Virus record (IMG/VR): IMGVR_UViG_3300017971_000287
Length of the DNA: 64,000 nucleotides
Strand: one strand, 5' to 3'
Source of the DNA: a virus
The position numbers and the translations under genes were made by a program. Shown here piece by piece: positions 1 to 64,000 of this stretch; within the stretch, counting starts at the first letter, position 1; every line of letters starts with the position of its first letter. Below the pieces are notes generated by a model. That model did not search any database and had not been told where the DNA came from. It was given only the letters and a program-made list of their open reading frames with translations.

Positions 1-29
1 GAGGCACCTGGTATGAGGTGTGATCACTG

Positions 30-335
30 ATGGCATACTTTGACGATCTAACTTTTGACGGGTTTGATGCATTAGACTTTGAAGAGTTTGACGCATTAGA
101 CGGATTAGAGTCATACCCATCGTCCTTTTACGATCCAGACAAACGGGCCAGCACGATAGGAGACCATCTATCGTTTTTAACTGTATTACCCAGAGGAGAC
201 AGCGATGTTTCCGCAGCAGACAGGCTACAAGCGGGGGAGTCATACAGAGGGATAGCGGTAGAGACGGCTGATATTTGTTGGGATGAAGGACACTTAGTAG
301 GAGGCATTTTGCCTATTGCAGGAGGGTTGGGCTGA
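30..335 (+). CDS. Hypothetical acidic protein, probably virion-associated
   Basis: 101-aa ORF whose TGA overlaps the next ATG (tgatg) in the structural operon; no recognisable motif. Confidence 0.55.
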   Translation: MAYFDDLTFDGFDALDFEEFDALDGLESYPSSFYDPDKRASTIGDHLSFLTVLPRGDSDVSAADRLQAGESYRGIAVETADICWDEGHLVGGILPIAGGLG

Positions 336-1084
336 TGGACGCAGTTAAACCAGGCAAGACAAACATCACCGTTTATTTTCGGTTACGGGATGCAACCACA
401 GGACTGGCTAAAACTGGACTAGCTTACAACAGTGCTGGTGTCTCTTGTTACTATACTCGAAACAGAGCCGCAGCAGTACAAGTGCCTTTGGTAGAATTAG
501 CCAGTGTTACGGCCGATCATACCGATGGAGGATTCATTGAAGTAGACGCAACGAATGCCAAAGGAGTGTACCGTGTTGACATTCCAGATGCAGCCTTTGT
601 GTCGGGTAGTCGTACTGTTTTGGTCTCATTAGAGTTTGACGGAATTATTGAGGAGACAAAAGAGGTTCACTTAGATGGGGTAATGTATGTTGTCTTTACT
701 CCAGTAGGTGTGACGGTGTCTGCTGGAGCAGTTTCAGACAACAATATTGTTACCTATCAACACGAAAAGTTTGGTCCTGTTATTTTTACCGTCGTTGATG
801 ACAACGGAGACGCAGTGGACCTTAGTGCGTCAACTCTAGAATTCAGAGTGTATGATAAGGATGACCGCACTACCATCTTGTGGACAATTGACGACACGGG
901 AACTTCAAATGGGACAATTAGCGTTGGAGGAGACGACAACAACCAAGTCACAGTAACTGGAGACAACGATACAGACACGGCAACAGCGGACATTAGGCGT
1001 TATGTTCTGTGGGACGTTACTGAACAAAAAGTCAGAGCAAGAGGTATTCTCAACATTGTTGCTGAAGCAGACAGGTCCAGTTAA
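335..1084 (+). CDS. Putative virion structural protein (beta-rich)
   Basis: 249 aa, V/T/D/G-rich beta-strand-like composition, upstream of neck/tail genes. Confidence 0.55.
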   Translation: MDAVKPGKTNITVYFRLRDATTGLAKTGLAYNSAGVSCYYTRNRAAAVQVPLVELASVTADHTDGGFIEVDATNAKGVYRVDIPDAAFVSGSRTVLVSLEFDGIIEETKEVHLDGVMYVVFTPVGVTVSAGAVSDNNIVTYQHEKFGPVIFTVVDDNGDAVDLSASTLEFRVYDKDDRTTILWTIDDTGTSNGTISVGGDDNNQVTVTGDNDTDTATADIRRYVLWDVTEQKVRARGILNIVAEADRSS

Positions 1085-1085
1085 C

Positions 1086-1454
1086 ATGGCTATCATACAA
1101 GGCGCAAAAAGACTTAACCGCACTCTAAAAGAGTTGCGAACCCGTTATGACGCACACCGAATTAAAGACGTGTTGGTAGGTTACACTGCAAACTACGCTA
1201 TCTTTGTTCACGAAAACCTAGAGGCGGCACACAAGCCAGGAAAGATTGCCAAGTTTTTGGAAACCCCGTTTCGAGAAAACCAGTCTCGGTATGCCAAAAT
1301 AATCGCCACAGCCCTCAAACGAGGAAGCACTGTAACTGAGGCGTTGAAGTTGGCAGGATTAGCTTTACAAAGAGACAGTCAGGCGGTTGTTCCAGTAGAT
1401 ACAGGTAACTTGAAAGGGTCTGCGTTTTGTAGAGAGGACAAGGAACTATTCTAA
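1086..1454 (+). CDS. Neck/tail-completion protein (HK97 gp10-like)
   Basis: YTANYAIFVHE, AKFLETPF and VPVDTGNLKGS motifs typical of HK97-gp10-like proteins; start moved to ATG 1086. Confidence 0.65.
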   Translation: MAIIQGAKRLNRTLKELRTRYDAHRIKDVLVGYTANYAIFVHENLEAAHKPGKIAKFLETPFRENQSRYAKIIATALKRGSTVTEALKLAGLALQRDSQAVVPVDTGNLKGSAFCREDKELF

Positions 1455-1455
1455 G

Positions 1456-1902
1456 ATGCCTGGTGCTTTAACACATCCTGCTTCAATGGTGCTTAGAAAG
1501 GCTTTTGTGGACCTTAGTGTAGGTAGTCTCCCTAGTGCGGGAGACAACTGGCCTATCTCAGTCGCTCAAGAGATAAATAGCCCAGACTCCACTATCACCA
1601 TCTATGATACTGCTAGTGTCATTCACGGAAGAAACATGATTGATGGGGTTATGGATGAGCATTATGGAATACAAATCAGGATAAGAGCCGCTGACTTTAC
1701 AACAGGTTGGGCAAAGGTAAAAGCAATCCAGGCCGCAATCGACTCAACAATTCAAAATACTGGAGTAGCAATTAGCAGTAACACATACCAAGTACCCGCT
1801 GTTACAAGAAAAAGTGGGCCGATCAGTCTAGGCAAAGAACCAACAAGCAAACGTTCCCTTTGGACAATCAACGCCGTTATGGCAATACGGCAGATCACTT
1901 AG
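1456..1902 (+). CDS. Tail terminator / minor virion protein
   Basis: 148 aa between gp10-like gene and tail tube; GIQIRIRAADF..GW pattern; synteny. Confidence 0.6.
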   Translation: MPGALTHPASMVLRKAFVDLSVGSLPSAGDNWPISVAQEINSPDSTITIYDTASVIHGRNMIDGVMDEHYGIQIRIRAADFTTGWAKVKAIQAAIDSTIQNTGVAISSNTYQVPAVTRKSGPISLGKEPTSKRSLWTINAVMAIRQIT

Positions 1903-1918
1903 TAAAGGAGTCTTTTCA

Positions 1919-2401
1919 ATGGGTAGTGCCCCTACAGCCGCAGCCAGTCGACGGACACCAGCTGGTATTCCGTTACCAGACGGGTATCAAACAACCGTAC
2001 AGATCCATGCTGATCCCGATATTTCATTTTGGGAAAGGTCTGTTACTCCTCCAGGAATTGACGGAGGAGATGAAGTGGAACTCACTACACAGCATAACAG
2101 CACTTGGAGAACCCTAGCGTCAAGGTCATTAGCCACCCTGACAGAAATGGTTTTGTCGGGTACTTATGACCCAGATGTGTATGATGAGATTTTGGCTATC
2201 ATTAACTACGAAACAACCATCACCGTGTTTTTCCCAGATGGAAGCACGCTGGCTTTTTACGGGTTTGTAAAACGGTTTACCCCAGGTGAGCTTGTAGAGG
2301 GTGTTCCTCCAGAGTGTTCTGTGGTAATCGTGCCTACTAACCGTGACCCGGCTGATGGAACCGAGCAAGCCCCTGTGATGACGGAAGTTGCTGGAACGTA
2401 G
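1919..2401 (+). CDS. Major tail tube protein
   Basis: 160 aa, AAGGAG SD, TPPGIDGGD and FPDGSTLAFYGFV motifs, position before chaperone and tape measure. Confidence 0.7.
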   Translation: MGSAPTAAASRRTPAGIPLPDGYQTTVQIHADPDISFWERSVTPPGIDGGDEVELTTQHNSTWRTLASRSLATLTEMVLSGTYDPDVYDEILAIINYETTITVFFPDGSTLAFYGFVKRFTPGELVEGVPPECSVVIVPTNRDPADGTEQAPVMTEVAGT

Positions 2402-2489
2402 TTGGTGTTTCTCCCTCGACCGGCGGTGGCTTCTTTTGGAAACGAAGGAAGCTACCGCCCCTTTTCTATTTTCAAAAAAGGAGCTAAAA

Positions 2490-2948
2490 GTGGAACCAGA
2501 AGTACTAGTTTTTGCCGATCTGGATTTGATTGAAATCCCTGTTGAAATAGGCGATAAGCGATACATACTACGTGAAGCCAATGGGGTAGTGGCTTGCAAA
2601 TATCGGAATGCTATCCTCGCTTGTGCGAAAATGGAAGGCGGAAAAGCAGCAGGTTTTGAAGGTCTTGCAGATGTAGAAGTTTTGCTGGTTTCCCTTTGTC
2701 TTTTTCGAGTACAAGAGGATGGATCAACAACACCTATCGCTATTAAAGACGTGCAGGGTTGGCCTAACCGTGTCGTTAAGACTCTTTTTACTAAGGCCCA
2801 AGAAATAAGTGAGCTGCAAGAAGGAGAAGACACAGAAGAGAGTCTTACCAAAGATATAACCGCCATGCAAAAGAAACTGAAGGCCCTTCAAGAAGGTAAT
2901 TCTCCGGTAAAAAACGTGCCAGAGTCTACGGTGGTTGGATCAACTTAG
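2490..2948 (+). CDS. Tail assembly chaperone (gpG-like)
   Basis: GTG start at 2490 after GGAG; between tail tube and tape measure; slippery heptamer near the 3' end. Confidence 0.7.
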   Translation: MEPEVLVFADLDLIEIPVEIGDKRYILREANGVVACKYRNAILACAKMEGGKAAGFEGLADVEVLLVSLCLFRVQEDGSTTPIAIKDVQGWPNRVVKTLFTKAQEISELQEGEDTEESLTKDITAMQKKLKALQEGNSPVKNVPESTVVGST

Positions 2949-3151
2949 CTGTAGAGCTTGGTGTTCCTCTAAGCGAATGTTTACAGGCACACACTCATAG
3001 AGAGTATCTTACCATTGTAGAGCACTTCAAGCCTAAGAAGACAAAACCGACCAAGCAAAGTATTGAAATGTCAAAGAGCCGTTGGGCTTTTGCCGTCGGT
3101 TTGAAAACATTCAAAAAGAATAAGAAGCATGGCCGCAGCAGAAGAAATTGA
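2909..3151 (+). CDS. -1 frameshift extension of the tail assembly chaperone (gpGT-like)
   Basis: A AAA AAC heptamer at 2909-2915 in the chaperone frame; -1 frame is open from 2915 to TGA 3149-3151 (RARVYGGWINLAVELGVPLSECL...), filling the gap to the tape measure gene. Confidence 0.7.
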   Translation, partial: KKRARVYGGWINLAVELGVPLSECLQAHTHREYLTIVEHFKPKKTKPTKQSIEMSKSRWAFAVGLKTFKKNKKHGRSRRN

Positions 3152-5468
3152 AAAGCTAGTTATTCGCCTGACTGGTCGCGGTGACGAGTATCGTAAGATG
3201 CTTGAACAAGCAACGAAGGATACTAATACCTACCTTGACCGAATGGGGCGTCTTCATGACCGGGCAACAGGCAAGTACGTTAAAGCCCATCAGACTGCCT
3301 CTCTAATTATTGGCCGGTCAATGCAAAAGCTGGGCCAAGAGATGACTAGGCTTGGCCGGACCTTATCATTACGTCTTACTGCTCCCTTAACTATTCTTGG
3401 CGGACTGGCTGTTAGGTCGTTTGCTCAGTTTGATAAAGCAATGACAGAAAGCATTGCTATCATGGACGTGACTAACGCGCAAATAGACCGAATGCGTCAA
3501 CTCTCTTTAGATTTGTCTACAGAGGCAGTCCAAGGACCAAAAGAACTAGCCCGTGCTTACTTCTACTTAGCTTCAGCTGGAAAAGATGCTGAGCAATCTA
3601 TGGCTCTACTACCTCAGGTCATTAAGTTTGCTACGGCTGGTGCTTTTGACATGGCCAAAGCAACAGACTTGCTTACAGACGCACAAAGTGCTTTGGGTTT
3701 AACTATGGAGGATGCCTATGAAGACGCTCAGAGCATGGCACGAGTGTCTGATGTTCTTGTAAAAGCAAACACGTTAGCTAACGCAACTGTGGAACAATTT
3801 TCTACTGCACTAACCAGTAAGGCTGGTGCTGCCTTGAAAGCGTACAACAAGGATGTTGAAGAAGGTGTTGCAGTTTTAGCAGCATTAGCAGACCAGGGTG
3901 TAAAAGCAGAATTGGCTGGTAACTCTCTAGATCGTTTTTTGAGGTTGCTGTCCAAAACAACTCTTGATAATGCGGCAGCCCACAGAGAATTAGGGTTTGA
4001 AGTATTTGACTCTACTGGTAAAATGCACAACTTTGCCGACATTGTAGGCAACCTAGAAACTATTTTGGCAGGAATGTCTGACCAGCAAAAGGTAGTTACT
4101 CTTGACATGTTAGGTTTTCAAGCAAGAGTACAACAGGTAATTTTGCCTTTGATAGGTACTTCTAACGCTATCAGAGAGTATGAAAGTGAACTGCGTTCTG
4201 CAGGAGGTACAACAAACCATGTTGCTGAAGTGCAGATGCAATCCTTCAGTAATCGAATGGCGCAAGTACGCAACAAACTTAGTGTGGTTGCTATTGACAT
4301 TGGAGAGCGGTTAGTTCCTACCATTGAGTTATTGACAAACAAGTTAGTAGCTGCTACAGAATGGTGGAACCGGCTTGATAATGGCACGAAAGACATTATT
4401 ATTACAGCGGCCCTTGTAGTAGGTGCGTTAGGACCGTTGACGATTGCACTTGGAACCGTAACTTCAATGCTCGGAACAGCAGTTGCTCTGTCTGGTTCTT
4501 TTACGGTGGTAGCCCAAACGTTGGCCGTTGTTGGGGTCGGTGCTCTGGCCGCTGCTCTTTGGAGGAGTGTGAGTGGTATTTCAGAACTGAATGCTGAAAT
4601 GGCAAGAAGCAAAAAACTTAGTGAAGCGTTGTTGGGTATCTGGGGCACCCGCCAACAAAAGTTTATTGCGGGAGCCATGCAAGAGACTGATCTAAGTAAG
4701 CGGGGCAAGATTCTTGAACAAGAAACGAGTGCAACTACTAGAGACATCTCTGCAAAAGAACAAAGCATTCAAAAGATTCTACGTAAGGGAGACAAGCGGG
4801 GAGAAAAGTACACAGGAAAAGAGTCAGACAAGCGTTTAGGGTTTGCTCTTACTGAACAAGACATTGCAAAGTTACGGGAATTACAAAAGCAACAAAAAAA
4901 GCTAGTAGAGTACCGTAAAGACTTGAACGATGCTCTTGAAAGGACAAACAAAGCCAAAGAACGTGAAAACATTTTTGAACAGACATTAGCTGCTTCAGAA
5001 CAAAAGAGGAAAGAGAAGCTAGAAGAGTTAATGAGTACTCAGCAAAAACTAATGGACAACGTGACAAAACAAAAGACAGAAAAGTCCATCCAAGAATTAG
5101 CACTAGAACAAGTAGAAGCCAGAGCAAAACAAGAAGCAGTGCAACAAGAGGTAGAAAGACTCAATTCAATTTGGGCTTTTCAAGAGCAGGAACGACAACT
5201 CATCCCAAAGATCAACGCAAGAATTCCCAAGCCAGGCAGCCAGTGGATGCAGGACATTCCCAAAGGAGCAACTGGAGACCCAATTAACGCTGCTCCTCAA
5301 TTTGCTCCAATCCCCCGCCCTGATTCTATGCCTAAGCCTTTGTCGCCTGGGCAAGCCTTTGAACAATCTATCGCTAATGCACCAAAGGGAGTAATGGTTC
5401 TGGAAGAAATTTTGGAAGAGATGCGTGCTCAACGTAGTGATATTGAAGCTGTAACGTTGGGAGAGTAG
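3129..5468 (+). CDS. Tail tape measure protein (TP901-family core)
   Basis: 779 aa, Ala-rich helical; FDKAM..., ATAGAFDMAKATDLL, LADQGVKAELAG, TM-like middle segment, coiled-coil C-terminus. Confidence 0.92.
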   Translation: MAAAEEIEKLVIRLTGRGDEYRKMLEQATKDTNTYLDRMGRLHDRATGKYVKAHQTASLIIGRSMQKLGQEMTRLGRTLSLRLTAPLTILGGLAVRSFAQFDKAMTESIAIMDVTNAQIDRMRQLSLDLSTEAVQGPKELARAYFYLASAGKDAEQSMALLPQVIKFATAGAFDMAKATDLLTDAQSALGLTMEDAYEDAQSMARVSDVLVKANTLANATVEQFSTALTSKAGAALKAYNKDVEEGVAVLAALADQGVKAELAGNSLDRFLRLLSKTTLDNAAAHRELGFEVFDSTGKMHNFADIVGNLETILAGMSDQQKVVTLDMLGFQARVQQVILPLIGTSNAIREYESELRSAGGTTNHVAEVQMQSFSNRMAQVRNKLSVVAIDIGERLVPTIELLTNKLVAATEWWNRLDNGTKDIIITAALVVGALGPLTIALGTVTSMLGTAVALSGSFTVVAQTLAVVGVGALAAALWRSVSGISELNAEMARSKKLSEALLGIWGTRQQKFIAGAMQETDLSKRGKILEQETSATTRDISAKEQSIQKILRKGDKRGEKYTGKESDKRLGFALTEQDIAKLRELQKQQKKLVEYRKDLNDALERTNKAKERENIFEQTLAASEQKRKEKLEELMSTQQKLMDNVTKQKTEKSIQELALEQVEARAKQEAVQQEVERLNSIWAFQEQERQLIPKINARIPKPGSQWMQDIPKGATGDPINAAPQFAPIPRPDSMPKPLSPGQAFEQSIANAPKGVMVLEEILEEMRAQRSDIEAVTLGE

Positions 5469-5472
5469 TAGT

Positions 5473-6357
5473 ATGTCTGCAAGTGTAATCCATACTGACG
5501 ATAGACTAGAATGGACTGGCGATCAAAACAAGGAAGGCCACCGTGACTTTTGGATCACCTATAAGGTGGAGACAACAGACTACGCTGACGGTCCAGACAC
5601 GGTACTGGACGCTTCTGGTCTGCCATTAGTAGGCTCTATTTATAACGAAGGAAATGATCTAAACATCTGGGCTTACTGTCGCGCAGAACGAAGGGCCAAG
5701 CAATTACAACAACGGGGAGGAGAAAAAAGCAAATACTGGACGGTTAGGTGCTTGTTTAGCACTAAACCAATGGATCGTTGTCAAGACACTCCTATTGAAG
5801 ACCCCCTGCTTGAGCCTGCAAAGATCAGTGGTAACTTCCAAAAAGAAACCCGCATTTATGATGTAGACCGTAATGGGAACGCAATAGAAACAGCAGCCCA
5901 TCAACTGTTGCCAGAGACTGATAGAGAGTTCAGAGACAGCCATCCAACGGTTGTTATTAGTGTTAACACTTCCTCTCTGGGACTTTCTACGTTTGCTTCA
6001 ATGGTGAATACAGTAAACAGTGCAACCCTTTGGGGTATGACTGCCCGTAAAATACTGTTGTCTGACGTTCATTGGGAACGGAAAATCCAAGGCTCTTGTG
6101 TGTACTACTACACTATTACTTTGCACTTTGAGATTGCTTCCAACGGGTTTGATAAGACAGTAAAAGCAAAAGGCACGCATGTATTAGACGATGAAGGGGA
6201 TGTGGCTCTTAACACGGACACTCCAGGCAACCCTGTAGAAACATTCATTAACGCCTCTGGTAAGGCTGTTAATACTGCGGATGATGCAGAGGAAATAACC
6301 ATTGAGCGATACAGTGAATCTAATTTTCTTACCTTAGGCATTCCAACAACACTATAG
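5473..6357 (+). CDS. Putative distal tail / tail-tip protein
   Basis: 294 aa immediately after tape measure; synteny only. Confidence 0.55.
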   Translation: MSASVIHTDDRLEWTGDQNKEGHRDFWITYKVETTDYADGPDTVLDASGLPLVGSIYNEGNDLNIWAYCRAERRAKQLQQRGGEKSKYWTVRCLFSTKPMDRCQDTPIEDPLLEPAKISGNFQKETRIYDVDRNGNAIETAAHQLLPETDREFRDSHPTVVISVNTSSLGLSTFASMVNTVNSATLWGMTARKILLSDVHWERKIQGSCVYYYTITLHFEIASNGFDKTVKAKGTHVLDDEGDVALNTDTPGNPVETFINASGKAVNTADDAEEITIERYSESNFLTLGIPTTL

Positions 6358-6372
6358 CCGGAGTACACTACA

Positions 6373-6801
6373 ATGGCTAACGAAGCAACAATACGGCAGT
6401 GGATGACTGTTCTTGTGGGAGACAACCAGTGGTCTTCTCCACGACCCTCTTCCTTTCAAACTGATGTGGCCTCTTTTAAGGGACCTGTTCCGGGTGTATT
6501 CACCGTTACAATTGCCGGTATCGATGTTGACTTATCGGAACTGACAATTCCTGGCCTTTGCCAAATAACAAACCTCGACAGCACCAACTACGTTAATGTA
6601 GGTATTTGGGATCCAGAAACAGGAGTATTCTACCCACTAGCTGAAGTGCGCGCAGGAGAAACCTGGTGCTTACGATTGTCTAGAAACCTTTTTGGAGAAT
6701 ACGGTACTGGTCCAGGCACGAGTGGGGCAAACACAAACACACTAAGAATCAAAGCGGACACCGCAAGTTGTTCAGTAGTTGTAGAAGCGTTTGAAGCATG
6801 A
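6373..6801 (+). CDS. Putative tail protein
   Basis: 142 aa beta-rich ORF, GGAG SD. Confidence 0.55.
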   Translation: MANEATIRQWMTVLVGDNQWSSPRPSSFQTDVASFKGPVPGVFTVTIAGIDVDLSELTIPGLCQITNLDSTNYVNVGIWDPETGVFYPLAEVRAGETWCLRLSRNLFGEYGTGPGTSGANTNTLRIKADTASCSVVVEAFEA

Positions 6802-6826
6802 TTTATCTTAGGCAAGGAGCGAAACT

Positions 6827-7252
6827 ATGCCTGACATCAAAAACCGCGTGACAGTTGTTGAGCAAGTCTATCATCAAATCGTTGGACAAGAACCAGTACC
6901 GTTTGAGTCACGGTACTCTTACGAACTGCAATCTGACGAACAAGCTTATCACCGCTCTTGTAAAGCAGCAGAACAGTTTGAGGCCATCGACCTAGGTTGG
7001 TTAACTAACCAAGAGGGTATGCTTGTTATTCGCAATGAAGAGGGTAGGAATCTTACCAAAAAGCTAAGTCCAGAAGAACAAGCGGAACTAGCTCAAAAAC
7101 AACTTCTTTTAGGCTTACCCGCTGTGCCTGACTCTTGTTGGGTTATTGCTCCAGGAGAAACCATTAAAGGCACACCCGTTTCTGTTCAGAAGTTGTCAAT
7201 ACGGGCAACAAAGGGTGTTGTTCGTTTCTCCCTTCTCATTCTTCCAAGATAG
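6827..7252 (+). CDS. Putative tail protein
   Basis: 141 aa, AAGGAG SD; C-terminus resembles the preceding ORF (W.I.PGET.K vs VRAGETW). Confidence 0.55.
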   Translation: MPDIKNRVTVVEQVYHQIVGQEPVPFESRYSYELQSDEQAYHRSCKAAEQFEAIDLGWLTNQEGMLVIRNEEGRNLTKKLSPEEQAELAQKQLLLGLPAVPDSCWVIAPGETIKGTPVSVQKLSIRATKGVVRFSLLILPR

Positions 7253-7256
7253 TCTC

Positions 7257-7835
7257 ATGGCTCAAAAGATTCTCACACAAAGAGCAGAGGACCGTCTCAA
7301 CGAGATGTGGGATTGGTTCCAGCAAGAAAAGTTAAAAAGAGCAACCCAATCACCCTTGCCGAACACTTTTCTTCCTCCAGAAGTGTATCTAGCGAAGCCT
7401 CAAGATTCAGGAGGTATTCCAGGCCTAGCTAACGATGATGAACCTGGAAGTGCTACTTGTGACATTTACAAGTTGGATGATAGTGATCCTCCTGCTTTAG
7501 TAGCTGTGACAGGTCTTGAAAGAACAGTCTACAACCTTTCACAATCTGACATTGGTCAAGATTGGATTGTGGTTGTGCGTACAAAGTTTGGCAAATGGTT
7601 TGCTTTGCTCTCTGGGTTTGATATCGCTTTCGGCAAACTAGATGGAGAGTTGGCAAGAGACAGTTCTGCTACTATGTCTGTTTGGGCAGGAAGCACTCTT
7701 GCTGATACGGGAGATAACATAACCGTAAATGACTGGCTTTTGAGTACTGGAGATTCTTTAGCCACAGCTACAAAATGTGTAGCAGTTAAGTACCACACTA
7801 AATGGTACGTCATCGCCGCAGAATGCCCTACCTAG
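7257..7835 (+). CDS. Putative tail protein
   Basis: ATG 7257 just after the upstream stop; ends WYVIAAECPT. Confidence 0.55.
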   Translation: MAQKILTQRAEDRLNEMWDWFQQEKLKRATQSPLPNTFLPPEVYLAKPQDSGGIPGLANDDEPGSATCDIYKLDDSDPPALVAVTGLERTVYNLSQSDIGQDWIVVVRTKFGKWFALLSGFDIAFGKLDGELARDSSATMSVWAGSTLADTGDNITVNDWLLSTGDSLATATKCVAVKYHTKWYVIAAECPT

Positions 7836-7836
7836 T

Positions 7837-8346
7837 ATGTTTAGACCTAAGTACACAAGACGATCCAGCAATCTTTGGCTGCCTGCCAAAACCGGAACAG
7901 GTCTATGGCGGTTTCTTCCAGTAGGGAATTGTTGTGTAAGTTGTGGGGGATGTATTGGGGATCATCCAAATCAAATTCAGGTGGACATTTCTGGTGTAGT
8001 AGATGATAATTGTGCTGACTGCGATACTGAGGTGAACGGCAGCTATGTTACAGACTTTCTTCAGGAAGTTGGTAACAGCTGTACGTGGCAATACACGTCA
8101 GACGACGCTCCTTGTGGAGCAACTTTGGTGACGGTCACAGTTTGGGTATGGGCCGGAGGAGAAGTCTGGGCGTGGTATTCACTGGCTGGAGGACTAGTAT
8201 CATACTATATCGCTTGGGAACTTCAAACCTTTGAAGATCGAGATTGTATGCATTTTTCCAATTTTGACGTGCCTTATGCTGAGCATGGTACACCAGGGCC
8301 TAAGTGTGACCCAACTAGTTCAACCTGTTCAATTACAACACTCTAA
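7837..8346 (+). CDS. Cys-rich putative tail-tip protein
   Basis: 169 aa with CCVSCGGC, CADC and further Cys; stop overlaps next ATG. Confidence 0.55.
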   Translation: MFRPKYTRRSSNLWLPAKTGTGLWRFLPVGNCCVSCGGCIGDHPNQIQVDISGVVDDNCADCDTEVNGSYVTDFLQEVGNSCTWQYTSDDAPCGATLVTVTVWVWAGGEVWAWYSLAGGLVSYYIAWELQTFEDRDCMHFSNFDVPYAEHGTPGPKCDPTSSTCSITTL

Positions 8347-8801
8347 TGGACTGCGACATAAAACGACAAGGAACGCAATGGCTCCCTTGCCCACGCTGCG
8401 GATGGGTCTATTCGGGAAAATCCACAAAACCCCCCAGAAGGACGTGTCCAAAAGTGCCAGGAACAATACTTCACACACTGTTATTGTCCCGCTTAGGAAC
8501 AGACGTGGTTTCTGGCTGTGCTTGTAGGGCGTGGATCAGTCAGATGAACCGTTGGGGGCCTGATAGATGCCGAGACAACCTTATAAAGATCGTTAATGCG
8601 TTACTTGCAGAAGCTAAGCGGCGAGAGTGGAAATTAGACGGAAAACCGATTCTTTCTAGAATAGCTAAGTATGGAACAACCTTGCCGGGCGGGATAATCT
8701 TTGCGCGTAGCTGGGCACGTAAGCTAGTATTGGAAGCGATCAAAAGGAGCGAACAAAGTGAAGAACCCGATTTGGGCGTATGGCCTGCTGACCGTTCCTG
8801 A
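8346..8801 (+). CDS. Cys-rich protein (CPRC zinc-ribbon-like N-terminus)
   Basis: CPRCGW..., PGTILHTLL..., CACRAWISQMNRWGPDRC; last gene before the glycan cluster. Confidence 0.55.
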   Translation: MDCDIKRQGTQWLPCPRCGWVYSGKSTKPPRRTCPKVPGTILHTLLLSRLGTDVVSGCACRAWISQMNRWGPDRCRDNLIKIVNALLAEAKRREWKLDGKPILSRIAKYGTTLPGGIIFARSWARKLVLEAIKRSEQSEEPDLGVWPADRS

Positions 8802-9459
8802 ACGGCGGTATGATCTTTTTCCAATAACTCTAAAAAGTCTAATAGAAGCTGGGTTTCACAACCCTACTCTTTTCGTGGATGGTGACTCTTCTTGCAGTGA
8901 ATACGAACTGTTTAGCCTGCCTGTAGTCACTCACAACCCTCCTATTCGTATTGTAGCAAACTGGATGACTGCTGCTTGGCAACTACTTGTTTGTAATCCA
9001 CAAGCAACTCACTTTGCGTTATTTCAAGATGATGTCTTGCTTTGTAAAGGGGTTCGCCAGTACATTGAGCAAGGAGAATACCCTAAGAAAGCTTACCTCA
9101 ACCTTTGTAACTACAAAGAGAATGAAGAGCTAGCAGACGGCAAAAAAGGTTGGTATCCTTCTAATCAGAAAGGAAGAGGGGCGCAAGCGTTGGTTTTTAG
9201 CCGGCATTCATTTGCAGGCTTGTTGGGTACTAACAGAATTGCTGAACGCGCTTTATGTGTTAAAAACGGGTGGCGGAACATTGATGGAGGTGTCTCTCTT
9301 TCTGCTAACGCATTAGGCTACACTGAATTAGTTCACATGCCTTCTTTAGCAGAGCACATTGGGACAAAAAGTACGATAGGTAACAGCTTTAATCGGTATC
9401 CTGGACCAGAGACTTTTCCAGGAACCGCTTACAACGTTTTTACAGGAGCGCACTCATGA
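8758..9459 (+). CDS. Glycosyltransferase-like protein (GT-A fold)
   Basis: TLFVDGD, ALFQDDVLL (DxD-like), GAQALVFS, PSLAEHIG motifs. Confidence 0.65.
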   Translation: MKNPIWAYGLLTVPERRYDLFPITLKSLIEAGFHNPTLFVDGDSSCSEYELFSLPVVTHNPPIRIVANWMTAAWQLLVCNPQATHFALFQDDVLLCKGVRQYIEQGEYPKKAYLNLCNYKENEELADGKKGWYPSNQKGRGAQALVFSRHSFAGLLGTNRIAERALCVKNGWRNIDGGVSLSANALGYTELVHMPSLAEHIGTKSTIGNSFNRYPGPETFPGTAYNVFTGAHS

Positions 9460-10127
9460 AACAGTATCCTCACACCCTAACTGCTGGGGAGATCAGAGAG
9501 TTTGTTAAGACAGTTTCCCCTCTTATTTTAGAGATTGGTTGCCATGAAGGAACAGACACGCTAGCTTTTCTAGAATCAATGCCCCAAGCAACCATCTTTT
9601 GTTTTGACTGCGAAAGCAGAGCTATTGCCCGTTGGTATAACAATTTACAAAAGCGACGTCAACTAAGCAGTAGTGTGTTCCTTGTGCCAAAAGCAGTTGC
9701 TGATGTTGATGGCTCACGAATGTTCCACGCTAGTACAGGGCGGGCAGGCTATCGAGAGGATTGGGACTTTTCCGGCAGCCTTTCTCAGCCTACCGGACAT
9801 TACCAACGTTCTCCTGAAATTAAATTCAAAGACCCAATCGACGTACCTTGTATTCGACTCGACACATGGTACGACACCCGGTATGGTGATACTTCTAATA
9901 CTGTAATTGACTTTGTTTGGGCAGATGTCCAAGGCAGTCAACTGTTTGTAATTGAAGGGGCCCAAGAGACATTCAAAAAGGTTCGATACCTTTACATTGA
10001 GTCTCATAGCACCCCTCTCTATGCAGATGAACCTACACAAGAAGAACTAATCAAAAAGTTAGCTCCTTGGTTTTGTCCTATTGGTATCTATGCCCGTGAA
10101 AACATTTTGTTTGAGCAACGATCATGA
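9456..10127 (+). CDS. FkbM-family SAM-dependent O-methyltransferase
   Basis: ILEIGCHEGTDT, CIRLDTW, IDFVWADVQGSQ, YLYIE motifs. Confidence 0.85.
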   Translation: MKQYPHTLTAGEIREFVKTVSPLILEIGCHEGTDTLAFLESMPQATIFCFDCESRAIARWYNNLQKRRQLSSSVFLVPKAVADVDGSRMFHASTGRAGYREDWDFSGSLSQPTGHYQRSPEIKFKDPIDVPCIRLDTWYDTRYGDTSNTVIDFVWADVQGSQLFVIEGAQETFKKVRYLYIESHSTPLYADEPTQEELIKKLAPWFCPIGIYARENILFEQRS

Positions 10128-11545
10128 ATACTTTTCAACGCACAGGAAAAGTGGACACTTCTATTTCTTTGAATAGAAAGGCTCACGTAGAAAGACCTCA
10201 ACAGCAGACCATAATTATTGCGGGCATTCCTAGGGGAGGTACGTCGATGGTTGCTGCCGTCATTGAAGCACTAGGAATTGACCTAGGTCCAAGAGAAGAC
10301 ATGGATGCTTTTAACTTTGAAGACCAGAAGATGCAGAGTGCTTACATTGAAGTACGTGCAGAACGGGTTAAACAACGGAATAAAGAGTGTGACGTTTGGG
10401 GATGGAAGGACCCAGTAGGAATCACAAGGGTACAAGACACTACACCCCTTCTAAGAAATCCTTATGTTATTCTTGTGTCTAGGGACCCCCTAGCAACGAT
10501 TCAAGGAGAGTTACGTTTTGACAAAGCCCATGCTAGCTTAGGACTGAGAACCCTAAAAGACATCACTGCACAAACCAGACGCTGGTGGAACTGCAACTTT
10601 GACTTCATTCAGGACACAAAGCTGCCTACTCTTCTTGTAAGCTACGAAAGAGCTATTAACAATCCACCAAGGTTTGTGAGTGAAGTTTGTGACTTTCTTA
10701 GCTTGGCTCCAACAGAGGAAGAAAAACAAAAAGCAATAGAGAGAATCTCTCCTGCTGGAGGGTACTTAACAACTATGTCTGAACCAGTAGTGAAAATTAA
10801 ATTAGAAGACATTGATTGGAGGTACATCAACCTTTCTCACCGTATTGACCGTCGTAAAAATATGAAAGTGCAAATGCGACGGTCAGGAATTTTAGTTAAA
10901 CAGTTTTCCGCCCTTCGCAAAGAGGACTACACTGGCTTGGAAGAAAAAGTTTCTCTAATGCGAGCAACCCCAAATACAATAGGTAACTGGCTTTCTCACA
11001 CTGCTCTAATAGCTGAAGCAAGAGACACAGGGAAAATCATCGGGGTGCTTGAAGATGACTGCTTACTCTGTATAGACATGCAACAACGCCTAAGATACGT
11101 TGAAGGACACTTTCTGAACAAACCTTGGGACATTTTCTTTTTGGGAGCAACGTTTCATACTACTCCAGGGGGCAAATGGCATCCCGAATTGGGCAGAGAC
11201 TTTGAGCTAACTGAGACACAACACATTGTAAAAGTCTATGGTGCCTTCTCAAATCAAGGCTACTTGGTCAACCCTCAAAGCGCAGACAAAATTCTCTTTC
11301 GTATGAATGAGATCATGCATAAGTCAACAGGAAGTGATCACGCTTTAATACAACTACAACCAGAATTGAATTGCTACTGTTTTGTTCCTGGGATGGTTTT
11401 TCAGATTGATGGACCTTCTGACATAGGAGAAGGAGTAACTAAGTTTAGCAACTTTTTCAACCTTGGTCCACACGTTTGGACAGAGAGACTTAGCGAATTT
11501 GATTGGGGTTCTTGGGAAACAAAGCAAAAGGAGACAGTCCAATGA
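10124..11545 (+). CDS. Fusion of sulfotransferase-like N-terminal domain and GT25-like glycosyltransferase
   Basis: N-term IIAGIPRGGTSMVA (PAPS 5'-PSB-like loop), WGWKDP, VSRDPLA, VSYE; C-term YINLSHRIDRR, GNWLSH, VLEDDC, DIFFLG typical of GT25. Confidence 0.75.
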   Translation: MNTFQRTGKVDTSISLNRKAHVERPQQQTIIIAGIPRGGTSMVAAVIEALGIDLGPREDMDAFNFEDQKMQSAYIEVRAERVKQRNKECDVWGWKDPVGITRVQDTTPLLRNPYVILVSRDPLATIQGELRFDKAHASLGLRTLKDITAQTRRWWNCNFDFIQDTKLPTLLVSYERAINNPPRFVSEVCDFLSLAPTEEEKQKAIERISPAGGYLTTMSEPVVKIKLEDIDWRYINLSHRIDRRKNMKVQMRRSGILVKQFSALRKEDYTGLEEKVSLMRATPNTIGNWLSHTALIAEARDTGKIIGVLEDDCLLCIDMQQRLRYVEGHFLNKPWDIFFLGATFHTTPGGKWHPELGRDFELTETQHIVKVYGAFSNQGYLVNPQSADKILFRMNEIMHKSTGSDHALIQLQPELNCYCFVPGMVFQIDGPSDIGEGVTKFSNFFNLGPHVWTERLSEFDWGSWETKQKETVQ

Positions 11546-12441
11546 ACGTTTTGGTTACTGGTGCTGCTGGGTTTATTGGAAACCATCTTTGTAGGTATTT
11601 ACAGAAGGAACACTACGTTGTTGGCGTCTACCATGATCGCTTCCCATCAACAGCTACTTTTCACGCAGTTCAGGCTGACGTTACAAACACAGACAGACTA
11701 CTGAGTTTACTTGTCAATTTGGAAATAGACTTTGTTTACCACTGTGCTGCTCGGTCTATTGTCCGGCACTGCTGCCAAGACCCTCTTGACTGCTTTTCTG
11801 TTAACATTATGGGTACTGCTGCTTTGCTGGAAGCTTGTCGCCGTTCAGAACAGATCAAAGGGGTTATGTGTATGGAGAGTGATAAATCATATGGACCAGG
11901 ACCTCTGCCCTACAAAGAAGACCAAGCGTTAAATCCGACAGGTATTTATGAGGCGTCAAAAGCCTGTGCTGGTCACATTGCTAGATGCTACTACAAAAAC
12001 TTTGGTGTACCTGTATTTACTGTTCGATCAGCAAACGTGTATGGTCCTAGTGATCCAAACAAAAGCCGACTCATCCCTAACACTATCAAAAGACTACGTG
12101 CAGGGCACCAGCCAGAGATCACAACTGGAGCAGATCGTTTTTCTAGAGAGTTCATCTATATAAAAGATTTCATTGCTGTTGTTGTTGGCCTAATGGAAGC
12201 AATTCCTTGGGGTAAAACAATCAACGTAGGCTCTGGAGAGATGGCTACAGTAACAGAGATTATTCAGTTAATCTGCTCAACTATGAAAAGAGAGTGTAGT
12301 CCAGTAAGCCTACCCGGACCAAAAACACTACAAGAAATAGAGCACCAACAGTTAGACACAACCCTCATGCATTCCTTGTTACCCTCTCTTCGTTCATTTT
12401 TTACTTTACCAGAAGGGATTAAAGCAACATGCTCAACCTGA
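11542..12441 (+). CDS. NAD-dependent NDP-sugar epimerase/dehydratase (CDP-glucose 4,6-dehydratase-like SDR)
   Basis: VLVTGAAGFIG, HCAA, ESDKSYG, YEASK (YxxxK), RSANVYGP; start at ATG 11542. Confidence 0.9.
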   Translation: MNVLVTGAAGFIGNHLCRYLQKEHYVVGVYHDRFPSTATFHAVQADVTNTDRLLSLLVNLEIDFVYHCAARSIVRHCCQDPLDCFSVNIMGTAALLEACRRSEQIKGVMCMESDKSYGPGPLPYKEDQALNPTGIYEASKACAGHIARCYYKNFGVPVFTVRSANVYGPSDPNKSRLIPNTIKRLRAGHQPEITTGADRFSREFIYIKDFIAVVVGLMEAIPWGKTINVGSGEMATVTEIIQLICSTMKRECSPVSLPGPKTLQEIEHQQLDTTLMHSLLPSLRSFFTLPEGIKATCST

Positions 12442-12983
12442 AAAACCGATCTACACTGATGGCTTCTCTTCCCAAAAACGGAGTAGGTGTTGAAGTAGGA
12501 GTGTCAGAAGGTTTGTTTTCTGAGACACTATTACAGGTTTGTACTCCTTCTGTCCTCTACCTAGTTGACCCCTGGTTGTTTCTACAAGGAAAGGAACATG
12601 AAGAGGATGCTGCTAACGTCTCTCAGCCGGAGCAGGAACAACGATACCAAGCAGTGTGTGGCAAGTTTGCTCTCCTTGCAAGGGTGCAGATCGTTCGTGA
12701 CTTCTCTGTGTCTTTTGCCGCCGCCACTCCTTTCCTTTTTCCTGATTGGGTATACCTTGACGGAGACCACACCCAAGTAGACCAAGACATTGCAGCATGG
12801 TGGCCAAAAATTAAACGAGGGGGGTGGCTTACCGGACATGACTACCTAACCTGCGGAGACCACTTGCGGGTAAAGCATCATGTTGATACGTTTGTTAAAA
12901 AGGAAAAGCTACCTTTGTTCGTAACAGAAGGAGACAGCTTGTACGAAAAGAACTATCCTAGTTGGGCGGTACAAAAACGATGA
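12429..12983 (+). CDS. Class I SAM methyltransferase (Methyltransf_24-like)
   Basis: VEVGVSEG, LVDPW, DWVYLDGDH, GGWLTGHDY. Confidence 0.85.
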   Translation: MLNLKNRSTLMASLPKNGVGVEVGVSEGLFSETLLQVCTPSVLYLVDPWLFLQGKEHEEDAANVSQPEQEQRYQAVCGKFALLARVQIVRDFSVSFAAATPFLFPDWVYLDGDHTQVDQDIAAWWPKIKRGGWLTGHDYLTCGDHLRVKHHVDTFVKKEKLPLFVTEGDSLYEKNYPSWAVQKR

Positions 12984-13513
12984 GACTAGACCTTACAAGC
13001 AGAACAACCCTTATGGCTACTTTGCCTTGCTACGGGGTTGCAGCAGAAGTTGGAGTGTTAGATGGGCAATTTTCTCAACAAATTCTTCAAAAAAACAGCC
13101 CACGACGTTTTTATCTAATTGACTGCTGGCAGTGTCCTCCTGGTTGGGACCCTTTGACTGTTGATAAGATCAACCAAGACTACTTAAAAAGTTACTACAC
13201 ACTCTTGGAACGGTATGCAAACAACCCCGCAGTACGTATTTTACGTGAATGGTCACTTGCTGCTGCTACTCTCTTTCCTAAAGACTACTTTGATTGGGTG
13301 TACATTGACGCAGACCATATTCAAGTGGCTCAAGATATCAATGCTTGGTTGCCTAAAGTTAAACAGGGTGGATACCTGTTAGGACATGACTACTGTGGAG
13401 ACAACCCTGTAGCAAAAGACGTAGACCAGTTTAGTAAAGTCAATAATCTACCTTACTTTCTTACTCAAGAACGGTTAGCTACTTGGGTGTTCCAAAAGCG
13501 TACAAAGGAGTGA
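12980..13513 (+). CDS. Class I SAM methyltransferase (Methyltransf_24-like), paralog of the upstream gene
   Basis: AEVGVLDG, LIDCW, DWVYIDADH, GGYLLGHDY; start ATG 12980. Confidence 0.85.
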   Translation: MRLDLTSRTTLMATLPCYGVAAEVGVLDGQFSQQILQKNSPRRFYLIDCWQCPPGWDPLTVDKINQDYLKSYYTLLERYANNPAVRILREWSLAAATLFPKDYFDWVYIDADHIQVAQDINAWLPKVKQGGYLLGHDYCGDNPVAKDVDQFSKVNNLPYFLTQERLATWVFQKRTKE

Positions 13514-13517
13514 CTTC

Positions 13518-14234
13518 ATGACAGAGCAAGAAAACATGACTGATGACGAACTGAATTCTCTGTTTTTGTCTGCTGGCTCTGCTGACGAGTATAGATTGAA
13601 AAAATTGTCGTTTGTTCCTGACGTTATTTATGACATAGGTGCGGATGTGGGCAGTATTACAATGTTTGCTGCTGCCAATTTTCCACTTACCAAAATTGTA
13701 GCAGTAGAACCCAATCCTTGGAGCTTCAAAAGACTTGTCACTAATGCACAACAGTTGGGGTACTCTAACGTTTTTCCTGTTCAAAAGGCATTAGGACAAG
13801 GAGAAATGTTTGAGCCGCAACCGACAACACCCCCGCTACACTGGATGGTAGTAAATCGAGACCACCCTTGTTGGCACGAAAACTTACAACCTAGTAAAAT
13901 TCAAAGTGTTTCTCTTGCTGAACTCTACAATGTTCATAGGGGCAAAAAGTACGTAGTCAAGATGGACTGCGAAAGCGCAGAACTGTTTGCTATCACCGAG
14001 AAGAAAAGCAAGCAAGTGATTTTGAACTCTGGATACTTCGCAGCAGAACTTCATGTCTGGGCTCAATGCGGTAGTTGTGTTCCCCACGTTGCAGAAACCC
14101 TTTACCGTTTTATTTTTGAACTAGCGCAATCCCATACTGTTTGGACTAAGTGTTATGGGGCTTGTATCCACGTGTGGGCAAAGAATCGAAAGTTCACCTC
14201 TGGGGAAGCTACTACCAACGATACAACCAACTAA
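13518..14234 (+). CDS. FkbM-family methyltransferase
   Basis: IYDIGADVG, VAVEPNP, VKMDCESAE. Confidence 0.8.
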   Translation: MTEQENMTDDELNSLFLSAGSADEYRLKKLSFVPDVIYDIGADVGSITMFAAANFPLTKIVAVEPNPWSFKRLVTNAQQLGYSNVFPVQKALGQGEMFEPQPTTPPLHWMVVNRDHPCWHENLQPSKIQSVSLAELYNVHRGKKYVVKMDCESAELFAITEKKSKQVILNSGYFAAELHVWAQCGSCVPHVAETLYRFIFELAQSHTVWTKCYGACIHVWAKNRKFTSGEATTNDTTN

Positions 14235-14255
14235 CTCAACAAGCGATAGTGTTTT

Positions 14256-15017
14256 ATGCTCAGCCAGCAAGAGTACACAGAAACGTACAAACGGGAATTT
14301 GAACTCTGTTTCAATGAGGTTTGTGGCAAAGACTATTACCGATTAAAGTCTTGTCCTATTATCCCTGACGTTGTTTTGGATGTAGGTGCCAACGTTGGAA
14401 GCTTTACTACCTTTGCACGGTGCTTGTTTCCTCTGGCTCAGATCGTAGCAATTGAACCTGACCCTGTTACTTTTGCAGGATTAAAATCATTTGTAGAGCA
14501 CCTACCCCGTGTTAAGTGCTTTCAATTAGCATTAGCTACTGGGCCTGTATGGCAAGGTCTTTCAGAAGACACAGCAGAGTCTTATTACAGCGCAACAAAC
14601 AGCTACGTTACCCAAGACCAAATTGGTTTTCCTGTAGAGCAAATGGCTTCTCCTCCCGGACAGGCGGGTAGAGACGCACTGCCTATCTACAATCAATGTC
14701 CGCATATTTCCCCAATCAGTTTAGACGCTTTGGTTGAAAAGTGGGTCTGTCCAACCGACAGACTGTTACTGAAATTGGATTGTGAAGGGGGAGAAAATTG
14801 CATAATCACTCACAAGCCTTCATTACAGGCTTTGCGAAGGGTTGATGTGCTTACAATGGAAACGCACTACTACACAAAAGGAACCGGAACAGAACACGAA
14901 ACAAACAAAGTATTGATTGAACATGGGCTAGTAGATGCTCTAAAAGAAACTCATCAATGTGTTTTAGAAGAAGAGCAAAGGTACTTTGGCGCCATCAAAA
15001 AGGAGCTAGTCTTTTGA
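14256..15017 (+). CDS. FkbM-family methyltransferase
   Basis: VLDVGANVG, VAIEPDP, LKLDCEGGE. Confidence 0.85.
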   Translation: MLSQQEYTETYKREFELCFNEVCGKDYYRLKSCPIIPDVVLDVGANVGSFTTFARCLFPLAQIVAIEPDPVTFAGLKSFVEHLPRVKCFQLALATGPVWQGLSEDTAESYYSATNSYVTQDQIGFPVEQMASPPGQAGRDALPIYNQCPHISPISLDALVEKWVCPTDRLLLKLDCEGGENCIITHKPSLQALRRVDVLTMETHYYTKGTGTEHETNKVLIEHGLVDALKETHQCVLEEEQRYFGAIKKELVF

Positions 15018-15898
15018 ACCAGGTTATCTGCTTTGTTGCTGACCAAAACTATTTTGACCACGCCAAATATGTTCTTGTCAACTGCAAAAGACAAGGAGGT
15101 TGGAAAGGGGATTTTTGTATCATCACTCCAGGAGGAGGCGCATCAGACTTTCAACATCGTGGAATCCATGTCTATGAAGTAAAAGGTTCTTGGGACTTTA
15201 TGGTCAAGTTTCATGCTTTTACTCCGTTCTTTCACCGTTGGGATGAGTGTCTTCTTCTAGACTTAGACATTGTAGTCCAAGGACCCCTACAAAAAGTCTT
15301 TGATGGACTGCGGTCACGATTACCAAAACTACTAGCAAACCAAGAGGATGGAGACACTCTAAGTGCTCTCAAACATTGGGATGAAAAAAGGGAAGAACAC
15401 ACAGACGCTTACCTTCGTGTCCAAGAATTGTACCCTCATGTTACGAACAAAATGTTCAATATGGCTATCCTCTTCTTTCGTCCTAAAAGCTTACCTCCAG
15501 ACACTCAAGAAAGATTACGCCAGTTGCATGAAGAATTCAAAGAGATCAATCCTACTTGTGCTGATCAGATGTTGGTCAACCTACTATTGTATGATCAACT
15601 AGAGGAAGCTGGAAAAGACTACTGGACTTTCATGGGCAACGATTGGCCTTGTAATCGTGTAAAGAGTGTAGGCAGAGGATGGAGAGGAGATGAGGAGCCT
15701 GTAATCCTACATTACACGCGGTGGATGGCTCCTTGGATTGTAAAGTACCCTCCAGAGGGAGACGCCTTGAAAGGGTTACTAGCCTTGGGGTTGCCTCCCG
15801 AAACTGGAGGATACCGTAATCACCGATTAAACGTTGTGTGTCACGAATTCTACGCTGAATGCGTAAAGGCATTTAATGAGGAGTTCCCAATAGTATGA
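15014..15898 (+). CDS. GT8-like glycosyltransferase (paralog 1)
   Basis: TTG start after AGGAG; FVADQNY, LLLDLDIVV (DxD), FNMAILF, ADQMLVN, LHY. Confidence 0.75.
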   Translation: MNQVICFVADQNYFDHAKYVLVNCKRQGGWKGDFCIITPGGGASDFQHRGIHVYEVKGSWDFMVKFHAFTPFFHRWDECLLLDLDIVVQGPLQKVFDGLRSRLPKLLANQEDGDTLSALKHWDEKREEHTDAYLRVQELYPHVTNKMFNMAILFFRPKSLPPDTQERLRQLHEEFKEINPTCADQMLVNLLLYDQLEEAGKDYWTFMGNDWPCNRVKSVGRGWRGDEEPVILHYTRWMAPWIVKYPPEGDALKGLLALGLPPETGGYRNHRLNVVCHEFYAECVKAFNEEFPIV

Positions 15899-16728
15899 AA
15901 CCACATGCACTAGTTTTGGTTGCTGATGGTGCTTACTTAGATCATGCTCGAAGTTTGTTTGTGAACTGTGCAAAACAAGGCAATTGGCAAGGAGACTTTG
16001 TTTTGATTTGTCCAGGCGGTTGTAACACTTTCTCAATAGAGAATCGGGGTATTACAATTTTACGTGCTCCAGAGAAGAGTTGGACTAACCGTATCAAATT
16101 TCGCATCTTTGATGATTGGTTACGAGTATGGCAGTTTGTTTTGTACCTAGACTGCGATGCTCTAGTGCAAAAAAACTTGAACACAATCTTATCAGTACTA
16201 TATGACCAGCCTGACAAAATTTTCTTTGATGGGTCGCAAAAGACGACCATCATGGACGACTGGCTACACTTTTGTAAAAAGGAAGGGGTTGACCCTCAAG
16301 AACAAAAAGACACTTTTTTGAGACTAGAACAGCAATACTCTTCTATTATTCACAAACGTATCTTCGTTAGTAGTGCTGTCCTCTTTTCTCCGCAAAGGGT
16401 TCCAAAAGGCACAGTAGTCTGCATGAACGACATTCAAGATCGTTTTTGTAAAATCAATCCAGGAGAGTACGATCAACAGGTAATGAACCTTGCTTTGTAC
16501 GACAGACTCGCCCCCTTACCTAAATGGTGTGTTACTTGGTTTGCTTTTGATGAGGCTGACAACCCTTCTGTTGTGTCGCACTATTGGGGTATGTACGCCC
16601 CTTGGATAGAGAAAATAGAAGGGGCTGGAGGGTACTACAACAATCCTTTAGGCAAAACTTGTTACCAAGCATACGTACAACATCGAAACGCTTTCGCCTC
16701 TGTTTTTCCTAAGAAAGAAAACACTTAA
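15895..16728 (+). CDS. GT8-like glycosyltransferase (paralog 2)
   Basis: VADGAY, LYLDCDALV, YDQQVMN, SHYWG.YAPWI. Confidence 0.75.
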   Translation: MKPHALVLVADGAYLDHARSLFVNCAKQGNWQGDFVLICPGGCNTFSIENRGITILRAPEKSWTNRIKFRIFDDWLRVWQFVLYLDCDALVQKNLNTILSVLYDQPDKIFFDGSQKTTIMDDWLHFCKKEGVDPQEQKDTFLRLEQQYSSIIHKRIFVSSAVLFSPQRVPKGTVVCMNDIQDRFCKINPGEYDQQVMNLALYDRLAPLPKWCVTWFAFDEADNPSVVSHYWGMYAPWIEKIEGAGGYYNNPLGKTCYQAYVQHRNAFASVFPKKENT

Positions 16729-16729
16729 C

Positions 16730-17635
16730 ATGAGCCGTACAGTTGTTGTTTTTGTAACAGATGAAGCTTACCTACCCCACTACAAGTCACTTGCTGTAAA
16801 CTGTCATAACCAGGGACAGTATCGTGGCGACTATCTATGGGTGTGTTCACACCTGCCTTCCAAAGAGATAGATGATTTAGAGTCAAGAGGGTTTCACACT
16901 TTAGAAGTGGAAGAGCAAGGTTTCCTTGCCAAATTTCGCATCTTTGATGAACAACTCAATCGTTGGGAGCAAGCTTTCTATCTTGACGCTGACGTGCTTG
17001 TGCAACAACCCTTCCAGCCTCTGTTTGATCAACTTACAGCGTGGCCTCGCGAAAAACTCTCTGCTCGATTTGGCTGTAAGATTCGCAAGCGGATTCTTTC
17101 TAGCCGTGAAGAAGTCCCTGTGTTTATGGGTTGGCAAATTTGGGACGAAGAATGGAAAGAGCATACAGCCATCTATGAAAGAATGGCAGAACAGTTTCCG
17201 CACGTTCTTTCTGCGGATAAAATGTGGTCTACTGCCCTGTTGTTATGGGAACCACAAAGTATTCCTGCTACCACCGTACAAAGACTGAACGAACTACAGC
17301 AAGAGTACCATGTCTGTAACAACCCAGAAAAAGGAGGAACTGACGAACAGATTATTGACTTACTTATGCATGAAGACATGGCACAAGTAGGAGAAAAGGC
17401 CTGGTGCTTTTGGGGCTTAGATGAGGAGAATGCAAGAGTGCCTTCAATTGCTAGAGGGTGGCGTGGAGGAGAAATACCTGTTGCTCTGCACTATGGTCGG
17501 TGGTACGCTCCTTGGATTGAAAAAACGCCTGACATGGATGCATACTCTCTGCCCCGACTAGACAAAGTGTGTCACGAATTTTACGCAGAAAACTTGGCTG
17601 CATTCGGTACTGTTTTTCCTAAAAGGAGTAACTGA
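16730..17635 (+). CDS. GT8-like glycosyltransferase (paralog 3)
   Basis: VTDEAY, FYLDADVLV, TDEQIID, LHYGRWYAPWI. Confidence 0.75.
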   Translation: MSRTVVVFVTDEAYLPHYKSLAVNCHNQGQYRGDYLWVCSHLPSKEIDDLESRGFHTLEVEEQGFLAKFRIFDEQLNRWEQAFYLDADVLVQQPFQPLFDQLTAWPREKLSARFGCKIRKRILSSREEVPVFMGWQIWDEEWKEHTAIYERMAEQFPHVLSADKMWSTALLLWEPQSIPATTVQRLNELQQEYHVCNNPEKGGTDEQIIDLLMHEDMAQVGEKAWCFWGLDEENARVPSIARGWRGGEIPVALHYGRWYAPWIEKTPDMDAYSLPRLDKVCHEFYAENLAAFGTVFPKRSN

Positions 17636-18306
17636 TGGCTACACTAGTTGAATTGGGTGTCAAAAACAAGACGGACAAAGTAGGTCACAACTATCTGAAC
17701 CATTATGAAGAACGATTCAAACCGATTAGAGAGGAACGGTTCACCCTGTTGGAACTAGGAATTATGCGTGGCAGTTCTCTGCGCATGTGGCGTGACTTTT
17801 TTCCTCTTGCAAACATAGTTGGTGTTGATATTACAAAGGAAAGCATGCTAAAAGGAGAAGAAAGGATCCAATGTTACCAGGGAGACCAAGGTAACAAAAG
17901 CTTTTTGGAAGAAGTAGCAAAAGTAGAAGGACCATTAACTCTTGTTATAGACGACGGGAGTCACAGAGGGTGGCACCATGTTGAATCCTTCAAAGCCTTA
18001 TGGCCCTTTGTTAACCCCGGTGGATGGTACTGTATTGAAGACGCTTTCTCCATCTTTCATAAAAGCTGGACTGATCCAGGGCATTTTACAATACTGCACC
18101 TCATTGAGGAAGAGTGGGCAGCGATCATTCGTAGTCAGAGCACGATTGCTCAAGTAGCTGTAATAGGTTGTGACACCTGCAAACCTCTTGCAGGAAGAAA
18201 CAACGGGCTGATCTTTTTACAAAAGGCAATTGTAGCAAAAGAGGATATGCCTCTGCCTAAAAATGAAGAAAGTAACTTTTTTACCAGTAAGGACAGGAGG
18301 TACTAG
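17635..18306 (+). CDS. Class I SAM sugar O-methyltransferase (MycE/TylE-like C-terminal domain)
   Basis: TDKVGHNY..HY, LELGIMRGSSL, VGVDI, QGDQ, VIDDGSH, GGWYCIED. Confidence 0.8.
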   Translation: MATLVELGVKNKTDKVGHNYLNHYEERFKPIREERFTLLELGIMRGSSLRMWRDFFPLANIVGVDITKESMLKGEERIQCYQGDQGNKSFLEEVAKVEGPLTLVIDDGSHRGWHHVESFKALWPFVNPGGWYCIEDAFSIFHKSWTDPGHFTILHLIEEEWAAIIRSQSTIAQVAVIGCDTCKPLAGRNNGLIFLQKAIVAKEDMPLPKNEESNFFTSKDRRY

Positions 18307-18307
18307 C

Positions 18308-19108
18308 ATGCTGACTTTAGCAATAACCGCATTCGATGAAATGGAAGAACGTCGCGGTTGCGGAAATAGACTGTTACAATGTATTAGCTACGCTCAGAAG
18401 CACCCGTCAATACGTGAAATTGTTATTGTAGACGATGGCTCAGAACGCTATTCCGAATTGTTAGCACTTTTATCCAAAGAACCCAAGAAACTTTGGATAG
18501 GTAGCAACGTTCAAAACCTGGGTGTTTTTGTAAACAAAATTGAAGCCGTTGCCCGCAGTACAAGTGCTTGGGTTATCACTTGTGATTCAGATAACTGCAT
18601 GGATGCAGGATACATTGACAAGGTCCTATCTCTTTGGCGTACAGAAAAAAGTTGGTATTGTCCTAGCTTTGCCAAGCCTAAATTTGATTACAGAGAGCTA
18701 ATTGGAAGCTACAACGGAAAGACTCTCAAAAGAATCATCAGACATCCTTCCTTTCCTTGTTTCTTTAACACAGGCAATCAGGTTGTCCACCAAAAGACAT
18801 TTATGAAAGTGTTTGGAAAATACCGTGGACAACGGGCTGACTTACTGTTACCTAACTGGTTGGGTATCCAAGAGAAGAAACGGAAAAGCCATTATTGGCG
18901 TATGGTGTTTGATGCTTGTGACTCTTTTTTATTGAACTATTTGTGGGTTCAAGCAGGGGGGTCTATTGGTATAGTGGAAGGACTAGAGTACCTTCACCAC
19001 TATGCAACAGGAGACGACGGCAATTATGCTAGGTCCCCCAAAGAAAAAGCAGAACTAGGGGAAATATTGCTAACCCAATTACGTCACCTTATAGAGGCCC
19101 TACAATGA
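18308..19108 (+). CDS. GT2-family glycosyltransferase
   Basis: EIVIVDDGS, NLGVFVNK, ITCDSDN; start ATG 18308. Confidence 0.8.
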   Translation: MLTLAITAFDEMEERRGCGNRLLQCISYAQKHPSIREIVIVDDGSERYSELLALLSKEPKKLWIGSNVQNLGVFVNKIEAVARSTSAWVITCDSDNCMDAGYIDKVLSLWRTEKSWYCPSFAKPKFDYRELIGSYNGKTLKRIIRHPSFPCFFNTGNQVVHQKTFMKVFGKYRGQRADLLLPNWLGIQEKKRKSHYWRMVFDACDSFLLNYLWVQAGGSIGIVEGLEYLHHYATGDDGNYARSPKEKAELGEILLTQLRHLIEALQ

Positions 19109-20013
19109 ACCGTGTCACAATGAGCCAATTCGGTAGGTGGGGACGGGCAGGAAATCAGTTCTTTCAGTACGCATTTCTAACGGAGTATGCACAACAGTAT
19201 GGCGCACAGTTAGAATTACCCGCTTGGGTAGGCACTCATCTGTTTGGTGCTTCCAATCCTTCTATTACAACGAAGCTGCCTGTATGGACAGAGCCAGGCA
19301 GCGGTCTTCAGCATCCTACTCCCCCAGAAGGTGACGAACTGGTTGGTAAAGACTTTCGAGGGTACGCCCAATACCACACAAGCTACTACAAGACACACCA
19401 AGACCAGATACGTTTGTTGTTTGCCCCTGTTCCAAAAGTAGCTGCAAGACTGCGCCCAGCAGAAGAACAATTACAGCAAGCGGGAGAAACAATAATTGGA
19501 ATCCATCTTCGCAGAGGAGACTATGGTAGAGGCATCTTTCCTATCATACCTACCGAATGGTATTTGAACTGGCTCTACAAAAATTGGAGCCGTTTCAAAA
19601 GGCCCGTCCTGTTCATTGCAACAGAGGCACTGTCACTAGTAGAAAAGTTCAGGGAGTTCAATCCTCAGACGGTAGAGACTCTTGGTATTGCTCTTGAAAA
19701 CAAACCGATGGCAGATTGTACGTATCTTTCTTACGATCTCAAAACGAAAGACAGTAGGGCTATGGACTGGTATCCTGACTTTCACTTGCTTTCTCTCTGT
19801 GACATCTTGCTAGGCCCTAGCAGTACGTTTAGCTTCTTTGCGGCTATGTTGAATCCAAGCCTCCAAGAATACTGGCGTGCTTCTCTTGCTATCGCCTATT
19901 GGCAAAGGACAGACCCGTGGGATGCGTACCCTCTAATGCGGGAGCACGTAAATGACTACCCGCACCTATCGTCGGTTAGGTCGTCTCACCGGCAAAATCC
20001 GTATTGGAGATAG
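19105..20013 (+). CDS. GT11-family (alpha-1,2-fucosyltransferase-like) glycosyltransferase
   Basis: GRAGNQFFQYAF, GIHLRRGDY (HxRRGD), FIATE, DFHLLSLCD, STFSFFAAML. Confidence 0.85.
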   Translation: MNRVTMSQFGRWGRAGNQFFQYAFLTEYAQQYGAQLELPAWVGTHLFGASNPSITTKLPVWTEPGSGLQHPTPPEGDELVGKDFRGYAQYHTSYYKTHQDQIRLLFAPVPKVAARLRPAEEQLQQAGETIIGIHLRRGDYGRGIFPIIPTEWYLNWLYKNWSRFKRPVLFIATEALSLVEKFREFNPQTVETLGIALENKPMADCTYLSYDLKTKDSRAMDWYPDFHLLSLCDILLGPSSTFSFFAAMLNPSLQEYWRASLAIAYWQRTDPWDAYPLMREHVNDYPHLSSVRSSHRQNPYWR

Positions 20014-20084
20014 GGGGTTCCTACCCCCTGGAAGGGTAGGATTTCGCTCCTTCCTGCCCGGAAAGGGGGTAGGTCCCTTTTTAC

Positions 20085-20122
20085 CACGCCGTCTAAGGCC
20101 CCTAGCACGCCGTCTAAGGCCC
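20085..20122. repeat. 17-bp direct repeat CACGCCGTCTAAGGCCC x2
   Basis: Copies at 20085-20101 and 20106-20122 in the convergent intergenic region. Confidence 0.85.
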
Positions 20123-20245
20123 TCCGGCGGTCGTTCGGTATCTCCGTATCCTTTTTGTGGCTATCTCGCCCTCTACGCCCCTCTACGCTCTAATTCGGAT
20201 TTTAGAAGTTAGGTAGCTTAGGTAGTCTAGATACCGTAAGCGCAC

Positions 20246-20291
20246 GAAAATAGCCCTACCGGGGGGGTTTAATCCCGGTAGGGCTAGAAAA
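20246..20291 (-). terminator. Rho-independent terminator of the leftward early operon
   Basis: Perfect 13-bp stem TAGCCCTACCGGG (20251-20263) / CCCGGTAGGGCTA (20274-20286) followed by TTTTC on the minus strand. Confidence 0.7.
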
Positions 20292-20329
20292 GGTAGAGGA
20301 GTGGTTGACTGGTAGTATACGGCGGTATA

Positions 20330-20515
20330 CTACGCTTGGATAGCTTTGAGAACCACCTGGTCGTCTATCCCTAGTAACTCTCGACTGCGGGCTGTAGCTA
20401 CTTGTGCATTGACTGCGACAACGATGCCACGGTCAATCCAGCAATGCTTTTCTCTACTCCAAGAAGAGATGATCCATTCTGGCTCTGTCTCTTCTCTCTT
20501 CTTTCTCTTTTTCAT
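20330..20515 (-). CDS. Small hypothetical protein
   Basis: 61 aa from ATG 20515, coupled to the upstream stop. Confidence 0.55.
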   Translation of the reverse strand: MKKRKKREETEPEWIISSWSREKHCWIDRGIVVAVNAQVATARSRELLGIDDQVVLKAIQA

Positions 20516-20517
20516 GG

Positions 20518-20919
20518 TCACTGTCCTGTAATAAAACCAACCTTGCTGAGTGCCTCTAGGGCAGCCCATGAAAACGTCCGCCCTTCTGCTTTTCCATTAG
20601 CACGACGGTATCTGATTCCGTCTTTTGTAATAATAACGGTGCCTTGTAGAGAGTGGTTGTTATAAACCTGTATTCGAGCAGGATGGGTGTCGGGAAACAG
20701 ACTAAGAACAACGCTGGCGGAAGTCTTGTCAGAAACGGCAGACTCTTTCACTGATGTAAACGGTCGGTGGCTTCTTGCAGCCCGACTAGCCGTACTGTTA
20801 GAGATGCCTAGATGTGAAGCAATCTGTTTGAGGGTCCATCCTTTGGCAAGCAACGAGTGTACTTCACTGTATCGCACTCTCTTGTAACTTCTCTTCTTTT
20901 TCTTTACTGTCTTCTTCAT
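20518..20919 (-). CDS. HTH DNA-binding protein with Lys-rich N-terminus
   Basis: GGAG SD before ATG 20919; KKTVKKKKR then GWTLKQIASHLGISNSTASR helix-turn-helix. Confidence 0.7.
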   Translation of the reverse strand: MKKTVKKKKRSYKRVRYSEVHSLLAKGWTLKQIASHLGISNSTASRAARSHRPFTSVKESAVSDKTSASVVLSLFPDTHPARIQVYNNHSLQGTVIITKDGIRYRRANGKAEGRTFSWAALEALSKVGFITGQ

Positions 20920-20984
20920 CCTAACGCTCCTTTGGAAAAAGTTAAAGGGGGGGAAAACAAAACGAAAGTGACTACCACGAACCG

Positions 20985-22553
20985 TTACGCTTTTTTCTTG
21001 GGACCAACGTAAGTGAGAGTGTGCTTTGCCCGCGTAACAGCAACGTAGTACAAATTGTACTCCTGTTCTTTTTGCCACGCTGTTCGGGCCATAGGGTGTG
21101 GAAGCAGAGAGGGGTCCAAGATAAAAACGTTGTCTGCTTCCAATCCTTTGGCTTTGTGAATACTGCTAAGCTTAATGCCGGTTGTCTCTTCGTCCGTGAA
21201 GATTTTATCAATTCGTTTAATGACCTCTTCTGGCGTAGCAGCGTCTTCTATGAAAGCCATGATACAAGAGTGACGATCTTGAAGAGCAATGATCCGATTT
21301 TCGTTTGGAACCGGACGAGTACCTTCACGTGTCGTCTCTAAGGAAAGCCAGGAGTCAAGCTTCTCTTGTAGGTCAGTTATGGAAGCTGGTTTCAGTCGTT
21401 TAATAAGACCGCTGAGACGAGTGCCTATGTCTTGGCCTTGAATGACAGCCTTACGTCCTTCTTTCAGAAACTGAAAGCACTGCGAAACAAGAGGAGCATT
21501 GGTTCTGCAAAGAAGCATATCACCATCTGCTATGGATGTTTTATACGCACGAAAACTGATCGTTTGAACTGCCCCATTAGGGTTGCTCTCATGGGCTTGG
21601 TAGTCAGGAACGAACTGTTGAGCTTCTGCCACAACAGACTTAGCGCACCGATAGGTGATCGTCAACGGTAAAGAGACACAGCCTGCTGGCATTTCTGAGA
21701 GTAAACGGTGCATTCGTGGCATACTTTCACAGTCTGCTCCTGCAAAACCAAAGATGGCCTGCTTTGGATCACCGCAAAGCACAAGACGTTTACCAGCCCG
21801 TAGCATGAGTTCCTGTTGGGCCCGGTTAAGGTCCTGTGCTTCATCCACAAACAACAGGTCATAACAAAACAAGGGAAGGTTCAGAACAACAGGAAGCCAA
21901 ACCATGTCAGCATAATCAAAACGTCCATCCTGTTGTACGTCCTTTGTTCTTTCCAGGACACGAGGCACTAGGTCCAGGATTGTTTCGAGACGATTACCAA
22001 GGTCTACATCATAGTGCGAAGCAAGACTGACTAGACTTGTAGGCCAATCCTTTTCATGTGGGATGTGTCCTGTAAGAGTCATCTTACAAAGATCAACCAA
22101 ACGACACGTTGCGGAAAGCATTTCCCGCTCTTTACTGCGTAGCTGCCAAATGTCTCTATTGAGGAGCTCAGCAATGATCTCTTCAGTACGTTTGCCGTTG
22201 ACAATATTCCGCCCTTTGAGACCAAAGTGTTTAGTGATAGCTTTGAATCCCATTGAGTGAGCGGTCATTGTAGTGCAGCCGGGTGGAACCCGTTTTTGTA
22301 ATTCTGTTTGAATCGCTTTACTGAAAGCGACACAACAAACAGAGCGAGGATTCTTGGATAGTGCGATAGCATCCCAAATAGCCCTCTGTTGAGAACTGGG
22401 ACTGATTGAAGAAGAGAAGCCCATTAGATTTTTGACTCCCTCAACAATAGTAGTTGTCTTACCCGTTCCAGCAAGAGCAAAAATCATTAGGTGAGGGGCC
22501 GTCTTTTTGGTCTTTCGTTTTCTTTGTCGTGTAATGGATTGACTTAGACTCAT
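20985..22553 (-). CDS. Superfamily 1 (UvrD/Rep-like) DNA helicase
   Basis: ALAGTGKTT, LFVDEAQD, CGDPKQAIFGF, TYRC, SIHKAKGLE, YVAVTRAK. Confidence 0.92.
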   Translation of the reverse strand: MSLSQSITRQRKRKTKKTAPHLMIFALAGTGKTTTIVEGVKNLMGFSSSISPSSQQRAIWDAIALSKNPRSVCCVAFSKAIQTELQKRVPPGCTTMTAHSMGFKAITKHFGLKGRNIVNGKRTEEIIAELLNRDIWQLRSKEREMLSATCRLVDLCKMTLTGHIPHEKDWPTSLVSLASHYDVDLGNRLETILDLVPRVLERTKDVQQDGRFDYADMVWLPVVLNLPLFCYDLLFVDEAQDLNRAQQELMLRAGKRLVLCGDPKQAIFGFAGADCESMPRMHRLLSEMPAGCVSLPLTITYRCAKSVVAEAQQFVPDYQAHESNPNGAVQTISFRAYKTSIADGDMLLCRTNAPLVSQCFQFLKEGRKAVIQGQDIGTRLSGLIKRLKPASITDLQEKLDSWLSLETTREGTRPVPNENRIIALQDRHSCIMAFIEDAATPEEVIKRIDKIFTDEETTGIKLSSIHKAKGLEADNVFILDPSLLPHPMARTAWQKEQEYNLYYVAVTRAKHTLTYVGPKKKA

Positions 22554-22640
22554 GGCTGAGTTCCTTTTGTTATTGGCGCAGTAAATACAAATACGACGAG
22601 GGCCATAAGGGCCAACAGAATCAGAATCAGTAGACTTCTT

Positions 22641-22877
22641 TCAACGAGTCATTCGGTGAAAGAGAAGTATAACAAGCCCTACAAGAGCCATGGGAAGTAC
22701 CACTTTATACCACGACACTTCTGTGAAGTAGATTAAGTAACCAAACCCTGCTCCAAGTATTCCTCCCAGTATAGTAAAGCTAATAACCGTGCCAAGGACA
22801 TCGAGATCATGCGGGCTGAGTCTCTGTCTCTTATGACGGTCTTTCTCGTTAGTCTGTTTCATCGTTTTATTCTCCAT
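22641..22877 (-). CDS. Small membrane protein (2 TM)
   Basis: Two hydrophobic segments in 78 aa; overlaps the upstream stop. Confidence 0.6.
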   Translation of the reverse strand: MENKTMKQTNEKDRHKRQRLSPHDLDVLGTVISFTILGGILGAGFGYLIYFTEVSWYKVVLPMALVGLVILLFHRMTR

Positions 22878-23449
22878 ATCAGAAGGCCACCGACGATCAG
22901 CATCATGAGCGTGCTTGGCTCAGGTACTACGGTCATCACGGTTACGTTGTCGATACCCCATCGAGCACTACCTCCATTAAAGTCAAGACGATACCATTCT
23001 TCGTGCCCTGAGAGTTGCGTAGACATACGATACACGCGGTCACCTTCAGAGTAGCCTAACGTGTTTCGCTCGACTAGCTTTCCTGAACCGATAGCATCGA
23101 GTAGGTGATTACCAAGAAACACTTGAGTTCGGTCATTGCTAGGGGTGTACTGCGACATGGTCCAGGCCTGCCCTTTCGGCCAAGAACCGATAGCGTACAC
23201 GTCCCAGGAGATTAGGACGTAGTGCCAATAGTCGGGCATCTGAATTGTGAGAGATGTTTGCCCTAGTGGTCCCAAGAACTTTTCGCCCTTTGGAGCAGTA
23301 GTGATCTTGTTGCTAGACCACTGTAATCGTTTGCCTTGTTGGAAGTTGTCGGTGATCGTTTCTCCTTTGCTGAGGCTGCTAAGAAAAACGAACACAAGGA
23401 ATCCTACAAGAGTACTCAAGACGATCCAGTGTATGGTGTTACGGTTCAT
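22859..23449 (-). CDS. Secreted PEP-CTERM-sorted surface protein
   Basis: N-terminal hydrophobic signal segment; C-terminus VVPEPSTLMMLIVGGLLIWRIKR = PEP motif + TM + basic tail. Confidence 0.85.
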   Translation of the reverse strand: MNRNTIHWIVLSTLVGFLVFVFLSSLSKGETITDNFQQGKRLQWSSNKITTAPKGEKFLGPLGQTSLTIQMPDYWHYVLISWDVYAIGSWPKGQAWTMSQYTPSNDRTQVFLGNHLLDAIGSGKLVERNTLGYSEGDRVYRMSTQLSGHEEWYRLDFNGGSARWGIDNVTVMTVVPEPSTLMMLIVGGLLIWRIKR

Positions 23450-23630
23450 GACTCAATCCTTTCTTGTTTTGGTTACGATTGCGTTGTTGGATTTGGAAAA
23501 AATGAGTGCCGGTTTGCTTTGCCTGGATACGGCACTCTTTTTCGGACATATTTTTCCAGGGTTGCATGGCTAAGGCAGGGGCATTCGCTGGACGAAAGTA
23601 GTAGTGTAGTTGTTCTACTTCAGATAACAT
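23439..23630 (-). CDS. Small hypothetical protein
   Basis: ATG 23630 after AAAGGA; stop overlaps the next start. Confidence 0.5.
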   Translation of the reverse strand: MLSEVEQLHYYFRPANAPALAMQPWKNMSEKECRIQAKQTGTHFFQIQQRNRNQNKKGLSHEP

Positions 23631-23667
23631 GTGACGTTTCCTTTTGACTGTGTAGAGTTGAAAAAGG

Positions 23668-23871
23668 TTATTTCCAAACATAGCCTTGGCCCCGTGGCCA
23701 TCCACCCCTTTGTTTTTTGTTAGCGTAACGCAGTACTTCACAAAGAGGGATGTTGTACATAAAACCTCCTGGAATCTTTTTCATTGTGGCTTTGAGTTTT
23801 TTGGAACGCACAAGGTGTCTCACATGGCTGGGAGAACACCCAATCTGTTTAGCTGCTTGTTTTGGAGTCAT
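23668..23871 (-). CDS. Excisionase/MerR-like HTH (HTH_17) protein
   Basis: MTPKQAAKQIGCSPSHVRHLVRSKKLKA pattern. Confidence 0.8.
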   Translation of the reverse strand: MTPKQAAKQIGCSPSHVRHLVRSKKLKATMKKIPGGFMYNIPLCEVLRYANKKQRGGWPRGQGYVWK

Positions 23872-23893
23872 AGTATCCTCTCTTGGGGTTGGG

Positions 23894-24145
23894 TTAGTTT
23901 TTGTCTGTTAGTGTCTTAACAAAATCTTTTTTGCCGTAATAGTATCCTGTTTTGTAGACAACCCTCATGCAAGCCATCAGAACGTCTGTTGGAGGGTCCA
24001 AGGTAAGAACACCAGAACAAATCCAGGCTAGTTTGTCAGGAAACGGTGGGTCTAGTCCGTTGGATTCTACTTCTTTTTCCAATTCTCGGATCAGAGACAC
24101 TAAGCTACACATCTTCATGCTTTGTATCCTTTTTGATTGAGACAA
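23894..24145 (-). CDS. Hypothetical protein
   Basis: 83-aa ORF in a densely packed leftward operon; start uncertain. Confidence 0.45.
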   Translation of the reverse strand: MSQSKRIQSMKMCSLVSLIRELEKEVESNGLDPPFPDKLAWICSGVLTLDPPTDVLMACMRVVYKTGYYYGKKDFVKTLTDKN

Positions 24146-24311
24146 TTCTACTGACTAGCATATCGTTAAACCACGCCCCTTCTAGAGCGGCACGCCGGGC
24201 CATCAGTTCAGAAGTGGCTGTGATATGAATCTTAACAACTCCTTCTGGTCCCTCTTGGTCGTTGGGCCGCACTAACACTTCCATATGAAAAACATCTTTG
24301 TAGCGAGACAT
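24105..24311 (-). CDS. Hypothetical protein
   Basis: GGAG SD before ATG 24311. Confidence 0.6.
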   Translation of the reverse strand: MSRYKDVFHMEVLVRPNDQEGPEGVVKIHITATSELMARRAALEGAWFNDMLVSRIVSIKKDTKHEDV

Positions 24312-24350
24312 TTTTGACGCTCCCTTGTTTGAGACAGAGTAACACTTGCT

Positions 24351-24686
24351 TTACGTCTTGTCTTTTTTGTCAGAGAATAGGAATGGAAACTGCGAATGAA
24401 CGGCTAAAGTAACAACCCACTGCTCACCGCTGTCAATTGTGATGACGTGGGCAGGAACCGCATCCAATTTGTACTTGTCCCGATAATAGCGGGCCAGGTT
24501 GTGGAACCTGTCAACTTGCAGACTCTGTTGGACAATCCAAAAGTTTGCAAAGTTGTTTTTGGAAGGCACAATCACCAGAAATGTTTTGGCATCTGGTGGT
24601 GTTGAGATATGTTGGCCTGGTTTGTATTCGCAGAACCCTCTGTAATGTTTTACTCGCCTGGGAATTTCAAAAGTGTAAGACAACAC
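24351..24686 (-). CDS. Hypothetical protein
   Basis: Likely GTG start at 24686 after AAGGA, within ORF 24351..24872. Confidence 0.5.
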   Translation of the reverse strand: MLSYTFEIPRRVKHYRGFCEYKPGQHISTPPDAKTFLVIVPSKNNFANFWIVQQSLQVDRFHNLARYYRDKYKLDAVPAHVITIDSGEQWVVTLAVHSQFPFLFSDKKDKT

Positions 24687-24721
24687 GATAGTGATCCTTG
24701 TAATTTTGTAATTGAAAGGGG

Positions 24722-24907
24722 TTACAGGCCTAAGCCACGACGAACAGCAAGGGCTGCGATGTACCAAACAGTGTACCAAGCACTCAAGATACCAGCGAGT
24801 ACAAAGCATGCGTAAAGAAGCACGGCAAAAATGGGCAAAGGTGCTTTTTCTGGTTCTGGTTTGAACATACAAGGCTCCTGTAAAGACAGTCGGTTATGGG
24901 TTATCAC
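24722..24907 (-). CDS. Small single-TM protein
   Basis: GGAG SD; hydrophobic stretch LPIFAVLLYACFVLAGILSAWY. Confidence 0.5.
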   Translation of the reverse strand: MITHNRLSLQEPCMFKPEPEKAPLPIFAVLLYACFVLAGILSAWYTVWYIAALAVRRGLGL

Positions 24908-24975
24908 AATCTTGCTCCTTCCTCTTGTACGAAAAAAAGGGGGGGTTGCCCCTGAAAAACGTTTCTTGTAGCATG

Positions 24976-25812
24976 CTACCGTTCGTCACGTTCATGAAGC
25001 TTTTGTAGTTCATCTCGCACAACATTGAATGCCCCGTCAAACGTGTAGACTCCAGCAGAAAAAACACGTAGCTCATCGGGAGTTATGTGATCTAAGTCTG
25101 TAGCGTTACTAAGGTAGACTGGCCCTAGACCTAGTGCTGGTTTTTCACCCTGGTCTCTACAGATAGTGCGAAGTAGACAAAAGGTGAAAGTGCGGTAGAA
25201 CCAACCTGCTACCGTGTTAATCAGCGTAGAAACGTCAAGAGGGTCACTGCATCTTTTCAGACAGCAAGCAGTCATAACTGGGGTCCTGTTTCTTTGGTAA
25301 AGCCTAGTGCCGTTTGTAACCCATATCTCGGTGACGTATCCTTTCTCTTCAAGAATCTTGGCGAGAGCAAGAGCGGCAGCACCCCGCCAGAGGATGTCAT
25401 GACTGCTTCGGTATGCTTCGGTAGAAGTGTCAATCACGATAGTGACTTCAGTGGGCCCTTCTGTGACTTCTCTTTCCACGGTTCGCCAGTAGGGTTGACC
25501 AGCCCGCAGCCGGTCATAGTCGATTTCATCACCTTGGTCTTCAGAGAACCGCACTTGGCGTTTGTGCGATTTTAGTTCGGGCAACCGCTCTTTCAAGAGA
25601 CGGTCTGTGTATTGTTGAAGGACACACATGCCTTCTGCCCAATCTCGTTTGGAACGTTTCTCAGCAGACTTAAATGTTGGAAGCCGCTCACCGACAAATC
25701 CCGCTGATTTGGTGTCTACGGAATAGAATCGTTGATCGGAATACTCGATGACTTCCGTCATTGAGTCGAACAAGAAAATCTCATGGTCCTCATTGGTCGT
25801 AATGTGTCTCAT
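24976..25812 (-). CDS. vWA-like partner of a MoxR-type AAA+ ATPase (CobT-like)
   Basis: GDEIDYDRL..GQPYW, VTIVIDTS (MIDAS-like), RGAAALALAKILEEKGY; directly downstream of the ATPase. Confidence 0.65.
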   Translation of the reverse strand: MRHITTNEDHEIFLFDSMTEVIEYSDQRFYSVDTKSAGFVGERLPTFKSAEKRSKRDWAEGMCVLQQYTDRLLKERLPELKSHKRQVRFSEDQGDEIDYDRLRAGQPYWRTVEREVTEGPTEVTIVIDTSTEAYRSSHDILWRGAAALALAKILEEKGYVTEIWVTNGTRLYQRNRTPVMTACCLKRCSDPLDVSTLINTVAGWFYRTFTFCLLRTICRDQGEKPALGLGPVYLSNATDLDHITPDELRVFSAGVYTFDGAFNVVRDELQKLHERDER

Positions 25813-25828
25813 GATTGTGACCTTTCGG

Positions 25829-27076
25829 TTAGGGAGTATAGCTTTTGACTTTGTTTACTTCATCTTCACGCCAGCCCATGAACAACGCTTCTTCTACCTC
25901 TTCCATGGTAAAGGGTTCATGGTCTCTCCCATAGTCTTTTGGGTAGAGCATCTCATGAGCGTCACGCATGAACCGAGTGCTGATTGCTCTTTCAAGACGG
26001 TGTGCATCCACGGCCTTGCGATAACGTAAAAGTAGAGCACGCAATTCGTCGTCAGGACAGAGGATAGTTTCTACCCGTTCATCATAGTCCATGGCTACTT
26101 TGCCGATATGGAATCGGTCAAGACTTGCGGCATCCAGTTTGTTACGACCGCTGTAAAGACGGTCAGCCCCAGTACCTACCGTGTTGGCGGCAGCGGTGCA
26201 AACAAAATCCGCATGACGTTTGGCGTAAGGTTTCTTAGGACGGTTTGACACAGCCACTTGCCCATTAGCCAAGGCCGCATTTATGAAAAGCAGCACGTTA
26301 CTGTCTGCGGCATCAATCTCATCCAGAAGGAACACGCCACCGTTTTCATAACACTTTATGAACTCACTAACCCCGTAGTTGAATTGTCCGTTCCTTCCGG
26401 TAGGCAACAGACGACCGCCCAATACACCCTCTGACATTCCGCTGGTGCAAGAGACAAACGCAAAAGGCAGACCCAAAGCAGTGGCTACTTGTTCACACAG
26501 ATGAGACTTACCGCAGCCAGTGGGACCGTACACGAATATGTTTTTGCGGGCCTGAGCAAGTTTCAAAACACGGCGGAACTGAGCGTGGAAAAGGTCCTTC
26601 ATGACCTTTGCTTTTTTGGTTCCAGGTTTCTTGATTCGCACTTCCACAACGTTCATAGAGGCTTTCTTGACTTCTTCGCGTGCTTTGTCACGTTCCTTCT
26701 CAGCTGTCTCTGCTTGCTTTTTAGAGACACCGATCTGGTGTTGAAGTTCAGCGACAGACGCCTTCATTCTTTCTATTTGCAGTCGCCACTGCTCTTGGGT
26801 TCGGTTGTGAGTCCTTTCATCTGACCCATCTTGCTGGTCTCGGGAGGTCTTATGACCAAACCGGCCCGGTTCTCCACGAAGCCTGCCTACGCCACAAATC
26901 AGACCCACTTCATGCATCGTGAGAATAATGGTAGCGATTCTACTCGTATTACTAGTGGAGATATAACGTCTCACTTCTTCTATCAACCGGAGTTTGGTCC
27001 AGTAACGGTTTGGTTTCTCAGCAAGAATCCGAAGCACAGTTAGTACTACAGCACTGTAATCAAACTTTCTAGCCAT
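25829..27076 (-). CDS. MoxR/CbbQ/CobS-like AAA+ ATPase with N-terminal wHTH-like and coiled-coil regions
   Basis: YGPTGCGKS (Walker A), FLLDEIDAAD (Walker B), AAANTVGTG, LDAASLDRF. Confidence 0.88.
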   Translation of the reverse strand: MARKFDYSAVVLTVLRILAEKPNRYWTKLRLIEEVRRYISTSNTSRIATIILTMHEVGLICGVGRLRGEPGRFGHKTSRDQQDGSDERTHNRTQEQWRLQIERMKASVAELQHQIGVSKKQAETAEKERDKAREEVKKASMNVVEVRIKKPGTKKAKVMKDLFHAQFRRVLKLAQARKNIFVYGPTGCGKSHLCEQVATALGLPFAFVSCTSGMSEGVLGGRLLPTGRNGQFNYGVSEFIKCYENGGVFLLDEIDAADSNVLLFINAALANGQVAVSNRPKKPYAKRHADFVCTAAANTVGTGADRLYSGRNKLDAASLDRFHIGKVAMDYDERVETILCPDDELRALLLRYRKAVDAHRLERAISTRFMRDAHEMLYPKDYGRDHEPFTMEEVEEALFMGWREDEVNKVKSYTP

Positions 27077-27146
27077 GATTAGCTCCTTGTTAAGATTGAG
27101 GGTAACAAAAAAGTCTGCCCCCTAATTGCCCCTAAGCATCAAAAGA

Positions 27147-27422
27147 CTATTCATAATCTGTGTCTTCCTCTTCATCATCCTCTTCATCATAGGGATCATC
27201 CTCTTCATCATAGGGATCAAACGGTTCGCCCTCTTCGTCCATCCATTCAGTGAGGGCGTCGCCATTGTCCCACTCTTTTATCATGGTACACCCACAATCA
27301 CACTCCCAAGTAAGTACGATACCACTATCTGTGATGTCTATTTCATCGGGGCTTCCAAGAGAGGCATCGCAACGAGGACAAGCACTAGACAAAACCGCTT
27401 CCGTTAGGTAAGTACCACTCAT
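27147..27422 (-). CDS. Small Zn-ribbon protein with highly acidic C-terminus
   Basis: CPRC...CDCGC then DPYDEEDDPYDEEDDEEEDTDYE (21-bp tandem duplication in the DNA); start ATG 27422. Confidence 0.65.
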   Translation of the reverse strand: MSGTYLTEAVLSSACPRCDASLGSPDEIDITDSGIVLTWECDCGCTMIKEWDNGDALTEWMDEEGEPFDPYDEEDDPYDEEDDEEEDTDYE

Positions 27423-27844
27423 TTCGCACCTCCCTTCCGCCGATGCTCGGCACAAACGACACGGCCAGTACCCCGAATCAACTGCCCGTCAATTCCGTTC
27501 TCTTTACAGACTCCGCAAATCACTTCCCCTGCCCAACACGATCCGCAGTACATACAATCCGGGTGCGTCTTGGGTTCTCGGCAGCGACACTTCTTTTTTG
27601 CCGTCTGCTTCTTCGCTGGCTTCTGAGGTTTCTGGTTACGGCGGAAGTCATCGCCATCAGTTTCATCAAACACTTCCCATTTGTCGCCGAACCAACCGTA
27701 TTGCTCCACTAGTAGACACACATCGTTGTCGAAGAGCACAAGGGCTTCACCGTCTTGCATAATCGTGTCTACGATCTTGGCATTCGGTTGTCCCATCTCT
27801 TCGCGCATGTAACGGACAGCTTCGGTTCGCATTGTGTTACTCAT
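27419..27844 (-). CDS. First gene of the leftward operon; Cys-rich C-terminal Zn-finger-like domain
   Basis: GGAG SD before ATG 27844; CRC...CMYCGSC...ICGVC...CAEH. Confidence 0.65.
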   Translation of the reverse strand: MSNTMRTEAVRYMREEMGQPNAKIVDTIMQDGEALVLFDNDVCLLVEQYGWFGDKWEVFDETDGDDFRRNQKPQKPAKKQTAKKKCRCREPKTHPDCMYCGSCWAGEVICGVCKENGIDGQLIRGTGRVVCAEHRRKGGAK

Positions 27845-27859
27845 CGTACTTCTCCAAAA

Positions 27860-27912
27860 AGGGTTTCGTAAAGGTAACTCATCAGAGCGGGGTACCAATC
27901 CCCGCTGACCCT
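27860..27912 (-). ncRNA. Type III hammerhead ribozyme
   Basis: Minus-strand RNA AGGGUC^AGCGGGG-AUUGGUA-CCCCGCU-CUGAUGA-GU-UACCUUU-AC-GAAA-CCCU: intact CUGAUGA and GAAA core, GUC cleavage triplet, 7-bp stem I, short stem II, 5-bp stem III, loop I GGUA complementary to loop II UACC. Confidence 0.85.
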
Positions 27913-27962
27913 GCGATTGTCTCGGCTACCTTTGGTAGGGCATGCGGAGACAATCGTTGAGT

Positions 27963-28098
27963 GTCTTATCCGGTTTGATTCGCTCGAATGCGTCCAACTA
28001 CCCTTCGCATCATTCGTTTGTGTGTCGTTCGACTAGAATGACCCGCGTAAAATCCTGCGGTAGGTCAGGGCGATAGCAGAGGACTACCGGATGAGAGC
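27963..28098 (+). ncRNA. Unassigned multibranch structured RNA candidate
   Basis: 11-bp closing helix TCTTATCCGGT/ACCGGATGAGA enclosing further helices (TCGCT/GGCGA, CGAATG/CATTCG, TGACC/GGTCA); non-WC pairs read as G-U on + but C-A on -. Confidence 0.4.
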
Positions 28099-28325
28099 TA
28101 AAAGCCAGACCGTTATCGTCTAACTTTTCGTTTCTTCTTTCCCGTTCTCTTTAGAGAGCTAAGGGGGTTGCGTCTGGCGTTTTTGTCTTCTTACAGGGTA
28201 CTAGGTCGGTCAACCTGTTTTCGCCTGTCGCGGGTCCAAAAACGTTCCCTTCTTCCGCAAGCCGTTCAAGTTATCAAAGAGCGTAATTCAACTACGTATA
28301 ATATAAGGTATTATCGGGACAGAGT

Positions 28326-28407
28326 AAATAGGCGGGGGGGCCTATTTCCGAGTTTTTTTGGAAATAATCGGGGGCGATTATATAAACCCTTATAGGATAA
28401 GGGTTTA
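28326..28407. repeat. Cluster of back-to-back short palindromes
   Basis: AAATAGGC/GCCTATTT, TTTCC/GGAAA, ATAATCG/CGATTAT, TAAACCCTTA/TAAGGGTTTA, followed by T-tracts. Confidence 0.7.
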
Positions 28408-28509
28408 CGTCGAAAAGTTTTTTTGATTTTTGGGGAATTTTTGGCCTTTTTCGGCCTGTTTTCGGAGTAAAAAGGGGCTAAAAATCGGTCGGACCGGAGA
28501 ATTCCAACG

Positions 28510-28565
28510 AAAAAGGCGGGTATTCCCGGCAAAAGAGGATTGATCCAGGAATACCCGCCCAAAAA
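28510..28565 (-). terminator. Rho-independent terminator downstream of the ParB-like gene
   Basis: 12-bp stem GGCGGGTATTCC (28515-28526) / GGAATACCCGCC (28548-28559) flanked by A5 runs, giving a U tail on the minus strand. Confidence 0.75.
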
Positions 28566-28591
28566 GCAAAAGTAATACACGGCCGTATAGG

Positions 28592-30016
28592 TTAGGCCGC
28601 TATAGGCTGCTTATTGCGTAAGTGGGTCACAGCGACTGGTTTGACGTTACCTGCCCCTTGGAACCCTTGCGATACTTTTATCTCAGCAGACTTATCTTTC
28701 AAGGATAAGACTCTTCCCTGCCAAGGCTCATCTACTCCGTTTACAACCCAGACAAGTTTACCTTTGAGCTTAGTAGGAGCCTTTGTTGTTGTCTTAGTGG
28801 ACTTACTCTTTTTGGAGGAGGGTCTGGTTGACGCCTTGCGCTGTTCTCGTCTTTTGCGGATAGCTCTTTTCTCTTTTTCAACCTGTTCGCTTTGGAACTC
28901 CTCATTCTTGGCAGCGTCACCTAAGTCAATTCCCCCCACTGTGGGTATCTCAGAGAGAACCGGCCAGCCGTCCTTTTCAACAAACTTGAGAGCAATACCC
29001 TCTTTGGTAATCTGCTTTTCGCGAATATAGAGATTCCACGCTTTTGCAATAACAGAGGTACGAACAAGAACCGAATCACCACCGTCGTCGATGATCTTCT
29101 GGAGAGAATACTTGATAGGAGACACTTCATCAGCATCGTTTGCTAACAACACGAAGAAGTCACAAGCGGCATCCCAGTTTTTCCAACTTAGATGTTTTTC
29201 ATCTTGTTCCTTCCGGTACTTTGTTGGATTGGTAGAAGAACAACCCATGAGGTAGAGCATCCCACAAGCATAGCCTGTTCTCAACAGCCGTCCAATCTTT
29301 CCTTCCTTGTCATTCTCGGCATGGATATGTTGAGCAGCCTCAAGAATCTTTGGATGGTTGTCTCCAAAGGCAATCAGTTCTGGGTGAGTGTCTTTGAGAC
29401 CAGGATGAAACGCTTTTACATACCCAGTACGGTACCAGATGTGCTTTACGCCATAGCTAAGAATACCTGCTAGGTCTTTCCGTTCTTTAGGCCTGATCTT
29501 TTGGAGTAGATCAGACCGAAAGTAAACGTCAGTTAGGGATCGGGGTTTACAAGTATCCATAGTATTGACTGTTGTGTCATCTTCTTCCACCCCATAAACA
29601 ATGGCAGTAGAAATGGTTGGTGAAGAGGACCATTCAGGGTAAGCATTAGGGTCTTTTTCGTATGCTTGGTTTGCGAGGACAAGGGCGATAAGGGTATGTT
29701 GCCCGTTTAGAACTAATCCTGTTTTACCAATGATGCGTGTCTCTCCATTAAAGCACCATCGGCCACGTAGAATCTCCTGTTGAAGCTTTTCAACGTTTGA
29801 AAGGTACAAAGGACGATTACGAATGTTGTTGATGCAGCGCACTTTCTTTTGGTACAAGTCTTTTAGAAGAAAGTCTGTTCCAAAAGTAGAGTTGCCCTCT
29901 TCAGTCCACCCTAGTAGCTTTTTGGCTAACCCAATGTCTAGTCTTTGTACAAACTCTGCCTTAGGTTTGTACGACACAACACGATGCTTGGCCTTCCGTT
30001 GCTGCTTCTTGACCAT
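28592..30016 (-). CDS. ParB/Srx-like (DGQHR-type) domain protein with Lys-rich linker and C-terminal SH3/Tudor-like domain
   Basis: NVEKLQQEILRGRWCFNGETRIIGKTGLVLNGQHTLIA; GGAG SD before ATG 30016. Confidence 0.65.
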   Translation of the reverse strand: MVKKQQRKAKHRVVSYKPKAEFVQRLDIGLAKKLLGWTEEGNSTFGTDFLLKDLYQKKVRCINNIRNRPLYLSNVEKLQQEILRGRWCFNGETRIIGKTGLVLNGQHTLIALVLANQAYEKDPNAYPEWSSSPTISTAIVYGVEEDDTTVNTMDTCKPRSLTDVYFRSDLLQKIRPKERKDLAGILSYGVKHIWYRTGYVKAFHPGLKDTHPELIAFGDNHPKILEAAQHIHAENDKEGKIGRLLRTGYACGMLYLMGCSSTNPTKYRKEQDEKHLSWKNWDAACDFFVLLANDADEVSPIKYSLQKIIDDGGDSVLVRTSVIAKAWNLYIREKQITKEGIALKFVEKDGWPVLSEIPTVGGIDLGDAAKNEEFQSEQVEKEKRAIRKRREQRKASTRPSSKKSKSTKTTTKAPTKLKGKLVWVVNGVDEPWQGRVLSLKDKSAEIKVSQGFQGAGNVKPVAVTHLRNKQPIAA

Positions 30017-30175
30017 ACTACAGGCTCCCAATCTAAAAAGTAGTAGCATCTCTCATGACATCGTCACATGCCGAGCCACCGGATGCTCGAAACCTTTATA
30101 GCGTTTTACTCTTTCAGAGTAAACCCCGATTTTCTCTACTACTACTACGGTAGTAGTCGGTAGTAGACTTTCCCG

Positions 30176-30209
30176 AGTATAATTATACTAGATCGAGGCT
30201 AACGAGCAA
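30176..30209 (-). promoter_or_regulatory. Candidate sigma70-like promoter with a palindromic -10 element
   Basis: AGTATAATTATACT palindrome (30176-30189) gives TATAAT on both strands; TTGCTC 16 bp upstream on the minus strand. Confidence 0.45.
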
Positions 30210-30263
30210 AGGGGGGAGCGTTTCCGCCGTTTCCGCCGTATTTTCTACCGGGTTTTACGCTAC

Positions 30264-30306
30264 TAGATAAAAGGTTTACTCCCCCTTAGATAAAAGGTTT
30301 ACTCCC
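30264..30306. repeat. 20-bp direct repeat TAGATAAAAGGTTTACTCCC x2
   Basis: Copies at 30264-30283 and 30287-30306. Confidence 0.9.
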
Positions 30307-30362
30307 AGAGGCAAAAACGCTATAAAGGTTTCGGGCGTTAGAAGGAAAAGGCAAGGCAAGGC

Positions 30363-30671
30363 ATGGCTAAACGCAAACGAAGAAAACCACCAAAGGCTAG
30401 ACTGGTAAAACGATTGGTGCCTGAACCAGGTACTTGGGAAAATAAAATACCGGCTGGTATGCCTGACCTCCCCAAAGCCAAACCCGTCAAAGCAACAGCA
30501 CCTAAGTTGACCGGCAGAGAAGTCTATGACAAAGTACAGGAGGATGGACTAGGCCACTGTATTTATGACCTTATCCCTGCGGATAAGATAAGCGACAAAA
30601 GACTAAGGATTCTTTGGAAAAAAGCACGCTTATCGTTGCGTGCTGTAGTAGATTGTTTGGAGGAACAGTAG
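30363..30671 (+). CDS. Hypothetical basic protein
   Basis: First ORF of the rightward replication operon, 102 aa. Confidence 0.6.
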   Translation: MAKRKRRKPPKARLVKRLVPEPGTWENKIPAGMPDLPKAKPVKATAPKLTGREVYDKVQEDGLGHCIYDLIPADKISDKRLRILWKKARLSLRAVVDCLEEQ

Positions 30672-30673
30672 CA

Positions 30674-30868
30674 ATGGGTAATTACAAGTATCCGTGGGAC
30701 AAGTGGTTTGCGAGAACCAAACGGTTCAAACTGAAAAGAGGCAGAGATTACGCCTGCATGACCCACGCTATGGCTCAGCAAATCAGAGATACCGCATCAG
30801 TTAGGGGTGTTTTTGTAAGCATCCAAATCAATGAAGACGACTCCCTGTGGGTAAAGGTATTCAAATGA
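30674..30868 (+). CDS. Small putative DNA-binding protein
   Basis: MGNYKYPWDKWF...; ATG 30674 two bases after the upstream stop. Confidence 0.55.
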   Translation: MGNYKYPWDKWFARTKRFKLKRGRDYACMTHAMAQQIRDTASVRGVFVSIQINEDDSLWVKVFK

Positions 30869-31383
30869 ACAAGCGCACCACTTACATAGGCATCGACCCA
30901 GGCAGAGGAGGAGGGGCTGCTGCTATAACTACTCATGAAATCAAAGTACTGCCTTTTCAACGTGTTTCTGAGGCTCGCATTATCAGTTGGATGGCATCTG
31001 TCTCCGCACGCCCTTACTGTACTAACAGATGTACTATCGGCTTGGAAAAAGTGCAGACACACCAGGCCAGTGGTCGGGTCAGTGCCTTCCACTTTGGAGA
31101 CTCCTACGGCTTTTTAAGAGGCGTTATCAACACACTCGCCCTTACTTTGCGAGATTCACCAACCATTTTAGCCGTTTTACCCCAGAAATGGCAGCAGGGT
31201 TTGGCAATCAATCCAAGAAAAGTAAAGACGGGAGAGACAAAGGCACAGTATAAGAAGAGACTATTGAGATGTGCCAAAGATACTTTTCCTGATTTGACTG
31301 TGTGGAAGGAGACGATGTGGTATCAACAGGGGGTGTGTGACGCTCTGTTAATCGCTCATTATTTACAAGTCAGTAGCAACTAG
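30865..31383 (+). CDS. RuvC-like Holliday junction resolvase
   Basis: YIGIDPGRGGG, LEKV, FGDSYG, PQKWQ, DALLIA. Confidence 0.85.
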   Translation: MNKRTTYIGIDPGRGGGAAAITTHEIKVLPFQRVSEARIISWMASVSARPYCTNRCTIGLEKVQTHQASGRVSAFHFGDSYGFLRGVINTLALTLRDSPTILAVLPQKWQQGLAINPRKVKTGETKAQYKKRLLRCAKDTFPDLTVWKETMWYQQGVCDALLIAHYLQVSSN

Positions 31384-31392
31384 TACGAAGGT

Positions 31393-31974
31393 GTGCTTTC
31401 TATGCGAAACAAACGAAACAAACCTCTGAAAAAGTATAGAGACCACAAAAGGCAGTGGGCTAATTGTAGCGAGTGTAAGCTTTGCCAATTTCGTTCTCAA
31501 ATTGTACTGTATAGAGGACGCCTTCCTTGCCAAGTATTGTTTGTTGGAGAAGCACCTGGAGTGTCTGAAAATCTTTTTGGTGTTCCTTTTTATGGTCCTG
31601 CTGGAAAACTGTTGGATAAAATTATTGCAAAGGCATGGGCAGGTTTGTCTGTCAGTTGGGGGTTTACAAACCTTGTTGCCTGTTTACCAAAGGAGAGTAA
31701 AGAGAAGGGTAAAGAGCCACCCTTATGGGCAATCCAAGCGTGTAAAAAACGCTTGCAGCAAATAGTTATGCTGGCTCAACCAAAAGGGGTTGTTTGTGTG
31801 GGCGCTTTGGCAGAAAAACATTTTCAACCACCGAAAGGGGCAAAGCATGCGTCAATAGTTCACCCAGCAGCTATCTTACGTGCAGACGTTTCACAAAAAG
31901 GATTAGCAGTACAACAAGCTGTTGGAACTGTTTTTGACTTAGCTCGCAGGTTAGGGATAACTGCTAAAGTGTAA
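31393..31974 (+). CDS. Family-4 uracil-DNA glycosylase (Fe-S type)
   Basis: CSECKLC, FVGEAPG, PFYGPAGKLLD, TNLVAC, HPAA. Confidence 0.9.
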   Translation: MLSMRNKRNKPLKKYRDHKRQWANCSECKLCQFRSQIVLYRGRLPCQVLFVGEAPGVSENLFGVPFYGPAGKLLDKIIAKAWAGLSVSWGFTNLVACLPKESKEKGKEPPLWAIQACKKRLQQIVMLAQPKGVVCVGALAEKHFQPPKGAKHASIVHPAAILRADVSQKGLAVQQAVGTVFDLARRLGITAKV

Positions 31975-32078
31975 GGCATTCTAGACTCTTGCAGTGGTGC
32001 GACACTTTGCTAGGATGGCTTTTGACGAGAATCAGAGTGTCGCCCACTGCTTTTTTCTTTCATTTTCAGGAGAACACA

Positions 32079-33191
32079 ATGGGTACATTAAAGCAAAAGT
32101 TGAAGGGTGCTAAACGCACTAAGCCAGGAAGAAACGGAATACCTTTGTGGAAAGGCCCAAAACAAGATGGAATTACACAATCGTTGCTTAGTGCCTTTTT
32201 ATTCTGCAGAGAGCGGTTTCGTTTGCAAACAATTGAAGGCTGGAAGAAACCTCCTCAATTCGAACATATGTTAGAGTACGGACAGATGTTCCATTGTTGT
32301 GAAGACAGCAGACGTAGTGGCGGTGATTGGAAAAAAGCTTTACTAGCCTATTGTAAAAAGTTGATAAAGAAGTATCCTCTTCAACAAGAGCAGGTTGCTC
32401 ATTGGCATCGTGTCTGTGCCCTTCAGTACCCACATTACGTTGAATATTGGAAACGACATGAAAGCAGAAAGAAGAGGGTATCACTCTGTCAAGAAAAGGT
32501 TTTCAGCGTGCCTTACTACTTGCCTAGTGGCAATACCGTTCTACTACGGGGCAAATGGGATGAAATTGTTTTTACAGGCAAGCAATTGTTGCTTGGGGAG
32601 AATAAGACCAAAGGAACGATTGACGAACAACAACTCAAAACACAATTGAAGTTTGATCTCCAAACTATGTTTTATCTGGTAGCCCTCAAAACTAGGCTTG
32701 ACGAGGACAATGCAAGTAATTCCCTTTTGGGAAGAGACTATGGGCAAGTTAGAGGCATTGTGTACAATGTGGTACGCAGGCCATTGAGTGGAGGAAAGGG
32801 TACCATCAAGCAATTAAAGAATGAAACCAGAAGTGAGTATTACCAACGTGTAGCTACTTACTTTGAAGAGGAGCCTGAACGGTACTTTTACCGTTGGGAA
32901 GTTACCGTGTTACAAGAGGATGTTGAGGCTTTTGAAAAAACCTTTTTGGTGCCAGTACTAGAAAGCCTTTGCGAATGGTATGAATGGGTAGCTCCTGTTT
33001 CCAAAGGAACAATAAGGGGAATCAATCCTGCTCCTTGGAATAATCCGATCCATTGGCGTACCCCTTTTGGCACATGGAATCCCCTTTCATCCCGAGGAGG
33101 AGGAGCAACCGTTTTTGACAATATGTTAGAGTCAGGAAGCACCCTGGACGTAGTGCAAGCAGATTCTCTTTTTAGAGAATTAGAGAACTAG
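32079..33191 (+). CDS. PD-(D/E)XK exonuclease (Cas4/RecB-like phage recombination nuclease)
   Basis: TQSLLSAFLFCRERF, LRGKWDEI..LLGENKT, Q..FY; AGGAG SD, ATG 32079. Confidence 0.75.
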   Translation: MGTLKQKLKGAKRTKPGRNGIPLWKGPKQDGITQSLLSAFLFCRERFRLQTIEGWKKPPQFEHMLEYGQMFHCCEDSRRSGGDWKKALLAYCKKLIKKYPLQQEQVAHWHRVCALQYPHYVEYWKRHESRKKRVSLCQEKVFSVPYYLPSGNTVLLRGKWDEIVFTGKQLLLGENKTKGTIDEQQLKTQLKFDLQTMFYLVALKTRLDEDNASNSLLGRDYGQVRGIVYNVVRRPLSGGKGTIKQLKNETRSEYYQRVATYFEEEPERYFYRWEVTVLQEDVEAFEKTFLVPVLESLCEWYEWVAPVSKGTIRGINPAPWNNPIHWRTPFGTWNPLSSRGGGATVFDNMLESGSTLDVVQADSLFRELEN

Positions 33192-33242
33192 CGAAATAAT
33201 AGAGTCGAGGTATAATAGAGTCTACTAAAAAGGGAAGCACGG

Positions 33243-33461
33243 ATGTTATATCAGTTGCATCATCAACATCGTAATGGTCTAACTGATTTTCTTGCTCAGA
33301 CAAAGATTGCTGATGTTCTTCCTTGTACTGCACAACGAAAGATTTTAACAGAATGGGTCCTGCGAATGCAGATCAGGCATCCTTTACCCGCTAATTGTTC
33401 GTGGTTGCTATGCAAACAATCTGATCCTCAATTCATGGTTTGTTCTAGGAAGGAAAACTAG
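33243..33461 (+). CDS. Small hypothetical protein
   Basis: 72 aa with GGGA SD between the nuclease and the NTPase. Confidence 0.45.
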   Translation: MLYQLHHQHRNGLTDFLAQTKIADVLPCTAQRKILTEWVLRMQIRHPLPANCSWLLCKQSDPQFMVCSRKEN

Positions 33462-33464
33462 GTT

Positions 33465-34328
33465 ATGGTCAAAGTGCGCAAACAAACTGCAAGACGAAAG
33501 ACAAAACGAGCAACAAAAGCAACCCGTGTAATGACAAAAGTAAGCCCAATTGGTTTTGAAAAAGACCAAGGTATCAGTATCAACATCTTTGGCCGTAGTG
33601 GGTCGGGCAAAACAACTCTGTGGAGCACTTTTCCGGGAAAGATTATTGTTATGCTTGCTAGTGGCGGGCGGAACACAGGAGAACTACGTTCAATTGATAC
33701 TGCGGCCAACCGAAAAAAGATTGACCAAGTGGTGTTAGCAGAGAGCGTTGAGCTAGTTGATGTGTGTAAGCATGTACAAAGGAAGGGAGGATATCAAACA
33801 GTCGTATTGGAGCATGCTACGGGTCTTCAAGAGTTGGTACTCAAAGAGATACTAGGCATAGATGAGATACCTGCTCAAATGTCTTGGGGTATTGCAAAGC
33901 GAGAACAGTGGGGCCAGTGCACCCTACAGATGAAAGAATTGCTTCGTCAATTATTAGACTTGATGTGCAACGTTGTGGTAGTTGCTCAGGAGCGAGAATT
34001 CAAGTCAGATGACGATGAGGAAGAAGCACTACTGCTTCCACGGGTAGGCTCTGCACTGGCTCCTTCTGTGACAGGGTGGGTAAACTACTCTTGTGACTAC
34101 GTTGTTCAAACGTTTGTGCGAGCAAAAAGGAACAAGAAGGTAATCAAGGTCGGTAAGAAAAAAGTGGAGCGGTTAGTGAAAGGGGCAGGAGTAGAGTACT
34201 GTGTCCGAGTTGGACCCAGTGAGGTTTACATGACAAAGTTCAGAAACCCAAGAACAGACAAACCGATGGAAGAAGTCATGGTTGATGGTAGTTACCAGAA
34301 AATCATGAAGCTGATTCAACGTAAGTAA
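33465..34328 (+). CDS. AAA_24 / Sak4-like P-loop NTPase
   Basis: FGRSGSGKTT, VVVAQE, downstream of the exonuclease and upstream of SSB. Confidence 0.8.
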   Translation: MVKVRKQTARRKTKRATKATRVMTKVSPIGFEKDQGISINIFGRSGSGKTTLWSTFPGKIIVMLASGGRNTGELRSIDTAANRKKIDQVVLAESVELVDVCKHVQRKGGYQTVVLEHATGLQELVLKEILGIDEIPAQMSWGIAKREQWGQCTLQMKELLRQLLDLMCNVVVVAQEREFKSDDDEEEALLLPRVGSALAPSVTGWVNYSCDYVVQTFVRAKRNKKVIKVGKKKVERLVKGAGVEYCVRVGPSEVYMTKFRNPRTDKPMEEVMVDGSYQKIMKLIQRK

Positions 34329-34364
34329 CTATTTTTTGTATCTTGTTTCTCAAGGAGAACACTT

Positions 34365-35417
34365 ATGGCTAAGCGTAAAAAAAGCAGTTTGTTCAGTGTG
34401 GTAGGTAAGGCTGGAGTAAAAGCCTTTAACACACACAAAGAAGATGCTACTACGGTTGCTGGGGGTGATCTGCCTCCAGGTATTGAGAATGGTATTGCCC
34501 GTTTAACGGAGTGTAAATTTGACACGTTCAAAAAGGGAGACTTCCAGGGAGAATACTACTTTATTGCTTCTGGCGTAGTGCTGTCTCCTGAAGCGGTGGA
34601 TGGAATCCCTGTAAAAGGATTGCACACCCGGATTGGACCTGAGCCTATCTGTGACACCCCTGATCGCAGTCGTGAGTCTCTTGACGAACACCTAGCTTGG
34701 GTACTGAACCAACTACGATTGCTAGGATGTGAGACAAAAGACCTTGACTTTGAAGACCTTGAAGAAACTGTGTCTGTCTTAAAAGAGGCAGCACCAACTT
34801 TCCGTTTCCGAACGTGGAAAGGAGAACCCACTAAGGCTTGGCCCAACCCGCGTGTTAACAACCAGTGGAACGGTATTGTTGATTGGGACGATGCCACTGA
34901 TCCTGATTCGGAAGTTGAAGAAGTTGAAGAAGATGAAGAAGATGAATCCCTTGCAGAATTGGGAGAAGCTGCCGATGGAGGAGATTCTGATGCCGAGACA
35001 AGTCTGACTAAAAAAGCTGAAGAAGCAGGAATAGACCCTGACGAATACACCACGTGGACTAGTCTTGCGTCTGCTATTGAGCTTGCATCTGAAGAAGAGG
35101 ACGAAGAAGAGGACGAAGAAGAGGAAGAGGAAGAGGAAGAGGAGGAGGAGGAAGACACCGATGAAGAAGATGAGGATGAGGATGAGGATGAAGAAGAAGA
35201 AGAAGAAGAGGAAGAAGACGATGATGATGAAGATGCTGAAGAAGAACCACCGGAGAAAGGTGACGTGTATTACTTCAAGCCTCCCAAAGCAAGGAAGAAA
35301 ATTGAAGTGACAGTGACTGCTGTGTTTGCAGGAAAGGAAACCTGCAACGTGAAGTCATTGGATGATGGAAAGGTCTACAAGAAGGTAGCCTGGGATAAGC
35401 TTAGCACGGAAGAGTAA
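34365..35417 (+). CDS. Putative single-stranded DNA-binding protein with a long acidic tract and C-terminal SH3-like domain
   Basis: Position in exo-Sak4-SSB triad; near-continuous D/E tract of about 50 residues encoded at about 35090-35250; ends EKGDVYYF...VYKKVAWDKL. Confidence 0.6.
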   Translation: MAKRKKSSLFSVVGKAGVKAFNTHKEDATTVAGGDLPPGIENGIARLTECKFDTFKKGDFQGEYYFIASGVVLSPEAVDGIPVKGLHTRIGPEPICDTPDRSRESLDEHLAWVLNQLRLLGCETKDLDFEDLEETVSVLKEAAPTFRFRTWKGEPTKAWPNPRVNNQWNGIVDWDDATDPDSEVEEVEEDEEDESLAELGEAADGGDSDAETSLTKKAEEAGIDPDEYTTWTSLASAIELASEEEDEEEDEEEEEEEEEEEEEDTDEEDEDEDEDEEEEEEEEEDDDDEDAEEEPPEKGDVYYFKPPKARKKIEVTVTAVFAGKETCNVKSLDDGKVYKKVAWDKLSTEE

Positions 35418-35502
35418 TTCATGTTTCCTTGGAACCCCCTTCCCTGGCGTTGGTTCTCCGGCAATGTTGGGGGAGGGGTATATTTATAAAAGGAGTACAA
35501 AT

Positions 35503-35751
35503 ATGAAAGCAGCCTTCAAAGCTATTTCATTGAAACAGCAAGGGCCTATTGTTACCCGTGGGAATACAAGTGGAGTTTCTTTGGACCTCACTCCTCTTCT
35601 TACTTTCTTGACGGATTTGGGAAACCGATTCATTACAATGACTCCGGTAAACCCTGCAGTGTTTTTAGTGTTCTATTGGGATGGGATAGATGGTGAAGAA
35701 AGCCAAGTATCAAATCTGCCCGCAGTGCCAGAAGAAACACCTAAAGAATAA
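35503..35751 (+). CDS. Hypothetical protein
   Basis: AAGGAG SD before ATG 35503. Confidence 0.55.
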   Translation: MKAAFKAISLKQQGPIVTRGNTSGVSLDLTPLLTFLTDLGNRFITMTPVNPAVFLVFYWDGIDGEESQVSNLPAVPEETPKE

Positions 35752-35851
35752 GCCTTGTCCTACTTGCTATTCTGTCTGTGTCGCTTGCGGAGGCACTGGA
35801 TTAAATAGTAAGGGAGACAAGTGTGCTTGTTGTCTAAGGCAGGGAAAATAA

Positions 35852-36445
35852 ATGTCTTTACCAAGAAAGATAAGTAGAGCGTTGCGCAAGCAATCTAAAC
35901 TATCGCTGCGTCCTGAAATTCTGTTAACTCCAAACATTCCTCGTCCAATGCATGGAGTAAACCCCCGCACAATTATGGGTACTAGTTGGTGGAACCAGGA
36001 AAGACGGAAAGCATACAAAGCTTCATCGTATCGTTGTTTAGCTTGTGGAGTCTCTAAGTTTGATGCTTTATACCGGAAGTGGCTAGAGGCTCATGAGCTC
36101 TACAGTGTTGACTATCAAAAAGGCAGACTTGTCTACCTTGAAACAGTAGCTCTTTGCTACGCTTGTCATAACTACATTCATGATGGCAGACTACAAGCGT
36201 TGTTAGACACCCAGGAAATTACACACGAGAAGTACGTAAAAATCATACAGCACGGGAACCGTGTATTGCAGCAAGCTGGGTTGTCTAGACCCCCTCGACA
36301 CGTTAGGGAGGCAGACATTAGTGATATGTTGTTGAACGGGCTTGTCGCTCCGTGGAAAGATTGGAGACTAGTGTTCAAGGGTAAGTTGTATCCACCACGG
36401 TTCAAAACAGAAAAACAATGGCAAAAAGCGATGAGGAAAAGATGA
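35852..36445 (+). CDS. HNH endonuclease-like protein
   Basis: CLACG, LEAHE, ALCYACHNYIH; overlaps the polA start. Confidence 0.75.
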   Translation: MSLPRKISRALRKQSKLSLRPEILLTPNIPRPMHGVNPRTIMGTSWWNQERRKAYKASSYRCLACGVSKFDALYRKWLEAHELYSVDYQKGRLVYLETVALCYACHNYIHDGRLQALLDTQEITHEKYVKIIQHGNRVLQQAGLSRPPRHVREADISDMLLNGLVAPWKDWRLVFKGKLYPPRFKTEKQWQKAMRKR

Positions 36446-38475
36446 GAATTGCGCTTGACACTGAGACCACTGGATTGGATTTGTACCATGGAGACAAACC
36501 ATTCATGGTGCAGGTTTGTTTTGAAGACGGCAACCAACTGTGGTGGGAGTGGGATGTTGACCCTCTTACTAGAGAGCCCAAAGTCATAGAAGAGGAACTA
36601 AACGAGATACAAAGCACGTTGGATTCTGCTGATGAAATCGTTTTGCAGAATCCTAAGTTTGATTACTGCGCTTTGCGTACTGTGATGCCAAATTTGCGGT
36701 GGGATTGGGGTAAGGTAAAGGACACTCTGCTAGCAGGGCACTTGTTGGCTAGCAACGAGAGGCATGATCTCACTACTATGGCTTTGATCTATCTTGGAGT
36801 GGATGTTCAAAGCTATGAAGACAACGTGCGTAAGGCTGTACTAGCAGTTCGACGGTTCTGCATGGGACGGAATCCTAAGTATCCCGATTGGATGATAGCA
36901 AGAGGCGGCAATCCAAAGATGCCAAGCGCAAAAGAAAGTAGCTGGAAAAACGATATGTGGCTGCCCCGTGCTTACGCTCTAGAGAATAACCTGCCGAAGG
37001 GCCATGAGTATTGGAGCGTCACGGAAAAGTACGGCAATAACGACACAGAGACTACGCTTGCACTCTATGGGCGACAACTCAAGTTGCTTAGAGAAAAACG
37101 GCTAGTGCGTCTTTACCAAGAGAGGTTGAAGCTACCTGGTATTGTAGCAGCCATGGAGGATCAAGGTGTTACCTTCAGTCAAAAACGGGTAAAGCAGCGA
37201 CACAAACAATACCGGAAAGAGTCTGTTGACTACGGTAAGGTATGCAAGACCTTAGCAAGCAAAAAAGGGATAGAACTAACCTTACCAAAGTCAGGAAACA
37301 ACAAATCATTACTATTGGCAGTTGAAGCTTTACTGCCTGCTAAAGTGAATCTCCCTTTGACAAAAAAGGGCAATCCGTCTTTGTCGGCCGACACGATTGA
37401 AGAATTGTTGAGTACTCTAACAGAAACTAGTCCTGCTTCTAAGTTTTTAACGGCTCTAGTAGAGAAGCGCAAAAGGGATACTGCGGTGAGCTACTTAGAA
37501 GGGTACCAAAAATACCAACTACCATTACGGGTATTCAAGCGGGGCAAACGATTGAGATATGTTAATTGGTATGTACTACATCCCTCTTTGAATCCAACTG
37601 GGTCTCATACGTTGAGATGGAGCAGCAAACACCCTAATGAGCAAAATATCAGCAAAAAGGATGGCTTTAATCTCCGGTATTGCTTTGGACCTGCTCCAGG
37701 CCGTGAATGGTGGTCTATTGATGCTAAGAATCTAGAGTTGCGAATCCCAGCCTATGTTGCCCAAGAAACAGAACAAATCAATCTGTTTGAAAAGCCCGAT
37801 GAACCCCCTTACTACGGCAGTAACCACCTACTAGTGTTTGATATCCTTTGGACAGAAAAGCTAGGATTAGACACATCTGATCCAAAGTACCTACTGAAGG
37901 CCAAAAGTAAGTACAAGGCAACACACTACCAGTGGACAAAGAATGGTAATTTTGCCGTGCAGTATGGTGCAGTAGAAGAGAGCGGTACAGCTGACCGTAC
38001 TTACCACCAGAAGGGAGCACAGGCAAAAATTCAAAGACGGTTTGCTAAGTCACGTGTCCTAAATGAAAAGATGATTGCAGTCGCTGAACAGCGTGGCTAT
38101 GTAGAAACGTTGCCTGATAAAACAGTTGATCCGACAAGGGGATACCCTTTGTGGTGTAAGCGCACTAAGTGGGGACGAATAATGCCTACTACTCCGTTGA
38201 ACTATATGGTGCAAGGTACTGCGATGTGGTGGATGATGAAGGCTATGATTCGAGTGCAAGAATACCTAGATACTCTCAAAGGCTCCTACATGATTATGCA
38301 GGTACACGATGAGCTAGTCTTTGACTTTCCAAAAGCCAAGAAAAGAAACCTTCCGAAGATACGGAAGATAGCACAGTTAATGGAGCAAGGGGGAGAGGAT
38401 ATTGGGGTTCCTACTCCTGTAAGTATTGAGTACCATCCCGTGTCTTGGGATACGGGTGTTTCTGTCGTAACATAG
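36442..38475 (+). CDS. polA: Family A DNA polymerase with 3'-5' exonuclease domain
   Basis: ALDTETTGLD (Exo I), TLRWSSKHPNEQNI, SIDAKNLELRI (motif A), KNGNFAVQYG (motif B), VQGTA, QVHDELVF (motif C). Confidence 0.95.
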   Translation: MRIALDTETTGLDLYHGDKPFMVQVCFEDGNQLWWEWDVDPLTREPKVIEEELNEIQSTLDSADEIVLQNPKFDYCALRTVMPNLRWDWGKVKDTLLAGHLLASNERHDLTTMALIYLGVDVQSYEDNVRKAVLAVRRFCMGRNPKYPDWMIARGGNPKMPSAKESSWKNDMWLPRAYALENNLPKGHEYWSVTEKYGNNDTETTLALYGRQLKLLREKRLVRLYQERLKLPGIVAAMEDQGVTFSQKRVKQRHKQYRKESVDYGKVCKTLASKKGIELTLPKSGNNKSLLLAVEALLPAKVNLPLTKKGNPSLSADTIEELLSTLTETSPASKFLTALVEKRKRDTAVSYLEGYQKYQLPLRVFKRGKRLRYVNWYVLHPSLNPTGSHTLRWSSKHPNEQNISKKDGFNLRYCFGPAPGREWWSIDAKNLELRIPAYVAQETEQINLFEKPDEPPYYGSNHLLVFDILWTEKLGLDTSDPKYLLKAKSKYKATHYQWTKNGNFAVQYGAVEESGTADRTYHQKGAQAKIQRRFAKSRVLNEKMIAVAEQRGYVETLPDKTVDPTRGYPLWCKRTKWGRIMPTTPLNYMVQGTAMWWMMKAMIRVQEYLDTLKGSYMIMQVHDELVFDFPKAKKRNLPKIRKIAQLMEQGGEDIGVPTPVSIEYHPVSWDTGVSVVT

Positions 38476-38510
38476 AGAAACCGCTATAAAGCGTGACAGG
38501 TTAGGAGTGA

Positions 38511-39092
38511 GTGATGGCAACTAGAGACAAGTATGGTAATCTTACCGATGAAGTGTGTACAAAGAGGTTTAAGAAATGGATTGAGCATTTCAAGCCAGGT
38601 AGCTCAAAAAGAAAATATCCGCCCGGTAAAACACATGACTGGGTGTACTACAGCCACCATGTTCTCCTTCAGATACTAGCTGCCTTGGCAGACGAGCAAG
38701 ACCTAGTAGAGATTGATCGGGGTCTTCATGGTGGCACAAGACCGTCTTTCAAGTTGTCTTGGAACAGTAAAGTGTCAACTCTTATTCCTGTCTGGGCAGA
38801 AAAGATGAGGAAGGACCACCCGAATAATGGGCTTTGGGAAATGGCACAAAGAGACTATGACTTCTTCACGCAAAAGTTTCGCTGTTTTGTCTTGTTAGCT
38901 TATGGGCAGAGAGGGGAAACATTGGAGAGTAGGGTATCTGTGGTGGAAGGGTCTAATGGGCTTACTACAGACTATCTTAGGATTGCTCCGTTGGAATCCT
39001 GCCTTGTTGCTGCTCAATCCTCTCATGGTACTATCTGCTTTGAAGAGATTCCTCAGCCAACCTTTGATTTATACAAGAAACTCCTATTATGA
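38511..39092 (+). CDS. Hypothetical protein
   Basis: 193 aa, AGGAG SD. Confidence 0.65.
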   Translation: MMATRDKYGNLTDEVCTKRFKKWIEHFKPGSSKRKYPPGKTHDWVYYSHHVLLQILAALADEQDLVEIDRGLHGGTRPSFKLSWNSKVSTLIPVWAEKMRKDHPNNGLWEMAQRDYDFFTQKFRCFVLLAYGQRGETLESRVSVVEGSNGLTTDYLRIAPLESCLVAAQSSHGTICFEEIPQPTFDLYKKLLL

Positions 39093-39165
39093 CTCCGACT
39101 GAGAGATTCCTGTAAGTATTGAGTATCACCCCTCTAATTGGTCAGAGGGAATTTCAGTTTCTTAG
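39089..39165 (+). pseudogene. Fused gene stubs: 5' end of an aGPT-Pplase homolog joined to the 3' end of a polA homolog
   Basis: ATG ACT CCG ACT GAG AGA TTC CTG TAA (MTPTERFL*) vs MTPIDRFL at 39663; overlapping frame PVSIEYHPSNWSEGISVS* vs PolA end PVSIEYHPVSWDTGVSVVT*. Confidence 0.75.
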
Positions 39166-39181
39166 CTTTGGGAGAATTACT

Positions 39182-39676
39182 ATGGATCGTAACAGGTTAG
39201 GATTCAAAGAGAGACACAATTTAGCCAATTGGCTAAAAGCTCATTGGGAGATGATTGTAGAAAAAAGGTTGGTGCGAGAAGTAGTAGCAGCCCGTGCATC
39301 TGAGGATTTAGGAGTAAACTGTACAGAAAATAATTTATCCAGTGTGGTAAAGGAAATGGAAATGGAATGGCCTAAAGCAGCTACCAGAAAACGGACCACT
39401 GGACAAACCAAAGACCGTTACAAGTTTGTAGCAAGACAATTGTATATTACCCAAAAATACTTGTTGGCCCTTCTTTGTTATCTAAAGGATTATTTAGAGG
39501 AAGAAACACTGCATCAAGATATTCTGACAAAAGTTAAGCTTTTTGTACCTGTTGCAGATGAAAAAGGAAGACTATTGAACTCCGAAGCCTTAAAAGCTAT
39601 AGCTAATGGGCGAGATTGGCATGCCTCTGACTTTACACAGGAAGTTGAAGAAGATGAAGAAGATGACTCCAATTGA
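39182..39676 (+). CDS. Hypothetical protein with acidic C-terminus
   Basis: GGGAG SD before ATG 39182. Confidence 0.65.
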   Translation: MDRNRLGFKERHNLANWLKAHWEMIVEKRLVREVVAARASEDLGVNCTENNLSSVVKEMEMEWPKAATRKRTTGQTKDRYKFVARQLYITQKYLLALLCYLKDYLEEETLHQDILTKVKLFVPVADEKGRLLNSEALKAIANGRDWHASDFTQEVEEDEEDDSN

Positions 39677-40529
39677 TAGGTTTCTCTGGTGGATTAGAGA
39701 GCGACATAGCATCTACCTGAAAAAGGAAGCTGAAGAACCGAAGCCTTGGACAAAGGACAAGGTGCTACAACGCTACTTTTTCACCAATCCATACCGAGAA
39801 AATGACAAGGTCACAGTTTGGATACGAAAACACATCCGACTACCTTATGCTAAGCATCCTTGTCTGCCTTTTATGCTCTGCGTTGCTAGGCAGTTTAACT
39901 GGCCTGACACCCTACAAGAGTTGATAGATCGGAATGCTTGGCCTACTAAACGTTGGCGACCAACGTTAGTTGCTAAGGTACTAGATCAACGAAAGAAAAG
40001 AGGTTTGAAGGTTTATACAGGGGCTTATATGGTTCGGGCAGAGAGCAATCGAAATGCTGCTTGGTATCATTGGAGTAAAAACCTTTACATGGCTACAATT
40101 GTTCTTGGAAGAGTCTGGGACAAACGAGCCGAATTTGCAAAATGGTTACAGACAAATAGTATGGAAGTATCGACCCGGTGGTTGCAAGCACAGTATGGGT
40201 GGGGAGGATTTATGGCTTATGAGGTAGTATGCGATCTAAGACACACTAAGTACCTTAGAAAAGCACATGATGTAATGACTTGGGCCAACTTAGGTCCTGG
40301 TGCCCGCAGGGGTCTCAATCGAATCCATGGCAGAGAAGTGAAGCAGGGCCTGTCCCAAAAGCAGGGCTGTAAAGAAATGAGAGCACTACTGAGCGAAGCT
40401 CAATCTAGGTTGGGTGATCTTCCTTTAATGGAGATGAGAGAAATTGAACATAGTCTCTGTGAGTTTGACAAGTATGAAAGAGCAAGGTTAGGGGTAGGTA
40501 AAATGAAGAGAATGTACGCGGGCAAATGA
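39663..40529 (+). CDS. aGPT-Pplase1 / 5-hmdU DNA kinase helical-domain family protein (thymidine hypermodification)
   Basis: ERHSIY..K....PWTKD.VLQ.Y.FTNPYRENDKVT, FNWP, GGFMAYEVVCDL, GPGARRGL, EHSLCEFDKY. Confidence 0.85.
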   Translation: MTPIDRFLWWIRERHSIYLKKEAEEPKPWTKDKVLQRYFFTNPYRENDKVTVWIRKHIRLPYAKHPCLPFMLCVARQFNWPDTLQELIDRNAWPTKRWRPTLVAKVLDQRKKRGLKVYTGAYMVRAESNRNAAWYHWSKNLYMATIVLGRVWDKRAEFAKWLQTNSMEVSTRWLQAQYGWGGFMAYEVVCDLRHTKYLRKAHDVMTWANLGPGARRGLNRIHGREVKQGLSQKQGCKEMRALLSEAQSRLGDLPLMEMREIEHSLCEFDKYERARLGVGKMKRMYAGK

Positions 40530-40562
40530 CTCTTTGCAGTTAATGTGTTAAGAGGCTAAGAC

Positions 40563-41411
40563 ATGAAACTGTTCATTTATGTACCAACACGGGGAAGAAT
40601 CCTAGATCAAAAGTCTATGCGGTTTTTGCGATTAAAAGAATGTAAAGACCGTGTGGCATTTGTAGTTCCACAGTGTGAAGCCTTAGCATTCAAACGAAAG
40701 TACTCTTGGGCTAAAGTCAAAGTTGTGAAAGATGAATGGAAGATTGGAACAATCAGTCAGTACATTATTGAAAGTAAAGGTCGGTACAAGGTTTTGATTG
40801 ACGATGACTTTCAATTGCTTCGAAGACGGAACAAACTTAGTGTGTCTCAAAAAGGGGGGGTAGCTACTGATAAAGACGTTAGACTGCTGTTTGCTCGGGT
40901 AAAGTACTGGTTAAGAAAAGGTTTTGCTCACGGTGGGGTAAGTCTACGACAAACAAACCACTTTTGCAAGGATGCTTGGTACAAATTTAATAGTCGAGTG
41001 TCTGGGTTTATGTTTTTTGACTCACGGGTTGTGCGCCAAGAGGGAATAAGATTTGATGCCGTACAAGAGAGACAAGACTTTCACATGACACTATCGTTGC
41101 TAGAATTGGGTTACTCTAATGTAGTTGATTATGAGTTTGCAGTCGGTCAGTACATTCAGGGGACAAATGCTGCGGGCGGTTGCTCCCGATACCGAACACC
41201 AGTGTTTTTGTTGGAACAAGCAGAACGGTTAGCACAGCTGCACCCAAAGACGGTTAGAGTTGTTTTCAAGCAACCGAAAGTAGCTGAAGCTACAAAGTCT
41301 ATGTTGACGGACAAAGGCATACCCGATGTAAGGATACAATGGGTGAAATCGCTGGGGCTTCGTTCAGCAGAAAGAAAAGTAACAAAACCTTACCGCTGTG
41401 TGAGAGTGTGA
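40563..41411 (+). CDS. TET-associated-type (TAGT/GREB1-like) DNA glycosyltransferase 1
   Basis: YVPTRGR, VLIDDDF, QDFHMTLSLLELGY, AGGCSRYRT. Confidence 0.8.
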   Translation: MKLFIYVPTRGRILDQKSMRFLRLKECKDRVAFVVPQCEALAFKRKYSWAKVKVVKDEWKIGTISQYIIESKGRYKVLIDDDFQLLRRRNKLSVSQKGGVATDKDVRLLFARVKYWLRKGFAHGGVSLRQTNHFCKDAWYKFNSRVSGFMFFDSRVVRQEGIRFDAVQERQDFHMTLSLLELGYSNVVDYEFAVGQYIQGTNAAGGCSRYRTPVFLLEQAERLAQLHPKTVRVVFKQPKVAEATKSMLTDKGIPDVRIQWVKSLGLRSAERKVTKPYRCVRV

Positions 41412-41953
41412 TGTATTGGTTGATTGAACCTCATGCTGATGATGTGTTTCTTTCTTTACACCAGCACATAGTTGACCTTTGGAAAGATGTTTCAAAAACT
41501 ATTGTAACTGTATTTGCTACACAACAAAGAGTTAAAGAAGCACGGGAATACGCTTTGGCAGTTAAATGTCGACACTTCTGTCTAGGATTAGAAGAAGGGG
41601 GTGGCTTATCTCAAAAAGCAGGCTTTGTGCCTCCATTTGACGAGTGGAAGTTGCCTAGAAAAAGAGGGGATGTCCTCATCTTTCCTATTGGAATACAACA
41701 CCCAGACCATTTAGCAGTTGCGAAACGTGTGCCTACAATCGGAGTAGTTTGGCGGTATTTGGATACTCCTTACTACACAAAACAAAAGGTAGCCCAAGAG
41801 TTGATAGAAAAAACTCGGGGGCGTTGTATTCGATCAATAAGGTATGCCACTAGGCATAAATGGAAGCACGTTGAAAAGTTCAAAAGTCAAGGCAAGTTTT
41901 TCTTTTACAATCCTCCCAACACTTTACCTCGGATGGAGGTAGTCATGTCATGA
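41411..41953 (+). CDS. PIG-L/LmbE-family N-deacetylase
   Basis: IEPHADDVFLS (HxDD) and QHPDH motifs; start ATG 41411. Confidence 0.8.
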   Translation: MYWLIEPHADDVFLSLHQHIVDLWKDVSKTIVTVFATQQRVKEAREYALAVKCRHFCLGLEEGGGLSQKAGFVPPFDEWKLPRKRGDVLIFPIGIQHPDHLAVAKRVPTIGVVWRYLDTPYYTKQKVAQELIEKTRGRCIRSIRYATRHKWKHVEKFKSQGKFFFYNPPNTLPRMEVVMS

Positions 41954-42153
41954 ACCACAAAAGAGATGCTATTCCCGCTTGGAAGTACAAGGTAGGAAAA
42001 CAAACAGCATACAATCGTTGGTTTGAAGGAAAAGGTGCCCCCCTACAAAGTGACATATTTCAGAGGACACATGAGAGCAACCCAGTTATTAGTAGAAAGG
42101 CAATAACGTGTTGTATAAACAGCATTCTCCGTTTTCAGTACAAGTTGAGTTAG
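41950..42153 (+). CDS. Small hypothetical protein
   Basis: ATGA overlap with the upstream gene, 67 aa. Confidence 0.4.
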   Translation: MNHKRDAIPAWKYKVGKQTAYNRWFEGKGAPLQSDIFQRTHESNPVISRKAITCCINSILRFQYKLS

Positions 42154-43064
42154 TAGAGGGGTGTTCCCTGGCTTGCTCTTTTTGCGGAATCAATGGGATC
42201 AGAAAAGGTCCTGGAAACTTCAAGTATGCTCGGTTAGGAATGCTAAGTAGGGTGGCAGCAGAAATAGCAAGACTAAAATGGACGCCTCGCATTGAATTTG
42301 CTATGCATGGAGAACCAAGCTTGCATCCTAAACTGCTTCATTGTGTGCGTGTCTTTCGCAGAAGATTGCCTCATCTATCTTTGATGCTAACAAGTAATGG
42401 TGCAGGCTTTCGAGGGAAACAGGTAGAAAGGATAGTAGCATTACAAAGGGCGGGTCTAAACGTTCTTGGCCTAGATAACTATGACCATGATGGTTCCGTT
42501 CCAGGCATTGTTAGAATGCTGCACAAAAAACACCCTAGTGTGCCTGTCCGGTATTACCCTGAAGACAAAGCAGCATCAGTATATCGAAAAAGAAAACCAG
42601 ACTCGTTTGAAGTAGTCGTTTTGGCTGACATAAGAAAGCATGCTACCGGCACTCGTAAACTCGCGAATCATGCTGGACAAGCATTTCCACCGGACACAAG
42701 TAAGCAAAATCAAAGGTGTGCGCTCCCATTTCGGGACTTAGCAATCCGTTGGGATGGTAATGTTGCTATCTGTTGTGACGATTTTAGAGGAACGTACAAA
42801 ATAGCTAACGTGAAAGACATGCCGCTGGACGCTTTGTGGCAGCACCCTAGGTTTGTCGCTGCACGTAAGGCACTGTATCATCGACTCAGAGACTTCCTGC
42901 CTTGTGCGATCTGTAATGCTACCAGCATCCGCCCTGGTCTTTTGCCTGACCCTACTGGACAGGAGTCACTGCCTTTTCCATCGAGCAGGGATAACCAAGC
43001 CATGAAAGATGCTGTTGCAAACGGTCCTTATACAAAACCCGTTAAACGTCCTTGGGAGATGTAA
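42108..43064 (+). CDS. Radical SAM enzyme with SPASM/twitch domain (paralog 1)
   Basis: GCSLACSFC (CxxxCxxC), HGEPSLH, LTSNG; C-term RCALPF...CCDD...CAIC. Confidence 0.9.
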   Translation: MLYKQHSPFSVQVELVEGCSLACSFCGINGIRKGPGNFKYARLGMLSRVAAEIARLKWTPRIEFAMHGEPSLHPKLLHCVRVFRRRLPHLSLMLTSNGAGFRGKQVERIVALQRAGLNVLGLDNYDHDGSVPGIVRMLHKKHPSVPVRYYPEDKAASVYRKRKPDSFEVVVLADIRKHATGTRKLANHAGQAFPPDTSKQNQRCALPFRDLAIRWDGNVAICCDDFRGTYKIANVKDMPLDALWQHPRFVAARKALYHRLRDFLPCAICNATSIRPGLLPDPTGQESLPFPSSRDNQAMKDAVANGPYTKPVKRPWEM

Positions 43065-44027
43065 ATGTTCAAATTCCGTAAAGACAAACAACATGCTCCT
43101 TTCAACATTACTGTGGATGTCACTTCGGGGTGCTCTATTCGTTGCTCTTTCTGTGGTGTAAAGGGTGTTTACAGTAAAGCAGGGGTGTATGATCACATGA
43201 GCTTGAAGACGGGTAGACTTGTAGCACGCAAGTTAAATGAAGCAGGTTGGATTTGCAGAATAACTATTGGATGTTTTGGAGAACCCACTGAAAACCCGCA
43301 CTTGAAGGAGATTGTAAGAGCTATCCGAAAGGCTGCCCCTAAGCATTCAATAATGATGTTGAGTAACGGGTCTGGTCTAGTAAAACACGCACAGAAAAAG
43401 TTTGAAGAATTGCATAACGCGGGATTGAATGCTATTTGTATTGAAGACTATCGTAAGCAAGGGTTTCTTCAAAAGATACGAAAGCAAGGAGTGCAATTTG
43501 CGGGAAGATACCCAAACAACAAAAAGTTAAATCCGCAACAACGGTTCTCTGTCAATAAGCACTTAAACATTATCATCAACGATTTGAGGGACAACAGTGG
43601 TAGAGGGAGTAGTCATAGTCACATCAATAATCATTGCTGTTGCGGGGGTCCCCCTAATAATCGGGGCGTAGGTAAACGGTGCACTAGGCCTTTTCGTGAT
43701 TTTGTTATTCGTTGGAATGGCTTTGTGCCCGGTTGCTGTAATGATTGGAGGATGAAGTATGTGGTAGGTGACATTCGCAAACACACGTTTGAACAGTTGT
43801 GGCAGTCACAAGGATTTTATGCACTGCGTCAAAAAATGTATGCTGGTGAACGAGATTTTGGTCCTTGTAATGGGTGCGATTTAATTGGCACAAGAGTGGG
43901 CTTGCTGCCTGATCCAACAGGCCAAATGGAGATGGAACCCCCCAATTCATTAACGGAACGTGTGCTTCAACAGTGCATGAGGCATCCTGATATGACGCCT
44001 GTAAATTTAAGAGCATGGGAACAGTAA
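43065..44027 (+). CDS. Radical SAM enzyme with SPASM/twitch domain (paralog 2)
   Basis: GCSIRCSFC, FGEPTEN, LSNG; C-term RCTRPF...CCND...CNGC; shares GLLPDPTGQ and RxWE ends with paralog 1. Confidence 0.9.
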   Translation: MFKFRKDKQHAPFNITVDVTSGCSIRCSFCGVKGVYSKAGVYDHMSLKTGRLVARKLNEAGWICRITIGCFGEPTENPHLKEIVRAIRKAAPKHSIMMLSNGSGLVKHAQKKFEELHNAGLNAICIEDYRKQGFLQKIRKQGVQFAGRYPNNKKLNPQQRFSVNKHLNIIINDLRDNSGRGSSHSHINNHCCCGGPPNNRGVGKRCTRPFRDFVIRWNGFVPGCCNDWRMKYVVGDIRKHTFEQLWQSQGFYALRQKMYAGERDFGPCNGCDLIGTRVGLLPDPTGQMEMEPPNSLTERVLQQCMRHPDMTPVNLRAWEQ

Positions 44028-44028
44028 A

Positions 44029-44820
44029 ATGCAAATCTTTATACCAACTAGGGGTAGGATTAACAACCAAGTAACTTTTGAACGGTTCCACTTGGCTAAA
44101 AGTCTATACCCAGTAACGTTTATTGTGCCTGAAGAGGAGTATCACGGGTTTGTGTCCAAGTGGGGTACTCAAGCAGAAATTAGGATAGTACCTAGTGAGT
44201 GGCACATTGGTAACATCCATGATTACATTGCTTCCTATTGGGGGGATAAAAAGCATGTGGTCATTGACGACGATTGCAAGTTGTATCATTGCCCGTCTAA
44301 AAAGTCATGCCTGATTGTTCGGCATGCAAGACAGGCACGTAATATGTTTTTACAGTTAGAGAAGGCACTAGACACGTTCGCATACGCTGGGTTGACTCCT
44401 TCAGGTTACCACACGCTGAGCCCCTTTCCATCGTATGTCAACAGCCGCGTGTTGAACTTCCATGCTTATCGTCGCGACATCATCGTCAAAGAAGGGATCA
44501 AGTGGAGATTACCTACTAGTGGAGACCAGCATGCGGTTTTGACAACATTAGAACTTGGATACGCAGTACACCTAACAAATCGTTGGTGTGTCCAAGCTGC
44601 AAACTGGCAACCAGGCGGATGCACAGAGTATCGCACCGCAGAATTGGCGGATCAATCCTTTCAAACGTTGGCCAAACTACACTCTAAAGTCAAATTACGC
44701 AAGTCTACTACGGCTACTGACCAACAAACACTTGACGTGCGCGTTCAATGGAAGAAGTCCTACGGAATACGTAAGTATGATCGTAAACTCAAACGACCAG
44801 GGGTGGAAGTATGCGACTGA
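44029..44820 (+). CDS. TET-associated-type DNA glycosyltransferase 2
   Basis: FIPTRGR, VVIDDD, GDQHAVLTTLELGY, PGGCTEYRT. Confidence 0.8.
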   Translation: MQIFIPTRGRINNQVTFERFHLAKSLYPVTFIVPEEEYHGFVSKWGTQAEIRIVPSEWHIGNIHDYIASYWGDKKHVVIDDDCKLYHCPSKKSCLIVRHARQARNMFLQLEKALDTFAYAGLTPSGYHTLSPFPSYVNSRVLNFHAYRRDIIVKEGIKWRLPTSGDQHAVLTTLELGYAVHLTNRWCVQAANWQPGGCTEYRTAELADQSFQTLAKLHSKVKLRKSTTATDQQTLDVRVQWKKSYGIRKYDRKLKRPGVEVCD

Positions 44821-45413
44821 TACAAATCCAAGGATGTCGGCGGTCAGGAAACCATGCTGTAATTGAATGGATTTTTAGTTATTACAAGGGGGGCTGTTTA
44901 CACAACAACCTACCCCTGCCTTGGAATGGAAAGACTAGACCTAGCGAATACTTAATGTACGGAGACTATGAGAGGTTTCCTGAGATAGAGATACAATCTT
45001 GGGAGGACAAGGTGCTGAAAGATGCTGTGATTGTGTTGAGGTCTGCTTACAACTGTGTGGCTTCCCGTCTTAATGGTCCTAAGTATCTTCTGGAGTCAAC
45101 AAGAAAGATTTGCAGATTTACACCCGTCTGGAAAGCGCATGCCAAAATGGTATTAGCAGGCCACCCTCACATAGTCTATGATCACTGGCTAAACAATCCT
45201 AAACCAGCACATCAGCTACTACAGCTGCCAACCCCTTGCAAACGTCGCACTGCACGCAAACCAAGAAGAGGCAGTGGGTCTTCATTCAAACACAGTCCAT
45301 CTAATTACTTTGAAAGGTGGAAGCAAGTCGATCTGCCTACAGAGATTGTAGAAGACAAAGAGATAGCAGAACTTAACAAGGAGATATTTGGATGGTGGAT
45401 AGCATACAACTAG
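44811..45413 (+). CDS. Sulfotransferase-fold (P-loop) protein
   Basis: IQGCRRSGNHAVIEWI, VLRSAYNCVASR, YDHW, GSGSSF. Confidence 0.6.
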   Translation: MRLIQIQGCRRSGNHAVIEWIFSYYKGGCLHNNLPLPWNGKTRPSEYLMYGDYERFPEIEIQSWEDKVLKDAVIVLRSAYNCVASRLNGPKYLLESTRKICRFTPVWKAHAKMVLAGHPHIVYDHWLNNPKPAHQLLQLPTPCKRRTARKPRRGSGSSFKHSPSNYFERWKQVDLPTEIVEDKEIAELNKEIFGWWIAYN

Positions 45414-46081
45414 TTGACCGTCAGGTCGTGATAGACCATCCTTGCAATGGTCCTCATAAGTGTAAAGAGGGGCTATGGTATGGGCACCACAAGGGAAAAA
45501 GCATTTGGAAAGATGGAAAGGTGTTTCTTTCTTTAGAAGACACTCCCTGTGTAGACCACGTTGCTTCCCCTCACTACATTGACGGTCTTTTGTTCTACCA
45601 CGGAAGGGAGCCGGCTACAAGAAGGCAAATGACGTTTGTTTGGGATGGAGAAAGACATTATGGACCTGTTGCTCCTTTCTATTTGCGGCCGTGGAAAATA
45701 CGCCATCTTTGGTATGGGTTGTGTAAGTACCATGGGTGCTCTTTGTTTAGTGCTTGGGATCCAACAAAAGAATGGACCTTTCTTCGTGTGGTTATTCCGA
45801 AAGTACGACACGGATTTTATTACAGAGGGTGGGTCTACTATACGTTGATTGGAGACGCTCCAGAAAGGGTATTCCGTGCCAGGTTAAAGAAGCCAAATAA
45901 TACTGCACAAGAGGTACTTCGTCCTGTATATCCTTGGGAAGGTGCGGAAATGCCGCTCAAACCGAGTAAGAGCGGAGCAGTGACTCACCTAGTCAATCAG
46001 TTGCGCGACCCAATGGTGTATCAGGGAACGTTGTATTATGTTTACGGAGGGGAACAGGGCATTGCTCGTGTTGAGTTATAG
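45392..46081 (+). CDS. Beta-propeller glycoside hydrolase-like protein
   Basis: HVASPH..., C-term VLRPVYPWEG...G.V...VNQLRDP.V....LYYVYGGEQGIARVEL. Confidence 0.55.
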   Translation: MVDSIQLVDRQVVIDHPCNGPHKCKEGLWYGHHKGKSIWKDGKVFLSLEDTPCVDHVASPHYIDGLLFYHGREPATRRQMTFVWDGERHYGPVAPFYLRPWKIRHLWYGLCKYHGCSLFSAWDPTKEWTFLRVVIPKVRHGFYYRGWVYYTLIGDAPERVFRARLKKPNNTAQEVLRPVYPWEGAEMPLKPSKSGAVTHLVNQLRDPMVYQGTLYYVYGGEQGIARVEL

Positions 46082-46088
46082 GTGTAGA

Positions 46089-46122
46089 AAAAGCCTCCAG
46101 CGGTTTTTCGCAAGAGGCTTTT
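46089..46122. terminator. Probable bidirectional terminator between convergent genes
   Basis: AAAAGCCTC / GAGGCTTTT stem with A/T runs on both sides. Confidence 0.6.
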
Positions 46123-46139
46123 AGAAGAGAAGCACACGA

Positions 46140-46544
46140 TTAACAAAGCTTGGAACCTTCCTTTGTCAGATGGTAACCCTTGCCCTCTTGCAGTTTAACC
46201 CAGTCGATTAAACCGTTGGTGCGAAGAGTGGCGCAGTCGTCTACAGCTTTGTCTTTACCGCCAAACTTGTCCCAGACTGCTTCCCGTTGTATTACAGTCG
46301 TCGGGCGAGTGGCGTGCCTCTTTTTGAGGAACCTAAGAATGTTGAGTCTTGTCGGAGTCAAACGAATACTAGAACCAGAAGGAGTTTCTACCAATTCACC
46401 TTGGCTCTTGTTAGTTCTCTTGTCCGCCTTTCCTTTTTTACCCTTGACTGTCTTTTTGACAGTCTTTTTGACGACCTTCTTCTTAGCTGCCTTTTTGGGA
46501 GTTGCCTTCTTGTTGCTCTTCGTTGTCTTTTGTGCCTTTACCAT
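46140..46544 (-). CDS. Histone H1-like Lys-rich protein with C-terminal winged helix
   Basis: KKATPKKAAKKKVVKKTVKK N-terminus; TRLNILRFL...GLID..KGYHLTKEG; AAAGGAG SD before ATG 46544. Confidence 0.7.
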   Translation of the reverse strand: MVKAQKTTKSNKKATPKKAAKKKVVKKTVKKTVKGKKGKADKRTNKSQGELVETPSGSSIRLTPTRLNILRFLKKRHATRPTTVIQREAVWDKFGGKDKAVDDCATLRTNGLIDWVKLQEGKGYHLTKEGSKLC

Positions 46545-46691
46545 TTTGACGCTCCTTTGAAAGAAAGAAAATGTTAGAACCAAACAGTAGGTTCACTACT
46601 ACTACTATACGGGTTTGACGTGCAAAAGTAAACCCATTCTGGGAAGAAAAAGCAAAAATAGTTCTAAATCATTGCTACAAAAGGAGTTACA

Positions 46692-47243
46692 GTGTCTATA
46701 AACACGATTTTCCTGGATATGGACGACGTTTTGGCTGACTTTATTCGGGGTGCTTTGGAGATTCACGGGATTACCCGTGAAGAATTCATTGCTCAGCATG
46801 ATGGTAGTTGGTCAATCGTTTCGACTCTTGGATTATCAGAAGAGGAGTTTTGGCTGCCGATCATTGAAGCGGGTCAAAGCTTCTGGCAGGAATTGAAGTT
46901 GACAAAACATGCGACAGAGTTGATGCAATGGGTGACAGACCAAAAGTTGGATTACTACATTTTAACTTCTCCTGTCTCTACCCCTCAATGCTATGCTGGA
47001 AAGTACCTGTGGCTTCAAGAGTTTTTGGGTCCGGCTTTTAACTGTTACGTGCCTACCGTGCATAAGCATCTGTTAGCAAAACCTGGAACGTTGTTAATAG
47101 ACGATAGCCCGTCTATATGCAGAACGTTTAGAGACGGAGGAGGATTCGCTATTCAATATCCGACAAGGTATAATAGTCTTTCTTGGTTCTCCTGCCAACC
47201 TGTCAAGTTTGTTTCCCATATTGTTGACAGTTATACTGAGTAG
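46692..47243 (+). CDS. 5'(3')-deoxyribonucleotidase (NT5C, HAD superfamily)
   Basis: FLDMDDVLADF, ILTSP, GK..W, LLIDDSP; AAGGAG SD. Confidence 0.88.
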   Translation: MSINTIFLDMDDVLADFIRGALEIHGITREEFIAQHDGSWSIVSTLGLSEEEFWLPIIEAGQSFWQELKLTKHATELMQWVTDQKLDYYILTSPVSTPQCYAGKYLWLQEFLGPAFNCYVPTVHKHLLAKPGTLLIDDSPSICRTFRDGGGFAIQYPTRYNSLSWFSCQPVKFVSHIVDSYTE

Positions 47244-47267
47244 GTCTAAAACAAAAGGAGTAGTGTT

Positions 47268-48389
47268 ATGCAAACGCAATGGTCTTTTAACTCGGTTGAT
47301 GAGGCATTTGAAAATATGGTGAAGGTCTTTTTGACGTCAGAACAGGTACAACAGACAAACAGTAGAAACGGACCAGTACTAAGACTGCCTGGCCCGCAAC
47401 TGTTTGTGTATAAGCAACCCTGTAATCGTGTCTTGTTTAATCCTGCAAGAGACTGTAACCCGTTTTTTCATCTGTTTGAGTCTCTTTGGATGCTCGCAGG
47501 GTGTAACCGTGTAAAACCTCTATCATATTACAATTCTAACATCACAGACTACAGTGACGATGGAGAAACTTTTCATGGAGCTTATGGCTATCGTTGGCGT
47601 AGTCATTTTGGTGTAGACCAATTGAAACAGATCGAAGAAGAACTCTTACTAGATCGTGAGAGCCGTCGATGTGTTTTGCAAATTTGGTCCTCTACTGCTG
47701 ATTTAGGAATCCATATGATTACAAAAGACAAGCCTTGTAACACGCATGCTTATTTTGCCCTTGTAAACGACCATCTGGATCTGACTGTCTGTAACCGCAG
47801 CAACGACTTGGTTTGGGGAATGCTCGGTGCAAATTTTGTGCACATGACTTTGCTATTAGAATACATGGCCTGCTGTTTGAATGTGCCAATAGGACGGTAC
47901 TTCCACATTACAAACAACTTGCACGTTTATCTCAGCAATTGGAGGCCATCAGACTGGACAAACTGGAAACAGCATCGAACGCAGTATTCTCCTCCTATTC
48001 TTAATCACCCAATGGGACATGGTCCTCGCTTAGTTAGTGACCAGACTGTATTTGACGCAGAGTGTAAACGGTTTGTTGATTCGATTGACGGGACCTTCCA
48101 AGAGCCATTTCTACAAAACGTTGCCCAACCGATGATGGCAGCGTTTAGGGCACATAAGCAAAGAAAGTATTTTGGTGACCTGAACTGCTTTACCCTTATT
48201 GACCGGGTGCATGCCCCTGACTGGAGAGAGGCAGGTCGGCAGTGGCTTATGCGAAGAAAAGAGAATTGGATGGCTAAAAACAAAAAAGGTAAAGGGAAAA
48301 CCACTAACGTTTACCTTGCAAGGGAAGAGAAGAGACAGGCGGCGAATCCAGACGATTCTCAGTACAATGGTAGTGGAGATTCTGACTAA
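47268..48389 (+). CDS. Thymidylate synthase homolog, likely dUMP hydroxymethylase
   Basis: SRNG, NPFFHLFESLWMLAG, FHGAYGYRW, SRRCVLQIW, DKPCN, NRSNDLVWGMLGAN (Asn at the dUMP-specificity position). Confidence 0.8.
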   Translation: MQTQWSFNSVDEAFENMVKVFLTSEQVQQTNSRNGPVLRLPGPQLFVYKQPCNRVLFNPARDCNPFFHLFESLWMLAGCNRVKPLSYYNSNITDYSDDGETFHGAYGYRWRSHFGVDQLKQIEEELLLDRESRRCVLQIWSSTADLGIHMITKDKPCNTHAYFALVNDHLDLTVCNRSNDLVWGMLGANFVHMTLLLEYMACCLNVPIGRYFHITNNLHVYLSNWRPSDWTNWKQHRTQYSPPILNHPMGHGPRLVSDQTVFDAECKRFVDSIDGTFQEPFLQNVAQPMMAAFRAHKQRKYFGDLNCFTLIDRVHAPDWREAGRQWLMRRKENWMAKNKKGKGKTTNVYLAREEKRQAANPDDSQYNGSGDSD

Positions 48390-48943
48390 TGCCAAGACCA
48401 GTACTAACCAAATCTGACTTTGTATGTCGGTATGCCTTAGGCGAGTTTGGCAATGCTAGTCCTACGTGGAACACTTTTGAAGAGTGGACGGGTAGGAAAG
48501 TAGGTTCAGGTACGTTGTACCACATACGTAACCGAGTAAAGGGGGGAGCAACTTGGTACAACGTGCGTTCCTGTGACCTGAAAAACGTTTGGGAGTTTGC
48601 TTCCAAAAAGTGTGGGCAATGCAATTTGTATATCTCAGCTATGGCTCCTACCAAAAAGACAATCCTTCAAGGGGAGGTACAAGAAGGAGTGTGGGGACTG
48701 GAGTTGACGTACACAAGAGTCAAAAAACCCATGCGAGATGCTTTGCGAGAACAAAGTATCAGCACAAGAGGATTAGAAGCGAGTCTACTGCTAGGCGTTG
48801 CTATGAACGATCTTAGTGGAGACTGGCTGATGTACTTGCTAGAGATGTACCCTGAACACGTTGTTGAGTTTTCCGTGTATAGTGTGTGCTGGGGAACTGT
48901 ACCTGGACACAACACGGTTTTTTGGGAAGTTAGAAAGTACTGA
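48389..48943 (+). CDS. Hypothetical protein (possible ATP-grasp-like fold)
   Basis: 184 aa coupled to the ThyA homolog; VVEFS...VFWEVRKY end; fold is a guess. Confidence 0.55.
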   Translation: MPRPVLTKSDFVCRYALGEFGNASPTWNTFEEWTGRKVGSGTLYHIRNRVKGGATWYNVRSCDLKNVWEFASKKCGQCNLYISAMAPTKKTILQGEVQEGVWGLELTYTRVKKPMRDALREQSISTRGLEASLLLGVAMNDLSGDWLMYLLEMYPEHVVEFSVYSVCWGTVPGHNTVFWEVRKY

Positions 48944-48965
48944 TGGAGCGAGAAAGACAAAGAAT

Positions 48966-51179
48966 ATGCCCACTGCAATAAAACAACTACCAAAACCACT
49001 GCAACCATTCTTTGCTCACGGAGTTGATCTAGACTACCAGAAAGAGCAAGAGGAGACAGTGGGTATCTGTCCCTTTTGTGGAAAGGAAAACAAGTTTTAC
49101 GTCAATAGTGATACTGGGCTATGGAGTTGTAGAGTGTGTGCCCAAGGAACAGTAAATGGAGGAGGAAACATTGCTACGTTTTTGGCGGAGCTATGGAAGG
49201 CCAGTGATGAAGACACGACGGAGTATGCAGACCTGGCTAAGCAAAGAAGCCTGCTGGAAGAAGAGACGCTGATGCACTGGGGGGTAGCTCGGTCAATACT
49301 AACAGACCGTTGGCTTGTTCCAGGTTTTGGTAGTGACGGAAAGGTTAGACAACTCTACCAATACGTCAATACGACAAAAGGCAAGAAGCTATTAGCAACT
49401 CCAAGTTTAGGACATCAATTGTTTGGAGTAAACTTACATCGAAAGAACTGTTCAACTGTGTTTCTCTGTGAAGGCCCTTGGGATGCTATGGTTCTCTGGG
49501 AAACGTTAGGAAAGGCAAAAGGTGCTGAAGAAAGAATCAAAGCAACAGCCAGTACTCACGATAACCTCTTGAACAGTTGTGCGGTGTTAGCAGTGCCTGG
49601 ATGCACTACTTTCTTTGAAAAATGGACTGATATCTTTGCAGACAAAGACGTGTTCATACTGTTTGACAACGATTGGCCTAAAAAACACCCCAAGACAGGA
49701 AAGCTAGGCAAGCCAGTCGGATTACAAGGAGCAAGGCGAGTGACAAGCATCCTTGTTGCTGCTTCTAGTCCTCCAAAAAGCATTAGCTATCTTTGTTGGG
49801 GAAACGAGGGATACAACAAAGACCTACCAGATGGTTATGACGTGCGGGACTTGCTAGGTTTTGGTTCTTTGCCTGAACGAGTCAAAGCACTACGTGGGCT
49901 GCTAGATAAGATTCGTCCTGTACCAGAAGAGTGGTTAAAAGAAGGAAAGCAAGCAGTAAAAGCAGCAGAGCTACAACCTAAGAAGTGTGTTCAGTACAGA
50001 AAGCTACAAATGGCTTGGCGTAAAGCATTGAAGTGGACGCCTGGACTAGACCATGCTCTCACAGTCATGCTTTCGTCAATAGCAAGCACAAAGCTACTAG
50101 GTGACCCCCTGTGGGTAAAAATCGTAGGGCCAGCTGCATCTGGTAAAAGCACCCTCTGTGAAGGGCTGAGTGTTGCAAAAAAGTATGTAGTGGCTAAGTC
50201 ATCTATTACAGGGTTTCACAGCGGATTCCGAGTGGACGGCACTACTGAACAGGACCACAGTCTTGTTGCACTGCTGCCCGGTAAGACGCTAATTGTTAAA
50301 GACGGCGACACTATCTTGTCGGCAGCTAACCGAAACCAGATATTGTCTGAAGCAAGAGACATCTACGATGGTACAAGCAGAACACACTACCGTAACGCAC
50401 AAAGCAGAGACTACCATGGTATTAAAATGACTTGGATTCTCTGCGGTACCAGTAGCTTACGGAGCATAGACCAAAGTGAGCTAGGGGAACGTTTCTTAGA
50501 CTGTGTTATCATGGAACACATTGATCCTGATCTAGAGGATGAGGTATTGTTGAGGACGGTAACTAAGACAGACCAAGCCATGCTTATTGAAGCGGATGAC
50601 CGACCTAGTTCTCACTATGATCCGCCCAAGGCTGAAGCAATGGCCCTTACTGGAGGTTATGTACAGTGGCTCAGAGAGAACGTTGGAGCAGCCATGCCTA
50701 CAATCGCTTTTCCTGAAAAGCAACTACTTTACTGTGCTAAGTTGGGAAAATTTGTAGCCTACATGCGGGCACGTCCTTCACAGAGTCAAGAGGAAACAGC
50801 TGAACGAGAGTTTGCTACTAGGTTGGCAGGACAACTAGTGAGGTTGGCCCGTTGTTTAGCTTTTGTGTTGAATAAGCAAAGGGTAGATAGTGCGGTTATG
50901 CGAAGGGTGCGCCGTGTGGCTCTAGATACTAGTCGAGGGAAAACGTTAGCCATTGCTGCTTACCTGTATAAAGCAGGTCGAGAGGGTAGTGAACGCAGGG
51001 CATTAGCTCTTGTATCCAACACAGCAGACAACAGGGCAGGGGACTTGCTGCGCTTCCTACGTGAAATAGGCGTCGTACAGACCGTACAGAGGACTAGGGG
51101 ACATCGGGCAGGCCCTACCCGCTATCGCCTTACGAAGCGTCTTAGAGCCCTTTACCGAGAGGTACAGGAGGAGGACTAG
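48966..51179 (+). CDS. Primase-helicase: Zn finger + TOPRIM + AAA+ (MCM-like) helicase
   Basis: CPFCGK...CRVC, LCEGPWDA, FDND, GYDVRD, GPAASGKS, LGERFL; ATG 48966. Confidence 0.82.
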   Translation: MPTAIKQLPKPLQPFFAHGVDLDYQKEQEETVGICPFCGKENKFYVNSDTGLWSCRVCAQGTVNGGGNIATFLAELWKASDEDTTEYADLAKQRSLLEEETLMHWGVARSILTDRWLVPGFGSDGKVRQLYQYVNTTKGKKLLATPSLGHQLFGVNLHRKNCSTVFLCEGPWDAMVLWETLGKAKGAEERIKATASTHDNLLNSCAVLAVPGCTTFFEKWTDIFADKDVFILFDNDWPKKHPKTGKLGKPVGLQGARRVTSILVAASSPPKSISYLCWGNEGYNKDLPDGYDVRDLLGFGSLPERVKALRGLLDKIRPVPEEWLKEGKQAVKAAELQPKKCVQYRKLQMAWRKALKWTPGLDHALTVMLSSIASTKLLGDPLWVKIVGPAASGKSTLCEGLSVAKKYVVAKSSITGFHSGFRVDGTTEQDHSLVALLPGKTLIVKDGDTILSAANRNQILSEARDIYDGTSRTHYRNAQSRDYHGIKMTWILCGTSSLRSIDQSELGERFLDCVIMEHIDPDLEDEVLLRTVTKTDQAMLIEADDRPSSHYDPPKAEAMALTGGYVQWLRENVGAAMPTIAFPEKQLLYCAKLGKFVAYMRARPSQSQEETAEREFATRLAGQLVRLARCLAFVLNKQRVDSAVMRRVRRVALDTSRGKTLAIAAYLYKAGREGSERRALALVSNTADNRAGDLLRFLREIGVVQTVQRTRGHRAGPTRYRLTKRLRALYREVQEED

Positions 51180-51390
51180 AATCGACGTAACCCCTTATCC
51201 TTCCTATACTTATACGTACTAACGTACTAGTAACGTAGACTCCTCCGAGAGGTATTATAATCGAATTACGGGAGCTAGTCTAGTAACGGCAAGAGCGGAA
51301 CTAGACCGAATCAACCATACCAGGTAGAATCCTCTTGGACTACTGAGGCTTCAAGGGAGGACACTCTTCCACTAAAGAGTAGAGAAGGTA

Positions 51391-52026
51391 ATGGCTAGTA
51401 CAAAACTTTCTAAGCGTGGCAGCAACAAGCTCACTGACCGTGAGTTACGGTTTGCCATGGAGTACCTTATCGACTTCAATGCTAAAAGAGCAGCCCGTGA
51501 AGCAGGGTACAAAGGCAAGGATAAGAGTCTAGGCGTCATGGCTTGTAAGGTGTTGGCTCGGCCCCGTGTAGCAGCACTCATAGGCAAGCTACGCAGAGAG
51601 CAGTTAGCAGAGTTGGAGTTGAGTCGGCGAGAAATACTGGAGCAGTTGTACTATTTGGCTACTCGCAGTGGAACAGACTTTGTGGACGAAAAGGGTATCC
51701 TGATTGAAAACATCAATGACTTACCTAAGCGGGCCCAAGAAGCAATTGACGGCATCGAACAAGAGATCACGACCATCACATACGATGACGGCAGCGAAGT
51801 CCAAAAAGTAAAGACCAAGCTTCGTCTTGTACCTAAAGCCACTGCCCTCGACATGGCAATGAAGCACAAAGGAATGTTCGCTGCTGAAAAACACGACCAC
51901 CGTGTTATGGTGCTTGACTGGGATGCTCTTTTACAGGGTCCCAATGGTAAACCAAAACACAACGGTGAGGATGACCCCATTGAACGCAAGATACTAGAAG
52001 TGGAGGCAATCCAAGAAGGCCATTAG
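51391..52026 (+). CDS. Terminase small subunit
   Basis: LTDRELRFAMEYLIDFNAKRAAREAGY, K..ALDMAMKHKGMF. Confidence 0.9.
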   Translation: MASTKLSKRGSNKLTDRELRFAMEYLIDFNAKRAAREAGYKGKDKSLGVMACKVLARPRVAALIGKLRREQLAELELSRREILEQLYYLATRSGTDFVDEKGILIENINDLPKRAQEAIDGIEQEITTITYDDGSEVQKVKTKLRLVPKATALDMAMKHKGMFAAEKHDHRVMVLDWDALLQGPNGKPKHNGEDDPIERKILEVEAIQEGH

Positions 52027-52083
52027 TGTTGATTGACCGTTGTGTTTGGAATATAAAGACACTGGAGGTTAGTTAAAGGTAGA

Positions 52084-53604
52084 ATGGATTGGTCAATTGA
52101 TCCTTTGAAAATGATGAAGCTGCTTTGGCCTGACGTAATGCTTTATAAGCAGCAGAAGGACATTGTCTATAGTGTCTGGAATGACGACGAAACGATAGTG
52201 CCTGCCGGAAACATGCTTGGAAAAGACTTCGTTGCGGGAGTCATCGTGGTGTTGTTCTTTTTGATACATCCACGAGTAAAGATCATCACCACGAGTGCTA
52301 CACAAAAGCATCTGGATAACCTCTGGGGAGAAATAGACCGCTTCATACGCACTAGTCGTTATACGTTGGATTTCAAACAGGGTGGGCCTCTTGTTTACAG
52401 CACTCAGACACTGAAAAAAGTAGTCAACGGACAGATACACAAAGACACTTACGCACTGGGAATGGTCGTAAGCAGCGACAGCAAAGGAGAAGGATTATCG
52501 GGACACCACGCACCAGCTACGCTATTTGTATGCGATGAAGGCTCTGGTGTTGCTGACGTTGCTTACTCTATGGCACAAGGCTGGGCCAAACATATGTTGA
52601 TTATCGGTAATCCAAACCCTTGCGTCAACTTCTTCTTCAGAGGAGTGCAGGGAGGCCCTATTAAAGCAGAGGACAACGGACACTACCATAGACAAGTCAT
52701 TAAGATTAAAGCAGAACACAGCCCCAACGTCCGCTATGCTTTGTCACAAAAGGCAAAAGGAATTAAACCTACAAAAGAGGACATACTTGAAGGGGTGCTA
52801 AGCTATCCTGAGTATCTAAAGCGCAGAGCAACGTGGGACCCCATAAGGCAGTGCATTGGTCTTGACGCAGAGTTTTACGAAGGGGCTGAGGTATTGCTGT
52901 ATCCCCCTGAATGGTTAAACGCCGCAGAGCAAGTGGCCCAGGGTTTACGGCATCAACCCCGTAGGGCTGAAACGATTGGCGTTGACTCTGCCCAAGGGGG
53001 GGACAATACAGCATGGGCTGTCTGCGACCATCTAGGTCTAATCAAACTTATTTCGATGAAGACACCGGACACTACTGTCATCGTCAACCGCACGATAGCT
53101 CTTATGCAAGAGTACAGGGTGGGAGCAAAAAATGTATTATTCGATGGTGGAGGAGGGGGTTACCAGCATGCGTGTACAATGCGCAATGAAGGCCACGATG
53201 TCCGAGTCATTATGTTTGGTGGTGCGCCAACAAAGCCACGTAAACGAGCCAGAACCCTTTTTACTGAAAGGGTTGAACAAGATGAAGTAAAGTACGTGTA
53301 CACTAACCGCCGTTGTGAAATGTATGGTGAATTACGCTTACGAATGGACCCCTCAACAAATGAAAAGCCTTTTGCTCTTCCTGCGGAATACACAGAGCTA
53401 AGAAGACAACTGGCTCCACTGCCGTTATTGTTTGATGGAGAAGGACGACTACGACTGCCTCCAAAGAACAAGCCAAAACCAGACAGTAAGGAAACAACCA
53501 TTGTGGAAATACTAGGTTGTTCCCCTGACGAAGCAGACGCATTGGTGTTAGCCCACTTTGGTCTGCTTAAAAGAACGCACGCAAGCAATGTAGGGGCTTT
53601 CTAG
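52084..53604 (+). CDS. Terminase large subunit
   Basis: AGNMLGKDF, LFVCDEGSG, IIGNPN, IGVDSAQGGD, DGGGGG, SPDEADALVLA. Confidence 0.92.
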   Translation: MDWSIDPLKMMKLLWPDVMLYKQQKDIVYSVWNDDETIVPAGNMLGKDFVAGVIVVLFFLIHPRVKIITTSATQKHLDNLWGEIDRFIRTSRYTLDFKQGGPLVYSTQTLKKVVNGQIHKDTYALGMVVSSDSKGEGLSGHHAPATLFVCDEGSGVADVAYSMAQGWAKHMLIIGNPNPCVNFFFRGVQGGPIKAEDNGHYHRQVIKIKAEHSPNVRYALSQKAKGIKPTKEDILEGVLSYPEYLKRRATWDPIRQCIGLDAEFYEGAEVLLYPPEWLNAAEQVAQGLRHQPRRAETIGVDSAQGGDNTAWAVCDHLGLIKLISMKTPDTTVIVNRTIALMQEYRVGAKNVLFDGGGGGYQHACTMRNEGHDVRVIMFGGAPTKPRKRARTLFTERVEQDEVKYVYTNRRCEMYGELRLRMDPSTNEKPFALPAEYTELRRQLAPLPLLFDGEGRLRLPPKNKPKPDSKETTIVEILGCSPDEADALVLAHFGLLKRTHASNVGAF

Positions 53605-53619
53605 AAAGGAACTATCGGT

Positions 53620-55218
53620 ATGCCTTCGCACAGAGACAAACTAGGACGTTTTACGTCTAATAGCAGACGCAGCTCACCAAAAGAAAACAACACAACAGAC
53701 AGTATTGCTCAGATGCTTGTTATGGAAAAGATGCTAGAGAATGTCCAGTTTGCAAGGACATACCTCAGCCGTTCTTTGAGTAGTTCTGCTGTCGATCCAC
53801 GCCGTAGTATCAACCACGATTGTGGATACCCAGAGACAGAACGTATTGCAGCTAAAGACTACCGTGATATGTTTGACCGTCATCCAGTAGCTGCCCGCGC
53901 AGTAGAAGTTTTGCCAGTCGAGTCTTGGCAACAACAACCCCGTGTATTTGAAAGTGAAGACGTTGAACAACAGACACCGTTTGAACTAGCGTGGGATGCA
54001 CTTAGTGACTCTTTGCTAGGACCAAGTTGGTTCAAGGTTCAAGAAGGCAACATTATTTGGCACTACTTACGTAGGCTCGACATTCTAAGTGGCATTGGGA
54101 GCTACGGTGTCTTGCTTTTTGGTATTGGAGACGGGCAAACAGATTTGTCACAACCTGTTAAATTTAACCTTGATGGCTCTGCGTCCAACCTAAAAAAGCT
54201 TTTGTATTTGAGGGTCTTTGACCAAAGCACTATCAGCATCAAACAAGTAGAAACAGATGAGGGAAATCCCCGTTTTGGACAACCTGTACTTTACGATCTG
54301 AAAATGAATGACCCTCGAATGCTTGAAGGAGCAAGCCAACAAGACAAAACTCAAACGGTGCATTGGACAAGGGTACAACATGTTGCAGACAATACGCTCA
54401 GCAGCGAATTATTTGGGATACCCCGCCAACAACAAATATGGGACAACCTTCTTGACCTCAAAAAACTCTATGGAGGTAGCGCAGAAATGTACTGGCGGGG
54501 TGCGCTGCCCGGCCTAGCCATTGAATCCCACCCACAGCTAGGGGGCGACATTGAGTTGACTGACGCACAAAAGACAACAATGAGAGAACAGATCGAACAG
54601 TACCAAAACACCTTACAACGGTATCTTTCGTTTGTTGGTTTTACAACTAAAAGTCTTTCTCCCCAAGTTGTCGACCCAAGCAAGCAAATTGCAGTCCAAC
54701 TGGAAGCCATCTGTGTTAAACTCGGTATTCCAAAACGTATCTTTATGGGAAGTGAGCGAGGAGAACTAGCCAGTGGGCAAGATGACGAAACATGGAACGA
54801 TAGACTGCGAGAAAGACAGTTCCATCATGTTATCCCTAGAATTATTGTGCCCTTTATCAACAGACTGATTCTGCTCGGAGTACTACCAGTACCACAAGAA
54901 CAGTTCACGGTAGAATTTCCAGACCTCAGTTCTCCCTCTGAACAAGATCAAGCAGCAGTGGCTGTCCAACGTACTGAAGCAATGACAAAGTATGTTAACG
55001 GTAGTGTTGATGCCCTCATCGCACCAAAAGATTTTCTTGTACGTATTCTTCAGATGAAAGAACGGGAAGCAGAAGAGATTATTGAAGGAGCGATGGGCCA
55101 GGAGCAACGCTTACAACCCACGGAGGATGAAGATGAGCCGGAAGAACAGAGTGCCCAATCCAACCCCTCTGGAAATCCAAAACAGAGCAGCAGAGATACG
55201 AAAGCATTGGAATCGTAA
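53620..55218 (+). CDS. Portal protein (DUF1073-like)
   Basis: 532 aa after TerL; HPVAARAVEVLP, FG.P..Y, HWTRV, LGIPKRIFMG, LASGQDD. Confidence 0.85.
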   Translation: MPSHRDKLGRFTSNSRRSSPKENNTTDSIAQMLVMEKMLENVQFARTYLSRSLSSSAVDPRRSINHDCGYPETERIAAKDYRDMFDRHPVAARAVEVLPVESWQQQPRVFESEDVEQQTPFELAWDALSDSLLGPSWFKVQEGNIIWHYLRRLDILSGIGSYGVLLFGIGDGQTDLSQPVKFNLDGSASNLKKLLYLRVFDQSTISIKQVETDEGNPRFGQPVLYDLKMNDPRMLEGASQQDKTQTVHWTRVQHVADNTLSSELFGIPRQQQIWDNLLDLKKLYGGSAEMYWRGALPGLAIESHPQLGGDIELTDAQKTTMREQIEQYQNTLQRYLSFVGFTTKSLSPQVVDPSKQIAVQLEAICVKLGIPKRIFMGSERGELASGQDDETWNDRLRERQFHHVIPRIIVPFINRLILLGVLPVPQEQFTVEFPDLSSPSEQDQAAVAVQRTEAMTKYVNGSVDALIAPKDFLVRILQMKEREAEEIIEGAMGQEQRLQPTEDEDEPEEQSAQSNPSGNPKQSSRDTKALES

Positions 55219-55345
55219 TACTGAACGGCGTCGTCTTGGATGCAAACAAAAACCGTTCACAATTCCAGAGTACCGTATTGTAAAGCCAAAAGACCCAATC
55301 GACGTTATTTGTTTTGAAAGAGTGGACGGTGATGAGACAGCCTAA
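55133..55345 (+). CDS. Small hypothetical protein
   Basis: GGAGG SD, ATG 55133; PTPLEIQNRAAEIRKHW helix; overlaps the portal 3' end. Confidence 0.55.
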   Translation: MSRKNRVPNPTPLEIQNRAAEIRKHWNRNTERRRLGCKQKPFTIPEYRIVKPKDPIDVICFERVDGDETA

Positions 55346-55538
55346 CAAAGTAACCATCACTGACGTCGTAATAAGCAAAGCATTCCTTAACCACCAAACA
55401 GTGAAGGGCACTATCTATCACCGTTGTGTTTTCTATGGCTCGGTTCTTTTGGTCCCTGGTTCTTTGTGTAGCTATTGTTGGTTTCTGTATGTTTTGAAGA
55501 ACCCTCGGACCTATCCTGTCTATTTTAGTGAGAACTAG
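55332..55538 (+). CDS. Small hypothetical protein
   Basis: ATG 55332 overlapping the upstream ORF; fills the gap before MuF. Confidence 0.4.
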   Translation: MRQPNKVTITDVVISKAFLNHQTVKGTIYHRCVFYGSVLLVPGSLCSYCWFLYVLKNPRTYPVYFSEN

Positions 55539-55542
55539 TTCA

Positions 55543-57345
55543 ATGCCCAACCCTCTACGGCTTGACCCAACACGGACAATCACACTTAGAAGGCGGTTTG
55601 TTCAAGAACTGTTTAGACGATTGAACTGGTTACGGAGCCAAATCCTTTTGCTAGTTGACAGGGAGGATGCTTTTGGATTGCGTCTTGCGCACAGAGTCTT
55701 CAACACGGAGGTACAGAATCAACGGTTTGCTTTTCGTAGCAGTGCAAAGCAGCTAGAAGCATTCCAACAGTGGTTACAAAAGCAAGTAGACCAAGGTGTC
55801 CTACCCAAACCGACAGGCTCTACTTCAGAGGGCTACTGGCGGTCATTTGTTGAAGAGGGATACCGTAAGGGGGCTGGTCGTGCCTTTGACGACACTAGAA
55901 AGCCCTACGCCAGAGGATATGCAGAAAAAGGAACGTCTGTTAATGACTTTTATGAAGGCACTCGTTATGAGTTTTTACGCTCTTCATTTGCCCAACCAGA
56001 GACAATTTCAAAGGTGGAACTACTGGCTAGTCGCACTTACACTGATCTAAAAGGGGTTACTTCTACGATGGGAGTACGGATGGGACAAACCTTAGCGCAA
56101 GGACTCGCTGAAGGACAGAATCCAAGAGTGATTGCACGCAGACTAAACCAAACCATTCAAACGTTGGGTAAGAACCGTGCTAAGGCCATCGCACAAACAG
56201 AGATCATTAGAGCCCATGCTGAAGGACAATTGGATAGCATTCAGCGGTTAGGCATTAAAACGGTTACAGTTATGGCCGAATGGTCTACAGCGGGTGACGA
56301 CCGAGTATGTCCTGCCTGTGAGGCATTAGAGGGAGCCGTCATGACACTACGGGAAGCAAGAGGCATTATTCCTCGGCATACTAACTGCCGTTGCACATTC
56401 TTACCTGCTAATGTAGGAGAGAAGCCACGCAACCGTAGTGCTCAAAGTCTGCGGTCTGCAATTGACACTAGCTTACGTGCTGAGCTTCCGAAGGGGCGTG
56501 TTATCAGTAAGTTGGGCAGACGGTTCAGAGACCCTGTTACTGGTCGCTTCACTCTGAAGAAGGGTCGCACTCTTGCGGAGCAAAAGAAGATTAGTACTTG
56601 GCCTGGAGCCACTAAGACTGTCGCTAGGCAACGTCCAAAGCCATTCTTACCAGAAGAGAAGAAGGCACTAAAGCTACCTAAGAAAGCAACGGTTGGTAAA
56701 TCTCTAACTCCTGCGGAGGTAAAAGCAGTCAATGTTTACACCGCTGTACCAGGAGGAGAAAGCACTGAAAATCTACAAGCTATTTTAGTTGGCAAAAGAA
56801 GCATTAAGACGGATGCCGAAAAAGTGTTTGCTGCTCACTTTAGAGGAGCAGTTGAAAAACTGCCTACTAAAAGAGCCACCGCCTATCGTGGACTTGCTGT
56901 AAAAGACATTGGAGAGTTTCAAGTGGGCAAGTTTGTGAGGGCAAATGCAATAGACAGTTGGACCACTGACCAAACCGTTGCAGAGATGTACTCAATTACT
57001 GGGAGAGGAGTGAGTGTTGCTAGGGGTACTGGTAGAGAGACGATGGTGGTGTTGAAGTACAAAGGAAAATACATTGACCCTAGTAAAGTCATTAAGAATC
57101 CTAGTGGTAAAGAGGTTTGGGCATTAGACCGTTCAGGCTACACAGTAACAAGGCTCAACAAAAAGATTGAGGATGGGTTTACCTTCTATGAAGCAGAACT
57201 CAAGTTGGCCAAAACAGAAGCAGTAGCTCAAGCAAAGATTGCAGAGCTAGAAAGCCGTATTGCTATAGCTAAGAAGTACAGACTTAAAAAGTCTCAACAG
57301 GAACTGGAGACGGAGCTACAGGCTTTGCTGTCTAAGAATACATGA
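55543..57345 (+). CDS. Head morphogenesis protein (MuF/SPP1 gp7) fused to a C-terminal ADP-ribosyltransferase-like domain
   Basis: RAKAIAQTE..RAH, WSTAGDDRVCPAC, PRHTNCRC; C-term YT...AYRG...DSWTTD...KEV (R-S-E-like). Confidence 0.8.
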   Translation: MPNPLRLDPTRTITLRRRFVQELFRRLNWLRSQILLLVDREDAFGLRLAHRVFNTEVQNQRFAFRSSAKQLEAFQQWLQKQVDQGVLPKPTGSTSEGYWRSFVEEGYRKGAGRAFDDTRKPYARGYAEKGTSVNDFYEGTRYEFLRSSFAQPETISKVELLASRTYTDLKGVTSTMGVRMGQTLAQGLAEGQNPRVIARRLNQTIQTLGKNRAKAIAQTEIIRAHAEGQLDSIQRLGIKTVTVMAEWSTAGDDRVCPACEALEGAVMTLREARGIIPRHTNCRCTFLPANVGEKPRNRSAQSLRSAIDTSLRAELPKGRVISKLGRRFRDPVTGRFTLKKGRTLAEQKKISTWPGATKTVARQRPKPFLPEEKKALKLPKKATVGKSLTPAEVKAVNVYTAVPGGESTENLQAILVGKRSIKTDAEKVFAAHFRGAVEKLPTKRATAYRGLAVKDIGEFQVGKFVRANAIDSWTTDQTVAEMYSITGRGVSVARGTGRETMVVLKYKGKYIDPSKVIKNPSGKEVWALDRSGYTVTRLNKKIEDGFTFYEAELKLAKTEAVAQAKIAELESRIAIAKKYRLKKSQQELETELQALLSKNT

Positions 57346-57572
57346 ACTATACCAAGACGGAACAACGAATACTAGCGGTGTTAGCTGACGGAGAGCCACA
57401 CCTACCGCGTGAGCTAGTTGCTTGTATTGAAGATGACCTAGCTACTAGCCGCACTCTTCATAATCACCTGGTGCGTATCCGCCGTAAACTGCCGGAAGAA
57501 GAAACCATTTTGTGTCAATTATGGCGGCATACTAGGTGGTATCGGCGTGTAAGACTCTTTCGAGTAGTCTAG
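57342..57572 (+). CDS. Small winged-helix protein
   Basis: YTKTEQRILAVLADG, RTLHNHLVRIRRKL (OmpR-C-like). Confidence 0.7.
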   Translation: MNYTKTEQRILAVLADGEPHLPRELVACIEDDLATSRTLHNHLVRIRRKLPEEETILCQLWRHTRWYRRVRLFRVV

Positions 57573-57641
57573 CGGGTTAGATTAGACTTCTTTTTGGGAC
57601 TACTATAGCGGATTGCTCTGGTAGGCGAGTAAACTATACGT

Positions 57642-58805
57642 ATGGAAAAGATCGTTACCAACTTGGGCAGTGTTCGCCGTGAAGTCCTTGATGGCAAAGC
57701 CTATCTTGTTGCTCCCGTAACGATGATAGTGCCCGGTGTCTTGAATGGCTCACAGGGTGCTATTTTCTACTCTCCTGAAGAGTTAAAGCGTTCTGTGGCT
57801 AACTGGAACGGTTTGCCTATCGTGGTAGAGCATCCGTCAGATGGTGGTTCTGCCCGTCGTCCTGAAGTGCTTGCCAAGCAAGGAGTGGGGAAGGTTTTTA
57901 ACGCTCAAATCAAAGATAACAAGTTGGTTGCCGAAGCGTTTTTTGACACCGACCAGGCCTTGCAGACAAATCCACGTATTCTTTTCAATCTAGGGGCACG
58001 TCGCAAAATGGAACTCAGTACCGGGTTGCAGGGCGACATTGAAAAGATTGAAGAGCAGCAATACAACGGTGTAACGTACCAATCCGTCATTAAGAATCTT
58101 CGCCCAGACCACTTAGCAGTATTGTTAGAAAGTGAGGGTGCTTGTTCTCTTAAAGACGGTTGTGGGGTTCTTAACAAAAATGGTAGTCATAAGGAGACTA
58201 GCAAGATGGATCCAGAAGAAAAGAAGGCAATGGTGGATACACTCATTGCTAACCACTGTTGCTGGGATGAAGAGGATCGTGAAGTTCTCAACGCCATGTC
58301 AGATGAAAAGCTCAAAAGCTTTTCCGATGAGCTCGACAAGCAGCAGCAGCGAGAGGCTGTTCACAATGCGGCTATAAAAGGGTTCACTGACCCTGGAGGC
58401 AGTTCCCACGTTTTTAATGAGAAGGAAAAGAAGTGGGAAACCAAGACCCCAAAGGAGAAAGATGAAAAGACGCCCTCTAAAACTGATCCTGTTCAAAATC
58501 AGCAGGCTGTTCTTACTGATGAACAGAAAGAGGACCTAGAATGGGCCCGTGCTGAAAAGGAGAAGCAACGGACTACCGCCATCGGAGTTATTACCGCCAA
58601 CAAAGAAAACAAGTTGACGGAAGAGCAACTGGCAGCAATGTCCTTGTCTGTCTTGCAGAACGTAGCTGCTTCCTTGCCCAAGAAGGAAGAGACAAAGGTG
58701 CTTAACTTCGCTGGAGCAGCTGGAGCTTCCCAATCTCAGAAGGACAAGCCAAAACCTCTTGGCATTCCTAAGCGGGAGTATCCTTCTCTCAGTGCTGCAA
58801 AGTAG
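57642..58805 (+). CDS. Prohead protease/scaffold (DUF2213-like)
   Basis: NGLPIVVEHP, ELSTG, PDHLAVL, GACS..DGCG, helical C-terminal scaffold. Confidence 0.82.
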   Translation: MEKIVTNLGSVRREVLDGKAYLVAPVTMIVPGVLNGSQGAIFYSPEELKRSVANWNGLPIVVEHPSDGGSARRPEVLAKQGVGKVFNAQIKDNKLVAEAFFDTDQALQTNPRILFNLGARRKMELSTGLQGDIEKIEEQQYNGVTYQSVIKNLRPDHLAVLLESEGACSLKDGCGVLNKNGSHKETSKMDPEEKKAMVDTLIANHCCWDEEDREVLNAMSDEKLKSFSDELDKQQQREAVHNAAIKGFTDPGGSSHVFNEKEKKWETKTPKEKDEKTPSKTDPVQNQQAVLTDEQKEDLEWARAEKEKQRTTAIGVITANKENKLTEEQLAAMSLSVLQNVAASLPKKEETKVLNFAGAAGASQSQKDKPKPLGIPKREYPSLSAAK

Positions 58806-58842
58806 TTTCATTACGTAATCAATCCTTTTTTGGAGAAAGATA

Positions 58843-59349
58843 ATGAAAGGAACTTCAATTATCGTAACGGCAAATCCGGGTGGTGTCTTTGAAGAAGGCA
58901 TTATCAACGGCACGCCTAAACCAGGTGTTGTCCTTGAAATGGACGATACTGTTGCTGCTGTCGGCAATTGCTTTACCTGGCAACCTTACGGTACCACCGC
59001 TGGTTCTAGTGGCCAGGGTGTTGACAACGATGGAGACCAGAAGATCATTGCCATCCTTTTAGAAAAGAAGGATGAGGGCGGTGTCTATGACCGTTCCTAT
59101 GTGGATGCTGAACGGTGCTTTATTTACTTCCCGTTGATGGGCGAACTGTTCAACATGATCCTGGAAGATGTGGCTGGGACTGGTGACGACTTCTTCATCG
59201 GAGAAGAACTAATGGTGGACGATGGGACGGGTAAACTTTTAACAGCAGACAATAATGCTGAAGCGCACCCATTCACCTGTCTTGAGACAATTACCAATCC
59301 TACTGCTGACCATTACGCTTGGGTCCGGTATAACGGGTCAGCAGGTTAG
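58843..59349 (+). CDS. Capsid decoration/cement protein
   Basis: 168 aa between scaffold and major capsid protein, G/D-rich. Confidence 0.65.
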   Translation: MKGTSIIVTANPGGVFEEGIINGTPKPGVVLEMDDTVAAVGNCFTWQPYGTTAGSSGQGVDNDGDQKIIAILLEKKDEGGVYDRSYVDAERCFIYFPLMGELFNMILEDVAGTGDDFFIGEELMVDDGTGKLLTADNNAEAHPFTCLETITNPTADHYAWVRYNGSAG

Positions 59350-59385
59350 TGCTCTGACAACAGGAGCCTCAAAAAGGAGAATTCA

Positions 59386-60594
59386 ATGAATGCTTTTATT
59401 TCTAATGTTGAAGTAGACTTGATCCTGAATGGTAGAGCAATCGGTGGTGATCTTGCTCAACATTTTGGACAAGTAAATTTCGATCCAGGCTTGATGAGGC
59501 CTTGGATCGACGGAGATGGTGCGAAGTACCTTGACGTTCGTACCGGAAAAATGGTTACCAACGAAAAGGGAGAACGGGTGGCAGAGGTTGATGTGGCTCC
59601 TCTGAGCACGTTTATCAACAACGGGATGGCGCCACAGGTCTATAACTCAACGGCCTTGCCAAAGGACGTTTGGGAACGGATTGACCGTAGTGTGCTGCAA
59701 GCTTCTCGCGACCGAGAACGTGCTTGGGCTGACCTTCGTGCTGCGGAAACCTTCAGTGGATTTGACGGAATGGGGACTACTGCCCTTATTCGCGACACTA
59801 TGACTGACCCTGGTGATGCGAAGGTAGACATGGACGGTATCAGCCAGGACATGGGTGATCGTCCTCTCTTCACGCCAGACATTCTGCCGTTGCCCATTAC
59901 CCACTGTGGTTTCTACCTTTCTCAACGAGTATTGGCCCAGAGTCGTAACAGTGGTATGCCGCTAGACACTACCTTGGCTGGTGCTTGCGGGCGGCGTGTT
60001 TCTGAGTCTATCGAAAAGATGACTATTGGTACTTCTGACTTTTCCTCGATGACTATGGGAAGTTCAACAGAGTACACTAACAGGGGCATTTACGGTTTTA
60101 TCACTCAACCGGACAGGATCACCAAGACGGATGTCACGGCTAGTAGCAGCTTTGTTGCTTCTACTTTCGTTGACGAAGTGTTGGCAATGCGTGACTTGGC
60201 TTACGCTCAGAAGTTTTATGGTCCTTTCATCCTCTACACCAGTACAAACTGGGATCAGTATCTTGACCGAGACTACTGGCGATACGTGACCTCTGGTGGT
60301 GCTGCTCCGACAGGGACCGTCCGTGACCGTGTTGCACGGATTGAAGGAATTTCTGCGGTTCGTCGGTTGGACTTCTTGACTTCTACTGACGTGCTGATCC
60401 TTGTCCAAATGACAAGTGAGACGGTACGTGCAGTTGTTGGCACTGAGTTGATTACTGTCCAATGGGAAACCCGTGGCGGTATGCAGACCAACTTCCAAGT
60501 TATGGCCGTGCAAGTTCCAGACTTGCGTAGCCAATACGTTGGCACAAGCACGAGCAGCCGAGTCAGCGGTATTGTACACGGTACAACGTCGTAA
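59386..60594 (+). CDS. Major capsid protein (HK97 fold)
   Basis: 402 aa, AAGGAG SD, synteny; LPLPITH..F.L..R.L..SR, DTT.A...GRRVSE.IEK. Confidence 0.82.
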   Translation: MNAFISNVEVDLILNGRAIGGDLAQHFGQVNFDPGLMRPWIDGDGAKYLDVRTGKMVTNEKGERVAEVDVAPLSTFINNGMAPQVYNSTALPKDVWERIDRSVLQASRDRERAWADLRAAETFSGFDGMGTTALIRDTMTDPGDAKVDMDGISQDMGDRPLFTPDILPLPITHCGFYLSQRVLAQSRNSGMPLDTTLAGACGRRVSESIEKMTIGTSDFSSMTMGSSTEYTNRGIYGFITQPDRITKTDVTASSSFVASTFVDEVLAMRDLAYAQKFYGPFILYTSTNWDQYLDRDYWRYVTSGGAAPTGTVRDRVARIEGISAVRRLDFLTSTDVLILVQMTSETVRAVVGTELITVQWETRGGMQTNFQVMAVQVPDLRSQYVGTSTSSRVSGIVHGTTS

Positions 60595-60613
60595 TTCGTG
60601 ACGGTTCGCCTGG

Positions 60614-60671
60614 CACCCCGCCCTACCTACTAGCAGTCGTGGCTTCGGCTTGGGTAGGGTGAGGGTGTTTT
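60614..60671 (+). terminator. Terminator-like hairpin after the major capsid gene
   Basis: CACCCCGCCCTACCT / GGGTAGGGTGAGGGTG imperfect stem followed by TTTT. Confidence 0.55.
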
Positions 60672-60709
60672 ACTCTCTTTCTCTCTCTTTCAAAAATTGG
60701 AGCTATACC

Positions 60710-61108
60710 ATGGCCGTCTTTAAGATTCTTAGAGGAGTCCACGCTACAACCCTTCCTAATGGCAAAGAAGGAATGTTTGTTGCTAACAGTAACAACGACA
60801 CCTTTGAGTCAAGAAGCAATTTGTTGCGACACAATGGGGAGGGCAGTCCTCCCCGCTATGAATTGGTGTCTGGTTCAGAAGATGAATACGATAAAAAGAC
60901 AGGACTGCTCAAGTCTCTTCTCAAAAAGAGGGCCAAGGCTGTAGCAAGTCTTGAAGAAGAGGAGAAGGGAAAGACAAAGACTGCAGTGAAATCACCTACG
61001 TCTTTAGATCAACTCTCTAACCAACAGTTGGTTGCGCTTGCTGAAAAAGAAGGAATTGACGTAGGCAAGATGAAAAAGACTGAAATCATTGCAGCCTTAC
61101 AAGGGTAG
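60710..61108 (+). CDS. Protein with C-terminal Rho-N/HeH-like helical domain
   Basis: LDQLSNQQLVALAEKEGIDVGKMKKTEIIAAL; GGAG SD, ATG 60710. Confidence 0.7.
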   Translation: MAVFKILRGVHATTLPNGKEGMFVANSNNDTFESRSNLLRHNGEGSPPRYELVSGSEDEYDKKTGLLKSLLKKRAKAVASLEEEEKGKTKTAVKSPTSLDQLSNQQLVALAEKEGIDVGKMKKTEIIAALQG

Positions 61109-61113
61109 TCACC

Positions 61114-61524
61114 ATGGCTACACGAACTGATCCGGCAGCAGTACGAGCAACGATTGATGCAGATTCTAGCATCAGTGTTGATCCTCACATTCGTACTGCC
61201 AACGTTCTTACGGATAAGATAGCTGCCCAGGACAGTGATAGCCTATTGGATGCTGACCTGCTTTGCGAGATTGAAACGTACTTAGCTGCCCACTTTTATG
61301 CTTTTCGTGACCAACAATTCAAGGAAGAAAAAACTGGAGACGCCTCTGCTGTGTACCAAGGCAAAACAGGTATGCACTTTAACAGCACGTTGTGGGGGCA
61401 AACGGCGGTAGCTTTAGACCTTACTGGATTCCTTGCTGAACTTAGTAAGGGAAGGATACGCAGACAAATTACATGGTTGGGTCTTCCACCTAGTGAACAA
61501 ACCTCTTATGAGGATCGTGACTAG
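61114..61524 (+). CDS. Head-tail adaptor
   Basis: IETYLAAHFY, STLWGQTA..LD.TG.L (DUF4054-like); synteny. Confidence 0.75.
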   Translation: MATRTDPAAVRATIDADSSISVDPHIRTANVLTDKIAAQDSDSLLDADLLCEIETYLAAHFYAFRDQQFKEEKTGDASAVYQGKTGMHFNSTLWGQTAVALDLTGFLAELSKGRIRRQITWLGLPPSEQTSYEDRD

Positions 61525-61895
61525 TGTCATTGGCGACTAAACATCTGAATCAGACGGCGATGCTTTGGACCGCCTCTACAACTAGAGACGACGATGGAGA
61601 AATCCAAGTTAATGCTGGAACTGCTATCAGTGTTCGCTGGGAAGATGCAAAAGGAACGATTCAGGACGGCCAAGGAGACAACGTAAGATACGACGCCAGT
61701 GCTGTTGTTGACGAGGACATAGCATTAGAGGGTGTTATGTATTTGGGGACTGAAAGCGAGTACACCAACGATAGTAGTCCTGATCTGTACCGAATAGTTG
61801 GCGTCAGTAAAATCCCTGACGTCAAAGGACGGAATCCCAGGCGGGTCGTCTTGTTAGCACGACTCAGCCACACTTTACCCACTCTAGTTTCATAA
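61524..61895 (+). CDS. Head closure / stopper protein
   Basis: 123 aa after the adaptor; ISVRWED; GTG start coupled to the upstream stop. Confidence 0.65.
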   Translation: MSLATKHLNQTAMLWTASTTRDDDGEIQVNAGTAISVRWEDAKGTIQDGQGDNVRYDASAVVDEDIALEGVMYLGTESEYTNDSSPDLYRIVGVSKIPDVKGRNPRRVVLLARLSHTLPTLVS

Positions 61896-61906
61896 GGAGC
61901 GTTGCT

Positions 61907-62164
61907 ATGGAGTATGTAGTGCTTTTTGAGGCAGTTGTTGAGTTGATTAAGCAGTGCTTAGAGAACCGTACTGTAGAAGAGATCAAATCAGGGCTGATGA
62001 AGCCTAAGGCACTAGAGATAGTGGCCTTCACTCGGTTATTGCGAAAAGAGGGGTATCGTGGACGTGAGCTAAGGCAAAAACGAAGAGAAGGGTTTGAAGA
62101 ACTGAAGAGTGCTGGTCTTGTAGACCAGTTGGTTAGAGAGGCCACAGAACAAGGGGAGAACTAA
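61907..62164 (+). CDS. Small hypothetical protein
   Basis: AAGGAG SD, 85 aa. Confidence 0.6.
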   Translation: MEYVVLFEAVVELIKQCLENRTVEEIKSGLMKPKALEIVAFTRLLRKEGYRGRELRQKRREGFEELKSAGLVDQLVREATEQGEN

Positions 62165-62166
62165 CC

Positions 62167-62826
62167 ATGCTTCGTAAAATGGCATTGGCAGGAATCCTAC
62201 TTTTAGCAACCACAACGTTGGGCCTGTCTGCCCCTCCCGTGGCTAAGATCACTGGGACCAGTGTTGTTGTCATTGACATTACTGAGTCACAGGGTGATGC
62301 AGTACGGCTAGTTAGTGTCCCAGCAGAAGCATTGAACCATTGTAGCGGCCGCACGTTGGATGGTAGAAGCGTGCTGGAATTCTACTGGCCAGGACACCCA
62401 CGAGTAACGTTTCTGGTTTTTGCGTCTGTCGGCGCACAAGACACGGTTGCTCGATATGTTGTACCGGCTGATGGAGAGCCGGCACCGGACCCTACGCCGG
62501 ACCCGTTACCTCCAGGAGAAAAACGAGTGGTAATTGTCCACGAGACTCTCAATCCAGAGTACCCTCACACGAAGCTGATCGCACAACTGGCTCTAAGTTT
62601 CCAACAGAAGGGCCAAGACTACCGGCTGTTCGACCCTCAACAGACCGAAGCGGGAAAGACTCCTGCGTGGGCCCAGGCTGTCTTAGACGTAGCAACCAAA
62701 CTCGACCAACCTCTGCTAGCCGTGGTTACTCGCAACGAAAAAGGATACTCAGTCGTTGGCGTTAGTAGCTTTCCAACAACGTTAGAACAAGCAGAGACGT
62801 TTCTGAAAGAGAAAGGGGTTCAATAA
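62167..62826 (+). CDS. Signal-peptide protein with Pro-rich linker (putative lysis accessory)
   Basis: MLRKMALAGILLLATTTLGLSAPP signal; PAPDPTPDPLPP linker. Confidence 0.65.
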   Translation: MLRKMALAGILLLATTTLGLSAPPVAKITGTSVVVIDITESQGDAVRLVSVPAEALNHCSGRTLDGRSVLEFYWPGHPRVTFLVFASVGAQDTVARYVVPADGEPAPDPTPDPLPPGEKRVVIVHETLNPEYPHTKLIAQLALSFQQKGQDYRLFDPQQTEAGKTPAWAQAVLDVATKLDQPLLAVVTRNEKGYSVVGVSSFPTTLEQAETFLKEKGVQ

Positions 62827-63581
62827 TGAGATACTCTGAAACCCCTTTAATTGCTCCTCCTGGAAAGCGCAAAGGTTGCTTGCGTAGAACAGACTCGTTT
62901 GGTTCTCGTTTTAAGCCAATGGCGGACCAAACGAGAATATTGTCTTGGGAAGAAATCAAGCACCGTATGCATTCTGCCCTTTCCCTTCGCCCCTTTGTAC
63001 GGCAGATTCTTGATCAAGATGGTGTGGGTTCTTGTGCAGCCGAAGCAGTAACTCAAGCTATTATGACAACACGGGTCAAGGCGGGACAACCTCACGTGTT
63101 GCTAAATCCTTGGAGCATCTACCAAGAAACTTCCGGTGGACGAGACAGAGGAAGCAACATAGGAGACAACATTGCTTTTGCTACAGAGCAGGGTTGTCTA
63201 CCAAAAGCTGTTTGGCCGAGAAGCAAAGGTTGGCGAACAAAACCGCCCCAAGAGTTGTGGGATCGGTATGGAAAGCATTTCCGACTAGATGAAGTAGGAG
63301 AAATTGGTGAAGCACAAGAGACAGCAAGTGCTCTAGTAGATGCTTTTGCTATCGTGTTTGGGTGGCAAGGACATAGCTGTATGTTAGACCATCTACTAGA
63401 TGAAGACACTGCTGAGTATGCAAACTCTTGGAAGCAAACTTGGGGAGATGAAGGTTTTGGAAAGGTGTATTTAAGGTCTATTAACTATGGCTATGGTCAG
63501 TTTGCTGTCCGGACAACAACTATTTGTCCAAAAAGAGTATTGGATGAGTTGGCAGTCATAGGAAGCTCTAGCAATAGCTAA
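62826..63581 (+). CDS. Papain-like C1 cysteine peptidase
   Basis: QDGVGSCAA (Gln/Cys), GHSC (His), NSWKQTWGDEGFG (Asn). Confidence 0.85.
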   Translation: MRYSETPLIAPPGKRKGCLRRTDSFGSRFKPMADQTRILSWEEIKHRMHSALSLRPFVRQILDQDGVGSCAAEAVTQAIMTTRVKAGQPHVLLNPWSIYQETSGGRDRGSNIGDNIAFATEQGCLPKAVWPRSKGWRTKPPQELWDRYGKHFRLDEVGEIGEAQETASALVDAFAIVFGWQGHSCMLDHLLDEDTAEYANSWKQTWGDEGFGKVYLRSINYGYGQFAVRTTTICPKRVLDELAVIGSSSNS

Positions 63582-63650
63582 GAACAAAAACAAAACAAGG
63601 ACTAAAAGTGTTACCTATTTAACTCAGACTGTACCTTTGGGGAAGCAATT

Positions 63651-63890
63651 ATGCGGAATGTGTTAGTGGTTACAGCGATTGGACTAATGGCTGCGTCTGA
63701 AGCAGTGCCCTTAGACTTCCTTGATCCTACCAGCAAAATGTTTGTTGTTTCCGTGCTGGCTTTTTTGGTTATTTGGTTAGTGACTAGGTCATTACCTGCT
63801 AAGGATGCACTGTTTACGGATGCACTAGACAAACTAACTAGTGCTATCAACGATCTGCGTGAACACTGTGCGGCGGCGCGGGAGGAATAG
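63651..63890 (+). CDS. Holin-like small membrane protein
   Basis: 79 aa, two hydrophobic segments, charged C-terminus, after the peptidase. Confidence 0.55.
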   Translation: MRNVLVVTAIGLMAASEAVPLDFLDPTSKMFVVSVLAFLVIWLVTRSLPAKDALFTDALDKLTSAINDLREHCAAAREE

Positions 63891-63908
63891 GAAACAAGGA
63901 GCCTGAAT

Positions 63909-64000
63909 ATGGCAACATACAACGAACTCTACACCCTGACGGCCGATTCTGCACTTAGAAACCGCGTGCGGGTCGCGGTCATCGTGGCCGCGCAAACGAT
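63909..64000 (+). CDS. Partial ORF running off the window
   Basis: GGAG SD, MATYNELYTLTADSALRNRVRVAVIVAAQT, no stop before the edge. Confidence 0.6.
   Translation, partial: MATYNELYTLTADSALRNRVRVAVIVAAQT

What the first reader, a model, noticed from the sequence alone, without database searches (positions are those of the whole stretch)
8758..20013. 14-gene, 11-kb glycan assembly line at the end of the virion operon
Seen: contiguous, mostly overlapping or closely spaced genes for 7 GT domains (GT-A-like, GT25, 3x GT8-like, GT2, GT11), 6 SAM methyltransferases (3 FkbM, 2 Methyltransf_24-like, 1 MycE-like), a sulfotransferase domain and an NDP-sugar dehydratase. No flippase, polymerase or TM segments were recognised. 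Established: some mycobacteriophages glycosylate capsid/tail with a few GTs encoded among structural genes; serotype-converting phages use membrane GtrABC. Inference: a cytoplasmic pathway building a heavily O-methylated, possibly fucosylated and sulfated glycan on virion proteins, much more elaborate than the phage examples I know.
Basis: partly seen in the sequence, partly recalled or inferred. Interest (0 to 1): 0.85.

Follow-up and report, generated by a model that had tools for sequence, protein, structure and literature searches.

The report
Phage tail-linked glycan-building gene cassette
An uncultured marine phage ends its particle-building operon with 14 (really 15) tightly packed genes for soluble sugar-adding, sugar-methylating and sulfating enzymes, led by a previously undescribed glycosyltransferase that is a core tail-module gene in many related phages, which most likely decorates the virus particle with a complex glycan, although the target is not yet proven.

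Summary
Positions 8758-20013 hold 14 co-directional, mostly overlapping genes. They encode 7 glycosyltransferase (GT) domains, 6 SAM methyltransferases, one sulfotransferase domain and one NDP-sugar SDR enzyme. None has a transmembrane segment, and a terminator-like hairpin follows the last stop.

New findings:
- Gene 1 has no Pfam or PHROG match. It is a GT-A-fold enzyme with an invariant QDD motif and founds a large unannotated family (2,345 clusters at 50% identity).
- In most family members this GT is fused to a ~150-aa Cys-containing helical domain. Here that domain is the separate upstream ORF 8346-8801, so the unit starts at 8346.
- In at least 11 related or unrelated phage contigs this GT sits directly after the tail-tip or fibre genes. 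It is followed by a glycan cassette that differs in every phage, from no genes to about 15.
- One relative (L014) carries collinear orthologues of all 14 genes.
- The phage has a separate DNA-glycosylation module elsewhere.

Best reading (about 0.5): a cytoplasmic, late-expressed pathway that glycosylates virion proteins, possibly tail proteins. The acceptor is not shown, and remodelling of host surface glycan remains a serious rival. Nothing similar was found elsewhere in this scan.

The parts
8346..8801 (+). Cys-containing helical 'N-domain' protein (151 aa), the split-off partner of the priming GT. It overlaps g1 by 44 nt in another frame.
   Evidence: phmmer matches (E 2.5e-11 to 1e-6) to the N-terminal extensions of fused g1-family proteins, with the motif GPGTxLK..C.C..MN.WGP..C. 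88 of the top 150 family members carry an N-extension. The AF2 model is helical (pLDDT 75) with no fold match.
8758..9459 (+). g1: GT-A-fold glycosyltransferase of a new, unannotated family; proposed priming enzyme.
   Evidence: No Pfam, PHROG or NCBIfam hit. GT-A fold. Invariant QDD, D41, H193 and H200. 2,345 clusters in the HMM search. Always sits after tail genes.
9456..10127 (+). g2: FkbM-family SAM methyltransferase.
   Evidence: PF05050 1e-11; TIGR01444 47.7 bits against a cut-off of 37.7.
10124..11545 (+). g3: fusion of a PAPS sulfotransferase (N-terminal) and a GT25 glycosyltransferase (C-terminal).
   Evidence: PF13469/PF00685 3e-6 and PF01755 1e-5. The fusion is conserved at 51-56% identity in P0160-P0162. 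The two halves are separate genes in L017, and the sulfotransferase half is absent in L001. The 5'-PSB motif is conserved.
11539..12441 (+). g4: extended-SDR NDP-sugar enzyme, probably a 4,6-dehydratase. The ORF opens at TTG 11503.
   Evidence: PF01370 1e-46. All NCBIfam equivalogs score far below their cut-offs. Best PDB hit is the UDP-GlcA 4-epimerase 6zl6 at 1e-27. MESDKSYG...YEASK dyad.
12429..12983 (+). g5: Methyltransf_24 class I SAM methyltransferase.
   Evidence: PF13578 5e-11; 42% identical to g6.
12980..13513 (+). g6: Methyltransf_24 paralogue. The ORF opens at TTG 12962.
   Evidence: PF13578 2e-12; paralogue of g5.
13518..14234 (+). g7: FkbM-family methyltransferase.
   Evidence: TIGR01444 58.7 bits against a cut-off of 37.7; 29% identical to g8.
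14256..15017 (+). g8: FkbM-family methyltransferase.
   Evidence: PF05050 5e-5, 23.9 bits against a cut-off of 22.7.
15014..15898 (+). g9: GT8-like glycosyltransferase. The ORF opens at ATG 14957; the likely start is TTG 15014, behind an AAGGAG Shine-Dalgarno sequence.
   Evidence: PF01501 6e-7. DxD and HY..APW motifs. Start inferred from the orthologue alignment and the sequence.
15895..16728 (+). g10: GT8-like paralogue.
   Evidence: 30% identical to g9; motifs kept; weak PF01501 hit.
16730..17635 (+). g11: GT8-like paralogue.
   Evidence: 37% identical to g9; motifs kept. 41 homologues, all on contigs of 68.7 kb or less.
17635..18306 (+). g12: MycE/TylE-type deoxysugar O-methyltransferase.
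   Evidence: PDB 3ssm (MycE) 6e-26; 8ia9 (demethylmacrocin O-MT) 5e-13.
18308..19108 (+). g13: GT2 glycosyltransferase. The ORF opens at ATG 18263; the orthologue alignment starts at M16.
   Evidence: PF00535 1e-10; alignment to L014.
19105..20013 (+). g14: GT11-family (alpha-1,2-fucosyltransferase-like) glycosyltransferase.
   Evidence: Atlas 0.97 by features; TM 0.86 to an alpha-1,2-FucT cluster. N-terminal GNQFFQY motif. Weak PF01531 hit.
20020..20083 (+). Two GC-rich hairpins, the second followed by a T-run: the likely terminator of the late operon.
   Evidence: Best-ranked + strand terminator-like site, 20053-20073; sequence read directly. The next genes are on the minus strand.
7146..8346 (+). 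Context: tail-tip proteins with a conserved N-terminal part and a variable C-terminal part or partner (receptor-binding-protein-like). These are candidate acceptors.
   Evidence: Only residues ~35-160 of the 7146 protein are conserved in relatives, where it is replaced by 448-532-aa proteins.

Best explanation
This is a late-expressed, entirely cytoplasmic glycan assembly line that modifies phage particle proteins before or during assembly.

Proposed mechanism:
- The conserved two-part enzyme (helical Cys-containing N-domain 8346-8801 plus GT-A g1 8758-9459) puts the first sugar on a phage structural protein. The acceptor is most plausibly a tail or tail-tip protein, given the gene's invariable position. 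Capsid is also possible.
- The lineage-specific set of soluble GTs (GT25, three GT8-like, GT2, GT11) extends the chain using host nucleotide sugars. The g4 SDR enzyme probably adds a 6-deoxyhexose precursor.
- Six SAM methyltransferases O-methylate the sugars; one of them is a MycE-type deoxysugar O-methyltransferase.
- The PAPS sulfotransferase domain adds sulfate.

Shown: the enzyme families, their solubility, operon structure, synteny, conservation, and the variability of the cassette between relatives.

Inferred: the acceptor, the order of steps, the sugars, and the biological role. The role could be surface masking, host recognition, or protection of the particle.
For: 1. The cassette lies inside the late structural transcription unit. 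It is co-directional with the TMP (3129-5468) and tail-tip genes, shows 1-13-nt overlaps typical of translational coupling, and ends at a terminator-like hairpin. The neighbouring genes are convergent minus-strand early genes.

2. g1 is a core gene of the lineage. In L001/L002, L003, L004, L005, L006, L010, L011/L012, L013, L014 and L017 it follows the same conserved tail-tip genes. It diverges like them: 38-52% identity against 30-62% for the tail genes.

3. In a different phage type (L016), a fused N-domain + g1 + GT2 + TOD1 protein is again the gene directly after the tail-fibre genes.

4. In L005, g1 is present with no other glycan gene. Its substrate therefore does not depend on the rest of the cassette.

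5. The g1 family looks phage-restricted. Among 185,579 species' genomes there was one hit, on a 65-kb phage-like contig in a MAG.

6. All enzymes are soluble. No polyprenyl-phosphate GT, flippase, polymerase, ligase or ABC transporter exists in the 64 kb.

7. Downstream cassette content differs in every relative, which fits diversifying selection on an exposed structure.

8. DNA glycosylation has its own module: 5-hmdU DNA kinase, two TAGT GTs, two radical-SAM/SPASM enzymes and a ThyA-like enzyme at 39.6-48.4 kb.

9. Precedents exist. Corndog carries an O-methyltransferase plus three GTs inside the structural operon, which modify capsid and tail tube (PMC4351075, PMC11600133). PBCV-1 uses soluble GTs plus methyltransferases to build a methylated capsid glycan (PMC9614988).
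Against: - No acceptor is identified. Nothing in the sequence proves that any virion protein is glycosylated.
- The end of the late operon next to tail fibres is also the classic slot for conversion genes ('morons') that act on the host surface.
- Similar GT/epimerase sets in large cyanomyoviruses have been read as host cell-wall modification (PMC12801897).
- Cytoplasmic GTs could act on host undecaprenyl-linked intermediates and rely on host export.
- The predicted complex of g1 with the N-domain protein gave no verdict.
- The enzymes share no BLAST-level similarity with those of mycobacteriophages or any cultured phage.
- The S/T-rich insertion at the capsid C-terminus and the conserved ...VAGT C-terminus of the putative tail tube protein are only suggestive.
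Confidence: 0.5

Rival explanations
1. Remodelling of host envelope glycan. The soluble GTs, MTs and sulfotransferase act at the inner face of the membrane on host lipid-linked O-antigen, EPS or capsule intermediates, and the host machinery exports the product. The altered cell surface would mask receptors, so that progeny are not trapped on debris or neighbouring infected cells, or would block superinfection.
For: - GT25, GT8, GT2 and GT11 are typical LPS/EPS families. JGI names GT25 homologues 'involved in LPS biosynthesis'.
- The cassette occupies the moron-like slot beside the variable receptor-binding genes.
- Cyanomyovirus GT/epimerase clusters are interpreted this way (PMC12801897).
- The phage also carries a PEP-CTERM-like surface protein. 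This points to an EPS-producing host, possibly Verrucomicrobiota.
Against: - No initiating phosphoglycosyl transferase, flippase, polymerase, ligase or transporter, and no membrane anchor on any enzyme.
- Expression from the late operon leaves little time before lysis.
- No integrase was recognised among the window ORFs that were scanned.
- g1 is a vertically inherited core gene tied to tail genes, not a sporadic moron. It occurs alone in L005.
- The closest homologues of the enzymes lie on phage-sized contigs, not bacterial chromosomes.
Confidence: 0.25
2. The cassette makes a non-virion product. This could be a free or lipid-linked polymethylated, sulfated oligosaccharide, or glycosylation of a non-structural phage or host protein (for example to disarm a host defence or sensor). 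The tail-gene linkage would then be a matter of operon economy.
For: - All enzymes are soluble and no acceptor is defined.
- MycE/FkbM-type methyltransferases are best known from small-molecule pathways.
- The N-domain has no recognisable fold that would tie it to a virion protein.
Against: - g1 is positioned after the tail-fibre genes in every locus examined, across at least three phage architectures.
- No scaffold-synthesising genes (PKS, NRPS or lipid) are present.
- Devoting 17% of a ~68.7-kb genome to such a product would lack precedent in phages.
Confidence: 0.12
3. DNA hypermodification: the cassette builds or extends a glycan on modified bases of the phage DNA.
For: - Phage GTs that hypermodify DNA with diverse glycans are known (bioRxiv 10.1101/2023.12.21.572611).
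- This phage clearly modifies thymidine.
Against: - A dedicated DNA module with DNA-specific families (HMUDK, TAGT, radical SAM) lies 20 kb away in the replication region.
- The cassette enzymes belong to glycan, not DNA, GT families.
- The cassette sits in the late operon and is linked to tail genes in relatives.
Confidence: 0.03
4. Artefact or decay: an assembly chimera or a degenerating island captured from a host.
For: GC content is slightly lower in the cassette than in the structural genes (43.8% against 46.4%).
Against: - The identical DNA was recovered from two independent metagenome studies.
- All 14 ORFs are intact, with catalytic motifs kept.
- Orthologues are collinear in L014, and a reduced set is present in L001, L004 and L017.
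- Codon-usage correlation with the rest of the genome (0.85-0.87) is about as high as between the structural and replication genes (0.88).
Confidence: 0.02

Closest known systems
Mycobacteriophage virion O-glycosylation operons (Corndog/cluster O: O-methyltransferase + 3 GTs; Che8/cluster F: 2 GTs)
   Same: Phage-encoded soluble GTs, plus a methyltransferase in cluster O, are embedded in the virion structural operon. They are not themselves virion components, and they modify capsid and tail tube subunits (PMC4351075, PMC11600133, PMC12619734 citing Freeman et al. 2023).
   Different: - Size: 2-4 enzymes there, against 15 genes and 15 catalytic domains here.
- No detectable sequence similarity.
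- Position: after the tail-fibre genes here, rather than between portal and protease.
- Sulfotransferase, NDP-sugar SDR and six methyltransferases are present here.
- Host: a marine Gram-negative-type host is likely here, instead of Actinobacteria.
- Glycosylation is experimentally shown there and not shown here.
Chlorovirus PBCV-1 capsid glycosylation machinery (A064R GT-GT-MT, A061L MT, A111/114R, A075L)
   Same: - Virus-encoded, predicted cytoplasmic, soluble GTs and SAM methyltransferases build a methylated, deoxysugar- and fucose-containing glycan on a structural protein without ER/Golgi or lipid carriers (PMC9614988).
- Multi-domain GT-MT fusions occur there. They also occur in relatives of g1, such as P0036 and P0105 with g1-MT24-GT1.
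   Different: - Eukaryotic giant virus.
- Genes are scattered and expressed early.
- N-linked glycans.
- No sulfotransferase.
- No homology was tested beyond the shared fold class.
GT/epimerase clusters of large cyanomyoviruses (S-SCSM2R, S-SCSM1, P-SSM2)
   Same: Many GTs of the same CAZy-type families (GT2, GT11, GT25) plus NDP-sugar epimerases are clustered in a marine phage (PMC12801897). The only cultured-phage hit for g14 is a Synechococcus myovirus GT next to an epimerase.
   Different: - Genomes of 190 kb (SynMITS9220M01) to over 200 kb (S-SCSM1, P-SSM2) there, against about 68.7 kb here.
- Not tied to tail genes.
- No g1-type enzyme found there.
- Function there is also untested and is interpreted as host cell-wall modification.
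Serotype-converting phage systems (GtrABC, Oac)
   Same: Phage genes near the tail genes that change a glycan.
   Different: Gtr proteins are integral membrane proteins acting on bactoprenol-linked glucose in the periplasm, in temperate phages. Here there are no TM segments, and no integrase was recognised among the window ORFs that were scanned.
Bacterial cytoplasmic protein O-glycosylation islands (e.g. flagellin glycosylation islands)
   Same: From my own knowledge, not tested here: soluble GTs with sugar-modifying and methylating enzymes glycosylate a structural polymer subunit in the cytoplasm before assembly, and island content is variable.
   Different: No Maf/Fgt-type enzymes were identified here. 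The acceptor would be a phage protein.

Membership tests
Phage-encoded virion glycosylation system (mycobacteriophage type) | Phage-encoded soluble GTs located within the virion structural gene block | tested here: met
   Seven GT domains, none with a TM segment, lie between the tail-tip genes and the operon terminator.
Phage-encoded virion glycosylation system (mycobacteriophage type) | Glycans covalently attached to capsid or tail tube subunits (mass spectrometry, glycostain) | not testable with these tools
   This is an uncultured phage and no proteomic data exist. The only hints are an S/T-rich capsid C-terminus and a conserved ...VAGT tail-tube-like C-terminus.
Phage-encoded virion glycosylation system (mycobacteriophage type) | Sequence homology of the GTs to Che8/Corndog enzymes | tested here: not met
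   tblastn of g1, a g1 relative and g11 against 50,697 phage records gave no match. g14 gave one weak cyanophage hit.
GtrABC-type serotype conversion | GtrA flippase, membrane-bound GtrB and a multi-TM GtrC | tested here: not met
   No protein with more than 3 hydrophobic segments in the window, and none in the cassette.
Wzx/Wzy- or ABC-transporter-dependent polysaccharide gene cluster | Initiating polyprenyl-phosphate GT, flippase/polymerase or ABC transporter, and chain-length or ligase functions | tested here: not met
   No such Pfam families appear among the 14 genes, and there are no multi-TM proteins in 64 kb. Host-supplied functions cannot be excluded.
Phage DNA hypermodification GT modules (TAGT / aGPT-Pplase / T4 a/b-GT) | DNA-specific GT family next to base hydroxymethylase or kinase genes in the replication region | tested here: not met
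   Those families (HMUDK_hel, 2x TAGT, radical SAM/SPASM, ThyA-like) lie at 39.6-48.4 kb, not in the cassette.
GT-A fold glycosyltransferases (for g1) | Rossmann-like alpha/beta/alpha fold with a DxD metal/nucleotide-sugar motif and a C-terminal His | tested here: met
   AF2 model with pLDDT 82 and pTM 0.81. More than 500 Foldseek PDB hits at E<=1e-3; all of the 50 listed are GT-A-fold enzymes (glycosyltransferases plus a few nucleotidyltransferases). Invariant Q90-D91-D92, H193 and H200.
GT11 alpha-1,2-fucosyltransferases (for g14) | Family profile match and fold; fucosyl transfer activity | tested here: inconclusive
   Pfam scores 20.8 bits against a cut-off of 23.9. The Atlas feature score is 0.97 and TM is 0.86 to an alpha-1,2-FucT cluster. 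Donor specificity is not testable.
NDP-hexose 4,6-dehydratases (for g4) | Extended SDR with a YxxxK plus an acid/base pair (D-E, or D-K as in CDP-glucose 4,6-dehydratase) | tested here: inconclusive
   S-D-K and YEASK are present. The best NCBIfam hit is dTDP-glucose 4,6-dehydratase, at 125 bits against a cut-off of 365. The best PDB hit is a UDP-GlcA 4-epimerase. The D-K dyad rule is recalled from memory.
MycE/TylE sugar O-methyltransferases (for g12) | Sequence similarity over the catalytic domain to MycE | tested here: met
   3ssm at 6e-26 over residues 6-142; 8ia9 at 5e-13. g12 lacks MycE's N-terminal auxiliary domain (223 aa against 419 aa).

The most novel reading that the evidence does not exclude
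The g1-type enzyme is a new GT-A family, usually fused to a Cys-containing helical domain. In this reading it is the dedicated priming glycosyltransferase of a widespread, so far unrecognised virion (probably tail or tail-fibre) glycosylation system in uncultured marine and sediment phages.

The family has thousands of sequence clusters. It appears in several unrelated phage architectures, and a similar enzyme toolkit appears in a crAss-like contig. The genes behind g1 would form a hypervariable 'glycan cassette' that gives each phage lineage its own methylated, sulfated, deoxysugar-containing coat.

Particle glycosylation would then be common in environmental phages rather than a peculiarity of mycobacteriophages. 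It could act in host recognition or in evading host surface or lectin-based defences.
Probability: 0.35. Interest if true: 0.85.

Novelty: new variant of a known kind. Interest (0 to 1): 0.7.

Why it matters
By the sources read here, phage-encoded glycosylation of phage particles has been demonstrated only in mycobacteriophages, and there with two to four enzymes.

This phage has a genome of about 68.7 kb (the longest contig on record). It spends 11.7 kb, about 17% of the genome, on 15 genes that look like a complete soluble glycan assembly, methylation and sulfation line.

The lead enzyme defines a large family with no Pfam, PHROG or NCBIfam match. In every context examined, that family is welded to phage tail genes.

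If the target is the virion, this would give:
- a genomic marker (the g1 family) for finding glycosylated phages in metagenomes;
- a natural library of soluble GT/MT combinations that make rare methylated or sulfated sugars;
- a new variable layer in phage-host recognition in the ocean.

If the target is the host envelope instead, it is still an unusually large late-expressed surface-remodelling system.

Tried and rejected
- Near-identity DNA searches of the cassette and of the head module against 50,697 phage records: no match.
- The window's own genome is not held.
- The search for related loci with the 5473 tail protein alone: no confirmed relative.
- tblastn of g1, of a TARA relative of g1, and of g11 against cultured phages: no match.
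- PHROG and Pfam on the six ORFs between the TMP and g1: no hits.
- Fold search of the N-domain model in PDB and in the ESM Atlas: no credible match; best E 3.8, TM <0.5.
- Atlas search of the 437-aa N-terminal part of P0032: nothing usable.
- Complex prediction of g1 with the N-domain protein: score 0.22, below the mark of 0.32. This is no verdict and is not used as evidence either way.
- phmmer against PDB for g5, g9 and g14: uninformative.
- Freeman et al. 2023 (PMC10527164) is not held, so its content is cited only through papers that quote it.
- Earlier scan findings by sequence: none.
- Rejected readings: assembly chimera or decaying host island (conservation, codon usage); GtrABC-like conversion (no TM proteins); DNA modification (a separate dedicated module exists).
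- dN/dS was not attempted. The closest full orthologue set is about 55% identical at protein level, so synonymous sites are saturated.

Full report
**What the window is**

The 64-kb window is most of the genome of an uncultured siphovirus-like phage.
- The + strand carries large terminase (52084), portal (53620), a MuF-like head protein (55528), a protease/scaffold-like protein (57642) and the major capsid protein (59386) at its right end.
- At its left end it carries tail completion (1002-1454) and a tape measure protein (3129-5468).
- Cultured phages show no near DNA match. The capsid protein is only 29% identical to its best cultured relative.
- The identical DNA occurs in a sediment metagenome and a seawater metagenome from two studies. 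The longest contig on record is 68,684 bp.
- No tRNA gene was found. No integrase was recognised among the window ORFs that were scanned.

Positions 8758-20013 contain 14 co-directional ORFs.
- FkbM methyltransferases: g2, g7, g8.
- Methyltransf_24 enzymes: g5, g6.
- A MycE-type sugar O-methyltransferase: g12, PDB 3ssm at 6e-26.
- A sulfotransferase-GT25 fusion: g3.
- An extended-SDR NDP-sugar enzyme: g4.
- Three GT8-like paralogues that all keep the DxD and HY..APW motifs: g9-g11.
- A GT2: g13.
- A GT11: g14.
- g1 has no profile hit in Pfam, PHROGs or NCBIfam. It folds with good confidence (pLDDT 82) into a GT-A glycosyltransferase with an invariant QDD motif.

Further features of the block:
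- None of the 14 proteins has a transmembrane-like segment. Nowhere in the 64 kb is there a protein with more than three hydrophobic segments.
- After refining four starts (g4 ATG 11539, g6 ATG 12980, g9 TTG 15014 behind AAGGAG, g13 ATG 18308), genes overlap by 1-13 nt or are 1-21 nt apart.
- Two GC-rich hairpins follow the last stop codon, the second with a T-run. Convergent minus-strand genes (an HTH protein, a UvrD-like helicase) come next.

**The unit starts one gene earlier**

An HMM of the g1 family found 2,345 cluster representatives at 50% identity, 989 of them below 1e-30.
- Of the best 150, 88 carry an N-terminal extension of 80 aa or more. Twenty-four carry C-terminal fusions to other enzymes such as Methyltransf_24 + GT1, GT2 or a TOD1-like GT.
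- The ORF just upstream of g1 (8346-8801, 151 aa, overlapping g1 by 44 nt in another frame) is homologous to that N-terminal extension. phmmer E-values run from 2.5e-11 to 1e-6, with the shared motif GPGTxLK...C.C...MN.WGP..C.
- The same split is seen in L001, L006 and L014. It is therefore a stable two-gene form of a normally two-domain enzyme.
- The domain is predicted to be helical and matches no known fold.
- A complex prediction for the two proteins gave no verdict.

**Comparative genomics is the main new evidence**

In every locus examined, the g1-type GT sits directly behind the tail-tip or fibre genes. The conserved tail-tip genes are homologues of 5473, 6373 and 6827, and of the N-terminal part of 7146, whose C-terminal part or partner varies like a receptor-binding protein. 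What follows g1 differs each time:

| Locus | Source | What follows g1 |
|---|---|---|
| L014 | NCBI MAG contig | Collinear orthologues of all 14 genes at 38-71% identity, plus one extra methyltransferase-like gene. Tail genes are 30-62% identical (45-62% for the four conserved tail-tip genes). |
| L001/L002 | IMG/VR, 64.8 kb | A 10-gene version with one GT8, one MT24, a radical-SAM enzyme and an O-MT-like gene, but no sulfotransferase |
| L017 | ENA metagenome scaffold, 41.3 kb | Sulfotransferase and GT25 as separate genes, a second sulfotransferase, then the terminase genes |
| L004 | Logan assembly contig, 50.3 kb | Two SDRs, a UDP-sugar dehydrogenase, FkbM, two GT2s and a GT11-like gene |
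| L003 | Logan assembly contig, 70.7 kb | A different, opposite-strand set: DegT aminotransferase, acetyltransferase, three GT1s, a dehydrogenase |
| L011/L012 | TARA Oceans | A g1-MT24-GT1 fusion plus an SDR and a GT1 |
| L010 | Logan assembly contig, 12.2 kb | MT24 and an SDR |
| L005 | JGI metagenome contig, 14.1 kb | No further glycan gene in the ~3 kb that follows (an IS1595 transposase and a DNA methylase) |
| L016 | A phage with a different tail module | A four-domain protein (N-domain + g1 + GT2 + TOD1-like) is the last tail-module gene, before thyX |

Other comparative points:
- A crAss-like contig (L018) has a similar toolkit (GT25, GT2, GT11, MT24, GT8, FkbM, SDR) about 9 kb from a crAss muzzle-protein gene, with Cpn60/Cpn10 and other genes between.
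- A pattern scan of one genome per 185,579 prokaryote species found a single g1 relative. It lies on a 65-kb contig binned with an Opitutaceae MAG, and that contig carries the same tail genes.
- Homologues of g11 all lie on contigs of 68.7 kb or less. The full-length g3 fusion homologues all lie on contigs of 17 kb or less.
- Codon usage of the cassette correlates with the structural and replication genes (r 0.85-0.87) about as well as those two sets correlate with each other (0.88).

Together these results exclude a chimera or a decaying host island. They show a vertically inherited core enzyme with a rapidly diversifying downstream cassette.

**What it most likely does**

The pathway is cytoplasmic, because all enzymes are soluble. 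It is late, because it lies in the structural operon. It lacks everything needed to start, flip, polymerise or export a lipid-linked polysaccharide.

The phage also has a separate, typical DNA hypermodification module: a 5-hmdU DNA kinase, two TAGT glycosyltransferases, two radical-SAM/SPASM enzymes, an NT5C-like nucleotidase and a ThyA-like enzyme at 39.6-48.4 kb. DNA is therefore an unlikely target of the late cassette.

The best-supported model has four steps:
1. The N-domain + g1 enzyme primes a phage structural protein. By gene position this is most plausibly a tail or tail-tip protein.
2. The six other GT domains extend the glycan.
3. g4 probably supplies a 4-keto-6-deoxyhexose. The S-D-K/YxxxK motif supports this, but subfamily assignment is unresolved.
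4. The six methyltransferases and the sulfotransferase decorate it.

Two caveats apply to step 4:
- The MycE-type enzyme and the GT11 fit O-methylated deoxyhexose or fucose, but no sugar identity is shown.
- The sulfotransferase's weak best PDB matches are tyrosylprotein sulfotransferases (E 0.006). Sulfation of protein rather than sugar cannot be excluded.

Weak hints about acceptors:
- The capsid C-terminus has an S/T-rich insertion relative to its G001 orthologue.
- The putative tail tube protein ends in a conserved ...VAGT in four phages.

**Comparison with known systems**

The closest known system is mycobacteriophage virion glycosylation.
[quoted passage not shown] These are expressed in infected cells but absent from particles (PMC4351075).
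- They are reported to modify capsid and tail tube (PMC11600133; PMC12619734 quoting Freeman et al. 2023).

Mechanistically the cassette also resembles PBCV-1. There, soluble virus-encoded GTs plus the methyltransferase domain of A064R and the methyltransferase A061L build a methylated capsid glycan (PMC9614988).

It differs from these systems in several ways:
- scale: 15 genes, about 17% of the genome;
- enzyme families and the lack of sequence similarity;
- the presence of a sulfotransferase;
- the tail-linked core GT of a new family;
- its ecological setting.

Large cyanomyoviruses carry up to 13 GTs of overlapping families. Their role is also untested and is usually read as host-surface modification (PMC12801897). 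That is why host envelope remodelling is kept as a substantial rival.

**Verdict**

| Question | Verdict |
|---|---|
| Observation | Confirmed, and extended to 8346 |
| Virion-protein glycosylation | About 0.5 |
| Host glycan remodelling | About 0.25 |
| Other non-virion product | About 0.12 |
| DNA modification | About 0.03 |
| Artefact or decay | About 0.02 |
| Novelty | New variant of a known kind |

A credible stronger reading is that a widespread, unrecognised phage glycosylation system is marked by a new GT-A family. Interest is 0.7.

Noticed in passing
window 8346-9459: The ORF pair 8346-8801 / 8758-9459 is the split form of a two-domain protein that is fused in most relatives. The two ORFs overlap by 44 nt in different frames, and the split is conserved in L001, L006 and L014. 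Whether a frameshift product is also made was not examined.
   Followed up: partly
window 39606-48389: A separate DNA hypermodification module: 5-hmdU DNA kinase (PF18723, 3e-51), two TAGT glycosyltransferases, two radical-SAM/SPASM enzymes, an NT5C-like nucleotidase and a ThyA-like enzyme.
   Followed up: partly
window 22859-23449 (-) and locus L013: A PEP-CTERM-like C-terminus (PF07589, 20.3 bits, just under the 20.7 cut-off). In addition, the only genome-collection relative of g1 lies on a 65-kb phage-like contig binned with an Opitutaceae (Verrucomicrobiota) MAG. Together these are a lead to the host phylum, not evidence.
   Followed up: no
window 59386-60594 and 1919-2401: The capsid protein ends in an S/T-rich tail (GTSTSSRVSGIVHGTTS) with an 8-residue insertion relative to the G001 orthologue. 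The putative tail tube protein ends in ...VAGT, conserved in L001, L003 and (as GTGT) L005. These are possible glycosylation sites by analogy with mycobacteriophages. Untested.
   Followed up: partly
window 62167-64000 and 1-1084; G001 contig ends (L008, L009): The region between the head-tail adaptor genes and the tail completion gene has no homology between this phage and its relative G001. Both contigs break inside it, which suggests a variable or repeat-rich region or the genome ends.
   Followed up: partly
L001 11625-12746 and 14957-15778: The reduced cassette of the relative contains a radical-SAM enzyme (PF04055, 6e-23) and an O-methyltransferase-like gene. Both are absent from the window's cassette.
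   Followed up: no
L018 (NCBI GCA_040384205.1 contig, 68.7 kb): A crAss-like contig (crAss_MUZ_C domain) carries a comparable GT25/GT2/GT11/MT24/GT8/FkbM/SDR cassette beside phage-encoded Cpn60/Cpn10. The same enzyme toolkit therefore circulates among unrelated phage lineages.
   Followed up: no
window 19952-20212 (+): An 86-aa ORF overlaps the end of g14 and runs through the terminator hairpins. It has no family hit and is probably not a gene.
   Followed up: partly
window 25829-27076 (-), 24976-25812 (-): The early minus-strand operon encodes an AAA_5 (MoxR/dynein-like) ATPase next to a DUF7192 protein. Function unknown.
   Followed up: no

Follow-up and report, generated by a model that had tools for sequence, protein, structure and literature searches.

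The PEP-CTERM tag directs bacterial proteins to a dedicated sorting pathway, and to our knowledge it is processed only by the host enzyme exosortase. Exosortases are present in many diderm phyla, and sorting by them is poorly understood, as neither the acceptor nor the fate of the cargo has been established. Phages place proteins in the cell envelope through other host sorting routes, as exemplified by Llp of T5, the Cor lipoproteins of phi80 and N15, Bor and Lom of lambda and SasX of a Staphylococcus aureus prophage, a sortase substrate; Llp, acting on its receptor, keeps progeny from being trapped on debris. Searching the full-text literature, we found no paper on phage-encoded exosortase substrates. 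All described exosortase substrates that we found are chromosomal bacterial proteins, and the nearest case was a PEP-CTERM domain named in passing for the Dehalococcoides IME1 element.

Exploring the IMG/VR virus record IMGVR_UViG_3300017971_000287, of which we analyzed one stretch of 64,000 nucleotides (hereafter the window), we found a gene encoding a protein, P0001, that like the substrates of the PEP-CTERM/exosortase system (EpsH, XrtA and relatives; Haft et al. 2006; TIGR02595, PF07589, PF09721) combines a putative N-terminal export signal with a C-terminal PEP, a transmembrane helix and a basic cluster. It departs from that system in being phage-encoded within a window that has no exosortase candidate, so that the enzyme must come from the host. 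The logic of the locus is that of Llp, Cor, Bor, Lom and SasX, i.e. a phage gene outside the virion modules that carries a host sorting signal and whose product is predicted to reach the cell envelope; their signals belong to other routes (lipobox and Lol, beta-barrel assembly, or LPXTG and sortase), and that of P0001 is PEP-CTERM. New here is the combination of a known sorting signal with a passenger family that is uncatalogued, in a clade associated with phages. The reading that we favor, and hold to be fairly probable, is that P0001 is a conserved phage gene for an envelope-targeted protein that is exported and sorted by the host exosortase and alters the cell surface.

The window is that of an uncultured, tailed phage of marine sediment, identified as a phage, as the preliminary description of this DNA had taken it to be, by its tape measure, portal, terminase, polymerase and helicase genes. 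Its main landmarks are:

3129-5468, tape measure protein
20985-22553, minus strand, UvrD-type helicase
36418-38475, family-A-type DNA polymerase
52084-53604, large terminase
53620-55218, portal protein
59386-60594, virion protein

Further genes of the window are those for UDG, a PD-(D/E)XK nuclease and an AAA_24 protein. A search for tRNA genes in it found none, and no integrase was seen among the ORFs scanned in a non-exhaustive check. The preliminary description had further stated that the window lacks an exosortase gene, and this holds indirectly: ORFs in the window carry at most two or three hydrophobic segments, three only in antisense ORFs, so that none is polytopic and there is therefore no exosortase candidate. 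The nearest isolate phages share less than 35% identity with the window in portal and helicase, and their hosts are mixed, including haloarchaea. A tblastn search with P0001 of 50,697 GenBank phage records gave no match, and no PHROGs family was matched. Scanning IMG/VR for patterns derived from P0001, alignment A1, P0018, P0010 and P0003 returned no relative, a blank that is weak evidence as few exact peptide patterns were used; the scan with P0004 found one relative.

The gene and its two neighbors are arranged as follows:

22641..22862, minus strand, downstream gene for a 73-aa protein with two hydrophobic segments
22859..23449, minus strand, gene for the PEP-CTERM protein P0001, 196 aa, stop codon included, based on the ORF list and translation
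23439..23630, minus strand, upstream 63-aa ORF, soluble, called as a gene on contig L002

The P0001 ORF starts with an ATG at 23449-23447 that is preceded, 8 nt to the 5' side, by an AGGA-type ribosome binding site; the coding region spans 22862-23449 and the stop codon is a TGA at 22859-22861. A protein identical to P0001 is encoded on four contigs from at least two studies, and the stretch has been seen in sediment and seawater metagenomes. The longest contig bearing P0001 measures 68,684 bp, leaving about 4.7 kb outside the window. The stop codon of the 63-aa ORF overlaps the start of P0001 by 11 nt, and the ATG of the 73-aa gene shares the sequence ATGA with the P0001 stop codon. In a consensus scan we found no promoter or terminator bracketing P0001, site counts being not above those of shuffled sequences. 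Because the gene overlaps both of its neighbors and is not bracketed by promoter and terminator, we concluded that P0001 is an embedded operon gene and rejected the possibility that it is a self-contained phage moron. It lies in a minus-strand block with genes for a MoxR-like AAA ATPase, a DUF7192 protein, HTH proteins and the helicase. Hence, of the early operon to which the gene had first been assigned, the operon itself stands, with its helicase, HTH and AAA-ATPase genes, and its early timing is suggested by gene content only. The flanking small membrane protein gene that had been noted is the 73-aa gene, whose product matches no Pfam or NCBIfam family above cut-off.

A few further features of this block were noted. 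Upstream in the operon, a MoxR/CobS-like AAA_5 ATPase gene (phrog_249) adjoins the gene of the DUF7192 protein (24976-27076, minus strand), and contig L002 has this pair as well. In the related contig L003, the PEP-CTERM homologue is immediately preceded by a counterpart of the 63-aa ORF (2927-3109), the two ORFs having the motif PALAMQPW in common. Among the homologue contexts the 63-aa ORF recurs solely in this related contig, and it may represent a leader or partner that is conserved alongside the PEP-CTERM gene. The 73-aa and helicase genes are separated by 87 nt, within which a perfect palindrome, GGCCATAAGGGCC, occupies 22600-22612, with no T-run after it.

The P0001 reading frame divides into three parts:

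23366..23449, minus strand, codons 1-28, putative N-terminal export segment (sequence; AF2 helix 3-24; Kyte-Doolittle 1.86)
22928..23365, minus strand, codons 29-174, passenger domain, predicted beta-sandwich jelly roll of carbohydrate-binding-module type, with motifs FLGP.G, D.Y.IG.W, NTLGY and WGIDNV
22862..22927, minus strand, codons 175-196, PEP-CTERM sorting signal (VPEPS, hydrophobic helix, R-I-K-R; AF2 helix 179-195)

The N-terminus consists of MNRNTIH, a 20-residue uncharged run, WIVLSTLVGFLVFVFLSSLS, and KGE, i.e. a basic n-region and then a hydrophobic core whose 20 residues make it longer than is usual in cleaved signals; S-L-S supplies small residues at -3/-1 before K28. The segment of codons 1-28 resembles a signal peptide with a putative cleavage site between S-L-S and K, or is possibly an uncleaved signal anchor. 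The C-terminus, VVPEPSTLMMLIVGGLLIWRIKR, carries PEP at 176-178, a hydrophobic stretch at 179-192 and the basic residues R193, K195 and R196 at its end. TIGR02595 matched residues 175-196 at 18.7 bits, above its curated cut-off of 16 (E 0.0022), and Pfam PF07589 scored 20.3 bits, 0.4 under its gathering score of 20.7. The signal segment and the VPEP-transmembrane-basic C-terminus that the preliminary description had read at 22859-23449 are thus both present, as a signal-peptide-like N-terminus and as PEP, hydrophobic helix and R/K/R, and its assignment of the protein to PEP-CTERM is upheld by TIGR02595.

The main rival explanation turns on these two ends. It holds that P0001 is an exosortase-independent periplasmic protein anchored in the inner membrane, in which the N-terminal segment, the C-terminal helix or both tether the beta-sandwich and the PEP is an inherited relic; such a protein might, e.g., counter the entry of DNA from superinfecting phages, or target the cell wall or glycans of the periplasm. 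The long uncharged run, predicted as helix 3-24, is consistent with an anchor, and the run is longer in the clade than in the bacterial relatives (median 18 vs 15 residues, p = 0.02). The clade tails behind PEP are likewise longer than those of bacterial members (median 28 vs 21.5 residues, p = 0.004; as the sequences are related, both p-values overstate independence) and less canonical, since of the 11 closest homologues 5 pass TIGR02595 and 6 fail. The window without an exosortase candidate also agrees with a tethered protein. However, P176-E177-P178 is invariant across these 11 homologues, at 31-45% identity (alignment A1), while the remaining tail diverges, and a relic would be expected to drift. 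Because small residues at -3/-1 after the N-terminal segment are kept in most clade members, cleavage by signal peptidase is suggested, and the tail of P0001 itself is of canonical length, with 18 residues after PEP, and passes TIGR02595. We therefore regard the tethered protein as unlikely.

Besides their length, the clade tails differ from those of the known system in a tendency towards a Trp-x-Ile/Leu-Arg boundary after the C-terminal helix. It is common to the tails compared in alignment A1 (P0001, P0003, P0004, P0007, P0008, P0010 and P0018), e.g. IWRIKR, WWNIRR, WWRLRQ, GWRIRR and MWVIRKK. The long clade tails with this boundary may be a variant tuned to a particular exosortase type. Elsewhere in the window, a called 61-aa gene at 24722-24907 (minus strand) encodes KPEPEK, then some 33 hydrophobic residues and then RRGLGL, and by eye its product resembles a PEP-CTERM protein; we rejected it as a second PEP-CTERM gene, as it had no NCBIfam match at E up to 0.1 and no signal peptide.

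To describe the passenger domain, we modeled P0001 with AlphaFold2 from a 72-sequence alignment. The model (pLDDT 88.3) consists of helix 3-24, a 145-aa beta-sandwich at 30-174 and helix 179-195, and so supplies the structure prediction for the passenger that the preliminary description had proposed. An exhaustive VIA-align search placed CBM27 (1pmj) at the top, with Z 10.8 and 141 residues aligned at an rmsd of 3.5, followed at Z 9-10 by CBM22, CBM28, the cleaved-adhesin domain of Kgp and the receptor-binding domain of the binary toxin B components Ib/CDTb. Foldseek likewise returned beta-jelly-roll carbohydrate-binding modules and related adhesin and receptor-binding domains (E 4e-5 to 5e-4), and an ESM Atlas look-up agreed with both placements. 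The passenger thus has the same predicted jelly-roll fold as these domains; the fold is a common one, Z values of 8-11 being just moderately above background, and at 8-16% identity to the structural matches the likeness to beta-sandwich carbohydrate-binding modules is one of fold only. Because the fold is common and the identity this low, we go no further than to infer from the model that the passenger domain binds glycan. No Pfam carbohydrate-binding-module family was matched by P0001 at E up to 10. We found no evidence of glycosylation of P0001, and by sequence reading the passenger domain is not Ser/Thr-rich. A link between P0001 and the phage glycan cassette at 8758-20013 was also considered and no evidence for it was found.

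With phmmer, run exhaustively against 1.84 billion representatives, we obtained 135 family representatives at E up to 1e-3; a word-based search had recovered a single relative of P0001. Most members are 200-260 aa long with the three-part architecture of P0001, and the family motifs are FLG.FG, D.Y.I.SWDG, NTLGY and, just ahead of the tail, WG(L/I)DN(V/I). Of the 76 homologues with lengths of 180-270 aa, 58 carry, by a strict regular expression, a C-terminal PEP or PxP with a transmembrane segment and basic residues behind it; like the invariant PEP of the closest homologues, this speaks against a chance match of the P0001 tail. In P0001 and the 19 relatives tested, NCBIfam and Pfam models recognize the tail alone, and none extends over the passenger domain. 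The best-scoring named PEP-CTERM family is NF038120 (PEP_CTERM_QFxxD), which P0001 resembles in the final beta-strand (WG.DN.) and in the sorting tail; at 26.6 bits against a cut-off of 80, and with a match limited to the C-terminal 40 residues (157-196), membership of this family was rejected. By sequence comparison, the passenger domain is an uncatalogued family with mainly bacterial members.

Comparison across 72 homologues showed that P0001 retains all nearly invariant family residues. This conservation bears on a second rival explanation, according to which the protein is a decoy or competitor: over-produced during infection, it would occupy the host exosortase and leave unsorted those host PEP-CTERM proteins on which the integrity of flocs or slime depends, so that aggregates loosen and the phage spreads, any activity of the passenger being secondary. 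The tail of P0001 is indeed a bona fide substrate-type signal, and the gene sits in a replication-module operon and not with virion genes. In addition, the passage of PMC12642866 that cites Gao et al. 2018 states that floc formation in Zoogloea requires PEP-CTERM proteins together with exopolysaccharide. The well conserved passenger, with its nearly invariant residues intact, argues instead for a function of the domain itself, and we give the decoy little credence.

To place P0001 within its family, we built a quick maximum-likelihood tree from the passenger columns of 72 sequences. P0001-P0008 and P0010 were grouped with P0129, a long-branch row; P0013 and P0018 formed a neighboring pair, and the other 60 members made up the remainder. 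Support was moderate and came from a quick search (SH-aLRT 81-92; 81-90 for separation of the clade from these 60). Genomic context was readable for five clade members, the neighboring pair counted in, the others lying on contigs of less than 2 kb (the contexts of P0002 and P0005-P0008 were uninformative). All five are in replication modules of phage-like contigs, which are mostly unrelated to one another. The contigs other than the window are:

L003, homologues of the HTH_17 protein (53% identity), the helicase (50%) and a small protein (42%) of the window, in a different gene order
L004, and a 97%-identical copy on IMG/VR contig L016, primase, SNF2 and DnaB helicases, O-like initiator and sigma factor
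L007, primase, ERCC4 nuclease and RecD2-type helicase
L008/L009, many small ORFs, HTH protein, radical SAM enzyme and glycan cassette

The L009 record, which carries P0010, has the WGS prefix SDBS01, the prefix cited in papers on deep-sea sediment metagenomes. Since L004, L007 and L008 have little or nothing else in common with the window, the gene appears to have moved between different phages; as far as sequences can tell, the pattern fits transfer of the PEP-CTERM gene. Clade members, known from phage-like contexts only, have diverged to 31-45% identity, which argues for long retention under selection and not for recent capture. Together, the data support the view that the P0001 gene is a genuine, conserved and long-retained phage gene in a clade seen only in phage-like contexts. 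Two more readings are hardly credible, one in which the gene serves lysis or membrane disruption jointly with the 73-aa two-helix protein (holin-like or spanin-like), and one in which it was captured from a host recently and has no role for the phage. P0001 is translationally coupled to this small protein with two hydrophobic segments and its family is mainly bacterial, but the 73-aa protein is absent beside the homologues in L003, L004, L007 and L008, no lysin was seen near the gene, which is located in a replication module, and the clade bears the marks of long retention just described.

The bacterial passenger relatives bear the same sorting signal and occur in genomes that encode exosortases. 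Both genomes that could be searched, a Fimbriimonadaceae MAG (containing L006) and the Planctomycetota MAG of P0024, contain exosortases above the Pfam cut-off (PF09721), two and four, respectively. The Fimbriimonadaceae relative, the single hit among the genome contigs searched, is distant, and relatives were found in 14 of 401 sampled Planctomycetota genomes, none of them close. Homologues that could be named belong to Planctomycetota, Tectimicrobiota and Armatimonadota, and none is close enough to indicate the host. From the proposed exosortase sorting of P0001 it follows that the host would be a diderm bacterium with exosortase. The preliminary description had held that the tag narrows the host range, which is true in a weak sense, given the many diderm phyla with exosortases and the span of the named homologues.

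The bacterial members of the family are ordinary PEP-CTERM proteins of the chromosome, and two distant ones, P0024 and P0017, are located among housekeeping genes. P0024 adjoins genes for PPDK, FtsW, PBP2 and LptFG. In a Tectimicrobiota MAG, P0017 comes directly after genes for a GGDEF protein, a glycosyltransferase of GT2 synthase type, an outer-membrane factor and a membrane-fusion protein, and its locus (L011, 3753-10753) resembles one for exopolysaccharide synthesis and export. The P0017 locus hints that the passenger family works with exopolysaccharide.

Because the clade is found only on phage-like DNA, the phage probably places a protein of its own in the envelope or slime layer of the infected cell. 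Under our favored reading of P0001 as an exosortase-sorted envelope protein, P0001 would be translated during infection from the replication-module operon, coupled to both neighbors. The precursor would be exported through the host Sec pathway, with its C-terminal helix keeping it in the inner membrane and its basic tail on the cytoplasmic side. The host exosortase would then cut at or near PEP and pass the beta-sandwich to the outer envelope or the exopolysaccharide layer, by analogy to the transfer proposed for bacterial PEP-CTERM proteins. There the lectin-like domain would most likely bind a surface glycan and thereby change the surface of the infected cell, with the outcome that a receptor or the slime layer is masked against further phage adsorption, or that progeny are not trapped on debris. 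Both the sorting by exosortase and a role in exclusion or receptor masking are what we infer. The preliminary description had proposed that the phage uses host exosortase to place a protein on the infected cell surface for superinfection exclusion, receptor masking or aggregation, and our data support this proposal in part. A broader proposal, tentative and somewhat short of probable in our estimation, is that the clade forms a phage-specific lineage of exosortase substrates, in which a lectin-like PEP-CTERM beta-sandwich passes among sediment and marine phages that have no other relationship, stays in the replication modules of these phages and re-dresses the host envelope or exopolysaccharide via the host exosortase.

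If the favored reading is true, phages exploit the exosortase pathway as they do the lipoprotein and sortase pathways, and such use of exosortase to re-dress the host envelope is not described in the literature that we searched. A small, well-folded phage substrate would in that case offer a compact model cargo for exosortase biochemistry, and the PEP-CTERM tag would serve as a sequence-only marker of host type, i.e. a diderm with exosortase, for uncultured phages without cultured relatives. Should the domain mask receptors or bind the slime layer, it would bear on the dealings of phages with exopolysaccharide-rich sediment aggregates.

Two further observations concern tails and glycan genes. 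On passenger domains of the P0001 type, tails of the form VPAPG/IPSPG...RRRR stand in place of PEP in 18 of the 135 family members by pattern count (P0012, P0014, P0025, P0027, P0060, P0061, P0065, P0110, P0121, P0128 and others), which suggests that sorting signals have been swapped on one passenger family. On the contig of P0010 (L008, 7837-14581), a cassette of Methyltransf_24, GT2, cytidylyltransferase and sialyltransferase-like genes lies beside a large ORF, and one of its genes is 41% identical to 17635-18306 of the window, within the glycan cassette noted above. L004 also carries methyltransferase and cytidylyltransferase genes, and the joint presence of glycan cassettes and the PEP-CTERM gene on three contigs may reflect only shared ancestry.

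Follow-up and report, generated by a model that had tools for sequence, protein, structure and literature searches.

Stem II of hammerhead ribozymes often has two base pairs, and loop-loop pseudoknots, which are needed for fast cleavage, are found in approximately 40% of hammerheads, in all three types (PMC3088659). In the haloviruses HF1 and HF2, the hammerhead HHphage lies 13 nucleotides (nts) upstream of the ORF that comes first in an early polycistronic transcript related to replication, and the mapped 5′ end of this transcript is within 3 nt of the hammerhead cut (PMC3088659). Hammerheads of prophages are clustered and flank genes, and their intercistronic placement suggests that long transcripts are processed into gene-length mRNAs (PMC3088659, Figure 3). 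The function of bacterial and phage hammerheads is still considered unsettled in a 2019 review (PMC6765202).

The window analyzed here is a stretch of viral DNA of 64,000 nts within an approximately 68.7-kb phage contig from a metagenome, and its minus strand carries, at 27860-27912, what is very probably a hammerhead under selection. The sequence from 27912 to 27860 reads AGGGUC/AGCGGGG-AUUGGUA-CCCCGCU-CUGAUGA-GU-UACCUUU-AC-GAA-ACCCU, where the slash marks the predicted cut. Stem III has 5 bp (27912-27908 with 27864-27860); its 5′ strand runs from A27912 to U27908, and 27864-27860 comprises A15.1 and the 3′ strand, the A15.1-U16.1 pair being A27864-U27908. Stem I has 7 bp (27906-27900 with 27892-27886), and stem II has only 2 bp (G27878-C27868 and U27877-A27869). 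The core consists of CUGAUGA at 27885-27879 and GAA at 27867-27865, with C3, U4, G5, A6, N7, G8 and A9 as well as G12, A13 and A14 all present. Stems I and II are capped by loops and both the 5′ and 3′ ends lie in stem III, which is the type III topology. A sequence-only reading of this locus had reported a complete type III core on this strand, and every nucleotide and coordinate that it gave proved correct when compared with the sequence. The GUC site has C17, a non-G nucleotide, at 27907, and cleavage is predicted between 27907 and 27906, as that reading had placed it. Loop I (AUUGGUA, 7 nt, 27893-27899) and loop II (UACCUUU, 7 nt, 27870-27876) are candidates for a pseudoknot, and in the pairing proposed earlier GGUA at 27896-27893 is complementary to UACC at 27876-27873; a corresponding pairing is possible in 14 of the 14 members of the subfamily described below. 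The first gene downstream of the ribozyme has GGAG at 27855-27852 as its Shine-Dalgarno (SD) sequence and its ATG at 27844, 15 nt beyond stem III, so that the leader left after the predicted cut is 62 nt. The location next to the ribosome binding site (RBS) had also been read correctly, and closeness to start codons is conserved among the members. The same gene had been called the first early gene; its position behind the ribozyme and RBS stands, and the word early goes beyond what is seen, which is a gene at the head of a second transcription unit.

When the structure was compared with known hammerheads, it resembled RF00008 in the full core, the A15.1-U16.1 pair, the GUC triplet, the G10.1-C11.1 pair, the open stem III and the loop-closed stems I and II, but it differed from the consensus of this family, which is dominated by viroids and satellites, in the 2-bp stem II and the 7-nt loop I. 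With the pseudoknotted hammerheads having a stem II of 1-2 bp (PMC3088659), it shares the short stem II, the possible loop-loop pairing and the intergenic setting in phages or prophages. Similarly to HHphage, the ribozyme precedes, by the 15 nt between stem III and ATG, the first ORF of an operon that ends in a UvrD-like helicase. However, HHphage has atypical core insertions and a virus of an archaeal halophile as its carrier, whereas the core in the window is canonical. The relatives found in IMG/VR resemble the clustered prophage hammerheads in that 2-4 copies per contig are often present; in contrast, the window has a single copy, which ends a 685-nt non-coding gap rather than a short intercistronic spacer.

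The sequence-only reading had pointed to the Rfam hammerhead models, and RF00008 (Hammerhead_3, clan CL00010) indeed matched a short slice of 221 nt at 30.7 bits (E = 5.2e-5), which is below the gathering score of 48.5 bits, a curation cut-off and not a biological feature. Using Rfam 15 with the whole 64-kb window, nothing was found at the gathering score or in an E-value scan, and an Rfam scan of 58 kb of loci with identical ribozyme copies missed those copies too. The loss of the slice match in whole-window scans indicates that the Rfam filters lose the hammerhead, and, because identical copies were missed, absence in such scans is not evidence of absence. Our own hammerhead descriptor gave a single match in the window, at 27860-27912, while among 1000 second-order Markov windows none contained an equally good match and 3.6% contained any relaxed match. 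The minimum free energy (MFE) fold of the hammerhead was unremarkable against shuffles (z = -0.65); since the thermodynamic fold was no better than that of shuffles, the decisive support is comparative. A covariance model built from the subfamily members (R1) found one copy only within the window, and a leave-one-out covariance model (R2) scored the window at 63 bits (E = 2.4e-15). When Rfam was applied to three subfamily members, two gave no match at E up to 1 and the third (L164) gave a weak type II match.

The first pattern searched in IMG/VR, GUC..CUGAUGAGU..ACGAAAC, was found in at least 120 loci. Among the loci listed there were 140 matches, including the window and identical copies, and 91 of them, in which stem I had 4 bp or more and stem III 3 bp or more, were counted as compact type III hammerheads. 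Most of the compact type III hammerheads listed have a 4-bp stem II, several contigs have more than one, and one (L052) has exactly the unusual build of the window ribozyme. Two loci (L006 and L007) are 100% identical to the window copy and offer no variation to compare. For metagenome and genome collections, a second pattern was used that required CUGAUGAGU, ACGAAAC and a loop I with UUGG but placed no constraint on loop II or the stems. The subfamily found in this way consists of L052 (identical to L148), L170 with two copies, L165, L135/L151, L159, L136, L140/L146/L153, L164, L141 and L143; matches in L060, L099/L101/L120, L134, L169 and L171 had neither stem I nor stem III and were discarded as chance matches to the pattern. 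Taking the pattern scans and the synteny search described below together, 13 further copies with the architecture of the window were obtained, located on unrelated metagenomic or viral contigs and one metagenome-assembled genome (MAG). Judged by these features, the window ribozyme belongs to a compact subfamily of phage hammerheads, whose stem I has 7 bp and stem II 2 bp and whose loops I and II are AUUGG(U/C)A and N(A/G)CC, respectively.

Two side observations were made in these searches. A contig of a Solirubrobacterales MAG (L170) has near-identical subfamily hammerheads at 2943-3004 and 4330-4391, 1.4 kb apart. Each is followed, approximately 110 nt downstream, by one of two paralogous 87-aa ORFs (75% identical), and a cassette of ribozyme and gene has apparently undergone duplication. 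The second pattern also caught a conserved type I hammerhead with stem III of CGCC-GAAA-GGCG (L137-L139, L142, L144, L147, L149, L150, L154-L158, L160, L161, L166-L168 and L172), on contigs labelled mostly as human-gut metagenome and in a Clostridiales genome, which is presumably a known gut phage or prophage family.

We aligned the window with the 13 further copies (alignment A6, 14 sequences). Stem I was 99% paired, and compensatory changes were found in 7 of its 7 pairs and in 4 of the 6 pairs of stem III. The covariation score was reached by none of 500 shuffles, and sliding the partners by 1-3 columns decreased pairing from 91% to 30-53%. The U-A pair corresponding to A15.1-U16.1 was invariant in all 14 sequences, and H17 was C or U. 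Although the G-C and U-A pairs of stem II were invariant as well, they are fixed by the search pattern; because UUGG, CUGAUGAGU and ACGAAAC were all set in the pattern, their invariance and that of stem II are partly by construction. Loop I was AUUGG(U/C)A in 12 of the 14 sequences, GUUGGCA in L052 and UUGGUA in L175. The core of the loop-loop interaction, GG(U/C) with (A/G)CC, can form in every sequence of the alignment, with UUGG of loop I being fixed by the pattern, and CC of loop II, which the pattern does not impose, was invariant (14/14). The flanking loop-loop pair (alignment columns 24-44) was U-A in 11 sequences and C-G in three (L052 and the two L170 copies) and was never unpaired; covariation of the pseudoknot amounts to one column in two lineages. 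The compensatory changes in the stems indicate selection on the fold itself. Comparative analysis of the sequences thus demonstrates a conserved hammerhead fold under selection, placed on the coding strand at a short fixed distance before a start codon.

The first ORF downstream of the ribozyme (27419-27844, minus strand) encodes a Cys-rich protein of 141 aa with no family match. It is followed by a 91-aa ORF, an AAA_5/phrog_249 ATPase (25829-27076), a DUF7192 protein (24976-25812) and further genes on to the UvrD-like helicase (20985-22553), so that two small ORFs lie between the ribozyme and the ATPase and DUF7192 pair. A 196-aa ORF of the operon (22859-23449, minus strand) has a borderline C-terminal PEP-CTERM match (E = 5.6e-4, 20.3 bits against a cut-off of 20.7 bits). 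In L052, a distance of 31 nt separates the ribozyme from the downstream AAA_5/phrog_249 ATPase, which shares 54% identity with the ATPase of the window, and a homologue of DUF7192 is next. IMG/VR was then scanned with an alignment of the ATPase, and the resulting loci were searched with R1. This synteny-guided search gave copies that the patterns had not found, in L179/L180 and in L175, again with the ribozyme ahead of the AAA ATPase/DUF7192 replication module. The L179/L180 copy scored 61.6 bits with R1 and has CUGAAGA as core and UACC in loop II, and in the L175 copy, which scored 33.5 bits, C3 and G8 are replaced by U3 and A8. Three diverged phages (L052, L179/L180 and L175) therefore have the ribozyme ahead of the ATPase module of the window, and the identity of the ATPase among phages retaining the ribozyme is only 41-54%. 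In the L175 copy (2204-2265, plus strand), UUGAAAA replaces CUGAUGA, there is an extra U, and the second pair of stem II is G-A; stems I and III can still form, as can the loop-loop pairing, and U3/A8 is a possible compensatory change in the core. This copy may be either an active core variant or a decaying one.

The ribozyme was absent from other relatives by ATPase (L008-L013, L173, L174 and L176-L178), which are similarly diverged and include the closest ones, indicating that it is dispensable for this type of phage. A tree of the ATPase, drawn for the question of gain versus loss, was poorly resolved and the carriers did not cluster in it. Homologues of the 141-aa protein were found in tightly packed rows of genes having no ribozyme. 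IMG/VR scans with single proteins gave no relatives, and blastn against GenBank phages gave nothing.

The ribozyme module is situated at the end of the 685-nt gap, and the region upstream contains several further elements. A stable hairpin with a 10-bp outer helix and an inner helix (27914-27956, minus strand; MFE -22.6 kcal/mol, z = -6.2) ends 1 nt before stem III. We interpret it as belonging to the minus-strand module; after cleavage it would form the 3′ terminus of the upstream product. The 485-aa gene is followed by a terminator-like hairpin (28510-28561, minus strand), in which a long G+C-rich stem precedes U5 (-43.8 kcal/mol, z = -5.4). A consensus scan gave a sigma-70-like promoter candidate, TTTACT-17-TATATT (28300-28328, minus strand). 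Set off by the terminator-like hairpin and the promoter-like site, the part bearing the ribozyme is probably the second transcription unit. Transcription from the promoter candidate would give a leader of approximately 390 nt, to be removed by cleavage, and no credible ORF was found in the gap, this leader included. The 19-nt motif CTTTGAWAACTTGAACGGC is located just downstream of the promoter-like site (28261-28279, minus strand) and also at 2128-2146 in L175. It occurs once in the window and once in the L175 leader, and among the other fetched loci it was found only in the identical copy L006; it could be a region of transcript start or an operator. Further upstream, a perfect 10-bp inverted repeat, AAACCCTTAT-CCT-ATAAGGGTTT (28384-28406, minus strand), lies directly upstream of a TATAAT-like hexamer (28377-28382) and looks like an operator. 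On the other side of the ribozyme, U5 after stem III was considered as a terminator, and this reading was rejected because U5 is not conserved in the other members.

We compared the genomic context among phage hammerheads. In the subfamily, the orientation of the ribozyme was that of the downstream ORF in every member, and the distance from GAAAC to the start codon was 1-31 nt in 9 of the 11 copies with a downstream ORF, being 110 nt in the two L170 copies. The downstream genes are otherwise unrelated. As a wider set, 104 distinct compact phage type III hammerheads were sampled from the fetched loci. In this set, the next start was a median of 27 nt (quartiles, 23 and 36) downstream of GAAAC, and GUC was a median of 37 nt downstream of the preceding stop. 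In 80 of the 104 (approximately 77%), stem III was preceded by a stable hairpin with a gap of 0 or 1 nt, the gap in the window being 1 nt. The 45 nt directly upstream were strongly structured, with a mean z of -3.2 in the general set and -1.8 in the subfamily, in contrast to a control segment 150 nt further upstream (mean z of -0.4; Mann-Whitney p about 1e-21). The phage contigs of IMG/VR loci L014-L134 (e.g. L117, L115, L092, L110 and L107) are rich in compact type III hammerheads of 45-55 nt; many of these contigs are 55-65 kb, there are often 2-4 copies per locus, and the abutting hairpins are G+C-rich. As a tentative proposal, to which we give somewhat less than even weight, selection may act not on the bare ribozyme but on a punctuation module of three parts that phages use widely, namely the abutting hairpin, the compact hammerhead and an RBS 20-35 nt downstream. 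Such a module would cut transcripts into an upstream RNA, whose end would be protected by the 3′ hairpin and the cyclic phosphate, and a downstream RNA, whose end would be protected by the 5′-OH on the stem I hairpin, and in the window it would have been recruited to the head of the replication operon. If this is true, the abutting hairpin may also be required for folding or cleavage, through coaxial stacking on the weak stem III.

With respect to the function, we consider it likely that the hammerhead is functional, cleaving itself, trimming the leader and insulating or protecting the mRNA of the replication operon; for the processing and insulation role taken by itself, we are only slightly inclined in favor. 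The ribozyme would be co-transcribed with the minus-strand replication operon and would cut itself between C27907 and A27906, with the Watson-Crick pairing of the two loops standing in for a longer stem II. The cut would remove either a long untranslated leader or read-through from the upstream gene. The upstream fragment would then end in the hairpin at 27956-27914 and a short tail with a 2′,3′-cyclic phosphate. Cleavage as predicted gives a 5′-OH and a hairpin-capped leader of 62 nt, so the mRNA of the operon would keep a constant leader with its 5′-OH directly on the stem I hairpin, and both new ends would be shielded from end-dependent RNases. Translation of the first gene would be freed from the influence of upstream sequence, making the element a natural counterpart of ribozyme insulators. 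One of these, RiboJ, is an engineered insulator in which the type III hammerhead of sTRSV is placed before the RBS and an added downstream hairpin exposes the RBS. The analogy concerns the mechanism only, that is, a hammerhead just before the RBS trims a variable leader to a constant 5′ end of the mRNA; the extra hairpin of RiboJ is downstream, whereas that of the window is upstream and abuts stem III. Unmasking of the RBS by cleavage was considered as well and found no support, as the accessibility of the SD sequence calculated by RNAfold was 0.30-0.46 before and 0.46 after the cut, with no clear change. The sequencing runs that contain the window DNA are DNA metagenomes only.

A chance or decayed motif lacking catalytic activity would be compatible with the Rfam score below the gathering score, with a stem II of merely 2 bp and with the thermodynamic z of -0.65, and across many scanned windows an occasional match of about 30 bits is expected by chance. 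Nevertheless, neither the covarying subfamily, nor 63 bits in the leave-one-out model, nor the 0 of 1000 simulations as good as the window is expected from such a motif, and hammerheads with a 1-2 bp stem II and a pseudoknot have published activity (PMC3088659); we regard this explanation as exceedingly improbable. Almost as improbable in our estimation is that cleavage serves to release the leader of approximately 390 nt (28295-27907) as a separate regulatory RNA. The stable hairpin at 27956-27914 would protect the 3′ end of this fragment, which holds no credible ORF and has the 19-nt motif in common with L175. On the other hand, the leaders of the relatives bearing the ribozyme vary from approximately 75 to 500 nt and do not align, the z of the leader fold is only -1.76, the leader matches no Rfam family, and in typical members the upstream partner is the preceding gene, as seen from the median of 37 nt between stop and GUC. 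The sequence-only reading had included release of the upstream leader as a small RNA, and this part is unsupported, the leader not being conserved among relatives with the ribozyme.

In the glmS case, the 5′-OH end marks the RNA for decay by RNase J1 in some hosts. The cut might likewise expose the operon mRNA to a host enzyme of the RNase J type and so limit or time expression of the replication operon, in a manner similar to glmS but constitutive, and this we consider unlikely. The chemistry of cleavage would be the same, close relatives do without the ribozyme, and RNAfold showed no gain in SD accessibility after the cut. However, the 5′ nucleotide is already paired in a G+C-rich hairpin of 7 bp, which should be a poor substrate for a 5′ exonuclease; a short fixed distance before many different genes is more readily explained by a processing element of general use than by a brake on one gene; and the major early transcript of HF1/HF2 is a cleaved RNA (PMC3088659). 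The remaining alternative, a mobile or selfish passenger in which a hairpin-plus-hammerhead cassette spreads among phages with no benefit to the operon, is in our view somewhat less probable again. It would account for the patchy presence among relatives with the ATPase module, for the carriers being unclustered in the poorly resolved tree, for the varying downstream genes, and for the multiple copies, both those 1.4 kb apart in L170 and those on other phage contigs. Against it, the compensatory changes point to selection on the fold, there is tight constraint on the orientation and on the spacing from the next start codon, and the place ahead of the ATPase module is kept in phages that are only 41-54% identical there.

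A short stem II, pseudoknots between loops, and a hammerhead ahead of the early helicase operon of a halovirus had already been described (PMC3088659). What is new here is a further example of a known element, belonging to a subfamily that is missed by standard Rfam annotation. As this subfamily is invisible at the Rfam gathering score, compact pseudoknotted hammerheads of phages are probably under-counted, and the alignment of 14 sequences together with its covariance model could seed a better hammerhead model. The locus offers a clean test case, because its only ribozyme has a canonical core and occupies a conserved site before a recognizable replication module, and because relatives both with and without it are available. 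In addition, the hairpin abutting most of the sampled compact type III hammerheads of phages leads to the testable idea that both cleavage products may be stabilized.
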